This document shows positions 1 to 32,000 of a stretch of DNA of 32,000 nucleotides, piece by piece. The position numbers and the translations under genes were made by a program. Positions within the stretch are counted from its first letter, which is position 1. The number at the start of each line of letters is the position of its first letter. The notes under the pieces were generated by a model. It was not told the DNA's origin and searched no databases. It was given only the letters and a program-made list of their open reading frames with translations. Source of the DNA: Singulisphaera acidiphila DSM 18658 (GTDB lineage Bacteria; Planctomycetota; Planctomycetia; Isosphaerales; Isosphaeraceae); assembly GCF_000242455.2 (NCBI RefSeq), contig NC_019892.1:5124744-5156743 (forward strand), written 5' to 3'.

Positions 1-36
1 CCTCCTTGGGAGCTTTGGCGACTCCTTTCTTTTTGC

Positions 37-285
37 TCAAGGCCGTCCCTCCTCGATCATTTCACGAACCGTGAGGTTATCGCCCAAAACCGGGCCGTGC
101 TGGTCACGGAAGGCAAGCATTTCCTCGATGACGGTCTTTGTATCCCGCTTGGGCACTGGCTGAGCGGGCGACAAAATGGCCACCGGCTTCCCACGTTTGG
201 TGATGGTGATCGTTTCGCCCTTCTCCACCTCGCTGAGCAGTTGGGGCAGGTGGGTTTTCGCTTCGTATGAGCCGACAGATTTCAT
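37..285 (-). CDS. Phd/YefM-family type II antitoxin
   Basis: This is an 82-aa ORF. Its N-terminus YEAKTHLPQLLSEVEKGETITITKRGKPVAIL matches the Phd/YefM antitoxin signature. The partner toxin would lie downstream at coordinates below 37 and is cut by the window edge. Confidence 0.8.
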   Translation of the reverse strand: MKSVGSYEAKTHLPQLLSEVEKGETITITKRGKPVAILSPAQPVPKRDTKTVIEEMLAFRDQHGPVLGDNLTVREMIEEGRP

Positions 286-302
286 TAGGAGTACCTCCCT
301 GT

Positions 303-335
303 TCAGACTGGTCTAGTGTGTCAAGACCAGTCTAA
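303..335. promoter_or_regulatory. Palindromic operator-like site upstream of the antitoxin gene
   Basis: AGACTGGTCT (305-314) and its exact reverse complement AGACCAGTCT (324-333) extend imperfectly to 303-335. The site lies 18-50 bp upstream of the minus-strand start codon at 285. Type II antitoxins commonly autoregulate through such palindromes. Confidence 0.4.
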
Positions 336-630
336 CTTGAATCGCCTATCTTGCCAAGCGACATTTTCTGTACGGCTGGACAGATCACTGCGAATGGGCG
401 ATCTTAGCCGGGTGATTGCCAGCCGAACCATGGCGTCGTTCTGACCGCCGAGGGCGGCCTCCAAAGAAAGCCTTGCGGGTGACGTCGATCTTGCCGCGTG
501 CCTGGCGAGGTCGTCGGAGGCGGATTCGAGGATGTCGTCGGTCAGCGGGCCAATCAATCAGGGACTCAGAAATATTTCACTGCGGCGCGCGAATGCCTTG
601 GGAGCGACTTCACCGCCAGGAGGCCTGACG

Positions 631-1053
631 ATGAGCATAGAGGTCACCGTAGTCGGCGGAGCGGTCGCCGCCGCCATCGTAGCGGAATTGCAGAGGCAAG
701 AGGAAGAAGAGATGACTCCCTACAGCGACAAGGACCTGGCCGAGGGCTGGGAATTCAAAATCGTGCGCTCAACTCTGTGGGGGTTCCGCAAACCAGAGCA
801 GCTCCGCGCGGTGCTTGCGGAGGAGAAGAAGGGAGGGTGGGTACTTGTCGAGAAGTTCGATGATTCACGCATCCGCCTCAAACGTCCGGCCGGGACAAAG
901 ATCGAGGAGCGGGATTTCGAGGACGGGTATGACCCTTACCGCAGCACGACATGGGTCTCGGGTGAGAACCGACTGTTGATCGTCGCGATCGCGGCAGGTG
1001 CTCTGGCTTTGTTGTTCATCGGTACCGCCGTCACATTCATCGTAAGCCGTTGA
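631..1053 (+). CDS. Hypothetical protein with C-terminal TM helix (DUF4177-like core, tentative)
   Basis: An ATG at 631 is preceded by AGGAGG at 617-622. The core EGWEFKIVRS...GGWVLVEKFDDSRIRLKRP resembles DUF4177. The C-terminal hydrophobic stretch is LLIVAIAAGALALLFIGTAVTFIV. Confidence 0.5.
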   Translation: MSIEVTVVGGAVAAAIVAELQRQEEEEMTPYSDKDLAEGWEFKIVRSTLWGFRKPEQLRAVLAEEKKGGWVLVEKFDDSRIRLKRPAGTKIEERDFEDGYDPYRSTTWVSGENRLLIVAIAAGALALLFIGTAVTFIVSR

Positions 1054-1334
1054 GCAACGGGTCGCTGATTGATCGCTCTTTACCGATTGGACATCTGGCC
1101 CTCAAGCGACATCGCAACTGGACCTGATGCCGGTCAAGAAGTTGCGAAGGGTCGTGGCTTCCATGCGAAGTTTGTGGGCCTCGCTGGGACCAAGAATCTC
1201 GTAGTCACTGTCGGGCAGGCGGTCCGCCTTCCGCCTCGAATCAAGAACTTCCGCCGCTCCGCCTCCGAACGGGCTTTATGTTTCCCCTGGTCCGTGGCCT
1301 GCGACATCGAGGGCGGACGAGCGGACGTGGGCCG

Positions 1335-2246
1335 TCAGGAGCACGATTGGCGGCCGGCGCCGACCAGGTGGGTCAAGAATCCCTGGGCGGTCTCGGACAG
1401 GATGCACCCTTTGCGATGGATGAGGGAAAACCGTCTCTTCATGTCCCGTCCGACCAGGCGAACCATCGAGAGCAGGCCCGCCGAGACCTCCCACTGGATG
1501 ACGCTCTTCGACAGGACCGACACGCCCAACCCGGCCTCGACCGCTTTCTTCACACCCTCCATGTTGCCGAAGTCGAGGACTTCCGTCAGCCGCGTGCCGT
1601 TCCGACCGAGCCGGTCCTCGACGACCATCCGGGTCCCCGAGCCGATGGCGGTCGCCAGGAACGGCTCTTCGCGCAATTGCTCCGGGCGTATCCCCCGCGT
1701 CTGCGACGCCCACCTGTGCCCGGCGGGGACCGCCACCACAAGGTCGTCCGAGAAGAATACGGTCGCCACGAGCCGGTTGTCTCGGATGTCATGACCGACT
1801 AACCCGACGTCGAAGCTCTGGTCCAGGACGCGGGTCTCGACGGTGGCTGCGGGGAAGATCTCGAGCGTCGTCCTGACCTCGGGGTGGAGCGTTCGGAAGG
1901 AGGCCAGCAGCCCGGGGAGGATGTACAGCCCGGCGGTGAAAGTCGCGGCGAGGGGCAGGGTCGGCGCCGCATCGTGCAGCTCCCTGAGCCTGTCGTCCGC
2001 CCGGCCCAGGCAGGCCATGACCTCGCGGGTGGCTTCGTAGAGGATATGGCCCGCCCGGGTGAGGGCGACCGCACGGCCCCGCCGCTCGAACAGGGCGGCC
2101 CGGTAGTGTTTCTCCAATTGCTTCACATGCTTGCTGACGCCTGGCTGAGTCAGGTGTAGCACGCCGGCCGCTCGGGTGAAGCTCCCCTGACTGGCGACGG
2201 CGTGGAACACCCACAAGAGGTTGAGGTTCACCCTGTTGAACTGCAT
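1335..2246 (-). CDS. LysR-family transcriptional regulator
   Basis: The N-terminal HTH LNLLWVFHAVASQGSFTRAAGVLHLTQPGVSKHVKQLE is followed by a LysR substrate-binding-type C-terminus. The likely start is MQFNRV at 2246, with an alternative ATG at 2258. The ORF track extends it to 2327. Confidence 0.9.
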   Translation of the reverse strand: MQFNRVNLNLLWVFHAVASQGSFTRAAGVLHLTQPGVSKHVKQLEKHYRAALFERRGRAVALTRAGHILYEATREVMACLGRADDRLRELHDAAPTLPLAATFTAGLYILPGLLASFRTLHPEVRTTLEIFPAATVETRVLDQSFDVGLVGHDIRDNRLVATVFFSDDLVVAVPAGHRWASQTRGIRPEQLREEPFLATAIGSGTRMVVEDRLGRNGTRLTEVLDFGNMEGVKKAVEAGLGVSVLSKSVIQWEVSAGLLSMVRLVGRDMKRRFSLIHRKGCILSETAQGFLTHLVGAGRQSCS

Positions 2247-2440
2247 ATGAAATTCCATCGATGAGCAGAGACCGCTGGCGGGACACGGCTCAACCATAAC
2301 TGTAAGTGATGGGAACCATCGAAACAAGTCATTGGACGCATCCTCCGGTGGGCCCGTATGCTTACCTCAACATGGGCCATACGCCGTGCGTCGGTGTAGG
2401 CCATGCCATCGACGGACAGCCCGAGGAGTCGGGAGTTCCC

Positions 2441-3184
2441 ATGAAAATTGTTATTTTATCAGATGTGCACGGTAACTATGAAGCACTCCGGGCTCTGCCT
2501 GAAGAATATGACGAACTGTGGGTGCTTGGGGACCTCGTCGGCTACGGACCTCAACCGTGTGAGGTCATTGACGAGGTTCGCGCCAAGGCTAAGCTCACCG
2601 TCCGCGGGAACCATGACCACGCGGCCGTCCATCCCGGCGACCGGCGGTGGCGGCCTCGCTATCGGGCGACGGCCGAGGCCACCTGCCGCTACACGGCGTC
2701 GGTGCTGGACGGGGCCCAGCGGGGCTACCTGGGGGGGCTTCCTCTGTGGGCTGAATCCGAGCGGGACGGCACCCGGTTTTACCTGACGCATGCGACGCCT
2801 TCCGATCCCCTCTACGGCCGGTGTGCGACGGTCGAGGCGTGGGCCGAGGAGGTTGGGTTGGTGACGGCGGACGTCGTGCTCGTCGGCCACACGCATACCC
2901 CCTCCGTCCAACGGATTGGCGGCCGATTGCTGGTCAACCCGGGCAGCCTGGGGCAGCCCAAGTCCGGCCGATCCGCAGCCTGCTACGCCGTCTGGCAAGA
3001 CGGACGCATCGACCTTCGGTCGTTCGAATATCCCGTCGAGGCGACTGTCGAGCGGCTCCGAGCGTTGCGGTTCCCTCGGGACGTTGAGGAGGGCCTGGTG
3101 AGGACCCTTCGGACGGGTATCGACGGCTTGGCCATCGAATCGAGCGATGAGGGAGGAACACTAAAATCCCCTGAGGATGGGTAG
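2441..3184 (+). CDS. Calcineurin-like metallophosphoesterase (YfcE-like)
   Basis: MKIVILSDVHGN...VLGDLVGYG...RGNHD...GHTH contains the metallophosphoesterase motifs. The ATG at 2441 follows GGGAG. The gene is divergent from the LysR gene. Confidence 0.85.
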   Translation: MKIVILSDVHGNYEALRALPEEYDELWVLGDLVGYGPQPCEVIDEVRAKAKLTVRGNHDHAAVHPGDRRWRPRYRATAEATCRYTASVLDGAQRGYLGGLPLWAESERDGTRFYLTHATPSDPLYGRCATVEAWAEEVGLVTADVVLVGHTHTPSVQRIGGRLLVNPGSLGQPKSGRSAACYAVWQDGRIDLRSFEYPVEATVERLRALRFPRDVEEGLVRTLRTGIDGLAIESSDEGGTLKSPEDG

Positions 3185-3614
3185 CGTCCGTCAATCCAAT
3201 CCAAAATCTCGACAGAGCAGCGGTTGAAGCCTTCTTTCGTGGGCAGCGGATGCCGGAAACGATTCGGCAATTGACGGTTTGATTGGCCCAGCATCTTCCC
3301 AGGCCCCGCCCACCACCCCCCGCCACGACCACCACGGATTCTGCCGAAGCGCCCGGAATTGCCGGGTTTCCGGTTCTGCAACCGAAGCGGTCCGAGCCGT
3401 CGCCCAGGCAAAGGCGTCGGCCTCCCCTGGGCCGTCTGCCAGCACGGTCGGGCTGGGCTTTACAAACCCGCCAGGACTCCCCGCTCTTCCCTCTGGTTTG
3501 GCCCTGCGAGCAAACGAGCAAAGGCCGTCAGGGGCACACTGGGGCATGCATTGCACATTGAATCCTGTTATCAGAATTTGGTAGATCCCTTGGTTTCACC
3601 CAGAAGACACAACA

Positions 3615-3776
3615 ATGGCGATCGCTCACGCTCATCTCGTCGATCCCAACGTTACGCGATGCGTCCGGCGCGCCTTCCTGCTCGGCGAAGGCGGCTCTGA
3701 CCGGAAGCTGTGGATCGAAAATCGGCTTTAGGAGTTGGCCGGCCTTTTCTCCATGGCCGTCGGCGGGTTCGCCGTG
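3615..3776 (+). pseudogene. N-terminal fragment of an IS200/RAYT-like (Y1) transposase
   Basis: MAIAHAHLVDPNVTRCVRRAFLLGEGGSDRKLWIENRL, an in-frame TAG at 3729-3731, then ELAGLFSMAVGGFAV. This matches my recollection of the N-terminus of Y1 transposase-like proteins. The HxH catalytic region that should follow is absent. Confidence 0.45.
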
Positions 3777-3862
3777 CGCACCGGCCGCTCGGCACTCTGT
3801 GGCTTCGGAAAGCGTTCACGCGGCCGGGGCCGCTGCATCGCGAGGCAGGCATCGGGCGCCGG

Positions 3863-4351
3863 CTACGATGACGCGTGGTACGACCAGCCGCCGAACATCC
3901 ACACGAAGCCCAAGCTCAGTAGACTGTAGCTGAGACAATTGCCCAGGACGACGGGCATGACGATATGACGGAGGCCCGCCCGCTTTCGGACTGGGAGGAG
4001 GGTGACGGTTTCGATGATGGCGCTAACGATGCCCGCCTGGAGGAAGCTATATCGCGCGAGGCGCTGCCATTGGGGGCCGCGATCGAGGATGCCGTAGCCA
4101 TGCTCGTCGGGGTTGACGACGACGAGGCCGGAGCCGACGTAGAGCCGGGGCGAGAGCCAGGTGCCGATGACGTACGAAGCGATATTCATGACGAGGACGC
4201 AAGCGACGATCGCCTTGAATGATACGGAGCTGTTGAATGCCCGCAGGATCGCGCCTTCCGCGATCAGGACGCCGAGCGCAAGCGGGGCGAGGATGATCCA
4301 ACTGAAGTAAGCGGCCTGAAACGCGTGGAAGATGACATTTGCAACCAGCAT
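3863..4351 (-). CDS. Hypothetical integral membrane protein
   Basis: There are several hydrophobic helices starting at MLVANVIFHAFQAAYFSWIILAPLALGVLIA. The ATG at 4351 is preferred over the Arg-rich extension to 4540. No family was recognised. Confidence 0.5.
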   Translation of the reverse strand: MLVANVIFHAFQAAYFSWIILAPLALGVLIAEGAILRAFNSSVSFKAIVACVLVMNIASYVIGTWLSPRLYVGSGLVVVNPDEHGYGILDRGPQWQRLARYSFLQAGIVSAIIETVTLLPVRKRAGLRHIVMPVVLGNCLSYSLLSLGFVWMFGGWSYHASS

Positions 4352-4554
4352 GGGGACACGACTCCGACGCCTAACAACAGAACTCAGCGGACCACCTCGT
4401 CGAGCTGACCTTTTGGCCGCCATCGCCTTCCCTTTTCTTACGCCCGATCGCAACCAGGTCAAGCCGTCCTTGTCTGCTTCGGTCCGACACAATTGACGCG
4501 TATTCTGAGACCTTCTCGAACGCATCAGGGGATAACCCATTTGCTGCGGCCGGT

Positions 4555-4914
4555 TCAGCGGAATACGTCGACCTTTCCCACCTGAATGTCCTTGAATTTC
4601 TCTTCGGGTTTCTCGGCAAGCTCCTTCGTCAGGTTTGTAAACTTCCCTTGGTCCACCCGACCCGCGTCGCGCAATTCGCGATCCCTGGCCGCTGTTTCAA
4701 TGGCATGGGTGTCGAAAAGAGATCCTATTCTGAACGGGGCGCTGCCGGGGTGCAAGCGTCGGTCCGACACACCGCAAGCGATTAGGACAGGCTGCGCTGG
4801 CGAACGCAAAACGTCGACCGCCGGTGTCCGTTTAGAGTCTGTCCCATCCATAAGGGTGATAGGCAGCTCCGCTCGCGTTAGAATTACTGGATGCAGGTTG
4901 CGTTCTACTGCCAT
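4555..4914 (-). CDS. Hypothetical protein
   Basis: This is a 119-aa ORF with non-repetitive composition and lower GC than its surroundings. No family was recognised. Confidence 0.4.
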   Translation of the reverse strand: MAVERNLHPVILTRAELPITLMDGTDSKRTPAVDVLRSPAQPVLIACGVSDRRLHPGSAPFRIGSLFDTHAIETAARDRELRDAGRVDQGKFTNLTKELAEKPEEKFKDIQVGKVDVFR

Positions 4915-4928
4915 ATATTCTCTTGGCG

Positions 4929-5354
4929 ATGAGGGGATACGATCCCGTGGACGAATCCGACTATTGGGGGAGACTCGAGTATCGCGTCTGCCACGAACTC
5001 GCCGGGCTCAGTCACATCGTCGGTCGCCTTTACTGGTGTGATGGCTTCGTGCCGGACCAATACATCCTCGACGGCCCGAGCCCCTGCATTCTCGGCCGTG
5101 CCTGGTTGGTGATCGGTTCCAACTATGATGAGCTATGGGCGTTTACGCTGCTGCTCAATCGGTCGGTACTCTCAGTTGAGGAAATCGATTGGTCCGCACT
5201 ACTCCCGGCCGACGATGTGACGCGATGGCTCACTGTCGACCGAAAGCGCAAACAACTCATCCTCGAACCCTCGGTTGCCGTTCCCGACAAGGCACCCCCT
5301 ACTCTCGGGGTCAAGTTCAGCGGCATGGATCGTCCCGGCGGGCGGGCCTTTTGA
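4929..5354 (+). CDS. Hypothetical protein
   Basis: An ATG lies at 4929 (the ORF track starts at a TTG at 4923). The sequence YWGRLEYRVCHELAG...LYWCDGFVPDQYILDG has balanced composition. No family was recognised. Confidence 0.45.
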   Translation: MRGYDPVDESDYWGRLEYRVCHELAGLSHIVGRLYWCDGFVPDQYILDGPSPCILGRAWLVIGSNYDELWAFTLLLNRSVLSVEEIDWSALLPADDVTRWLTVDRKRKQLILEPSVAVPDKAPPTLGVKFSGMDRPGGRAF

Positions 5355-5363
5355 ATATCGACA

Positions 5364-6044
5364 TCATGCCGCCAGCGGCCTCGGATAGTGGAATTCAGCG
5401 CCCACGTCCGAGGGCTCAAGGCGATGGAGCATCAGCTGGATCATCGCCAGCTTGATGAACGCCTCCGACGACAGGACGGTCTTCTCGCGGTCTTTGGACA
5501 GCCGCCTGCAGAGGCCCAGCCAGGCGAACGTCCGTTCGTTCGTCCAGCGGATCGGCCGCTTCACCCAACCTCGCTTCCCCTCGGGGCGACGGATGATCCG
5601 AAGGTCCCACCCCGCGTTCTCATCGACCCACCGGTAGAGGTCGAAGTTGTGATACTTGGAGTCGGCGAACATCCGTGTCACCTTGCCCACCGGTTGATCG
5701 GCGAGCCGGGCGAACAGCGTCGGGGCGGTCGCCCCGTCGTCCGCCGAGGCCGCCGTCACCAGCACGGCCAGCAGCAAACCCATCATGGAATCCACGACGA
5801 TGTGGCGTTTCCGCCCGTCCACGTTCTTGGCGTTGTCGCGGCCTCGCTCCTCACCGCCGGAGGTCGCGTCGACCGACTGGCTGTCGACGCTGGCGGTGGT
5901 CCGGGGCTGATAGGGCTTCTCCCGGGTTCGGACCTTGCGGACGTCGGTCTTGCGGGGGCGCCCGCCGGGGTACACGGGGATGAAGGGTGCGATCAGGGCC
6001 CATTGCTCGTCGGTGACGTCGCTGGGGTAGTGATGGGTTCTCAT
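5364..6044 (-). CDS. IS5-family DDE transposase, in-frame internal-deletion derivative
   Basis: MRTHHYPSDVTDEQWALIAPFIP...GGRPRKTDVRKV joins directly to RTREKPYQPRTTASVDSQSV...GRKRHIVVD...ERTFAWLGLCRRLSKDRE. The roughly 60-aa segment normally found between these blocks (LRTGCQWRMLP...) is missing. Confidence 0.75.
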   Translation of the reverse strand: MRTHHYPSDVTDEQWALIAPFIPVYPGGRPRKTDVRKVRTREKPYQPRTTASVDSQSVDATSGGEERGRDNAKNVDGRKRHIVVDSMMGLLLAVLVTAASADDGATAPTLFARLADQPVGKVTRMFADSKYHNFDLYRWVDENAGWDLRIIRRPEGKRGWVKRPIRWTNERTFAWLGLCRRLSKDREKTVLSSEAFIKLAMIQLMLHRLEPSDVGAEFHYPRPLAA

Positions 6045-6106
6045 CCCCTTGCTACGTTGTCTAGCACCCACTTGTTCCACTTATGGGACGGACTCTTTAG
6101 AGAGAG

Positions 6107-6265
6107 CAGCATAGCGACGAGGTTGCCGGCCACGGCGCCGGCGATGGCGGCAAAGGCCGTCTTCCGCCCCGAGTTCACGGCATCGCCCACGATATAGGCC
6201 ACCCCTGGCTCGGGCAGGGTCGTGATAAGCAGTGCAGCCGTCAGGAATACCCAGGGCCAGCGCAC
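6107..6265 (-). pseudogene. LysE/RhtB-family exporter, N-terminal fragment truncated by the IS5-like element
   Basis: WPWVFLTAALLITTLPEPGVAYIVGDAVNSGRKTAFAAIAGAVAGNLVAMLLS resembles a LysE-family N-terminus with a GTG start near 6265. The frame then runs into IS-derived sequence at about 6105. No remainder of the gene lies downstream. Confidence 0.55.
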
Positions 6266-6481
6266 ATCAAATTCCCCTTGTTTTAAGGGAAAAACCGACT
6301 TGTTATCCTCGTCAAAGGCCCTTTTTGCAGGGCTGTTTTTGCAAAACCCCCTTGTTTTCAAGCAAATTAATGTGCGCTGGCCCTGCAGGAATACCAACCT
6401 GCGACTCGGGTCGATCCTCTGCGTATCCCTGATCGGGGGGACGGCCCGGCGCCGAGCCAGCAGGTCATCCCCCCGGGACCC

Positions 6482-8041
6482 TTACAGTTGCCGCAAGAAC
6501 GCCACCAGGTCCTGCTTTTCATCGTTCGTCAGCTTCAGCTCGAGGACGAGATTGAAGAACTCGACGGTGTCTTCCAGGGTCAGGCAGCGGCCGTCGTGCA
6601 TGTACGGCGGGCTGTCCTTGATGCCGCGAAGTGTGAAGGCCTTGATCGGGCCGTCGCCCGCCTCGTGTTCCAGGAAGCGCTCCAGGTGCAGGTCGTGCAT
6701 CTGATTGTCGAGGTACGACGGCGCCGGATGGCAGGCCGCGCACTGCGCCTTGCCGAAGAACAGCGTCTCGCCACGCCGCTCGCTCTCGGTCGCTTTCTCC
6801 GGGTCGAGGCGTCCCAGCGAGGTCAGCTTGGGCGCCGGCGGGAACGCGAGGATGTTCTGCATTTGGGCCATGTGCGACACCTGGATGCGATCCAGGATGT
6901 TCAGCCCTTTCTTGAACGCGTGGATCTCGTCGCCGTTGAAATAGGCCGTGCGCTGCTCGAACTCAGTGAAGTCCTCGACCGAGCGCAGGCTCCGCTTCGC
7001 CCCGTGGATCTGCTGGTTGAACAGGCCACGCAGGCTCACCGTATCCAGCCGCATGCGTCGCTGCTCGGGCCGGGTGTCGGGGTTGATGTGGAACTGCCCG
7101 CTGGTGTGTCCGTTGACGTGACAGTCGAAGCAGGTTACTCCCAGGCTGGGCTCGACGGTCTTGCGATCGTCGGTCGGATTGAACTCCTCCTGGGGGAACG
7201 GCGTCAGCAGCAGGCGCAGGCCGTCGAGCTGCACCGGCGTGATCAGGTCCTTGAACAGGCGGTAGTAGTTGTTGATCGAGACGACCTCGCCGCGTGAGAC
7301 GTCGCCCAGCTCGGGCCGGGTCTGGAGATACATCGCGGGCGGGAACTCGGGCAGGAAGGCCTCGGGCAAATCGAACTCGACGTCATAACGCTCCAGGCGC
7401 GGGAACATCTTGATCTGCATCCTGGGAAAGACCTGACCACCCAGCCCGCCCCCCTGCGCTGGATGGGGCAGCGACTTATATGGGAAGATGTCCCTGCGGC
7501 GGATCTCCGCCGGGCTCAACGCGGCCAGCGCCGCCCAGTCCATCCCCTCCGGCAGGCGGGCCGTGGGCCCCACCACCAGCGGCTTGCCCCGCGACATCGT
7601 GGCCGTCGAGTCGAGCTTGGGCTCGAGTTTGTAGCGGCTCTCGAGCAGTTTTCGCTGCCGCTCCAGGACCGCGGGCTTGTTGGCCACCGCCGCCTTGTAG
7701 ACGTCCTCGAAGGTCATCCCCGGACGCGATGCGCCCAGAGGGTCGCGGTAGAAGTCGAAGCCGTTCATGCCACCTTGTTCCGGCTGGTCGCCCAGGGACC
7801 CCGAGGAAGGAGTTGCCTTGCTCGGCGCGAAGATGTCGGACAGGTCATGTGCGGTCTTCTTCTGTTCCGGCCGCTCCTTCGGGACGTCCTGAGGCGTCTG
7901 GGCTTCCGCGATGGCGTCTCTCGGCCCTCTGGATGGCGAGGGAATCGCGTTCTGGCCGGCCGCGTAGTGCCCCCAGAGTGCGAGGCCGCCTACGAACAAG
8001 GCCGAGACGACTCCCGTAGCGAGACATCGTGGCGTCAGCAT
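6482..8041 (-). CDS. Di-haem cytochrome c peroxidase / MauG-family protein, secreted
   Basis: There are two CxxCH haem motifs (CFDCH and CAACH). The C-terminus has the CCP-type motif PPYMHDG. A hydrophobic signal-like N-terminus is present. Confidence 0.9.
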   Translation of the reverse strand: MLTPRCLATGVVSALFVGGLALWGHYAAGQNAIPSPSRGPRDAIAEAQTPQDVPKERPEQKKTAHDLSDIFAPSKATPSSGSLGDQPEQGGMNGFDFYRDPLGASRPGMTFEDVYKAAVANKPAVLERQRKLLESRYKLEPKLDSTATMSRGKPLVVGPTARLPEGMDWAALAALSPAEIRRRDIFPYKSLPHPAQGGGLGGQVFPRMQIKMFPRLERYDVEFDLPEAFLPEFPPAMYLQTRPELGDVSRGEVVSINNYYRLFKDLITPVQLDGLRLLLTPFPQEEFNPTDDRKTVEPSLGVTCFDCHVNGHTSGQFHINPDTRPEQRRMRLDTVSLRGLFNQQIHGAKRSLRSVEDFTEFEQRTAYFNGDEIHAFKKGLNILDRIQVSHMAQMQNILAFPPAPKLTSLGRLDPEKATESERRGETLFFGKAQCAACHPAPSYLDNQMHDLHLERFLEHEAGDGPIKAFTLRGIKDSPPYMHDGRCLTLEDTVEFFNLVLELKLTNDEKQDLVAFLRQL

Positions 8042-8149
8042 AGGTTCACCTCTGTTGTCGTGAAGATCGTCCGTAATTCGCGGGTTACCAATCCGCGCTC
8101 CCGTTACGGAGCGTGGCGAGTGGGCATCGAACGCGATGAGCCCCGCCGG

Positions 8150-8788
8150 TCAACCGCCGAGTGGGTTGGCGGCGATGAAGTCACAGAAATTCGGCCGGCG
8201 GTAGCCGGGTAGCGTCCGTTCCAGCACGTCCGTGTTCATCGTCCCGAAAGCGGTCGCGGGCTTGTGGGCGAAGCCGTCGGAGAACGCCTGGACGATCCCT
8301 CGCTTGAAGTCGATTCGCGGGTATGCGGCAAGGACAGCGTCCCGGTCGCCAGCCGGGATCTCTCCGAGGCCATCGCCGAGAACATCCGCCTCGACTCCAC
8401 CGGTGACCAGGGCGATCTCTGGGCGCTTGTGCCAGGGGATCTCGGGTGTCGTATGCAGGGCGATCGCGTCCCACACGACGTCGACCGACGCTTCGTCGAT
8501 GCCGTTGGTCCGCAGGAATTCTCGGGCCGCGTTCGCACCATCGATCTCGAACCGGTGGTCCTGGCTGCGATACTTCGCGGTGAGCCCGAGATCGTGGAAG
8601 ACCGCACCGAAGTACAGCAACTCCTGGTCAAACGTCAGCCCACGGTGACGGCCCCGGATCGCTCCGAAGAGGTAGACCCTCAGAGAATGGGCGAGAAGCA
8701 ATTCCGTGCCGTGCTCCCGAAGCAGATCCGTCGCCTCCCGGGCCAGCTTGCTGTCGGGGATTCGGATTCCTGCGATGATTTCAGACAT
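8150..8788 (-). CDS. HD-domain hydrolase (cyanamide-hydratase-like family)
   Basis: LLAHSLRVYLFG...AVFHDLGL...ALHT shows the HD-domain His/Asp pattern. The ATG is at 8788. Confidence 0.8.
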   Translation of the reverse strand: MSEIIAGIRIPDSKLAREATDLLREHGTELLLAHSLRVYLFGAIRGRHRGLTFDQELLYFGAVFHDLGLTAKYRSQDHRFEIDGANAAREFLRTNGIDEASVDVVWDAIALHTTPEIPWHKRPEIALVTGGVEADVLGDGLGEIPAGDRDAVLAAYPRIDFKRGIVQAFSDGFAHKPATAFGTMNTDVLERTLPGYRRPNFCDFIAANPLGG

Positions 8789-8846
8789 GATTCATCTCCT
8801 GTTCTCGGTTCGGTCAGGTGTTCAATGCATCAATTCTCGGCGGCGG

Positions 8847-9890
8847 CTATCCGGCCGGAGCGGCCCGGAACCGAACGCGGTAGTCGCTGGGGGCAATCCG
8901 AAGCACCCTCAGGAATGAGCGTCGCATCGAGTCGGCGCTGCCGAAGCCGCACTCGCAGGCGATCTTCTCCAGGCCGCCCTCGGATTCCTCAAGGCGGCGG
9001 CGGGCCGCCTCGACCCGCAGCCGCTCGACGAACCGCGCCGGGGTCCGGCCGATCTCGCGGAGGAAGACCCGCGCGAAGTTCCGCGGACTCATGTGCATCT
9101 GCCTGGCGAGCGCCTCGACGGTCAGGTCCGCGGCCAGGTTCTCGGCCATCCACGCCTGGAGTTCTCGGAGCGGCTCGCGGTCGGCCGCCTGCAATTCCAG
9201 CAGGGCGCTGAATTGCGACTGGCCCCCGGGCCGGCGGACGAACATGACGAGGTGGCGGGCGATCTGAAGGGCGACGGCGCGGCCGTGGTCTTCCTCGACC
9301 AGCGCCAGGGCCATGTCCATTCCCGCCGTGACGCCGGCCGAGGTGTAGACGTGGCCGTCGCGGACGAAAATCGGGTCGGCCTGGACGTCGACCTCCGGGT
9401 AGCTCCGGGCTAATCGCCCGCACGATCCCCAGTGGGTCGTCGCCCTGCGGCCGTCGAGCAGGCCGGCCGCCGCCAGGATGAAGGCCCCGGTGCAGACCGA
9501 GCCGATCCGCCGCACGCGGGGGGCCATGCGGCGGAGCCAGGCGAGAAAATCCGCATCGCTGGCGACGTCGAAGACACTGTCCCCGCCGACGACGAGCAGC
9601 GTATCGACGCTCCCCCGGAGGCGGGCATAGCTGCGGTGGGCAACCAGGCCCACTCCGCTGGAGGTGATGACTTGCAGGTCCGTGGTGGTCGAGATGACCT
9701 CGACGAGGTAGCCGTCGGCCCTCGCGCCGTCGCCCTCCCCCCGAACCTGTTCCAGGGCCGCGAAGACGGCGCACGGCCCGGCCACGTCCAGGAGTTCAGC
9801 CTGCGGATAGGCCACGACAACGATCCGCCGTGGCAGGACCCGCGCCTCCTCCTCCTCCGGTTTGCCTTCTCGATCGCCGCGCTTTGCCAT
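8847..9890 (-). CDS. GlxA-family transcriptional regulator (DJ-1/PfpI domain plus AraC HTH)
   Basis: The N-terminal DJ-1-like domain has SVCTGAFILAAAGLLDGRRATTHW. The C-terminal AraC-type HTH has ALARQMHMSPRNFARVFLREIGRTPARF...CGFGSADSMRRSF. Confidence 0.9.
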   Translation of the reverse strand: MAKRGDREGKPEEEEARVLPRRIVVVAYPQAELLDVAGPCAVFAALEQVRGEGDGARADGYLVEVISTTTDLQVITSSGVGLVAHRSYARLRGSVDTLLVVGGDSVFDVASDADFLAWLRRMAPRVRRIGSVCTGAFILAAAGLLDGRRATTHWGSCGRLARSYPEVDVQADPIFVRDGHVYTSAGVTAGMDMALALVEEDHGRAVALQIARHLVMFVRRPGGQSQFSALLELQAADREPLRELQAWMAENLAADLTVEALARQMHMSPRNFARVFLREIGRTPARFVERLRVEAARRRLEESEGGLEKIACECGFGSADSMRRSFLRVLRIAPSDYRVRFRAAPAG

Positions 9891-10293
9891 GACCCACCTC
9901 CGATGCAGAGACCTGTCGTTGTTTAGGAATCATAGCGCGGCCGGACCGTGTCCGAAATGACAAAGATCCAGCAGTTTCTGCCAACTGCGGCTGGGGGCAT
10001 GGACCGCCCCGTCGATGACGCTGAACCCTCGTCAAACGTGGTTCGGACGCGGCGTTCCGGGTCGGAGATGCCTCGTAACAAGAAGAGATCGTGAGTCTTT
10101 CATGAGAAATAATCATGACGCTTGGAATCCGGGCGATAGACGGTCATACTCCCACCGCGTGCCCGCGTGTGGATCGCGGGCAAGGGCGGGACTCCGGCCT
10201 CCGGCTCGGGGGCGAGGAGGATGGTCGAGGTACGCGACCCAACGACCGCCACACCCAACTTGCAGGCCAGGTGAGAGGCTGGGAGTGACACCG

Positions 10294-11034
10294 ATGCGCT
10301 ACGACTGCCTGGTCATTAGCGACCTGCATCTCGGCAGCGACGTCTGCCAGGCCGTGCTCCTGGAGCAGTTCCTCGAGTGGGCGGTCGAGAACACCCGCGT
10401 GTTGGTCATCAACGGCGACATCTTCGACGACCTCAACTTCAAACGGCTCTCGAAGCGGCACTTCGCCTGCCTCAAGATCCTCCGCCGCAACTCCGACCGC
10501 GACGACCTTCGCCTGGTCTGGGTCCGTGGCAACCACGACGGACCCGCCGACGTCGTCGGGCACATCGTCGGCGTCCAGGTCCTCGACGAGTACGTCTTCC
10601 GAAACGACCGGCTCCATCTGCTCGCCCTCCACGGTGACCAGTTCGACCGCTTCGTCAACGACTACGGCTGGCTGACGGAGATCGCCTGCGGGCTGTTCTA
10701 CTACGTCCAGAAGTGGGCGCCTCACCAAACCGCGCGCTACCTCCGGCGGGTCTCCAAGAAGTGGCAGCGCAGCAGCGTCTCGATCCGCGACGGGGCTGTC
10801 GCTTACGCGGCGTCGAAGGGCTTCCGCCACGTGACCTGCGGCCATACCCACCTGCCCGGCATCGAGCAGGTGGGCGATGTGCTCTACGCCAACAGCGGTA
10901 CGTGGACCGAGCAGCCACCCTGTCCGTTCGTGTCGGTTCGTGGCAGTGAGGTCCGGCTGGAATACTGGCCGCTCGCTACCGACGAGCCCGCCGCCTCGGA
11001 ACTCGCGCACGCGATGGCGCGGTCTGATCTTTAA
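10294..11034 (+). CDS. Metallophosphoesterase, LpxH-like (UDP-2,3-diacylglucosamine hydrolase family)
   Basis: MRYDCLVISDLHLG...INGDIFD...RGNHD...HGD...CGHTH is the LpxH-like motif order. The ATG at 10294 is preferred over the Arg-rich upstream extension. Confidence 0.8.
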   Translation: MRYDCLVISDLHLGSDVCQAVLLEQFLEWAVENTRVLVINGDIFDDLNFKRLSKRHFACLKILRRNSDRDDLRLVWVRGNHDGPADVVGHIVGVQVLDEYVFRNDRLHLLALHGDQFDRFVNDYGWLTEIACGLFYYVQKWAPHQTARYLRRVSKKWQRSSVSIRDGAVAYAASKGFRHVTCGHTHLPGIEQVGDVLYANSGTWTEQPPCPFVSVRGSEVRLEYWPLATDEPAASELAHAMARSDL

Positions 11035-11099
11035 CGCGACCCTTCGAATTCGTTTCCCCAGACCACCCGACTTCTCCCTGTCCGAGGCCACGACACACC

Positions 11100-11912
11100 A
11101 TGAGCACTACCGAGGTCCACCATGCCTACAACGACGTCGTCGCGACCCACTACGACCTCGATCCGCAGGGCGTGATCGGGCGGTCCCTCGACCGCGGCAT
11201 CGCCCAGATGAAGGAGGAAGGCCTGCTGGACGGCGGGGATCTGCGTGTCCTCGACGTCGGCATGGGGACGGGCCTCTTCCTCGAGAAGCTTCGGCTCGCG
11301 TCCGGCAGCCCGATTGTTCCCTTCGGGATCGACCTTGCCGAGAACATGCTGGAGGTCGCGCACCGGCGGATCAAGGGCCTGGAGGCGGTGGTCGGCGATG
11401 CCTCGAACCTGGACGCCTTTTTCCCGGGCCGGGAGTTCGACTGCGTCTGCACACATTTCGTCACCGGCTTCGTATCGATGCGCGTGCTGGCACCCCAAAT
11501 CGCGCGCAAGCTCCGGCCAGGCGGCTACTGGTCGCTGGTCGGCGGCACGAGGGCGGCCTATCCGGCCTTGCAGGCGAAGGGGGATTCAAAACTCCTCCGC
11601 TGGCTCACCGGCGCCGGCTCGCGCCAGGTGGACGACACTGTTCTGAACCCGGCCGACGAGCGCGAAGTCGCCGAGGTCATGGGCGCCCAGGGCCTCGACG
11701 TCATCCGGACCGAGACCTTCCAGCCGCCCCTGGCGTTCGAGGACTTCGACGCCTTCATGGAATTCGGCTATCGCGGCGGCTGGCTGACGCCTCTGATCGA
11801 GAGCCTCGGGCTGCACCGCGCCGGGGCGGTCAAGCGTTGGGCCCTCGACCGCCTGGTCTTCCCGGTCCAGGATTCGCACAACATCGTGGCCGTGCTCGGC
11901 CGCAAGCGATGA
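11100..11912 (+). CDS. Class I SAM-dependent methyltransferase
   Basis: Motif I is VLDVGMGTGLF, followed by the acidic-loop and post-I patterns. Confidence 0.85.
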   Translation: MSTTEVHHAYNDVVATHYDLDPQGVIGRSLDRGIAQMKEEGLLDGGDLRVLDVGMGTGLFLEKLRLASGSPIVPFGIDLAENMLEVAHRRIKGLEAVVGDASNLDAFFPGREFDCVCTHFVTGFVSMRVLAPQIARKLRPGGYWSLVGGTRAAYPALQAKGDSKLLRWLTGAGSRQVDDTVLNPADEREVAEVMGAQGLDVIRTETFQPPLAFEDFDAFMEFGYRGGWLTPLIESLGLHRAGAVKRWALDRLVFPVQDSHNIVAVLGRKR

Positions 11913-11937
11913 GACCGTCGACGGGCGGCGCGACCGC

Positions 11938-12471
11938 TCACCGCCTCCAGTCCCTCGGGCGGAACACCAGGTAGTTCAGGCAGATCGGGACCTCGTAGAA
12001 CAGCAGGATGAGGTTCAGGTCGCGCCCCGGCGGGAAGCGCCGGTTGAAGTCGGACATGTCCGCGGCGATGGTCCAGACCTTGTGCCCCCAGGCCTGGACC
12101 TTGTAGCCGATCGGGGCCAGCAGGAGGAACAGCGGGGCCGCCCACCCCGGCACTGTCGGCAGCGCCACGACGCTCCCCACGAGCAAAGCCAGGAACGCCG
12201 CCGTCGCGAGGATCACTCGGGGCGGCGAGTGCATGCCGATGACGAGCAAGTAGGCCGTGGCCAGCCCCACCGGCACCCCCCACGGCGATGGGACGCCGAC
12301 GAGCCGCGCCCCCTGAGTGAGAAAGGCGTAGACGCCGAACCAAAGCATGGCGAGCGCGAGCAGATGGTTGATGTTGATGCCCGCCTGCGAATGCCGGCCG
12401 AGGTGCCGGGTGTAGAGGCCCTCGAAGTCAACGTGAAGCAAGCTCAACGGCCGGGCGGTCCCTGTGCTCAT
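11938..12471 (-). CDS. DUF962/Mpo1-like membrane protein (tentative)
   Basis: There are about four hydrophobic helices. HSQAGININHLLA and YKVQAWGHKVW resemble the His motifs of DUF962. The start overlaps the upstream aminotransferase gene by 44 nt. Confidence 0.6.
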   Translation of the reverse strand: MSTGTARPLSLLHVDFEGLYTRHLGRHSQAGININHLLALAMLWFGVYAFLTQGARLVGVPSPWGVPVGLATAYLLVIGMHSPPRVILATAAFLALLVGSVVALPTVPGWAAPLFLLLAPIGYKVQAWGHKVWTIAADMSDFNRRFPPGRDLNLILLFYEVPICLNYLVFRPRDWRR

Positions 12472-14611
12472 GGTCTGCCTTTCGGATTGGGGATGGTCTC
12501 AACATGCTGGCGAGCCCCGCGACGATCACTCGGGGGAACGGACGCCCCAGGACGTCGATGATCGTCTCGCAGGCCCGGTCGATGTCTTCGGGGCTGACGT
12601 TCAACGGCGGGGTGAACTTCAATGTGTTTGGCTCGTACTGACAAAAGCCAGCCAATACGGGGGATCGCTCGTGCCGGAGCATGGCCAGCAGGTACGACGC
12701 GCCGAGCCGCTTGCGCAGCCAACGGCGCGGCCCCCCTCGCGCGTCCAGCTCGATGGCGATGAGCAGCCCGAAGACCCGCACGTCGCTCACGCCCCTGAGC
12801 GGGGCCAGCCCGGCCCGGAGCGCCTGCTCGAACCTTGACCCGGCCTCGGCCACCCGCCCGGCGAGCCCCAGCTCCTCGGCTGCCCGGAACGCGTTGAGCA
12901 CGGTCCGGTATCCCAGCTCATACCCGTAATGGCCCTGGATCGTTTCCACCAGCCCCGCACCACGGTCCGCGAGCGATTCGGCCACCTCGTCCGAGTAGAG
13001 CGTCAGGGAGAAGGGTAACATCATGTCCGACGTCCCCTTGCCCAAGAGCATCACGTCCGGCGTCAGGCCGAACACCTGCGATTGGCTGAACGGCCCGGTC
13101 CGGTACAGGCCCGTCTGCACCTCGTCCACGATCAGCAGGTAGCCCCGGCGTTTCCGTCCCTCGTCGAGGTGGCGCACCAGGGGCTCCGGAATGCGCCTGA
13201 CCCCGCCCACCGACTGGATGAGCTCGATCTGAACTGCCGCGTAATCATGCTTATCCAGGAGAGTGTCGATTTGCTCGCGGGCGTCAGGGGCGAAGGGGTC
13301 GACGTAGTGGACCTCGGCGAACAGGGGGCCGATGCGTTCCTTGTAAGAGGGGTTGGCGGTCCCCGTCAGTGAGAACAGCGTCTTCCCCCCGAACCCGGCC
13401 CTCAGCGCCAGGACGTGCCGCCGGGGGAACCGCGCGACGAGGGCCGCCTTCAGCGCGTTCTCGACGGCGGTGCCGCCGCTGACCGCAGGCAGGACGTTCC
13501 CGAGGCCGGTAAGTACCTGGAGGCGATCCCGGAGTTCGGCCTGGGGAGAACCGAGGCCGCCCACCGGAGACGTCAAAGCTTCCGCGTAGCCCGATGGGTT
13601 GTGCCCACGGAGGCTGCACGCGACGCCGCTCACGAAATCGAGGACGGGGCGTCCGTTGACGACGACCGAGCTGCCGACGGCCCGTACGTCCGCCGTCTCG
13701 AACCCGGCGGTCCGGATGACCCGGTAGAGCGAGGGGTTGTAATAATGCCGGAACGCTTCCCCACGACGGGTGAGGTTATCAGCAATTGCCAGCAGTTCAT
13801 CGGCATGACGGCGGAAGAATTCCGGGTCGGTCGCCGCCATGACGTTCATGAAATGCCGGGCCGAGACCGTATTCGGCTGGAAGGTCGTCGAGTGGAACGT
13901 GCTCTTCCCCATTCGATTCCAGGCCGCGAACATCGACCGCCGGGCCGTGAAGGCGCCGAAGGGGACGGCCCGGCCGGCGAACGACTCGTCAAAGACGACC
14001 AGATCGGGGACGACCTCGCGCAAGACCCCCCGCGCCCCGCCCCGCAAGCGCGCCAGGCTCTCACGATCGACGCACGTGACGACTGCCGGCTGGTGACGAC
14101 GCACGAGCTCCCCGATCGCCTCCGCGTGCGTGTCCAGGAGGCCGTCATCCCCGGCGACCAGCACGAGCGGGTCGATCACGACCCCATCGAAATCACCCGA
14201 TCGGAGCCGCTCGGCAGCCTCGCCAAAAGCGCGACGACCGATCACGCGCACTCCCGGCAAGAACTCGACGCGATGCCCATCCGGCAGGTCCCAGTCGGCG
14301 AACCCGACCAGGCGGTCAGCGGGGTCGAGCACGAGCCCGACCCGGATGCCGTCGACGGCCCCTCGGTTGTACCTTACGAGCTTGATCGCGCCGCCGAGCG
14401 CCTCCTCGAGCCCGTTCGCCAGGAACGACTGGAACTCCTCACCCCCGCCCGCGGCGCGGCCCGACGGGTCCGTCCACGTCGTGCGGACGTAGCGGTCGAG
14501 GCAGAAGCAGGCCTGGGCGATGTGTGGGTTCAGGTAGAGCCTGAGCAGGTTCGGCTCCTGCTCACGCAGCATCGACTCCAGCGTCTCGATAGCAGAGGGT
14601 AGCGATTGCAT
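12428..14611 (-). CDS. Class-III (PLP) aminotransferase, tandem two-domain fusion
   Basis: The C-terminal half has LDFVSGVACSLRGHNP, AVSGGTAVENALKAAL, LLIVDEVQTGLYRTG and PDVMLLGKGTSD, with the Lys codon at 13036-13038. The N-terminal half repeats the same motif order in degenerate form. Confidence 0.85.
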   Translation of the reverse strand: MQSLPSAIETLESMLREQEPNLLRLYLNPHIAQACFCLDRYVRTTWTDPSGRAAGGGEEFQSFLANGLEEALGGAIKLVRYNRGAVDGIRVGLVLDPADRLVGFADWDLPDGHRVEFLPGVRVIGRRAFGEAAERLRSGDFDGVVIDPLVLVAGDDGLLDTHAEAIGELVRRHQPAVVTCVDRESLARLRGGARGVLREVVPDLVVFDESFAGRAVPFGAFTARRSMFAAWNRMGKSTFHSTTFQPNTVSARHFMNVMAATDPEFFRRHADELLAIADNLTRRGEAFRHYYNPSLYRVIRTAGFETADVRAVGSSVVVNGRPVLDFVSGVACSLRGHNPSGYAEALTSPVGGLGSPQAELRDRLQVLTGLGNVLPAVSGGTAVENALKAALVARFPRRHVLALRAGFGGKTLFSLTGTANPSYKERIGPLFAEVHYVDPFAPDAREQIDTLLDKHDYAAVQIELIQSVGGVRRIPEPLVRHLDEGRKRRGYLLIVDEVQTGLYRTGPFSQSQVFGLTPDVMLLGKGTSDMMLPFSLTLYSDEVAESLADRGAGLVETIQGHYGYELGYRTVLNAFRAAEELGLAGRVAEAGSRFEQALRAGLAPLRGVSDVRVFGLLIAIELDARGGPRRWLRKRLGASYLLAMLRHERSPVLAGFCQYEPNTLKFTPPLNVSPEDIDRACETIIDVLGRPFPRVIVAGLASMLRPSPIRKADHEHRDRPAVELASR

Positions 14612-14618
14612 TCGTGGC

Positions 14619-16475
14619 CTAATTGCTGTGTTTGCCGGGGTTGCATCGGACGTTCGGGAGGTACTTCGCCAGGTAGCCGTCGAAGGCCGCCTTGTCGAAC
14701 CGGAACAGGAACAGGTCGGCCGAGACGCAGTCCTCGTCTCGGAACGGCGAGTGCGGCATGCCGTCGCGCCGGATGTAGCGGAGCTGGATCTTTCGCAGGG
14801 CGACCTTGGTGTGCGTCGCCCAGAACCGCTCGAACTCGGCGGGCGTGAGGAACAGTTCCGTGTGCCAGGCGACGTGCCGGCTCAGGGCGTGCATCAGGAA
14901 CGACGTGACCGGGTTCTCCTCCAGCCGGTCCCACAGCCGCCCGAGCGCGTCGCGCGGCAACTCCTGCGCAGGGCCGGACGGCCCGAACGGCTCGTTGGAG
15001 TACTTCGAGATCGTCACCGTGTCGCTCGCCGCGTGCGCCTGCCGGATCTCCACGTTTGCCGCGTCCCGGTCCCGGAGCGCCGCGAGCAGTTCGTCCGCCC
15101 CCGCGTTCTTCCACGTCTCGCGCCGGACGTAGTAACGCGACTTCGGCTTGGTCCGCAGGTAGAGCCGCAGGACCACCATGCGGGACCGTAGGTTGTAAAC
15201 GTTCTCCCGGAACGCCCCCTCGTCCCGCCCGGCCGAGACGATCCGATCCGAATTCGGGTCGTACAGGACCACCCGGCAGGCCGTGTCCGCGACCGTGGCG
15301 TAATCCAAGGACGAGCCGTGGATCGGCACGAAGAACGAGGTCCCGACCGACACGAAGGAGTAGTTGGGCATGACGAACAGCTCCTCGCCGCGCCCGCCCA
15401 GATATTCCCTCGCCTCGCGGATTGTCGCGCCGCAATCCGCCTTCAAGACCCCCGGCCCGGCGTGGACCGCCCGATGACAGCCGACGGTCGAGACGATCGT
15501 CCTCCCCGGGTACCGATGTCCGAAGTGGTTGACGCCGTTGTTGTACCCCACAACCCGGACGCGCCCGATGTTCCCATCGTGGCAGAGCGAGACGATCTCG
15601 CGCATCGACCTCGGCTTCAGAGTCCGGACCGACCAGGGCCTCGCCCCCGGGAACCACCTCGACAGCAGGCCCACGGCGAGCGCCACCAGTTGCCCGGCGA
15701 GAAGCCACGAGAGGACTCGCGCGACCGCCGTCGCCACTCGCCGCCCGGCGGAGGTCCCCCGGTGGCGCTCCAGCACCTCGCGCCAGGCGAGGTTCGCGCC
15801 GAGGTACGTGTAGGCCCTCCGGCGATGCCCCACGGCCCGCCCGGCCTGTCCCACCTCGCCTGTTCCGCCCGGTCGGGCGTCCCCCGACCGCTCGGCCTCG
15901 ATCGCGGCGAAGAGCTCCTCCCCCTCGATGAAGCAGGTGCGGAGGCGCCCCGGGGCCAGCGGGAACAGCGGACCGAGGCGCCCCAGCCACCGGCTCACGC
16001 CTGAATTCGGGCTGAGCACGAGACCCGGCCGGAAGACGGCGACGCGGCCCGCGATGCCGCTCGACCGGACCAGGGCCAGCGCGAGCCGCTCCGTCTCCTC
16101 CGCCACCGGATCGTTGAGGTGGACCCGGAATGTGCCGACGATCCCAACGAACCCGACGGACCGCCGCGCCGCGGCATCCAGCAGCTCCATGAGCCTGCGC
16201 CGTCCGGGCTCGCCGAGACGCGGGGGCAGGAACAGGACCAGGCTCGCCGGGGCGTGCCCCCCCTCGTCGTCCCCCGGCACGACCTCGACCCGCGCCTTCC
16301 GGCCCACAAACGCCGCGAAGTCCGCCGCGATCGCATTTCCGAAGCCGGCGATGAATACGACGTCCCCCCGGTCCGCCGGCTCGGGGCCTGCCGCCGTGTA
16401 GAGAACCTCGCCGGCCTCCCCCCGTCGGTCAGACGGGGCGGCCGTGGGGATCGATCCGAAAGACGGGCTGTCCAT
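14619..16475 (-). CDS. VAO/PCMH-type FAD-binding oxidoreductase fused to an N-terminal Rossmann-like region and a central TM segment
   Basis: The C-terminal portion has VVGYNNGVNHFGHRYPGRTIVST...MPNYSFVSVGTSFFVPIHGSS and ends in NPGKHSN, typical of FAD-linked oxidases. The central hydrophobic stretch is VATAVARVLSWLLAGQLVALAVGLL. The N-terminal VVFIAGFGNAIAADFA is only tentatively nucleotide-binding. Confidence 0.75.
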   Translation of the reverse strand: MDSPSFGSIPTAAPSDRRGEAGEVLYTAAGPEPADRGDVVFIAGFGNAIAADFAAFVGRKARVEVVPGDDEGGHAPASLVLFLPPRLGEPGRRRLMELLDAAARRSVGFVGIVGTFRVHLNDPVAEETERLALALVRSSGIAGRVAVFRPGLVLSPNSGVSRWLGRLGPLFPLAPGRLRTCFIEGEELFAAIEAERSGDARPGGTGEVGQAGRAVGHRRRAYTYLGANLAWREVLERHRGTSAGRRVATAVARVLSWLLAGQLVALAVGLLSRWFPGARPWSVRTLKPRSMREIVSLCHDGNIGRVRVVGYNNGVNHFGHRYPGRTIVSTVGCHRAVHAGPGVLKADCGATIREAREYLGGRGEELFVMPNYSFVSVGTSFFVPIHGSSLDYATVADTACRVVLYDPNSDRIVSAGRDEGAFRENVYNLRSRMVVLRLYLRTKPKSRYYVRRETWKNAGADELLAALRDRDAANVEIRQAHAASDTVTISKYSNEPFGPSGPAQELPRDALGRLWDRLEENPVTSFLMHALSRHVAWHTELFLTPAEFERFWATHTKVALRKIQLRYIRRDGMPHSPFRDEDCVSADLFLFRFDKAAFDGYLAKYLPNVRCNPGKHSN

Positions 16476-17355
16476 AGCGGACCCTCTCGTTCGGGGAGAC
16501 CAAAGGAGTTGCCTCGGGCGACGACGACGCGATCAGCACGACCGTCGAGCCCAGCTCGAACGTCGCGATCCAGCCCCCGCGCTCGACCAGCGGGGGAGAC
16601 GGCCACCGGTATGACTCGACCCGCCTCGAACCCGGCCGAAATCCGGGCGCCAGGGGCAGCGTGATTTTTCCCACCCCCCAACCCGCGACCAGGACGACCG
16701 CGCACGCCCCTGAGTCTGTTGAGAGACTCAGAATCATGCGTTCATTCAAAGTGTATACCGGGTACTCGGGCGACTGGTACGGGGGGTGGACCAGCAGTCT
16801 CGCCCCCGGGACGTGGACGGCCTCATCGATCCGCCCGTCCGACGGGCTGAAGACGCGATGACAGTCGATCGGCGACAGGAAGATGATTGCAAACTGGCCC
16901 CCCTCGTACGGCCGCGCGTCCAGGCCGGCGAGCAAAGATTCGACGGAGTAGGCGATCCCCTTGACCGTGAGGAACCGTCCCCCCTCCACGCGGCCGAGGT
17001 CCTGGACCGTGCCGTCGCACGGGCTGAGCAGGTCCGAGCCGACGGCGGGAATGGGCCGGTGCTCGCGCTTCACGCCCCGGGTGAACAGGGCGTTGAACGT
17101 CGGGTAGTCCCCCAACGGGCGCTCCGCCTCCTGCTCGTCCAGCCCGGGCGGGTACATCCTCGCGTAGAGGTCCCGGAACAGGCGCTGCCGCAATCGCCGC
17201 GAGGGGATCGGCAGACGCGAGAGCTTCACCCCCAGGACCGCCAGGCAGAAACCCCAGAGGCCGCCGTGGATGCGCCGGGCCTGGCGGAACTGCTCCCATT
17301 GGATCGAGGCGCGTCGCCGCGCGCCGGTGTCGGGAGACTTCTCCGGAGTGTTCAT
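16429..17355 (-). CDS. psd: Phosphatidylserine decarboxylase-family proenzyme
   Basis: SPCDGTV, FLSPIDCHRVFSP and the self-cleavage-type FELGSTVVL (LGST) motif are present. The ATG at 17355 forms an ATGA overlap with the stop of the upstream GMC gene. Confidence 0.8.
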   Translation of the reverse strand: MNTPEKSPDTGARRRASIQWEQFRQARRIHGGLWGFCLAVLGVKLSRLPIPSRRLRQRLFRDLYARMYPPGLDEQEAERPLGDYPTFNALFTRGVKREHRPIPAVGSDLLSPCDGTVQDLGRVEGGRFLTVKGIAYSVESLLAGLDARPYEGGQFAIIFLSPIDCHRVFSPSDGRIDEAVHVPGARLLVHPPYQSPEYPVYTLNERMILSLSTDSGACAVVLVAGWGVGKITLPLAPGFRPGSRRVESYRWPSPPLVERGGWIATFELGSTVVLIASSSPEATPLVSPNERVRYGQPVFRIDPHGRPV

Positions 17356-18935
17356 AGCTCGGTCACCACCTTGGACGCCACCCGCAGCGCGTTGGCCATG
17401 ATTGTCAGCCCGGGCCCGACCCCCAGCGATGTCGGCAGGAAGCTGCCGTCCACCGCGAAGATGTCCGGGTTTGCGAACATCCGGCAGTCCGGGTCCAGGA
17501 CGGCGTGGGTGGGGTCGGTGCCGAACCGCAGGGTCCCGCACTGGTGGGCGACGTGCTCGTGCGACGAATACCGCGGCGCGATGCAGTACACCGCGCCCGA
17601 CTTCCGCAAGATCCGGGCGATGTATCGGGTCATGCGCTTGCGCCGGGCCAGGTCATACCTGCCGTACCGATGCGTGATCTTCCCGCTCCCGTCCGGCCCC
17701 AGGGTCACGCAGTTGGCGGGGTTGGGCAGGTCCTCGATAATCCCCGCCAGCGGCAGCATCCTCTGCCGCACGAACAACCGAACTGCGGCGGGCAGGAACG
17801 GCGACGCCCTGGCCACCATGAGCGGCCCGGGCACCGCCAGCGACTGGATCAGTCCCATCTTGTGCGGATACTCCTTCGTGCCGAAATAGTAGTCCGAGAA
17901 GCCCACCTGCTTGATGAACGACAGGTCGCCGCTCGTCGCCCTGGGGTAGACGCCCGCAACGATCGCGCACAGGTGCAGCATGTAATTCCGCCCGATCAGC
18001 GGATGCGTCATCCCCGACCTCAGCAGCAACAGCGGCGACCCGAACGCCCCCGCCGCCAGCGCGTAGCGGCGGGCACGATACTGACGTCGCTGACCCGTGG
18101 TGCGGTCCAGCACCGTGATCATCGTCGCCCCCGTGCCGCGCTCCCGGGCCAGCCGCTCCACCTCGACCCGCGTCTGGACCTCAAGTGCGAGGCCCTGGTC
18201 CTGGGCAGAGTCGAGCAGTTGGGCCGCCGAGCCGCGCGCCCCGGTGGGGCAGACGAAGCCCGCGCAGAGGGCGCAGCGCAGGCACTTCGACGAATCGATC
18301 GCCATCGGCAGCCGGAAGGGATGCAGGCCGTGCTGGCGGCTGGTGGCGATGAGCCTTTGATTCAGCGAGTGCAGGGGCAGGGGCTCCCCCACGAACCCCC
18401 GGGCCGGCTTCCGCAACGGCCCGAAATCGTCCTCCCCGCAGCCCGTGACGCCGTAGAGCCGCTCGGCCTCAGTATAGTACGGCTCCATGTCCCCGTAGGA
18501 GATCGGCCAGTCCCAGATCGCCCTCGGGATCCTCTTGCCGTAGTACCGCCCCGGCTGGAAGTCCTGCTCGCTCGGTCGGATCAGCGCACCGCCGTACACA
18601 CTCGTTCCCCCGCCCAAGCTGCCGCCCATATACAGGCGCTTCGGCCGGCCGTTGAGCTTGATCACTCTGTCGTCGTACGGCCCCTTGTCGATGAGAACCG
18701 CCTTCTCGTCGAAGCTCGGGTCGCCGGCCGTCTGCCGATCGCCCCGCTCCAGGACCAGGACCGACTTCCCCGCCCGTGCACACGCGTAGGCGAAGGTGGC
18801 ACCTCCCGCGCCGCCCCCGACGACGATGACATCGAAATCGAATAGCAACTCGGGTCTCCCGACGACCCCGGCATGCGGTCGGTCAGATAGCTGGTGGCAA
18901 ATCATCATGCATACCAGCGGCGGGGGCGGACTCAA
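17352..18935 (-). CDS. GMC-family FAD oxidoreductase with Cys-rich (Fe-S-like) insert
   Basis: The N-terminus is FDVIVVGGGAGGATFAYACARAGKSVLVLERG. The GMC C-terminus is HQCGTLRFG...VDGSFLPTSLGVGPGLTIMANALRVA. The ORF track starts at a TTG at 18935, and the first in-frame ATG is at 18908. Confidence 0.85.
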   Translation of the reverse strand: MSPPPPLVCMMICHQLSDRPHAGVVGRPELLFDFDVIVVGGGAGGATFAYACARAGKSVLVLERGDRQTAGDPSFDEKAVLIDKGPYDDRVIKLNGRPKRLYMGGSLGGGTSVYGGALIRPSEQDFQPGRYYGKRIPRAIWDWPISYGDMEPYYTEAERLYGVTGCGEDDFGPLRKPARGFVGEPLPLHSLNQRLIATSRQHGLHPFRLPMAIDSSKCLRCALCAGFVCPTGARGSAAQLLDSAQDQGLALEVQTRVEVERLARERGTGATMITVLDRTTGQRRQYRARRYALAAGAFGSPLLLLRSGMTHPLIGRNYMLHLCAIVAGVYPRATSGDLSFIKQVGFSDYYFGTKEYPHKMGLIQSLAVPGPLMVARASPFLPAAVRLFVRQRMLPLAGIIEDLPNPANCVTLGPDGSGKITHRYGRYDLARRKRMTRYIARILRKSGAVYCIAPRYSSHEHVAHQCGTLRFGTDPTHAVLDPDCRMFANPDIFAVDGSFLPTSLGVGPGLTIMANALRVASKVVTEL

Positions 18936-19022
18936 GTCTATTGTTTGTATTTCATGTAATCTTTAACAGGATCGCTTATTCTTACGGCATTATTCCCGAT
19001 TTCTTCATCGATCCGAAAATGA

Positions 19023-19236
19023 GAAGTCTTCCCTGAGTTGGAAACCACCTTCTTCTGGAAGGTTATCGATATGCAGTTCGCGATCCAAAGAGATCAGGAT
19101 GGCAATGTCGTCGGTCTGGTATTTGGGAGAAGAGACCAGCAGGCAATCGCCAGGAGAATCTCCGGGTAAGTAAGTCCCCCCTTGTTGCGGAGGACGTCCC
19201 CGAGCGTGCCGAACATGTCCAGAGCCCCCGATTGGC
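19023..19236 (+). pseudogene. Duplicated, frame-disrupted fragment of the esterase gene N-terminal (DUF3471-like) domain
   Basis: DNA-level similarity to 23431-23636. By eye there are about 9 substitutions in the first ~150 bp, then indels (214 vs 206 bp) that break the frame. There is no start codon or remainder of the gene. Confidence 0.7.
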
Positions 19237-19384
19237 TAGTGCGCCCGCCATGAAGGCTGACAAGATCACCGTGCCCGCGATTGCAATGGGCCGCCGGCAG
19301 ATGTAAGATTCTTAGCCCGTGCTGTTGTGGCACCGCGTTGAAGTGGATCGAGTTGCCCAATCACCCGCCAGGGGAGACAACATC

Positions 19385-19834
19385 GTGAGCCCCCAACTTG
19401 GCCTGAGAGCCGCCGCGCTCGTCGTCTTTGTCGCGGTGCTTACGATGCTGCGGCAAGCGCAAGGGCAGAAGGACCAGGGCGGCGAAGAGAAGCGATCGCA
19501 ACTGGCCAGGGACTTGGTGGGAACCTGGGTGTGGGCTGGGACGCCCGATAAGCCCGAAGAGCCGCCGAAGTCAGGGGGGCGGCTCAAATTCTTCACGGGG
19601 ACCCATTGGAACATCACGCAGGCCGACCCGCAGACCGGGGTCGTCATCTTCCACCACGGCGGGACCTACTCAATTGATGGGGATGAAACGTCCGAAACAA
19701 TCAAGTACGCGAATGAGAATACCGCTGAACTCATCAAGCAGACAAACAAGTTCAAGATCAAAGTCGAGGGCGACACCTACACTCAGGTTGGCCAGGGAAA
19801 CCCGTACACCGAAGTTTGGAAGCGGTTGAAGTAG
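19385..19834 (+). CDS. Secreted small protein, lipocalin-like/DUF4488-like (tentative)
   Basis: A GTG at 19385 follows GGGGAG. The signal-like N-terminus is LRAAALVVFVAVLTMLRQAQG. The body LVGTWVW...GGRLKFFTGTHW...GGTYSIDGD...KVEGDTYTQ is typical of small beta-barrel proteins. Confidence 0.6.
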   Translation: MSPQLGLRAAALVVFVAVLTMLRQAQGQKDQGGEEKRSQLARDLVGTWVWAGTPDKPEEPPKSGGRLKFFTGTHWNITQADPQTGVVIFHHGGTYSIDGDETSETIKYANENTAELIKQTNKFKIKVEGDTYTQVGQGNPYTEVWKRLK

Positions 19835-20050
19835 GGTCTTGCTCTCGGACCGATGCCGCCATCCGACGTGCCCCATTTCCGTGTCTCCTTGAGTCTCGCG
19901 GCCTCATCCCCGCTTCAAGAAAGGGCCGACAAGCCATCGGCACAGGTCAGGTCGCCCTCGAAGCTTCAAACCCCACGACCATCGCTGAATCGACCAGCCG
20001 TTCGTCAGCGTTCCTCGGGGCGACCGTTCGAGCAAGACCTCCCCCTTTGA

Positions 20051-20305
20051 CGGTCGCCCCTCCAGGGCTGCAAAACATTCGGATTTGAGCTTATCCTAAT
20101 TTCCAGGGGTTTCACCCCTGGCTAGAAACGGTTGCCCCTTCAGGGCTGCAAAACATTCGGATTTGAGCTTATCCTAATTTCCAGGGGTTTCACCCCTGGC
20201 TAGAAACGGTCGCCCCTCCGGGGCTGCAAAACATTCGGATTTGAGCTTGTCCTGATTTCCAGGGGTTTCACCCCTGGCTAGAAACGGTCGCCCCTCCGGG
20301 GCTGC
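20051..20305. repeat. 78-bp tandem repeat, about 3.25 copies
   Basis: The motif CGGTCGCCCCTCCGGGGCTGC starts at 20051, 20129, 20207 and 20285. Each unit also holds a near-identical spacer and the perfect hairpin CCAGGGG-TTTCA-CCCCTGG (20103-20121, 20181-20199, 20259-20277). Confidence 0.9.
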
Positions 20306-20430
20306 AATGAACCCGTCAGCGATCGCCTCAACGGGAAAAATACAGTCAATGTCCGCACGTCATCACACCAATGCACTCGTTTTTCAGCCCCGGAGGGGCG
20401 ACCGTTTCTAGCCAGGGGTGAAACCCCTGG
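20259..20430. repeat. MITE-like palindromic element, copy 1
   Basis: A perfect 46-bp inverted repeat (20259-20304 vs 20385-20430) encloses an ~80-bp core. There is no ORF. Confidence 0.75.
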
Positions 20431-20454
20431 GAAAGGTTCGACATATTAGCGTCC

Positions 20455-20520
20455 GCAGCCCCGGAGGGGCGACCGTTCGAGCAAGACCTTCCCCTTTGAC
20501 GGTCGCCCCTCCAGGGCTGC
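20455..20520. repeat. Long hairpin built from the same 21-bp motif
   Basis: GCAGCCCCGGAGGGGCGACCG (20455-20475), a 24-nt loop, then CGGTCGCCCCTCCAGGGCTGC (20500-20520). A weaker version lies at 20017-20071. Confidence 0.7.
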
Positions 20521-20550
20521 AAAACATTCGGATTTGAGCTTATCCTGCTT

Positions 20551-20729
20551 CCAGGGGTTTCACTTTTGGCTATGAACGGTCGCCCCTCCGGGGCTGCAAT
20601 GAACCCGTCAGCGATCGCCTCAATGAGAAAAATGCAGTCAATGTCCGCACGCCATCACACCAATGCACTCGTTTTTCAGCCCCAGAGGGGCGACCGTTTC
20701 TAGCCAGGGGTGAAACCCTTGTCCTTATC
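20551..20729. repeat. MITE-like palindromic element, copy 2 (more degenerate)
   Basis: It has the same arms and core as copy 1 with scattered substitutions, for example CACTTTTGG for CACCCCTGG and CCCAGAGGGG for CCCGGAGGGG. Confidence 0.7.
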
Positions 20730-20750
20730 AAGAACGTTTGTGCCGCGTCC

Positions 20751-21095
20751 CTACTCCAAGCGAAGGTCCAGCTCAGCCCCCTGAACCATCGCTTGGAGCT
20801 TCATCCATCCCCTCCAGATCGTTTGCCATCCTGGCTCACCGTCCCCCTTCCGTCCCAGGAATCCCCCGAGTTTCGCCAACTCCCAAAAAACTGATACGTT
20901 CCCCATGGCAACGCCTTCGTCGATCACCGAAACGTGCGGAGCACGGCCACATATTTTTGCGGGGCGGCTTCGATCGCCGGCCGTTCCGGTTCCGATCGGG
21001 CGATCCCTTTCAACTGCAAGAGCCGTACCGCCACCACTGACAGCAGGCCCGTCAGCGCCTCCAGCCGATGGCTCACCTTGAGGTCAGAAACCTCC
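20751..21095 (-). pseudogene. IS4-family (Tn5-like) transposase, C-terminal remnant with frameshift
   Basis: The minus-strand frames read RLEALTGLLSVVAVRLLQLKGIARSEPERPAIEAAPQKYVAVLRTFR. After a frame change near 20935 they read FWELAKLGGFLGRKGDGEPGWQTIWRGWMKLQAMVQGA then stop (TAG at 20751-20753). This is a characteristic IS4/Tn5-like C-terminus. Confidence 0.6.
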
Positions 21096-21098
21096 GTT

Positions 21099-21461
21099 TT
21101 AGCAGGTCAATCGCAGATATCGCTTGATGAACGCCATCTTGATCATGCCGCCGAAATTCTTCGCCGTCTTCTCAAATCGCGAGAACACCCGCCGGCACTC
21201 CTTCAGCCAGCCGATCAGGTTCCCCACGAGACTTCGACGGCGGTAGGTTGGCTTGGCGAACTCCACCGGCCGGGCCGATCGGTCCTCGTTCTCCTTCGAC
21301 GGGATCACCGGCACGATCCCCAATCCGATCAGGTATTCGTCGATCTTGGTGGAGAAGCCGCCCCGGGGCCGTCCCAAGGCATTGGTCTTCGGGTTCCTCG
21401 AGATCCCCTTTTTTCCGCCCCCTGCGGCACACCTCGCAGAATGCCACTTTTCCGACGAAGC
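21099..21461 (-). pseudogene. IS5-family transposase remnant with internal deletion
   Basis: The open frame reads ...GGGKKGISRNPKTNALGRPRGGFSTKI joined directly to DEYLIGLGIVPVIPSKEN...RRRSLVGNLIGWLKECRRVFSRFEKTAKNFGGMIKMAFIKRYL. The N-terminal half and a middle block of the usual protein are absent. Confidence 0.6.
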
Positions 21462-21567
21462 TCAGCATTCTTCGCCTGGGAAGCTCTCCGAAATCCAGCC
21501 TGGCGGCCTTCGTTATTTTTCCGGTGTTGTCCTTGAATTCTATTCCTAGGCTGTCTAGGATAACCGT

Positions 21568-21921
21568 ATGGAAGCAATCAACGGGGATAAGCTGAGGGGC
21601 CATCTTGAGGCCCTGATTCTTGCGACGCTGGAACGCGGTGAAGCGCACGGGTTGGAAATCCTTCGGCGAATGGAAGAGGCCGGTAGTGGTCTTCTCCTGC
21701 TCAAGGAAGGGTCACTCTATCCCGCGCTATACCGGCTTGAAGCCGCAGGGCAAGTGAAGGCCGTGTGGGAGAATGAGCCCCATGCAAGGCGTGGTGCTCG
21801 TCGACGCATTTATCACCTCACGGCGAAGGGTCAACAGAAGCTGCGCCAATGTCGCGAAGAATGGAAAACGTTTGTGAATACCCTCGGAGGAATTCTGGGG
21901 GAGCAGGCACTCACGAACTGA
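21568..21921 (+). CDS. PadR-family transcriptional regulator
   Basis: LRGHLEALILATLERGEAHGLEILRRMEE...LKEGSLYPALYRLEAAGQVKAVWE...RRRIYHLTAKG is the canonical PadR winged helix. Confidence 0.9.
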   Translation: MEAINGDKLRGHLEALILATLERGEAHGLEILRRMEEAGSGLLLLKEGSLYPALYRLEAAGQVKAVWENEPHARRGARRRIYHLTAKGQQKLRQCREEWKTFVNTLGGILGEQALTN

Positions 21922-21964
21922 GTCGGATTGCATTGATCGCGAGATCGAATCAGGAGAATCGAGC

Positions 21965-23152
21965 ATGTTTGAGAACCTCACGCCTCGGGCGCGAACTGTC
22001 ATGAAGTTGGCCGACGAGGAAGCGCGGGGATTCGGGCATCAACACGTTGGCACAGAGCACATTCTGTTGGGGTTGATCAACGACGCCAGCAGCATCGGCG
22101 CCAAAATCCTCAAGTCACACGGCATCGACCTCGCGAGGGTTCGCCTGGAGGTAGAGAATCGCGTCGGTCGCGACCCGGTCGCCATTTCCATAGGCGAACT
22201 CTCGTTGACGCCGCGCGCCAAGCAGGTTGTCGAGTATGCCGTCGGCGACGCGTCGAACCTGGATCTCGTTGCCGATGTCGACCATCTGTTCTTCGGCTTG
22301 CTTCATGACCGTGATGGCGTCGCGGCGCTGATCCTTTTAGGCGCAGGACTCCAGCCGGACTTGGTGAGTCGGGAAGTGAGAAGCGTCATGGTGTCGAAAT
22401 ATAAGATCGTCGAGAGCGCTGTCCGCTCGATTCAAGCGAGCATGTCGCGCAAGCGAACAATCCGCGAGGAACTTCTCGCTCATCTGACATTTACTGTCGA
22501 GGAGGAGTTGAGCCGCGAAGACGACTGCGTGACCGCCATGAACGAAGCAGCACGGAGATTCGGAGACCCTGCCGAACTAGGCCGCGAACTTGAAGCCACT
22601 CTTCGGCCCAGCGAGCGAATCGCTTGCTATCTGGAACGCAGGTTCGGGTGGAAGCCGCCCGAATCCGCCGCCCGACTTTCTTTGCGACTGGCGGCTCAAG
22701 CATTTTGTCTCATCGCCATCGTGTGCAGTCTGTTGGTCGCCGGTGTCGCCTCGCTTGATGGATGGCAACCCCACGGGATGAAAACACTCTGGCTTACGTT
22801 CGCGCTATTGGTGGTCGTTCCACCTTGGCAATTCGCCAGCGCTCTTTTGTACTTCAAGTTGCGTGATTCCCTGTTGGGAGCGTGTTGGGCACGGAAGTCG
22901 CCGCCCAGGGCCATCGTGCTCAACTTGCTGATTGCGTTGGTCGCTCTTGGCTCGGTCCTTGGGTTCGGTGCAGTGGCGGCTTGGGATGTGACCGGCGCTG
23001 TCGAATTCCTGTCTGTGGGCTGCGGCATCGCACTCGTGGCGGCCGGAGGGGCGTTCGTACAGGCCTGGTGCTGGGGCAGGACCGAAATCGCCGACGCAAC
23101 TTGGGCCTGTTTGACGATCAAGGGTTTGCAAAGCCCGGGAATCACTCAGTAA
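21965..23152 (+). CDS. Membrane protein: N-terminal Clp_N (Clp R) repeats, PadR-associated HAAS / permease-prefix-like helix, and 4 TM helices
   Basis: FENLTPRARTVMKLADEEARGFGHQHVGTEHILLGLI and LTPRAKQVVEYAV are the two Clp_N repeats. IREELLAHLTFTVEEEL...AMNEAARRFGDPAELGRELEA resembles the sensor module encoded next to PadR genes. Four hydrophobic helices follow. Confidence 0.75.
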   Translation: MFENLTPRARTVMKLADEEARGFGHQHVGTEHILLGLINDASSIGAKILKSHGIDLARVRLEVENRVGRDPVAISIGELSLTPRAKQVVEYAVGDASNLDLVADVDHLFFGLLHDRDGVAALILLGAGLQPDLVSREVRSVMVSKYKIVESAVRSIQASMSRKRTIREELLAHLTFTVEEELSREDDCVTAMNEAARRFGDPAELGRELEATLRPSERIACYLERRFGWKPPESAARLSLRLAAQAFCLIAIVCSLLVAGVASLDGWQPHGMKTLWLTFALLVVVPPWQFASALLYFKLRDSLLGACWARKSPPRAIVLNLLIALVALGSVLGFGAVAAWDVTGAVEFLSVGCGIALVAAGGAFVQAWCWGRTEIADATWACLTIKGLQSPGITQ

Positions 23153-23163
23153 AGGGGCAAGAG

Positions 23164-24855
23164 ATGACTGCAATACGCGTGATGGGTATTCTGTCGCTGT
23201 GCGCCCTGGTAACCGTGGGATCGATCTGCCGGGCCGACCCGCCGCCCCAGCCGGATGCACAACCGTCGAATCGCGCAGCAGCCGTTCATAGCCTACGCAA
23301 AACGGTGATGGTAAACCCCAAGGTTTTAGACGCCTACGTCGGACAGTATGAATTGGCTCCCAAGGTCATCCTCGTCTTGTCTCGCCAGAACCGACATCTC
23401 TTCGCCCAAATCACCGGACAGCCAATTCTGGAAGTCTTCCCTGAGTCGGAAACCACCTTTTTCTGGAAGGTGGTCGATATGCAGTTCGCGATCCAAAGAG
23501 ATCAGGATGGCAGTGTCGTCGGTCTGGCATTTGGGAGAGGAGACCAGAAGGCAATCGCCAAGAGAATCTCCGGGCAAGTCCCCCCTGAGGATGACATTCC
23601 CGAGCGTGCCGAACATATCCAGAGCCCCCGATTGGCGGCTCTCACTAAGGAAACCGAAACGCATGGCAAGCCAGCCCTCGAACGGTTCTGGAACGAAATG
23701 CGGGACAAGACGCCTTTGGTCGAGCCGATTCCTGGTGAGACGCGCGATTCGTTTGTGACATTCCTTTGGCGGGGCAACCAGACGACTCGCAGAGTGTGCG
23801 TGTCCGGTGGCCTGCCGACAGGTGAAAGGGACAAACCGCTGGCGCGTCTGGACGACACGGACGTTTGGTACCGAACGGAACGAATCCCTAATGACTCCCG
23901 ATTCGTGTATGGATTCCAAGTCAATTGGCCGTCCAGGCTTCCCGAAGACCAACCGAGCCTGATGCAGCTCATGCCCCGGCTGCGCGTGAAGCTCGATCCG
24001 CTCAATCCACGCGATGTGACGATTCAGTCGAAACTTCGATCGTTAGTGGAGTTACCAAAGGCGCCCAGACAGCCTTGGGTCGACCGGCTCGAAGATGTAC
24101 CCGTCGGCACATTGCTCGAGACGAAGATTATGAGCAATATTTTGAAGCAGGAGCGTGAATTCACCGTTTACACTCCGGCCCGGTACGACTCCTCTGAGCG
24201 TGGTACGGATAAATATCGACTTCTCATCGTTTTCGATGGCCCGTCTTATCAGAGCAATGATGAGATTCCCGCCCCAGTAATACTCGATAACCTGATCGCC
24301 AAGGCAAAAATACCGCCCACGGTTGCCGTATTCGTGAAACATGCTGACCGCAACAGGGATTTGGCTTGTTCGGAGCCTTTCGCCGACTTCGTCGCCAAGG
24401 AGTTGATTCCGTGGACGCGGAAGAATTACGACGTTAGCCATGAGCCAGGACAAACAATCGTCGGCGGCCTAAGTCAGGGTGGACTGATGGCCGCCTATTG
24501 CGGTCTGCGTCATGCTGATGTCGTCGGCAACGTGCTGTCTCTGTCCGGATCCTATCAATGGTTCCCGGGGGCGCGAGACGAAACAGGCCCGAACGATGGC
24601 GAGCCCGGCTGGCTGACGCGACAGTACGCGGCCACGCCGCACCGTCCGATTCGCTTCTATCTCCAAGCGGGTCGCTTCGAAGACAGCTTCCCTCTTAGCT
24701 TGCTGGCTGAAAACCGCCGATTCCGAGACGTCTTGCAGGCCAAGGGCTATTCCGTTCAGTACTCGGAACTCAACGGCGCACACGATTTCCAAGCCTGGCG
24801 GGGGGCTTTTGCAGAGGGACTGATCGAGCTATCAAAGAGGCATGATGGAAAATAG
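23164..24855 (+). CDS. Secreted esterase (enterochelin-esterase/esterase-D-like alpha/beta hydrolase) with N-terminal DUF3471-like domain
   Basis: The ATG at 23164 is followed by signal peptide MTAIRVMGILSLCALVTVGSICRA. The sequence has a DUF3471-like region YVGQYELAPKVILVLSRQNRHLFAQITGQP...FFWKVVDMQF and a Fes-type N-domain VTFLWRG...DTDVWY. The hydrolase core has GGLSQGG (GxSxG). Confidence 0.85.
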   Translation: MTAIRVMGILSLCALVTVGSICRADPPPQPDAQPSNRAAAVHSLRKTVMVNPKVLDAYVGQYELAPKVILVLSRQNRHLFAQITGQPILEVFPESETTFFWKVVDMQFAIQRDQDGSVVGLAFGRGDQKAIAKRISGQVPPEDDIPERAEHIQSPRLAALTKETETHGKPALERFWNEMRDKTPLVEPIPGETRDSFVTFLWRGNQTTRRVCVSGGLPTGERDKPLARLDDTDVWYRTERIPNDSRFVYGFQVNWPSRLPEDQPSLMQLMPRLRVKLDPLNPRDVTIQSKLRSLVELPKAPRQPWVDRLEDVPVGTLLETKIMSNILKQEREFTVYTPARYDSSERGTDKYRLLIVFDGPSYQSNDEIPAPVILDNLIAKAKIPPTVAVFVKHADRNRDLACSEPFADFVAKELIPWTRKNYDVSHEPGQTIVGGLSQGGLMAAYCGLRHADVVGNVLSLSGSYQWFPGARDETGPNDGEPGWLTRQYAATPHRPIRFYLQAGRFEDSFPLSLLAENRRFRDVLQAKGYSVQYSELNGAHDFQAWRGAFAEGLIELSKRHDGK

Positions 24856-24878
24856 TGCCAGAGAGCCCATGAACATTT

Positions 24879-24920
24879 AAATCCCGTCGCCAGTTGCTTT
24901 CGCAACTGGCGACGGGATTT
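24879..24920 (+). terminator. Intrinsic-terminator-like hairpin after the esterase gene
   Basis: A perfect 19-bp stem AAATCCCGTCGCCAGTTGC / GCAACTGGCGACGGGATTT with loop TTTC lies 24 bp after the stop. The stem ends in TTT. Confidence 0.7.
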
Positions 24921-25136
24921 GGTGTTACGAGTTACTCGGCGCGACAGGATTTGAACTGGGCAGCATCCATCCCTTCGCGGTGCGGTTTCCGCTCCGATCT
25001 CGCGCATTCCGCTTCGGCTGTGGTTTTGCCCGCATCGATCCGACACACCGCGGTCGGTCAGACCGAAGCGCTGCGGCTAGGACTTCGGGAAGGGAGATTT
25101 CGTTGCTTGGTAATACTCTGTTGGAATTTTCATGAT

Positions 25137-25803
25137 TCAATTCAGTTTGTAAATATGTGGTTTGAGATATGAACGATTCGGTCGAGCACGCGGACTCAGC
25201 AACCGTTGCAAGGCGCAACGGATCGCTGGGAGGGTGAGGCCCCGCTCAGTATCCCCTTTTTTCCCCGGCTGGGCCGGGTCGCGTTTCGCTCGGAGCTGTT
25301 CCAAGGCCAGGAAGTCGTAGGCCATCATCACCAGGCAGACATGGTGGTGGAAGCCACGCCTGGGGTGGCTCTCGAAATGATCCAGACCCAACTCGCCTTT
25401 CCTCGGCTGATAACCCTGCTCCACGGGCCAGCGAGTCATCCACAGTCGGCCCGCCCGCAATCGTCTTGTGGCCGGCGACAGGTTGCTGAAGGCGTACTTC
25501 GGCTTGCCGTCGGCCTGGTGCTCGATCAGCGGCCAGGTCGGTTCGGCACCGGAGCAGTCGTCCGTGGCCCAGCCACCGCCCGGTCAGGCCCGCAACCAGG
25601 CGAAGTGGCCTGTCAACTTCCCCTTGGTCCCTTCACGCCAGGCCACCTTCCGCAGGCGCGTGTTGGCAGCCAACTCTCTCAGGCTCACCGGCCGGGTTGC
25701 GCCTTCGGCCAACCGGGGCCGCTTCCGCGGTCGCCCACCGGTCCCGCCGGGCTTCTCGACCGGCCCCGGCAATTCCCACCTCGGCTCTTCGGTGAAGACG
25801 ACC
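25137..25803 (-). pseudogene. IS701-like (DDE_5) transposase, C-terminal part; in-frame TGA and internal deletion
   Basis: The frame reads VVFTEEPRWELPGPVEKPGG...VSLRELAANTRLRKVAWREGTKGKLTGHFAWLRA, a TGA at 25584-25586, then ...RLWMTRWPVEQGYQPRKGELGLDHFESHPRRGFHHHVCLVMMAYDFL. The block carrying the second catalytic Asp appears to be missing. Confidence 0.7.
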
Positions 25804-25884
25804 TGTTAAGTTCCCCGGTAAATGTCACTCCTTTTGACCCGCTATTTGTCACTACGGCTTGACCCGCTATTTTGTCACTACGGC
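25804..25884. repeat. Transposon left end with three TGTCAC-terminated subrepeats
   Basis: The subrepeats are TGTTAAGTTCCCCGGTAAATGTCAC (25804-25828), TCCTTTTGACCCGCTATTTGTCAC (25829-25852) and TACGGCTTGACCCGCTATTTTGTCAC (25853-25878), followed by TACGGC. This is a multi-site end architecture as in Tn7-like and Mu-like elements. Confidence 0.7.
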
Positions 25885-26055
25885 CCACCGGCCTTGGGAC
25901 TCGAATCTAGGGCACTGATCAGCATCGGGCGGCGAAAAATGTATGCAATTCTTGGATCGGAAGACATTTCACGCTTGCAAGTGGAAGACGGGACGGAGAC
26001 GATGTCGGCACTCTTGTAATCGACCCCAGACTTGAGCCATCCGCGAGGAGCAACC

Positions 26056-27003
26056 GTGACCGACTACCGCCAGCTTCTCGCGTGTTCCGACGCGGAGTTA
26101 GCCCGGATCGATCCGCTGGTGATGAACCTGCTGGTGGCCAAGAGCATCCCCATCCTGGCCGATCTCGACATCGCCCGCTACCAGAAGCTCGCCGATCAGT
26201 GGGCCGAGGCCGTGCGGCGGCGGCTGCCGGCTGCGGAGCGGGTTTTCTGGCAGACGCCACAGGACTGGAAGAACGACGTAAATTTCTTCCGCCTTGGCGT
26301 GCTCTGCGGCTACCTGGAGCACGAGGCGGGTATCTCCTACAATGAGGACCAGCGGTACGCCACGGCGATCCGCTACACGGACCCGTCGGACCTGTTCCTC
26401 AACGGTGTGATGGACACGCGCCAGGGCACCTGCGGCAACATGGCGGCGTTGCATGTCGCCCTCGGCTGGCGTCTAGGCTGGCCGGTGTCGCTGGCGTGCG
26501 TGCGGTCGCACTACATCTGCCGCTACGACGACGGCACGGTGACGCACAACATCGAGGCGACGCAGGCGGGCTACGGCGGGTTCAAGTCGGACCCGGATGA
26601 GTACCTGATCGAGCGTTACGAACTGCCGCCGAAGGCGATCAGCAGCGGCTCGGACTTGCGTGCGGTGAATCCGCGCGAGATGCTGGGTATCTTCCTGGGG
26701 TTCCGAGGTCGGCACATGCGGGACACGGACCGGTGGGACGAGGCGGAACGGGATTACCTTTTGGCCCGGCACCTGTTCCCGATGAACCGCAAGCTTTATG
26801 TTGACGCGATGGGCGTGGCGGTCGATCGGAGCGTTCGGCTGTTCGAGCCGGGCGAGTTGGAATCGCCGCAGAGCCTGGCGGATTGGCTGAACACACAGTA
26901 CCGGCCGGTCCGTCCGTTGGTGAGGATACAGACGAAGGATTTCCCGTTCCAGAATGTGTCCTACACGGCATCGGTGCGATCTTCCAAGGAGCAGCGGCCA
27001 TGA
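26056..27003 (+). CDS. Transglutaminase-like (SirB1-like) cysteine-protease-fold protein
   Basis: RQGTCGNMAALHVALGWRLGWPVSLACVRSHYICRY...HNIEAT fits the Cys/His/polar arrangement of transglutaminase-like domains. A GTG at 26056 follows AGGAGC. The stop overlaps the next start. Confidence 0.7.
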   Translation: MTDYRQLLACSDAELARIDPLVMNLLVAKSIPILADLDIARYQKLADQWAEAVRRRLPAAERVFWQTPQDWKNDVNFFRLGVLCGYLEHEAGISYNEDQRYATAIRYTDPSDLFLNGVMDTRQGTCGNMAALHVALGWRLGWPVSLACVRSHYICRYDDGTVTHNIEATQAGYGGFKSDPDEYLIERYELPPKAISSGSDLRAVNPREMLGIFLGFRGRHMRDTDRWDEAERDYLLARHLFPMNRKLYVDAMGVAVDRSVRLFEPGELESPQSLADWLNTQYRPVRPLVRIQTKDFPFQNVSYTASVRSSKEQRP

Positions 27004-27791
27004 TCAGCACACGAACGACTGGGCGGGGTGAAATGACGCTGAGTGGGTGGGACTGGGACGGCTCGTCGCTCGGGAGGGCAAGCTTAGCCGGGGCCGATCC
27101 GCTCGGATTCGCGGCAGGTGACACCAATCTCTACCGCTACGTGGGTAACAGTCCGACCAACTTCACTGACCCAACGGGTCTACAAACCGTACCGGGAAAC
27201 TACAAGCCGCACCCCTGGCCCGTTCCCGACCCGGCGAACACGATCGTCTTGATTGGCCCCCCCAAGTTCAAGAACGGCAAACCAGACCCGAATGACTCGA
27301 ACCCGTTCAAGCGTCAAGTGTGCCGTACCGCCGGCATTCCGGATCGGAATGTTTTCGACTACAATGGTATCCAATCGCTTCTCGATGCAGCGGAAAAAGC
27401 GAAAAAACTTGGGTTGAAGAAACCCCACGTCGTGACCTGGGGTCACGCCCGTCCGGGTGGGATTTTAGTCGGTGTCAACCCTGCTAACGGGTCATTCACC
27501 GATCGATTCGATAAGAATTCAGGTGCCGACACCCTGGGGAATCTACTAAAATCGCTAGGTGCAAAAGATTATTACAATCTTGGATGCAATACATTTGATT
27601 ACATAAACGCTAGCGGTCCTAACGGATGGGACTTTTTCAACGCCGTACAACAGGCGGCGGGCAACATTCCCATTTATGGTACGGTTGGCTACGACATGCC
27701 TGGGCAAAACCTTGACCAAGCCATCAACGGTGATCCGCCGAGTTGGTACATGGAACCTGGCGGTCACATCGTCGGCCATAAGCCCAAGTGA
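27000..27791 (+). CDS. Mini-Rhs polymorphic-toxin candidate: RHS core tip plus unassigned C-terminal domain
   Basis: The ATG at 27000 overlaps the upstream TGA (ATGA). Residues 26-61, GRASLAGADPLGFAAGDTNLYRYVGNSPTNFTDPTGL (27075-27182), are the conserved end of the RHS repeat-associated core. No YD-repeat shell precedes them. A ~200-aa AT-richer domain follows. Confidence 0.8.
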   Translation: MISTRTTGRGEMTLSGWDWDGSSLGRASLAGADPLGFAAGDTNLYRYVGNSPTNFTDPTGLQTVPGNYKPHPWPVPDPANTIVLIGPPKFKNGKPDPNDSNPFKRQVCRTAGIPDRNVFDYNGIQSLLDAAEKAKKLGLKKPHVVTWGHARPGGILVGVNPANGSFTDRFDKNSGADTLGNLLKSLGAKDYYNLGCNTFDYINASGPNGWDFFNAVQQAAGNIPIYGTVGYDMPGQNLDQAINGDPPSWYMEPGGHIVGHKPK

Positions 27792-27880
27792 TTTCGGCGA
27801 TGCTTAATCGAAGCGGCCCTTGCCCGACGCTTAGTGTTTTGAAATCGCTTCTCGCTAGCGTTGGACATCTGAGATTTAGC

Positions 27881-28438
27881 ATGAGGTCGCTGCTCGTCCT
27901 AATTGTATTCTTGGCACTGGTTCTGGCATTAGTCGTACAACAACACAGAGCGGCCGTGAGAATTCATTCACTCCGTTCAGAACTCGTCGAGGCCCAAGCA
28001 ATTCTTACCGCCTATGAGAGAATGCATGGTCTACTCGGAGACCGAGGGATCCATATCCTCAAAACCGCGACGCGCGTAGAAATTTTATGCGTTGGCCAAG
28101 GGGCAGGTTATCCGCGCACCCCGACGGGGGTGGACCTCGACAAGGCAGCTACGGATCAACTGAGCCAGGCGATACTTGATATAGATAATTATTCGCATTT
28201 AGATTCGGACGATATGCCGGTGCCACAAGCTGGCTTCCGGTTCCGAGGCGGTAATGCGTCTCTTGACATTCTGGTGAGTCTGGAAGGATCAAACGTAAAT
28301 TCGCCTCACGTTGATTTGTTTGTTTTTATTAATAATGAAGATGGTGCCTCGGAGTATCGAGGCCATGCCTGCATGTACAGTAAGCCACTGAATGATCTGC
28401 TTGTGAGCGTGGTAGCCTCAGGCGAGAATCTCCAATAA
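27881..28438 (+). CDS. Putative cognate immunity protein (N-terminal TM anchor)
   Basis: It lies immediately downstream of the toxin candidate and shares its low GC. It begins MRSLLVLIVFLALVLALVV. Alternative in-frame starts exist at GTG 27788 (GTGA overlap with the toxin stop) and ATG 27800. No family was recognised. Confidence 0.5.
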   Translation: MRSLLVLIVFLALVLALVVQQHRAAVRIHSLRSELVEAQAILTAYERMHGLLGDRGIHILKTATRVEILCVGQGAGYPRTPTGVDLDKAATDQLSQAILDIDNYSHLDSDDMPVPQAGFRFRGGNASLDILVSLEGSNVNSPHVDLFVFINNEDGASEYRGHACMYSKPLNDLLVSVVASGENLQ

Positions 28439-28467
28439 TCCCTCTCGCTTAGTTTTTTATAAAATGG

Positions 28468-28923
28468 TTATAATGGTTTACTAATGATCGTTGATATCCG
28501 GCTATCCAAAAGCTTCCGGCCGTCCGGGCGCAGGTTGTTGTTCGGATCGACATGGCGGTAGAGCGTTTGCCGGGTGATGCCCAACTCCGAGCACAGCATC
28601 CCCACCTTGGTATCCCGGCTGGCCATCGCCGCCATCGCCAGGCGGAGCTTGACGGCGGTCATGGTGTAGGGCCTGCCCCCGTTGCGGCCCTGAGCGCGAG
28701 CTGCGGCCATACCCGCTTTGGTTCGCTCGACGATCAGTTCCCGCTCGAATTCCGCCAGGGCGGCGAAGATGCCGAACACCAGCTTGCCGCTGGGTGAGGT
28801 GGTATCGATGCTGGCCCCGTGGCTGGACAGCACCTTGAAGCCGATGCCGCGTGCGGTCAGGTCATGCACCGTGTTGACCAGATGCCGCAGATCACGGCCG
28901 AGGCGGTCGAGCTTCCAGACCAC
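28468..28923 (-). CDS. Serine recombinase (resolvase/TniR-like), N-terminally truncated and lacking the catalytic Ser region
   Basis: It starts at (LV)VWKLDRLGRD and contains FGIFAALAEFERELIVERTKAGMAAARAQGRNGGRP and the HTH LGITRQTLYRHV. The roughly 45 N-terminal residues with the nucleophilic Ser are absent. Confidence 0.8.
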   Translation of the reverse strand: MVWKLDRLGRDLRHLVNTVHDLTARGIGFKVLSSHGASIDTTSPSGKLVFGIFAALAEFERELIVERTKAGMAAARAQGRNGGRPYTMTAVKLRLAMAAMASRDTKVGMLCSELGITRQTLYRHVDPNNNLRPDGRKLLDSRISTIISKPL

Positions 28924-29806
28924 CAGCCCGGTCCGCTTGCGTCCGGGAAAAGCCGGGCAGCCGCGACAGGAGCACCTGCGCGAGCGAATCGAAGAAACGC
29001 TCGATCTTCCCCCGCCCGCGCGGGCGGGCCACGGTGGAGTTGATTAGGCGGATTTTCAGGTCGGCGGATACCTGTTCGAGATGCCGGGAGGTGAAGTCGC
29101 TGCCGTGATCGGAATAGAGCACCTGCGGGATGCCGCAGACGTGCCAGCCCGGTTGCGACTTCCGCCAGATCGCCTGCCGCAGCGCCAGGGCCGTCTGGAT
29201 CGATGACGGGGCCGCCAGCGACAGGCAAAAGCCCGCCACCGCCCGGCTGTAGTCGTCGAGGATGATCGTCAGCCAGGGCCGGCGTGCCGTACCGTCGCCA
29301 TCCTTGATGAGGATGTCGAGTTCGGTGTGATCGGCTTGCCAGATGGCGTTGGGTGCGGTCGCTTCATGGTGATGGACCAGGTCGAAGGACTCGCTATACG
29401 CCTTCGATCCCTCATGCGCCAGCGCCAGCAAGGCCGGCTCCAACTCGCCGACCACGGTGCGGACCACCTTATCGCTCGGCGGCTCCTGGCCCAATTTCCT
29501 CGCGGCGTCGGCCACCTCGCGGTGGATGGTCGCCGTCGGCATCCTGGGCTTACGCAACGCCAGCCCCTCGATGAGTTGCCGGAGGGGAGCCGCCAGCTTC
29601 CTCTTATCCTTGTCGTTCCGCTCCTTGCGGGCCAAACCAGCCAAGCCTTCCCGGCGGTAGCGATTGACCCTGCGGCGTGCGGTGCGGAGAACGAGCCCTT
29701 GATCCTGGGCGATCTGCGTCAGCGGGCCGCCATCTTCCAGGAAGGGACGGATGATCTGGAACCACGCGAAGGCACGCAACCGGCCCTCGTCGGGCAGGCT
29801 ACTCAA
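28892..29806 (-). CDS. TniA/TnsB-like (Mu-type, rve) DDE transposase, C-terminally truncated
   Basis: There is an N-terminal HTH region. The DDE core reads WQADHTELD ... VLYSDHGSDFTS ... RGRGKIERFF. The frame ends about 20 aa after LPGF by running out of frame into resolvase DNA. The start is a TTG at 29806. Confidence 0.75.
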   Translation of the reverse strand: MSSLPDEGRLRAFAWFQIIRPFLEDGGPLTQIAQDQGLVLRTARRRVNRYRREGLAGLARKERNDKDKRKLAAPLRQLIEGLALRKPRMPTATIHREVADAARKLGQEPPSDKVVRTVVGELEPALLALAHEGSKAYSESFDLVHHHEATAPNAIWQADHTELDILIKDGDGTARRPWLTIILDDYSRAVAGFCLSLAAPSSIQTALALRQAIWRKSQPGWHVCGIPQVLYSDHGSDFTSRHLEQVSADLKIRLINSTVARPRGRGKIERFFDSLAQVLLSRLPGFSRTQADRAGGLEARPPRP

Positions 29807-29896
29807 AGTGGCGGGGACCGATTCCGGATCTGATGGTATTTAAGATATGAAAAAATTAGGATGCGATCTGAGATTCGCCTTCGTCAATCACTCAGG

Positions 29897-29945
29897 GTGA
29901 CAAATAGCAGGGCAAAAGAAGTGACACTTACCGGGGAATTTAACA
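29897..29945. repeat. Transposon right end with two subrepeats
   Basis: GTGACAAATAGCAGGGCAAAAGAA then GTGACACTTACCGGGGAATTTAACA. This is the reverse complement of the first two left-end subrepeats. Confidence 0.7.
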
Positions 29946-30070
29946 AGACGACCATCTCGTCGGTGACACCGACGATGTCTCTCAGGCCGCGCGCCGCTCG
30001 TGGTCCATCAAACTCGATTTTGCGGCGTTTCCATCGCCCCCAGACTGCCGAGTTTGCTAAGATTCACCCC
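29946..30070 (-). pseudogene. IS701-like transposase, upstream part separated by the transposon insertion
   Basis: The minus-strand frame reads ...FDGPRAARGLRDIVGVTDEMVV. It continues in frame into FTEEPRWEL at 25803 once the transposon and one AGACGACC copy are removed. Confidence 0.55.
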
Positions 30071-30263
30071 GCAAAATAAGAATGGCGGCCCACGAGATGA
30101 ACCCTCCATCTTGCGTCATGGATCGCAGGGCGCCGAAGGCGTCGCTCCAGCGACCGAGCAAGGCGAAGCCCTGAAGAGCCCGGCCCGTAAGGGAGGCGCC
30201 CAAGATCTTCGCCAACCGCACTCTCTGAGGTAAGATCAAACGAAATCCCTCGGAGATTGGCCC

Positions 30264-30581
30264 GTGCGCGTTCCGAAGTTCCGTATCCGAACCTTGATGA
30301 TCGCCGTGGCGGTTCTGGGAATCGCGTTCGGCGGCCATGCAGGTTTTCAGCGAATGAACCAGCGGATGCAAAGGTTCCTCTTCCTGGCACGGCATCATCT
30401 ACAGCAGGGCGTTGTCAACCGCCTTCACTTGGAAGGATTGGTGGCGCATGGGGCCGCGAAGGCCGACATCGAGAAGTATCGGATGCGTTCTGAATATCAT
30501 CATGCACTCAGTCTGAAATACAAATATGCTTCCCGCCACCCGTGGCTTGCGGTTTCGTCAGACCCACCCGAACCCAGGTGA
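30264..30581 (+). CDS. Small membrane-anchored protein of a Planctomycetota-typical family
   Basis: A GTG at 30264 follows GGAG. The protein has RVPKFRIRTLMIAVAVLGIAF, EYHHALSLKYKYASRHPWLAVSSDPPEP. Confidence 0.6.
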   Translation: MRVPKFRIRTLMIAVAVLGIAFGGHAGFQRMNQRMQRFLFLARHHLQQGVVNRLHLEGLVAHGAAKADIEKYRMRSEYHHALSLKYKYASRHPWLAVSSDPPEPR

Positions 30582-30593
30582 AAGACAACCGCC

Positions 30594-30672
30594 ATGCCCC
30601 GCTTCCGGATACAGACGCTGATGATCCTGGTGGCGGTCACGGCACTGTTTTTCTGGGATGCGACGGCCCATC
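30594..30672 (+). pseudogene. Truncated paralogue of the preceding gene (N-terminal 26 aa only)
   Basis: MPRFRIQTLMILVAVTALFFWDATAHP then runs into IS630-derived sequence. Confidence 0.35.
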
Positions 30673-30750
30673 CGGTCTTGTTCCGGCGGGAATGCCTCGT
30701 ACAGCGACGCCAGCTTGTGCGTGTTCAGATTGTCCATCACCAACAGTTGT
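30673..30750 (-). pseudogene. IS630-family transposase internal fragment
   Basis: LLVMDNLNTHKLASLYEAFPPEQ matches the conserved DDE-region block of IS630/Tc1-like transposases. No flanking transposase sequence is present. Confidence 0.5.
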
Positions 30751-30791
30751 CTTGATCCGCCGGAAGCACACGCCGATCCACGTCTTCGGGC

Positions 30792-31295
30792 TTATCGCTT
30801 CTTACCCCCGACACCGGGCACGGCCGCGACTTGTTTCATCCACGCTGCGATCTGGCGTTCGTCGATGTCGTCCACGGATTCGAGTTGCACGCCCCGCGTT
30901 GACTTGCCCATCCCCACCGGCGTCACCGGCGGTACTGGCTCGAGCGCCGCGCCGTTGATGAACATAAGCTTGACGTGGCCGGCGAAGCCGCCGCAACAGA
31001 AGCACCAGCCGTCGCCGACGCCATAGTACGACATGCCCCACTTCACGGATCGCTGCAAGCCGGGCAGCGTCTTGGCCGCCAGGGCATCGACACTTTCGGC
31101 GATGCCGCGGTGCGGCTGCGGCAGGCTGGCGATGTAGGCAAAAACCGGCTTGTCGCCGACCGCTGCCTTCGCGGGGCTTGCCCTGCCGGTCATGGCTTCC
31201 GGCAGCGTCGTGGCGACTTCGCCCTGTGCCTCCGTACGCTCGGCCGGTTTTTGGACTGCGGGTTTGGAAGTCTTGTCGGCCTTACGGGCGGGCAT
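30792..31295 (-). CDS. DUF1801 (YdhG-like) domain protein
   Basis: VFAYIASLPQPHRGIAESVDALAAKTLPGLQRSVKWGMSYYGVGDGWCFCCGGFAGHVKLMF matches the DUF1801 pattern. The ATG at 31295 is preferred over the extension to 31412. Confidence 0.8.
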   Translation of the reverse strand: MPARKADKTSKPAVQKPAERTEAQGEVATTLPEAMTGRASPAKAAVGDKPVFAYIASLPQPHRGIAESVDALAAKTLPGLQRSVKWGMSYYGVGDGWCFCCGGFAGHVKLMFINGAALEPVPPVTPVGMGKSTRGVQLESVDDIDERQIAAWMKQVAAVPGVGGKKR

Positions 31296-31623
31296 GGTGG
31301 AATCCTCTAAGCCCCGATCGTTTTCGCCGTGCTCCTTGTTCGACAGTACAAAGTCATACTTGTCTCCGGCGAGGGCGTCAATCTCGTCGACCTTTTCGAA
31401 GGCAAGCCGCAATCGCGCCGCCCAACCTCACGAGGTTCTGCCCACCGAATCCCCCGCCTGGTTCCGGCGCCAGGGCATTACCCACTCAAGCCCAGCCGAC
31501 CGCGAGCCGATAACACCTGTGTTCTTTGCCAGTGCTCAGCGCCAAAAACTTATGCTACCCGGCGGTTCGCCCGCCCGGTATTGCACCCGCCGCGAGCGGC
31601 AGGCGAGGAACCAACAACCGAGG

Positions 31624-31646
31624 CCGGGTAGGCGAGTCCTACCCGG
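31624..31646 (-). terminator. Hairpin downstream of the DJ-1-like gene
   Basis: CCGGGTAGG-CGAGT-CCTACCCGG lies 30 bp beyond the stop at 31676. The T-tract is weak on the minus strand. Confidence 0.3.
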
Positions 31647-31675
31647 CTTTCGGTGTTTGCACGCCGCCCCCTCCA

Positions 31676-32000
31676 TCAACGCGGCATAGCCTTGGCCGAC
31701 TGCTCACAAACCTGACGCATCACGCCGTCGAGCGGCCCCAGCCAGTCCCTCACCTTCTTGGTGATCTCGGGTCCCGCCTCCTTCGGCGTCCCAGCGTGGA
31801 ACGGAGGTTTCGGGTCGTACTCCATCGCGAGCTGGCTCATCTTCGCGATGTCTTCTCCGAGGAGCTTGGCCAGGAGCACAAGGCCGAAGTCCAGCCCAGC
31901 CGTCACGCCGCCGCCCGTGACTCGGTTGCGGTCCACCACCACGCGGGCGTCGACCGGCGTCGCCCCGAACAGCGGCAGGTATTCGCGGCACGCCCAGTGG
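31676..32000 (-). CDS. DJ-1/PfpI-family protein (isocyanide-hydratase-like), 5' end outside the window
   Basis: HWACREYLPLFGATPVDARVVVDRNRVTGGGVTAGLDFGLVLLAKLLGEDIAK is a typical DJ-1/PfpI C-terminal half. The frame is open to the window edge. Confidence 0.8.
   Translation of the reverse strand, partial: HWACREYLPLFGATPVDARVVVDRNRVTGGGVTAGLDFGLVLLAKLLGEDIAKMSQLAMEYDPKPPFHAGTPKEAGPEITKKVRDWLGPLDGVMRQVCEQSAKAMPR

Follow-up and report, generated by a model that had tools for sequence, protein, structure and literature searches.

The window analyzed here, a 32-kb stretch of the Singulisphaera acidiphila chromosome, holds one copy of a 4,142-bp transposon that spans positions 25804-29945. Its genes, its termini, and the gene into which it is inserted are listed below with coordinates, strand, and the evidence for each.

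25137-25803, minus strand: target, the C-terminal part of a decayed IS701-family transposase gene with one in-frame stop (profile match)
25796-25803, no strand: left copy of the target-site duplication, AGACGACC (direct reading and exact 8-bp flanking repeat)
25804-25852, plus strand: left terminal inverted repeat, with a terminal unit TGTTAAGTTCCCCGGTAAATGTCAC and a subterminal unit ...GACCCGCTATTTGTCAC (repeat search; two-unit layout common to relatives)
25853-25878, plus strand: third TGTCAC-terminated unit, a tandem copy of the subterminal unit (25/26-bp duplication; not at the ends of relatives)
25970-26012, plus strand: conserved upstream motif (CTTGCAAG ... GACGAT), a putative cassette promoter (motif also 5′ of the homologous genes in L119 and L121)
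26032-27003, plus strand: Transglut_core2 (transglutaminase-like) gene, first in the cassette (PF13369, E 5e-10)
27000-27791, plus strand: predicted short RHS-tip ("mini-RHS") polymorphic toxin (Rhs_assc_core match, alignments, database name)
27881-28438, plus strand: putative immunity gene, 185 aa, hydrophobic N-terminus (directly 3′ of the toxin gene, low G+C like the toxin C-terminal domain)
About 28468-28926, minus strand: serine resolvase (tnpR) remnant, truncated at its N-terminus by ~65 residues, the catalytic serine among them (PF00239 matched at positions 69-144 only; alignment)
28892-29806, minus strand: tnpA remnant with HTH domains and rve DDE core intact, Mu-transpos_C missing, out of frame past the junction (domain searches)
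28927-28929, no strand: internal-deletion junction (equivalent to L111 10921-12781, 1,861 bp lost)
29897-29945, minus strand: right terminal inverted repeat, two units (repeat search; homology to relatives)
29946-29953, no strand: right copy of the target-site duplication, AGACGACC (direct reading and exact repeat)
29954-30050, minus strand: target continued, the upstream part of the same IS701 remnant (frame runs on from 25803 after excision)

Element boundaries and target site

Rereading of the sequence and a repeat search of the window agree on the TG...CA ends of the original prediction: the inverted-repeat arms at 25799-25852 and 29897-29950 comprise 54 nt at 87% complementarity and, over the 49 nt counted from TGTTAA, the two ends differ by 5 mismatches (44/49 identical). 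When the 32-kb window is compared with shuffled sequence, the terminal 25-mer has two sites only, and the shuffles expect 0.00. The earlier count of TGTCAC-terminated units, three at the left end (ending at 25828, 25852, and 25878) and two at the right, also holds; what had been missed is that the third left unit is part of a 25/26-bp local tandem duplication (spacings of 25 and 26 nt) and is absent from the ends of relatives, which carry two units each. The units are presumed to be TnpA binding sites. The inverted repeats are indeed the element termini, as five independent relatives attest, in which similarity starts precisely at TGTTAA and the flanks beyond are unrelated.

Flush with both termini lie exact copies of AGACGACC, a coincidence with a chance of ~1.5e-5 for an 8-mer at both junctions. 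When 25804-29945 and one 8-mer are excised in silico, the IS701 reading frame becomes continuous again, and positions 203-362 of the IS701 HMM align across the reconstructed empty-site junction. The 8-bp flanking duplication proposed earlier is thereby upheld at this locus, and relatives L111 and L131 bear duplications of the same length.

Transposition genes and internal deletion

The DDE gene and the resolvase remnant of the original prediction are real, as shown by domain searches and by alignment to the proteins of relatives; overlooked was a disabling internal deletion. The tnpA remnant matches an annotated S. acidiphila protein at 100% identity and the intact 496-aa transposase P0002 at 91%, and the resolvase remnant aligns with the intact resolvases of relatives at 81-90% identity. 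According to the alignment to relatives, a deletion of ~1.86 kb fuses tnpA near codon 307 with tnpR near codon 63. Lost with it are the C-terminal domain of TnpA, the whole of tnpB, the spacer between tnpB and tnpR (the expected location of a res site), and the 5′ end of tnpR with its catalytic serine. The same alignment marks the deletion as apparently illegitimate. The remnant ORFs are free of further disabling mutations. A separate tnpA::tnpR fusion deletion, with a junction different from that of the window copy, is found in L003. Because of its ~1.86-kb deletion, the window copy is probably unable to move or resolve alone, and could at most be mobilized by an intact relative.

Intact relatives and family assignment

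Relatives that are intact, with identities of up to 91%, have genes for three proteins. The first is a transposase of 496 aa with N-terminal HTH domains, an rve DDE core, and a Mu-transposase C-terminal domain, a layout and size that fit the p480 type (about 480-500 aa); the others are an AAA+ ATPase of 315 aa and a serine resolvase. The gene order is tnpA-tnpB-tnpR in all five (L001, L111, L113, L115, and L131), and neither tniQ nor genes for TnsA, TnsD/TniQ, or TnsE occur in their gene lists, so the tniQ that the original prediction expected in intact copies is missing from these five. Relatives with 48-93% identity reside in genomes labelled Planctomycetota, Verrucomicrobia, Acidobacteria, Cyanobacteria, Actinobacteria, and Proteobacteria. 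A distant Methylobacterium relative adjoins plasmid resolvase genes.

The nearest known system is Tn552, the beta-lactamase transposon of Staphylococcus aureus (p480, p271, BinL), whose family includes Tn6870. A full-length alignment of TnpA (P0002) with p480 gives 44% identity (E 4e-149), compared with 27.5% for TniA (344 aa, E 4e-16) and about 27% for Tn7 TnsB; TnpB is 40% identical to p271 (E 1e-82), and the resolvase is 37% identical to that of the Tn552 copy in pMW2. Shared features extend to a p271-type gene adjoining the transposase gene in the intact relatives, a serine resolvase, TGT...ACA termini with a pattern of directly repeated subterminal motifs, and a somewhat variable duplication of more than 5 bp. 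Internally deleted derivatives, such as the window copy, are common in the Tn552 family (PMC3276174). There are also differences. The inverted repeats of Tn552 measure ~116-120 bp as opposed to 49-54 bp in the window element; its genes run binL-p480-p271 toward the end, whereas those of the clade run tnpA-tnpB-tnpR from the end inward; its cargo consists of resistance genes rather than a polymorphic-toxin cassette in a planctomycete host; and it inserts preferentially at resolvase res sites, whereas the window element sits in an IS701 transposase remnant.

More broadly, sequence comparison places the element, whose TG...CA ends are multi-site, in the DDE superfamily of the MuA/TnsB/TniA type. 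Among solved structures the best relatives of the transposase are the TnsB proteins of type V-K CAST and Tn7, headed by ShCAST TnsB (E 6.7e-45, residues 18-460); unlike those systems, the intact relatives of the element are without TnsA, TniQ/TnsD, and a CRISPR module. Type V-K CAST and Tn7 systems produce 5-bp duplications. Of the earlier label of a TniA/TnsB-type transposon, the superfamily and the distinction from both Tn5053/Tn402 and Tn7 are retained, but the assignment to a tni module is not, given 44% identity to p480 as against ~27% to TniA and TnsB.

Length of the target duplication

Within the clade, 8-bp duplications flank L111 (GTTCTCGC) and L131 (AACCTGAC) in addition to the window element, while the close relative L113 has 6 bp and no flanking duplication was found at the ends of L112 and L039. 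The sister-clade element L015 shows 5 bp, the Tn552 copy in pMW2 shows 7 bp, and 6 bp is reported for Tn552-family elements (PMC3276174, PMC7698968). Since three of the four duplication-bearing elements have 8 bp and L113 has 6, 8 bp is the commonest length and not an invariant one; and since the Tn552 family makes 6 bp, and 7 in pMW2, it represents a shift inside a family of flexible spacing. The original prediction read the 8 bp as the sign of a distinct lineage, which is sustained as a clade-level trait common to L111 and L131, but not beyond, as spacing already varies inside the Tn552 family: the duplication marks a clade, and no new superfamily-level lineage.

Cargo cassette

The cargo, which had been described as toxin-immunity in type, fits that description: the N-terminal ~65 aa of the predicted toxin appear to correspond to the DPLGF...DPTGL tail of an RHS core, a variable C-terminal domain comes next, and a small gene, putatively for immunity, follows 3′. 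The window toxin scores 28.9 bits against Rhs_assc_core, under the curated cut-off of 32.5, whereas its equivalent in L093 reaches 46.4 bits and passes it. The DPxGL motif is invariant in the toxin alignment, as are His149 and Cys196 of the C-terminal domain, and the identical NCBI entry is named RHS repeat-associated core protein. Domain searches gave no family match for the putative immunity protein. Cassette DNA retains 83% identity up to 27142/27185, at which point similarity stops abruptly, and the toxin C-terminal domains differ among L119, L121, L111, L115, and L093. Homologues at transposon-free loci share 85-88% identity with the Transglut_core2 protein, versus about 29% for its counterpart in L001, L111, and L115. 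Relative to tnpA, the cargo is inverted in comparison with these three elements.

The same type of cassette, with different toxin tips, is present in at least three other clade elements and also at transposon-free loci. It is thus a recurrent passenger of the clade, a point that the original prediction overlooked. In seven inspected loci, in and out of transposons, for which both genes lay in the recovered DNA, the Transglut_core2 and toxin genes are adjacent, and eleven further pairs appear to share contigs; in the window the toxin start overlaps the stop of the Transglut_core2 gene (ATGA). The module resembles orphan Rhs/polymorphic-toxin C-terminal modules in its apparent RHS-core end (DPxGL), variable C-terminal domain, and small 3′ gene, and in DNA whose 5′ block is conserved up to a sharp break. 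It departs from them in having its own start codon, a Transglut_core2 gene invariably 5′, carriage by a transposon, and no full-length rhs gene nearby; a Pfam search for a full-length RHS shell found no RHS protein among the ten large ORFs outside the element. The adjacency of the two genes, and their translational coupling in the window, allow a tentative reading, to which we give well under even chances: Transglut_core2 and the RHS-tip toxin may constitute an undescribed planctomycete two-component toxin system. The transglutaminase-like protein, a cysteine-enzyme fold, would be an obligate partner of the toxin that processes DPxGL, assists loading or export, or stands in for the RHS shell, and the Tn552 clade, with its unusually wide 8-bp staggered cuts, would be a dedicated vehicle.

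Alternative explanations

The locus is very probably a defective Tn552-family element that belongs to a planctomycete clade, inserted with an 8-bp duplication into an IS701 remnant, shortened by a ~1.86-kb deletion, and loaded with a toxin-type cassette. It is highly improbable that it is instead a Tn5053/Tn402-type element that lost tniB, tniQ, and res and founded a new lineage with an 8-bp duplication. The order of transposase, ATPase, and resolvase from one end does recall tniA-tniB-(tniQ)-res-tniR, the rve and Mu-transpos_C architecture is common to TnpA and TniA, and the two groups have similar multi-repeat TG...CA ends, an AAA+ partner, and a serine resolvase. However, the target-selection gene tniQ is found in none of the five intact relatives, and the match to TniA (27.5%, 344 aa, E 4e-16) is far below the full-length 44% to p480 and the 40% of the ATPase to p271. 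Tn5053/Tn402 membership is rejected on the lack of TniQ, this TniA identity, and a duplication of 8 bp instead of 5. A true duplication of 5-7 bp, as in Mu, Tn7, Tn5053, and Tn552, with the extra bases coincidental or derived from the element, is very unlikely as well. Such lengths do occur in L113 (6 bp), L015 (5 bp), and Tn552 (6-7 bp; PMC3276174), and the empty site alone cannot discriminate between models of duplication length because all predict the identical pre-insertion sequence. What speaks for the full 8 bp is that conservation starts exactly at TGTTAA with unrelated bases outside, and that two more independent elements have exact 8-bp repeats; three cases with 1-3 chance matches each are improbable.

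The inverted orientation of the cargo relative to L001, L111, and L115, the resemblance of the left end to the tnpA-proximal ends of relatives, and the lack of duplications at L112 and L039 might suggest that the locus is no single transposition unit and that two unrelated solo ends, or fragments of two elements, were joined by recombination, with the flanking 8-mers fortuitous. This is scarcely credible in view of the continuous IS701 frame and HMM alignment regained on removing the element with one 8-mer, and of the ~1.5e-5 chance of identical 8-mers flush with both termini. A further scenario differs from the Tn552-type insertion model only in the order of events: the element would have been a non-autonomous derivative, its deletion already present when it transposed here, mobilized in trans by an intact copy. 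Both ends and both pairs of presumed binding sites are intact, the remnant ORFs have no further disabling mutations, and tnpA::tnpR fusion deletions arise independently, as in L003. Yet this junction was not found in any second copy, that of L003 being different, and no intact TnpA named S. acidiphila is among the best 120 homologues, which leaves this order of events rather unlikely.

Under the preferred reading of a Tn552-family insertion, TnpA would bind two ~24-bp sites at each TG...CA end and, together with TnpB, would join both 3′ ends to the target strands with an 8-bp stagger. The target here was the decayed IS701-family transposase gene, where gap repair would have doubled the 8 staggered bp, AGACGACC. 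Before or after insertion, an illegitimate ~1.86-kb deletion truncated tnpA and tnpR and took out tnpB.

Implications

These results move the element from the Tn5053/Tn402 frame into the Tn552 family, which reaches well past Gram-positive resistance plasmids, and they overturn no known principles. The length of the duplication mirrors how far apart the two strand-transfer sites lie in the transpososome. Closely related transposases that make 5, 6, 7, and 8 bp therefore offer a natural series on the determinants of spacing in TnsB/MuA-type enzymes, a question that bears on the enzymes of CRISPR-associated transposons now under engineering. The recurrent Transglut_core2 and mini-RHS cargo points to polymorphic toxins traveling on transposons, and to an uncharacterized partner protein. 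If the two-component reading is true, the clade would carry new toxin-immunity tips from genome to genome.

Family assignment

On the minus strand at 28892-29806, the defective transposon (25804-29945, 4,142 bp) retains a 304-aa open reading frame with HTH domains and an rve DDE core. Its product is 100% identical to a protein annotated for Singulisphaera acidiphila, and the cargo proteins are likewise identical to proteins of that species. Among other homologues of the product, identity reaches 91%; these proteins have 496 aa and possess, in addition, a Mu-transposase C-terminal domain. Their loci, recovered from other genomes and plasmids and numbered with an L prefix below (coordinates locus-internal), share a constant module composed of a DDE transposase gene (tnpA, 496 aa), an AAA_22 ATPase gene (tnpB, 315-317 aa), a spacer of ~160-200 bp, a serine resolvase gene (tnpR, 208-215 aa), and cargo. 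No TniQ is present in the module of the intact relatives' loci. An intact 496-aa TnpA relative (P0002) is 44% identical over its full length to the 480-aa transposase of Tn552 (E 4e-149), compared with 27.5% over 344 residues for TniA from integron or Tn402 contexts (E 4e-16) and ~27% for Tn7 TnsB. For the relatives' ATPase, identity to Tn552 p271 is 40% (E 1e-82). The closest solved structure to the transposase is the TnsB of a type V-K CAST (E 6.7e-45). The identities to the Tn552 proteins p480 and p271, the weak matches to TniA and TnsB, and the absence of TniQ thus place these elements in the Tn552 family, and the tni module of Tn5053/Tn402 type that had been proposed for the window element is untenable. 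The window element falls within a planctomycete clade of this family, as a defective copy. A scan of viral contigs for relatives found none.

The window element departs from the prototype in three respects. The inverted repeats of the window element are ~50 bp long, as opposed to ~120 bp in Tn552; the transposition genes of its clade read inward from the nearest end, whereas in the Tn552 copy of pMW2 the order binL (resolvase)-p480-p271 reads toward the end; and the site that it occupies here is no res site.

Termini and target site

Direct reading of the window identifies inverted repeats at 25804-25852 and 29897-29945; starting from TGTTAA, they disagree at five of 49 nt, and a repeat finder extends the arms to 54 nt with 87% complementarity. 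The window contains the terminal 25-mer at these sites and nowhere else (0 expected in shuffles), and the subterminal unit is likewise confined to the two ends. TGTCAC-terminated units number three on the left, where a 25/26-bp tandem duplication gave rise to the third, and two on the right; relatives carry two such units at each end. The ends of the window element carry TGTTAAGTTCCCCGGTAA. In at least five independent relatives (L001/L002, L003, L004, L111, L113, L131, and others), homology starts exactly at TGTTAA and the bases beyond it are unrelated, which identifies TG...CA as the true element termini and the 8-mers outside them as target DNA.

Those 8-mers, AGACGACC at 25796-25803 and 29946-29953, directly abut both termini. 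Read on the minus strand, the flanking DNA codes for the C-terminal portion of an IS701-family transposase, itself a remnant that lacks the N-terminal half and contains one in-frame stop. When 25804-29945 and one 8-mer are removed, the IS701 frame stays open through the junction (...GVTDEMVVFTEEPRW...) and IS701 model positions 203-362 align across it unbroken (E 8.5e-25); this continuity of frame and profile served as a surrogate for an uninterrupted IS701 paralogue as the empty site. As 8 is not a multiple of three, the continuous frame argues for a single copy of AGACGACC in the target. An empty site is equally compatible with a duplication of 8 bp and with a shorter one flanking a longer element, because all models predict an identical pre-insertion sequence. 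The original reading of a transposon with these inverted, multi-unit ends, an 8-bp flanking duplication, and toxin cargo is upheld.

The same patch as the truncated IS701 remnant holds two adjacent small plus-strand open reading frames, 30264-30581 and 30594-30755, which share the start motif M-R/P-x-F-R-I-R/Q-T-L-M-I-x-V-A-V and match no family.

Length of the target duplication

Flanking duplications of the window element and its relatives (element; relationship; coordinates; duplication)
Window element; this copy; 25804-29945; AGACGACC, 8 bp
L111; close relative, same TGTTAA ends; 9906-15969; GTTCTCGC, 8 bp
L131; close relative; 5488-9595; AACCTGAC, 8 bp
L113; close relative; 9905-16082; TGCATG, 6 bp
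L112; close relative; 5267-10301; no flanking repeat
L039; close relative; 8149-17928; no flanking repeat
L015; sister clade, TnpA identity 65%; 8360-18660; CAATG, 5 bp
Tn552 in pMW2 (L123); family prototype; 573-7118; TAATTGT, 7 bp

Tn552 and the Tn552-like Tn6870 are reported to generate 6-bp duplications (PMC3276174, PMC7698968), and in one study res sites bear apparent repeats of 10 bp (PMC3276174). In the clade of the window element the commonest value is 8 bp, which exceeds the length described for the Tn552 family; in that family duplication length is evidently flexible, and a literature search for 8-bp duplications in Tn552-like elements found nothing. Elements without a duplication are to be expected in this family. 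For Tn552, inversions and deletions brought about by the resolvase between the res sites of transposon and target have been described (PMC3276174).

Two broader samples do not enter this estimate. Most of the 80 genome loci of remoter relatives (48-70% identity) yielded no duplication result: either the right end was not found within 10 kb, or the locus held a complete 2.45-kb IS-like copy with no flanking repeat. A degenerate terminal repeat retrieved 18 metagenome loci with one end apiece, where identical flanks joined to differing interiors indicate that assemblies break or cross at the inverted repeat, rendering these loci unusable for duplications.

Internal deletion

Alignment to L001, L111, L113, and L131 resolves a clean junction at 28927-28929, at which tnpA is joined at about codon 307 to tnpR at about codon 63. 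The segment lost corresponds to L111 10921-12781 (1,861 bp) and comprises the C-terminal domain of TnpA, the whole of tnpB, and the tnpB-tnpR spacer, where a res site is expected; the resolvase remnant lacks its first ~65 residues, including the catalytic serine. As both breakpoints lie within coding sequence, the resolvase did not make this deletion. We infer that the window copy would be unable to transpose by itself. Its residual parts remain 81-91% identical to intact relatives and contain no further stops.

The related locus L003 (10001-11575) is an independent deletion derivative, in which the tnpA frame continues into the last ~45 resolvase codons (called product, 524 aa), and tnpA::tnpR fusions thus recur in the clade. 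A deletion shared by L003 and the window element, which would have implied mobilization in trans, was rejected on the grounds that the junctions differ. Truncation of the tnpR 3′ end by the cargo junction was also rejected, resolvase C-terminal tails being naturally variable.

Related elements and neighbouring insertions

Simple duplications are absent from the Stanieria and Methylobacterium plasmid elements. In several Methylobacterium fujisawaense plasmids of one strain (L126-L128, 11165-14296), an identical 3.1-kb tnpR/tnpA/tnpB element lies beside plasmid resolvase genes, and the two flanks in L127 are inverted copies of one another, consistent with res-site hunting followed by inversion. 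Complete 2.45-kb IS-like relatives in Acidobacteria MAGs (L059, L060, L065, L066, L068) contain only tnpA and tnpB, with a TnpA identity of ~50%, TGT...ACA ends, two or three subrepeats, and no flanking duplication. Two 2.49-kb tnpA-tnpB-only copies in a Granulicella MAG (OZ196154.1; L061 and L062, 9933-12418) lie ~12 kb apart in direct orientation, with CGCGGG common to the outer flanks and mismatched inner flanks, as expected if the pair had moved as a composite unit. At L029 (9605-13569), the 10-bp CGAAACTATA is found on both sides of the element, with an offset of 1 bp at the left terminus and 5 bp at the right one. Nested or abutting ends at L039 14600-14840, namely a degenerate right end, ...GGGGAAGTTAACA, GCACGCATG, and a new left end TGTTAAGTGACTCGCTATTTGTCAT, indicate that related elements inserted repeatedly beside each other's ends.

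The cargo cassette

The cargo comprises three plus-strand genes.
26032-27003, +, Transglut_core2 protein (PF13369)
27000-27791, +, 263-aa putative RHS-tip toxin; the first ~65 residues carry an apparent RHS-associated core tail (DPLGF...DPTGL), in agreement with the NCBI name
27881-28438, +, 185-aa protein with a hydrophobic N-terminus, putative immunity gene

The toxin start codon overlaps the stop of the Transglut_core2 gene (ATGA). G+C content is 45-52% in 27350-28500, which takes in the C-terminal domain of the toxin, the putative immunity gene, and the stretch leading up to the resolvase remnant, as against 60-68% elsewhere in the element, a pattern consistent with recent acquisition of the variable part from a foreign source. 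A Pfam scan of the ten large open reading frames outside the element found no full-length RHS protein. In the toxin C-terminal domain, His149 and Cys196 are invariant and follow predicted beta strands (GHxxPG ... GC). The predicted structure of the toxin is of low confidence (mean pLDDT 54), and a fold search with that model returned no match at E <= 0.001; weak, non-significant clan-CD peptidase matches (MARTX CPD, legumain, MALT1) recur in it.

The same arrangement, a Transglut_core2 gene (~307-334 aa) followed directly by a short protein with the last ~40-65 RHS-core residues (DPxGL) and a variable C-terminal domain (mini-RHS), is found both within Tn552-like transposons and at ordinary chromosomal loci.

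Loci with a Transglut_core2 and mini-RHS gene pair
Window; 26032-28438
L119; 5057-6846
L121; 5051-6537
L122; 320-1800
L111; 13257-14654
L115; 13335-14864
L093; 14-1352

At the transposon-free loci L119 and L121/L122, homologues of the first gene are 85-88% identical, and the downstream short protein shares the N-terminus and differs in its C-terminal domain. At the DNA level, these loci are 83% identical to the window from 26042 to 27142/27185 and not at all thereafter; such a conserved 5′ block ending in an abrupt break is the signature of a polymorphic-toxin locus.

A more distant Transglut-like gene (~29% identical) is present in L111, L115, and L093 of the transposon clade, where it precedes genes for MSYDPTIGRF...DPxGL proteins of 126, 170, and 255 aa; that of L093 scores 46.4 bits, above the Rhs_assc_core cut-off. 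The L093 mini-RHS toxin (585-1352) has a HELSH (HExxH-like) motif, suggesting a metallopeptidase-type tip unlike that of the window. L001/L002 have a Transglut-like gene at the contig end, and at least 11 further pairs of Transglut_core2 and toxin homologues appear to share contigs, judging by the equal length of their longest contigs. Elsewhere in the clade the cargo differs, examples being a methyltransferase or a peptidase accompanied by MazE/PIN genes.

A literature search linking Transglut_core2 to Rhs toxins returned nothing, including on a transglutaminase-like and mini-RHS cassette. The novelty here is modest but real: a clade with a gene orientation differing from that of Tn552 and with shorter inverted repeats, an 8-bp stagger that recurs within it, and a recurrent transglutaminase-like and mini-RHS toxin cassette as a transposon passenger.

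Follow-up and report, generated by a model that had tools for sequence, protein, structure and literature searches.

Rhs toxins are cargo sealed in a YD-repeat shell and freed by the shell's own aspartyl protease, and MARTX and the large clostridial toxins (TcdB) are autoprocessing toxins with a cysteine protease domain. In canonical Rhs systems (T6SS Rhs, TcB-TcC), a core tail extending to a DPxGL motif is followed by a hypervariable toxin and a downstream immunity gene, and displaced cassettes and orphan remnants occur alongside. An 'inactive transglutaminase' domain has been described at the N-terminus of some RHS toxins (Zhang et al. 2012, PMC3482391), as have the PVC-metallopeptidase toxins, in which a conserved peptidase-fold head precedes interchangeable toxin ends (PMC3482391). 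Orphan Rhs-CT/immunity pairs of Salmonella, each a shell-less toxin end expressed alone with its immunity gene (PMC7043789), are rhs fragments that use internal promoters and lack a dedicated partner enzyme. For the Pfam family PF13369 (Transglut_core2), to which SirB1 (YchA) belongs, a survey from 2023 lists the function as unknown (PMC10318531).

Here, we describe a three-gene module of Singulisphaera acidiphila that resembles each of these systems in part. The window, i.e., the whole 32,000-nucleotide stretch of contig NC_019892.1 that was analyzed, contains the following features of this module, and all statements on its sequence made in an initial annotation hold:

26056-27003, + strand: TGase-like/TPR head gene, 315 aa, PF13369 by Pfam match, with putative catalytic Cys126, His152, and Glu167
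26986-26991, + strand: Shine-Dalgarno (SD) sequence AAGGAG of the mini-Rhs gene, located within the TGase-like gene at its 3' end
27000-27089, + strand: mini-Rhs leader, codons 1-30, predicted to be disordered, of the MxSTRTMGRDGATLRVLGWDGSSLG type
27090-27182, + strand: Rhs core tail, codons 31-61, GADPLGFAAGDTNLYRYVGNSPTNFTDPTGL, with the DPxGL junction at its end and a TIGR03696 match
27183-27791, + strand: candidate variable C-terminal toxin domain, about 200 aa, alpha/beta, with invariant His149 and Cys196
27881-28438, + strand: candidate immunity gene, 185 aa, with an N-terminal membrane anchor, in a swapped low-GC cassette

On balance, we favor the view that the three genes belong together as one unit of a new polymorphic-toxin architecture, in which the TGase-like/TPR head replaces the >1,000-aa YD shell. 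The module is a real, widespread Planctomycete toxin cassette, apparently not described before, and a search of the full-text literature found no description of the pairing of TGase-like and mini-Rhs genes. The architecture has so far been found only in Planctomycetota.

The first gene (ORF 26032/26056-27003, + strand), previously annotated as transglutaminase-like, indeed matches Transglut_core2 (E 5e-10, 39.4 bits; cutoff 23.5), and the GTG at 26056 was taken as its start because the NCBI protein has 315 aa. Homologs of the head number 731; the 120 listed are 58 to 88% identical, and all of them contain PF13369. In Planctomycetota, the family forms 343 clusters at 50% identity (E <= 1e-30), with several copies in some genomes. 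Across 28 head homologs, C126 and H152 do not vary and E167 is replaced in a single sequence, by D, the triad being assigned by motif position and alignment, and the same Cys-His-Glu triad is present in natural fusions of TGase and mini-Rhs. The AF2 model of the head (pLDDT 84.6, last ~30 residues disordered) combines a TGase core with a helical TPR-like half, and its nearest PDB folds, at Foldseek E-values of only about 3e-3, are menin (TGase-like plus TPR), TGase 4xz7, TglA, and PNGase; a profile of the head alignment gave no match to PDB sequences. Menin is a peptide-binding scaffold. The head thus shares both the Pfam family and the TGase-like/TPR-like layout with SirB1, but compared with PF13369/SirB1 at large only the Planctomycete clade is tied here to a specific partner, the Rhs-tail toxins. 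The inactive-transglutaminase RHS toxins (PMC3482391) likewise place a transglutaminase fold N-terminal to Rhs-type polymorphic toxins; in contrast to these, judged by their description, the proteins studied here have an invariant triad, neither signal nor TM segments, and no repeats, and the head is usually a separate protein. Peptidase-headed and autoprocessing toxins also differ in fold and lineage, and the head here is mostly split from the toxin.

The 263-aa product of the second gene (27000-27791), named 'RHS repeat-associated core domain-containing protein [Singulisphaera acidiphila]' at NCBI, matches TIGR03696 (Rhs_assc_core) only at residues 32 to 61. This part corresponds to the last 29 positions of the profile (48-76 of 76; E 1.2e-6, 28.9 bits), and the score lies under the cutoff of 32.5 because the match is partial. 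YD repeats (PF05593 / PF25023) had no Pfam match in this protein, so that the earlier claim that only the end of the RHS core is kept stands. The lack of a signal peptide or trafficking domain had been proposed as well and was likewise found: the protein has no hydrophobic N-terminal segment, searches of Pfam, NCBIfam, and the sequence itself detected no PAAR, signal peptide, or TcB-type trafficking element, and no VgrG, TcdB/TcaC, or other trafficking domain was found. Compared with canonical Rhs, the protein hence lacks the YD shell and any PAAR, signal peptide, or TcB part, and covers 29/76 core-profile positions.

The leader is conserved in about 35 short proteins whose C-termini are unrelated; it has a pLDDT of about 30 in the AF2 model, a dS of 0.47, similar to the value for the TGase-like gene, and a dN/dS of 0.59. 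The distal tail is under strong constraint (dN/dS 0.08), with a dS of 1.5 versus 0.41 for the head gene, and part of its conservation could be due to recurrent acquisition from canonical Rhs donors rather than to selection at these loci. Both aspartates are kept in the window tail, D33 (ADPLGF) and D57 (DPTGL). The first tail Asp (DPxGF), which we take to be the catalytic aspartate of TcC/Rhs autoproteolysis, a reaction reportedly described by Busby in 2013 and by Meusch in 2014, is present in 34/34 canonical Rhs proteins versus 11/30 TGase-linked loci, and in no fusion. Unlike in canonical Rhs, the first Asp is dispensable here, and the constant partner is a TGase-like/TPR enzyme.

The mini-Rhs gene does not have the layout of an orphan cassette. 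It possesses its own ATG at 27000, as the initial annotation had noted in setting it apart from such cassettes, preceded by the AAGGAG SD sequence 8 nt upstream in the sequence, and a conserved leader, and no rhs gene or YD-repeat ORF occurs anywhere in the window. It shares with the Salmonella pairs (PMC7043789) the shell-less toxin end next to an immunity gene, but differs from them in being a gene in its own right, with a start of its own and a partner that is conserved. The ATGA overlap reported earlier is present at 27000-27003 (ATG 27000-27002, TGA 27001-27003), joining the two genes, but it is not ancestral: it is a window-specific derivative of a short spacer. In close relatives, the genes lie ~20 nt apart with an SD sequence identical to that of the window, and the overlap arose because the window TGase-like gene, having lost the ancestral stop after ...YTASV, reads 8 codons further (RSSKEQRP). 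Elsewhere, the spacing ranges from an overlap of -4 and spacers of 9 to 21 nt to in-frame fusion. The mini-Rhs frame is open for 64 codons upstream, and a programmed frameshift fusing both window genes was considered; it was rejected because the conserved Met and the SD sequence and spacer of the relatives account for the layout. A scan for promoters and terminators yielded counts near those of shuffled controls.

Linkage of the two genes is conserved. In about 30/33 related loci with enough flanking DNA, the TGase-like gene adjoins a shell-less mini-Rhs gene, and it lies directly upstream in all seven metagenome contexts (7/7) and in about 23/26 GTDB genome loci with downstream room; S. acidiphila itself was absent from the GTDB genome loci returned by the TGase-like family scan. 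The TGase-like partner is 50 to 88% identical across loci. Moreover, at least five proteins are natural in-frame fusions with the order TGase domain, tail, and then differing C-termini: L018, an in-frame ORF of 644 aa read stop to stop, L039 (P0245, 567 aa), P0260 (619 aa), P0264 (575 aa), and P0272 (566 aa). The pairing is beyond chance, and the conserved adjacency that the initial annotation had asked to be checked is borne out by the metagenome and GTDB loci together with the fusions.

The boundaries of the exchanged cassette are sharp. Nucleotide homology to sister loci breaks off at 27142-27181 and picks up again at 28493, and GC content declines from 0.64 in the head gene to 0.53 in the toxin and 0.50 in the immunity part (GC3 0.85, 0.59, and 0.49); the break in homology and GC falls on the DPxGL codons. 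About 35 proteins display the polymorphic-toxin layout of a constant leader and tail, a fixed junction, and hypervariable C-termini. Modules were found at the ends of rhs arrays in loci L035, L032, and L008, and the mini-Rhs tail of L035 shares the local GPNPFEYCGNDPTN variant. We propose that the tail serves as a shared junction for exchange of toxin/immunity cassettes with canonical rhs loci. As in canonical Rhs, displaced cassettes and orphan remnants occur, and toxin domains are common to both systems. The TGase-linked C-termini include WHH, AHH, Colicin_E5, Tox-PL-2, DUF6765, and Amidase_2, and downstream of the Amidase_2 end lies a small ORF whose N-terminus is hydrophobic.

The toxin domain of the window belongs to a rare family of about 10 proteins, and a profile search for distant homologs retrieved only 7 proteins. 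Relatives of it were found at canonical Rhs core junctions in L041 and L042, and sister mini-Rhs proteins carry toxin domains, which answers the question of a toxin context raised in the initial annotation. Conserved adjacency and toxin context had both been named there beforehand among the points on which the idea could fail; both were checked, and both were found. Invariant in the family are G-P-P, His149 (codon 27444-27446), and Cys196 (codon 27585-27587). In an AF2 model of mediocre quality (pLDDT 56), His149 follows strand 143-147 and Cys196 follows strand 190-194, and we propose that the window toxin may be a His/Cys alpha/beta enzyme. Comparison of this domain with an Rhs His/Cys C-terminal domain by hhalign gave a match probability of 20%, a profile of the toxin alignment searched against PDB sequences returned only noise, and Foldseek found nothing in the PDB at E <= 1e-3. 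The weaker Foldseek hits (E > 1e-3) include MALT1, CED-3, and legumain, interspersed with generic Rossmann folds, and a caspase-like fold, named tentatively in the initial annotation along with DUF4347 and CHAT, is only weakly suggested.

Neither the toxin domain nor the product of the downstream ORF matches a family in Pfam, NCBIfam, or PADLOC. The ORF at 27881-28438, whose product starts with MRSLLVLIVFLALVLALVV, encodes a single N-terminal hydrophobic anchor, consistent with the TM-anchored ORF announced directly downstream of the toxin gene. Its only homolog was found in L001 (9542-10114; 28% over 89 aa, E 5e-6), where it sits after an orphan, displaced piece of a toxin domain that belongs to the family of the window toxin. 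This arrangement and the location of the ORF in the low-GC swapped cassette agree with its earlier description as immunity-like. Downstream of the L043 toxin, which is also a member of this family, lies a different ORF. In L002 and L041, the ORFs that come after P0003-type toxins are multi-TM and homologous to each other (32% identity, E 1e-28).

In the architecture that we favor, the constant head would comprise the cytoplasmic TGase-like/TPR enzyme (Cys-His-Glu) and the ~30-residue disordered leader, and the swappable cassette would comprise the Rhs core tail to DPxGL, the variable toxin domain, and the cognate immunity gene. Head and cassette would be joined via a tightly coupled second gene, as in the window, or in one polypeptide, as in other lineages. 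The TGase-like/TPR protein may bind the leader and tail peptide and act as a dedicated cysteine peptidase or carrier, and the head would take over the release step done by the shell's aspartyl autoprotease in canonical Rhs. The data are compatible with the suggestion of the initial annotation that a papain-like-fold partner might process the toxin or act as its chaperone. We infer that the C-terminal domain would be toxic and would be neutralized by the immunity candidate, and that the released toxin would be exported and hit neighboring cells. Because the immunity protein is membrane-anchored, an extracytoplasmic or membrane target of the toxin is suggested, and the peptidoglycan-amidase ends and downstream ORFs with hydrophobic N-termini point indirectly to export and action on other cells. 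Export counts as an assumption here, since no signal peptide, trafficking domain, or secretion genes were found; the latter were neither present in the window nor recurrent near related loci, and we know of no injection apparatus for the mini-Rhs module. It is conceivable, and we offer it as a tentative idea, that the TGase-like/TPR protein represents a new trafficking and processing module that would read the Rhs tail as a linear peptide, cleave it at or near DPxGL by means of the Cys-His-Glu triad, and pass the toxin on to an export route new to this phylum.

A defective transposon that appears to be Tn5053/Tn402-like carries the whole module as cargo and has the following features:

25796-25803, no strand: left 8-bp target-site duplication (TSD) AGACGACC, an identical 8-mer directly outside both ends
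25804-25852, + strand: left terminal inverted repeat (IR) TGTTAAGTTCCCCGGTAAATGTCAC..., one of the IR pair
28468-28923, - strand: tniR-like serine resolvase of 151 aa, truncated at the N-terminus, matching Pfam Resolvase at positions 69-144 of 145
28892-29806, - strand: tniA-like DDE transposase, Pfam rve and HTH, 304 aa, probably truncated
29897-29945, - strand: right terminal IR, the other of the pair
29946-29953, no strand: right 8-bp TSD AGACGACC, the identical 8-mer outside the end

The transposon carrying the module had been missed in the initial annotation. Its IRs form a 54-nt pair (25799-25852 / 29897-29950) with 87% complementarity, and the end sequence recurs with different flanks in L007, L010, L034, and L043. 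The window resolvase lacks the first ~68 profile positions and is 90% identical to the complete gene (224 aa) that occupies this position in L043; homology to L007, L008, L010, L022, and L043 resumes at the resolvase gene. The product of 28892-29806 also matches NCBIfam IS481-like. In blastn, the backbone matched plasmid regions with the annotation 'Mu transposase C-terminal domain-containing protein | AAA family ATPase | recombinase family protein'; we take these genes to be tniA/tniB/tniR of Tn5053/Tn402-type elements. The module itself was not found as plasmid cargo in PLSDB. The element resembles the Tn5053/Tn402 family in its Mu-like rve transposase, an AAA_22 ATPase ORF (present in the L010 copy), a serine resolvase, terminal IRs, and resolvase-proximal cargo. 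It differs from the tniA-tniB-tniQ-tniR arrangement in that the window copy lacks tniB and tniQ and its tniR and tniA are truncated, in its direct repeat of 8 bp, whereas that of Tn5053/Tn402 is 5 bp, and in carrying a toxin module instead of mer or an integron.

This mobility, with IRs and TSD and recurrence of the element in L007, L010, L022, L034, and L043, would suit an intracellular addiction or TA-like unit that stabilizes the transposon or modulates growth, its toxin being regulated or activated by the TGase-like enzyme, e.g., by leader removal. Such a unit would have no need of the export signal and secretion genes that we failed to find, and the internally expressed Salmonella pairs work as type II TA (PMC7043789). 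However, in many loci, L001, L003, and the Gemmataceae and Pirellulales loci among them, the module is present without the transposon, and the hypervariable ends common to canonical Rhs and the displaced remnants are hallmarks of intercellular competition. Some TGase-linked toxins (Amidase_2) target peptidoglycan, with small downstream ORFs whose N-termini are hydrophobic, and the window immunity candidate is membrane-anchored; a cytoplasm-only system fits poorly with these features, and we regard this explanation as unlikely.

Less probable still is an abortive-infection or stress suicide system, in which the TGase-like peptidase would sense phage and cleave the leader or tail to free the toxin. 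A disordered, pro-peptide-like leader would suit proteolytic activation, and a conserved enzyme paired with a hypervariable effector, the missing export signal, and mobility are in line with such a role; but none of the three proteins matches PADLOC (E <= 1), no recurrent defense-island neighbors were seen in the examined metagenome contexts, a dedicated cassette-specific immunity gene is atypical of Abi effectors, and the toxin repertoire and its exchange with rhs loci indicate interbacterial toxins. That the mini-Rhs gene is only an orphan Rhs C-terminal cassette, silent and maintained as a reservoir for recombination next to an unrelated TGase-like gene, is very improbable, although the core tail is the homology handle of orphan cassettes and the distal end of an rhs array is where some modules are located, because this reading is already contradicted by the in-frame fusions and the linkage kept across loci, and its own start signals and conserved leader, a window without an rhs gene, and the frequent loss of a first Asp that is invariant in real Rhs also speak against it.

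Our analysis documents an apparently Tn402-like transposon with a toxin module as cargo and a large and conserved Planctomycetota family, fused and split, that keeps only the last ~30 residues of the Rhs machinery together with a triad-intact transglutaminase-fold enzyme. It also provides a rule for finding toxin and immunity genes in such genomes, namely, downstream of the TGase-like gene and past DPxGL. If, as we propose, the TGase-like enzyme reads the tail, PF13369 would gain its first functional context and, were the proposal true, the first function assigned to it, and the Rhs tail would be a transferable, enzyme-readable release tag and not merely a part of the shell autoprotease. A leaderless toxin delivery problem would then be exposed in Planctomycetes, for which, to our knowledge, no well-characterized T6SS-type delivery is known, and these bacteria could deploy any Rhs toxin cassette without a YD cocoon.

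In the window, all elements of the initial annotation's sequence description were present: a transglutaminase (TGase)-like ORF, an ATGA junction, a gene carrying only the tail of an Rhs core, and an anchored ORF. The three genes are as follows.

26056-27003, head gene, TGase-like/TPR protein of 315 aa with PF13369 (Transglut_core2), 3' end at 27003 by Pfam
27000-27791, mini-Rhs gene, 263 aa: leader (codons 1-30), Rhs core tail (codons 31-61, ending in DPxGL), toxin domain
27881-28438, immunity candidate, 185 aa, hydrophobic N-terminus

The mini-Rhs product is 100% identical to an NCBI 'RHS repeat-associated core domain-containing protein' from Singulisphaera acidiphila. Its residues 32-61 match only the final 29 of the 76 positions of the TIGR03696 Rhs core profile, and neither YD repeats nor a signal sequence were found in the 263-aa protein by Pfam and in the sequence. 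The immunity candidate had no family match in Pfam, NCBIfam, or PADLOC. Head and mini-Rhs genes overlap in the ATGA at 27000-27003, with AAGGAG 8 nt upstream. At 26977-27003, the stop that follows ...YTASV in close relatives is gone, and the head gene continues for eight codons (RSSKEQRP) through the former spacer; the overlap is thus derived, not ancestral. Elsewhere in the window, a 395-aa ORF (21965-23152, + strand) shows an unusual combination of an N-terminal Clp_N domain and several hydrophobic segments, and runs into the beginning of an enterochelin-esterase-like ORF of 657 aa (22882-24855), which probably initiates at a position further downstream.

A search with the mini-Rhs protein found about 35 short proteins (170-300 aa), which have the first ~61 residues in common at 55-78% identity (MxSTRTMGRDGATLRVLGWDGSSLG...GADPLGFAAGDxNLYRYVGNxPTxxxDPxGL) and unrelated sequences past DPxGL. 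All seven relatives examined in their contigs had a TGase-like gene directly upstream and a small ORF downstream, amid wider neighborhoods of unrelated housekeeping genes. The head protein has 731 homologues; the 120 matches listed are 58-88% identical to it, and nearly all are ~307 aa long. Scanning one genome per GTDB species for the head family yielded 31 loci, nearly all of them titled as Planctomycetota (Isosphaeraceae, Gemmataceae, Fimbriiglobus, Frigoriglobus, Limnoglobus, Pirellulales, Thermoguttaceae, and Planctomycetaceae). Two bear the title 'uncultured Alcaligenaceae', and we suspect these to be mis-binned MAGs. Among the ~26 loci with downstream DNA, 21 carry a tail-bearing ORF right after, or fused to, the TGase-like gene, with head-to-mini-Rhs gaps of -4 to +21 nt; one tail-bearing ORF is cut by the contig end, one lies upstream, and three are degenerate or disrupted. 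Adjacency of the two genes, on which the initial annotation had made its proposal depend, is thus conserved in both sets. Several loci deviate in detail. In L032 (4564-7819), the order is reversed, with the mini-Rhs gene ahead of the TGase-like gene; in L030 (2726-4949), the ORF after one TGase-like gene retains '...SPLGY' without the NLYRYVGN...DPxGL tail, possibly because the copy has decayed or belongs to a tail-less variant; and the TGase-like genes of L022 and L023 are broken by in-frame stop codons, which could mark pseudogenes or assembly errors.

A single open reading frame spans the TGase-like domain, the tail, and a C-terminal domain at two loci, L018 and L039. When 1.84 billion representatives were searched exhaustively with a profile, 343 clusters emerged at E <= 1e-30, among them four N-terminal-TGase fusions of 566-619 aa (P0245, from L039, P0260, P0264, and P0272), each composed of the TGase domain, a linker, and '...GF.AGD.NLYRYVGN....DP.GL', followed by differing C-termini. 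The two window genes are thus counterparts of one functional polypeptide in other lineages, which argues that the head protein would act on the toxin or jointly with it.

Across 28 homologues of the head protein, C126 (RGTCGNMAALHV) and H152 (SHFICRYDDG) are invariant and E167 (VTHNIEAT) is nearly so, being D in one sequence; the fusions carry the equivalent residues. The AF2 model is of good quality (pLDDT 84.6, pTM 0.82): a core of the TGase type is followed by a helical, TPR-like half, and the last ~30 residues, the segment that serves as the linker in the fusions, are disordered. In Foldseek searches against the PDB, menin ranked first (probability 0.98-1.0, E ~3e-3, TM 0.3-0.47), followed by the bacterial TGase 4xz7, S. 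pyogenes TglA, and PNGase; since these E-values are non-significant, we use the likeness to menin to describe the predicted architecture and not as a sign of homology. Menin itself has TPR motifs alongside a TGase-like domain, and its central cavity is a binding site for short peptides. The function of PF13369 was stated as unknown in a 2023 survey of papain-like folds (PMC10318531). More distant family members (P0255, P0257, P0258, P0261, P0263, P0267, P0275, P0281, P0284, P0318, P0324, and P0330) start with a basic N-terminus, contain a single TM helix, and end in Pro/Gln-rich tails, which suggests membrane-anchored, possibly extracytoplasmic paralogues; the window's clade has neither this N-terminus nor the TM helix.

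All 34 of the 34 YD-shell Rhs matches have the tail's first aspartate (DPxGF), which is kept at only 11 of 30 TGase-linked loci and in no fusion, its substitutes being S, R, A, P, G, T, M, or Q. The distal tail GDxNLYRYVGNxPTNxxDPxGL is still conserved. The Rhs/TcC autoprotease, which cleaves behind DPxGL, has two catalytic aspartates (Busby 2013; Meusch 2014), and we take the first tail aspartate to be one of them. A preprint confirms cleavage at DPxGL, and no more. Should this assignment be correct, the TGase-linked family does not maintain self-cleavage, which would leave room for cutting by the Cys-His-Glu head protein.

Sister loci match the window at the nucleotide level from ~26000 to 27142-27181, at the last tail codons, and again from 28493; shifts in GC and GC3 coincide with these breaks.

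Base composition along the module
Head gene: GC 0.642, GC3 0.85
Leader and tail: GC 0.617, GC3 0.69
Toxin domain: GC 0.530, GC3 0.59
Downstream ORF (immunity candidate): GC 0.502, GC3 0.49

A short, very AT-rich spacer (28439-28467, GC 0.35) at the right edge of the swapped cassette separates the immunity candidate from the 3' end of a resolvase gene. In a small sample of Isosphaeraceae-type loci, dS is 0.41 for the head gene, 0.47 for leader codons 1-30, and ~1.5, near saturation, for the tail, whose dN/dS is 0.08. These values fit recombination of tail-toxin-immunity cassettes onto a constant head and leader, the tail serving as the common junction. At L001, the ORF behind a resident toxin of the P0003 type encodes a multi-TM protein and is homologous to the ORF after the L041 Rhs toxin (32% identity, E 1e-28). 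Past this pair (8850-10114), the orphan fragment 'IGIYIENGGRLQVPISPMLPKR' represents the C-terminus of a toxin that is of the P0002 type and belongs to the window's family. After it comes a homologue of window 27881-28438 (28% over 89 aa, E 5e-6); judged from sequence, the two are a displaced cassette, a classic trace of C-terminal displacement. This trace is the best evidence here for 27881-28438 as the candidate cognate immunity gene, limited by L043, where a toxin of the same family precedes a different ORF. Several modules also lie next to canonical rhs genes: L008 encodes an RHS protein of >1200 aa 2.7 kb upstream of the module, and L035 (4-8627) has a main rhs gene, two orphan cassettes, and then the head and mini-Rhs genes, the mini-Rhs tail having the local GPNPFEYCGNDPTN variant and 83% identity to an orphan over 41 nt. 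In L032, the module likewise lies at the distal end of a classic rhs array.

The C-termini of TGase-linked mini-Rhs proteins include WHH (E 3e-9), Colicin_E5 (3e-7), AHH, Tox-PL-2, DUF6765, and Prok-JAB. In L044, a head gene 49% identical to that of the window precedes a toxin gene with an Amidase_2 (peptidoglycan amidase) C-terminus, and the next gene is a small ORF whose N-terminus is hydrophobic. Short matches in the wider set, taken irrespective of TGase linkage, add Peptidase_C39 and Tlde1, of which at least P0048 (C39) and P0097 (Tlde1) start in canonical core sequence. As predicted domains, the C-termini of the mini-Rhs set are typical of interbacterial toxins. The window's own toxin domain is rare (~10 proteins in 5.8 billion), with G-P-P, His149, and Cys196 invariant in its family. 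It is not confined to mini-Rhs proteins: a relative follows '...GLDYDRARWFDSVGGKFIGRDPIGF...DPMGL' of a canonical Rhs core in L041, in an ORF truncated by the end of the contig, and the closest relative (50% identity) follows 'SYDPTIGRFISEDPIAF...DPFGL' in L042, so the occurrence in polymorphic-toxin contexts that the initial annotation proposed to look for is borne out at canonical Rhs junctions. The AF2 model (pLDDT 56, with 70-94 in the core; residues 1-72 disordered) has a Rossmann-like alpha/beta fold with His149 after strand 143-147 and Cys196 after strand 190-194. Foldseek gave no match at E <= 1e-3 for this model; MALT1, CED-3, and legumain appeared among many generic Rossmann folds. 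Profile comparison with a Pirellulales Rhs His/Cys domain aligned His with His and Cys with Cys at a probability of just 20%. A caspase-like fold is a lead rather than a result.

The whole three-gene module is the cargo of a transposon at 25796-29953.

25799-25852 and 29897-29950, inverted repeats, 54-nt pair, 87%
25804 and 29945, element termini TGTTAAGTTCCCCGG..., with the identical 8-mer AGACGACC on both flanks (8-bp direct repeat)
28468-28923, resolvase gene after the three module genes, N-terminal third absent
28892-29806, rve/HTH transposase gene, also after the three module genes

The same end sequence with other flanks occurs in L007, L010, L034, and L043, and in L010 the resolvase is complete and accompanied by an AAA_22 ORF. 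Matches to the backbone fall on plasmid regions with the annotations Mu transposase, AAA family ATPase, and recombinase; we read these as tniA/tniB/tniR of Tn5053/Tn402-type elements; none of the PLSDB plasmids had the toxin module as cargo. With its truncated resolvase, tni-like backbone, and repeats, the window copy is best read as a defective Tn5053/Tn402-like element of 4,142 bp. Just outside the left inverted repeat, 25137-25460 (- strand) encodes a 107-aa fragment that matches the last ~50 positions of an IS701-family transposase, and in L008 an intact DDE_5 transposase gene lies between the left inverted repeat and the TGase-like gene. Transposon-free modules are found in L001, L003, and Gemmataceae and Pirellulales loci. 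Carriage by a transposon, together with the precedent of Rhs toxin-end/immunity pairs acting as TA modules (PMC7043789), would fit a selfish, TA-like role of the module, which we nevertheless consider unlikely.

We favor an exported, competitor-directed toxin because of the toxin repertoire, the peptidoglycan-amidase member with its hydrophobic-N-terminus ORF, and the putatively membrane-anchored immunity candidate; Pfam found no export signal in the three proteins, and no secretion genes were found among the window ORFs. An abortive-infection system is more improbable still, having no positive support and no PADLOC match for the three proteins. In the work of Zhang et al. 2012 (PMC3482391), full RHS toxins carry an inactive TGase domain N-terminally. 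In contrast, the PF13369 head described here has a conserved triad and is free-standing or fused, joined to a shell-less Rhs tail. We found no description in the literature of an active PF13369 head, free-standing or fused, joined to such a tail, which agrees with the initial annotation's view that this is not a described system. Most likely, the module represents a new polymorphic toxin architecture, in which a head, consisting of a TGase-like/TPR enzyme and a leader, is combined with an Rhs tail, a swappable toxin, and an immunity protein.
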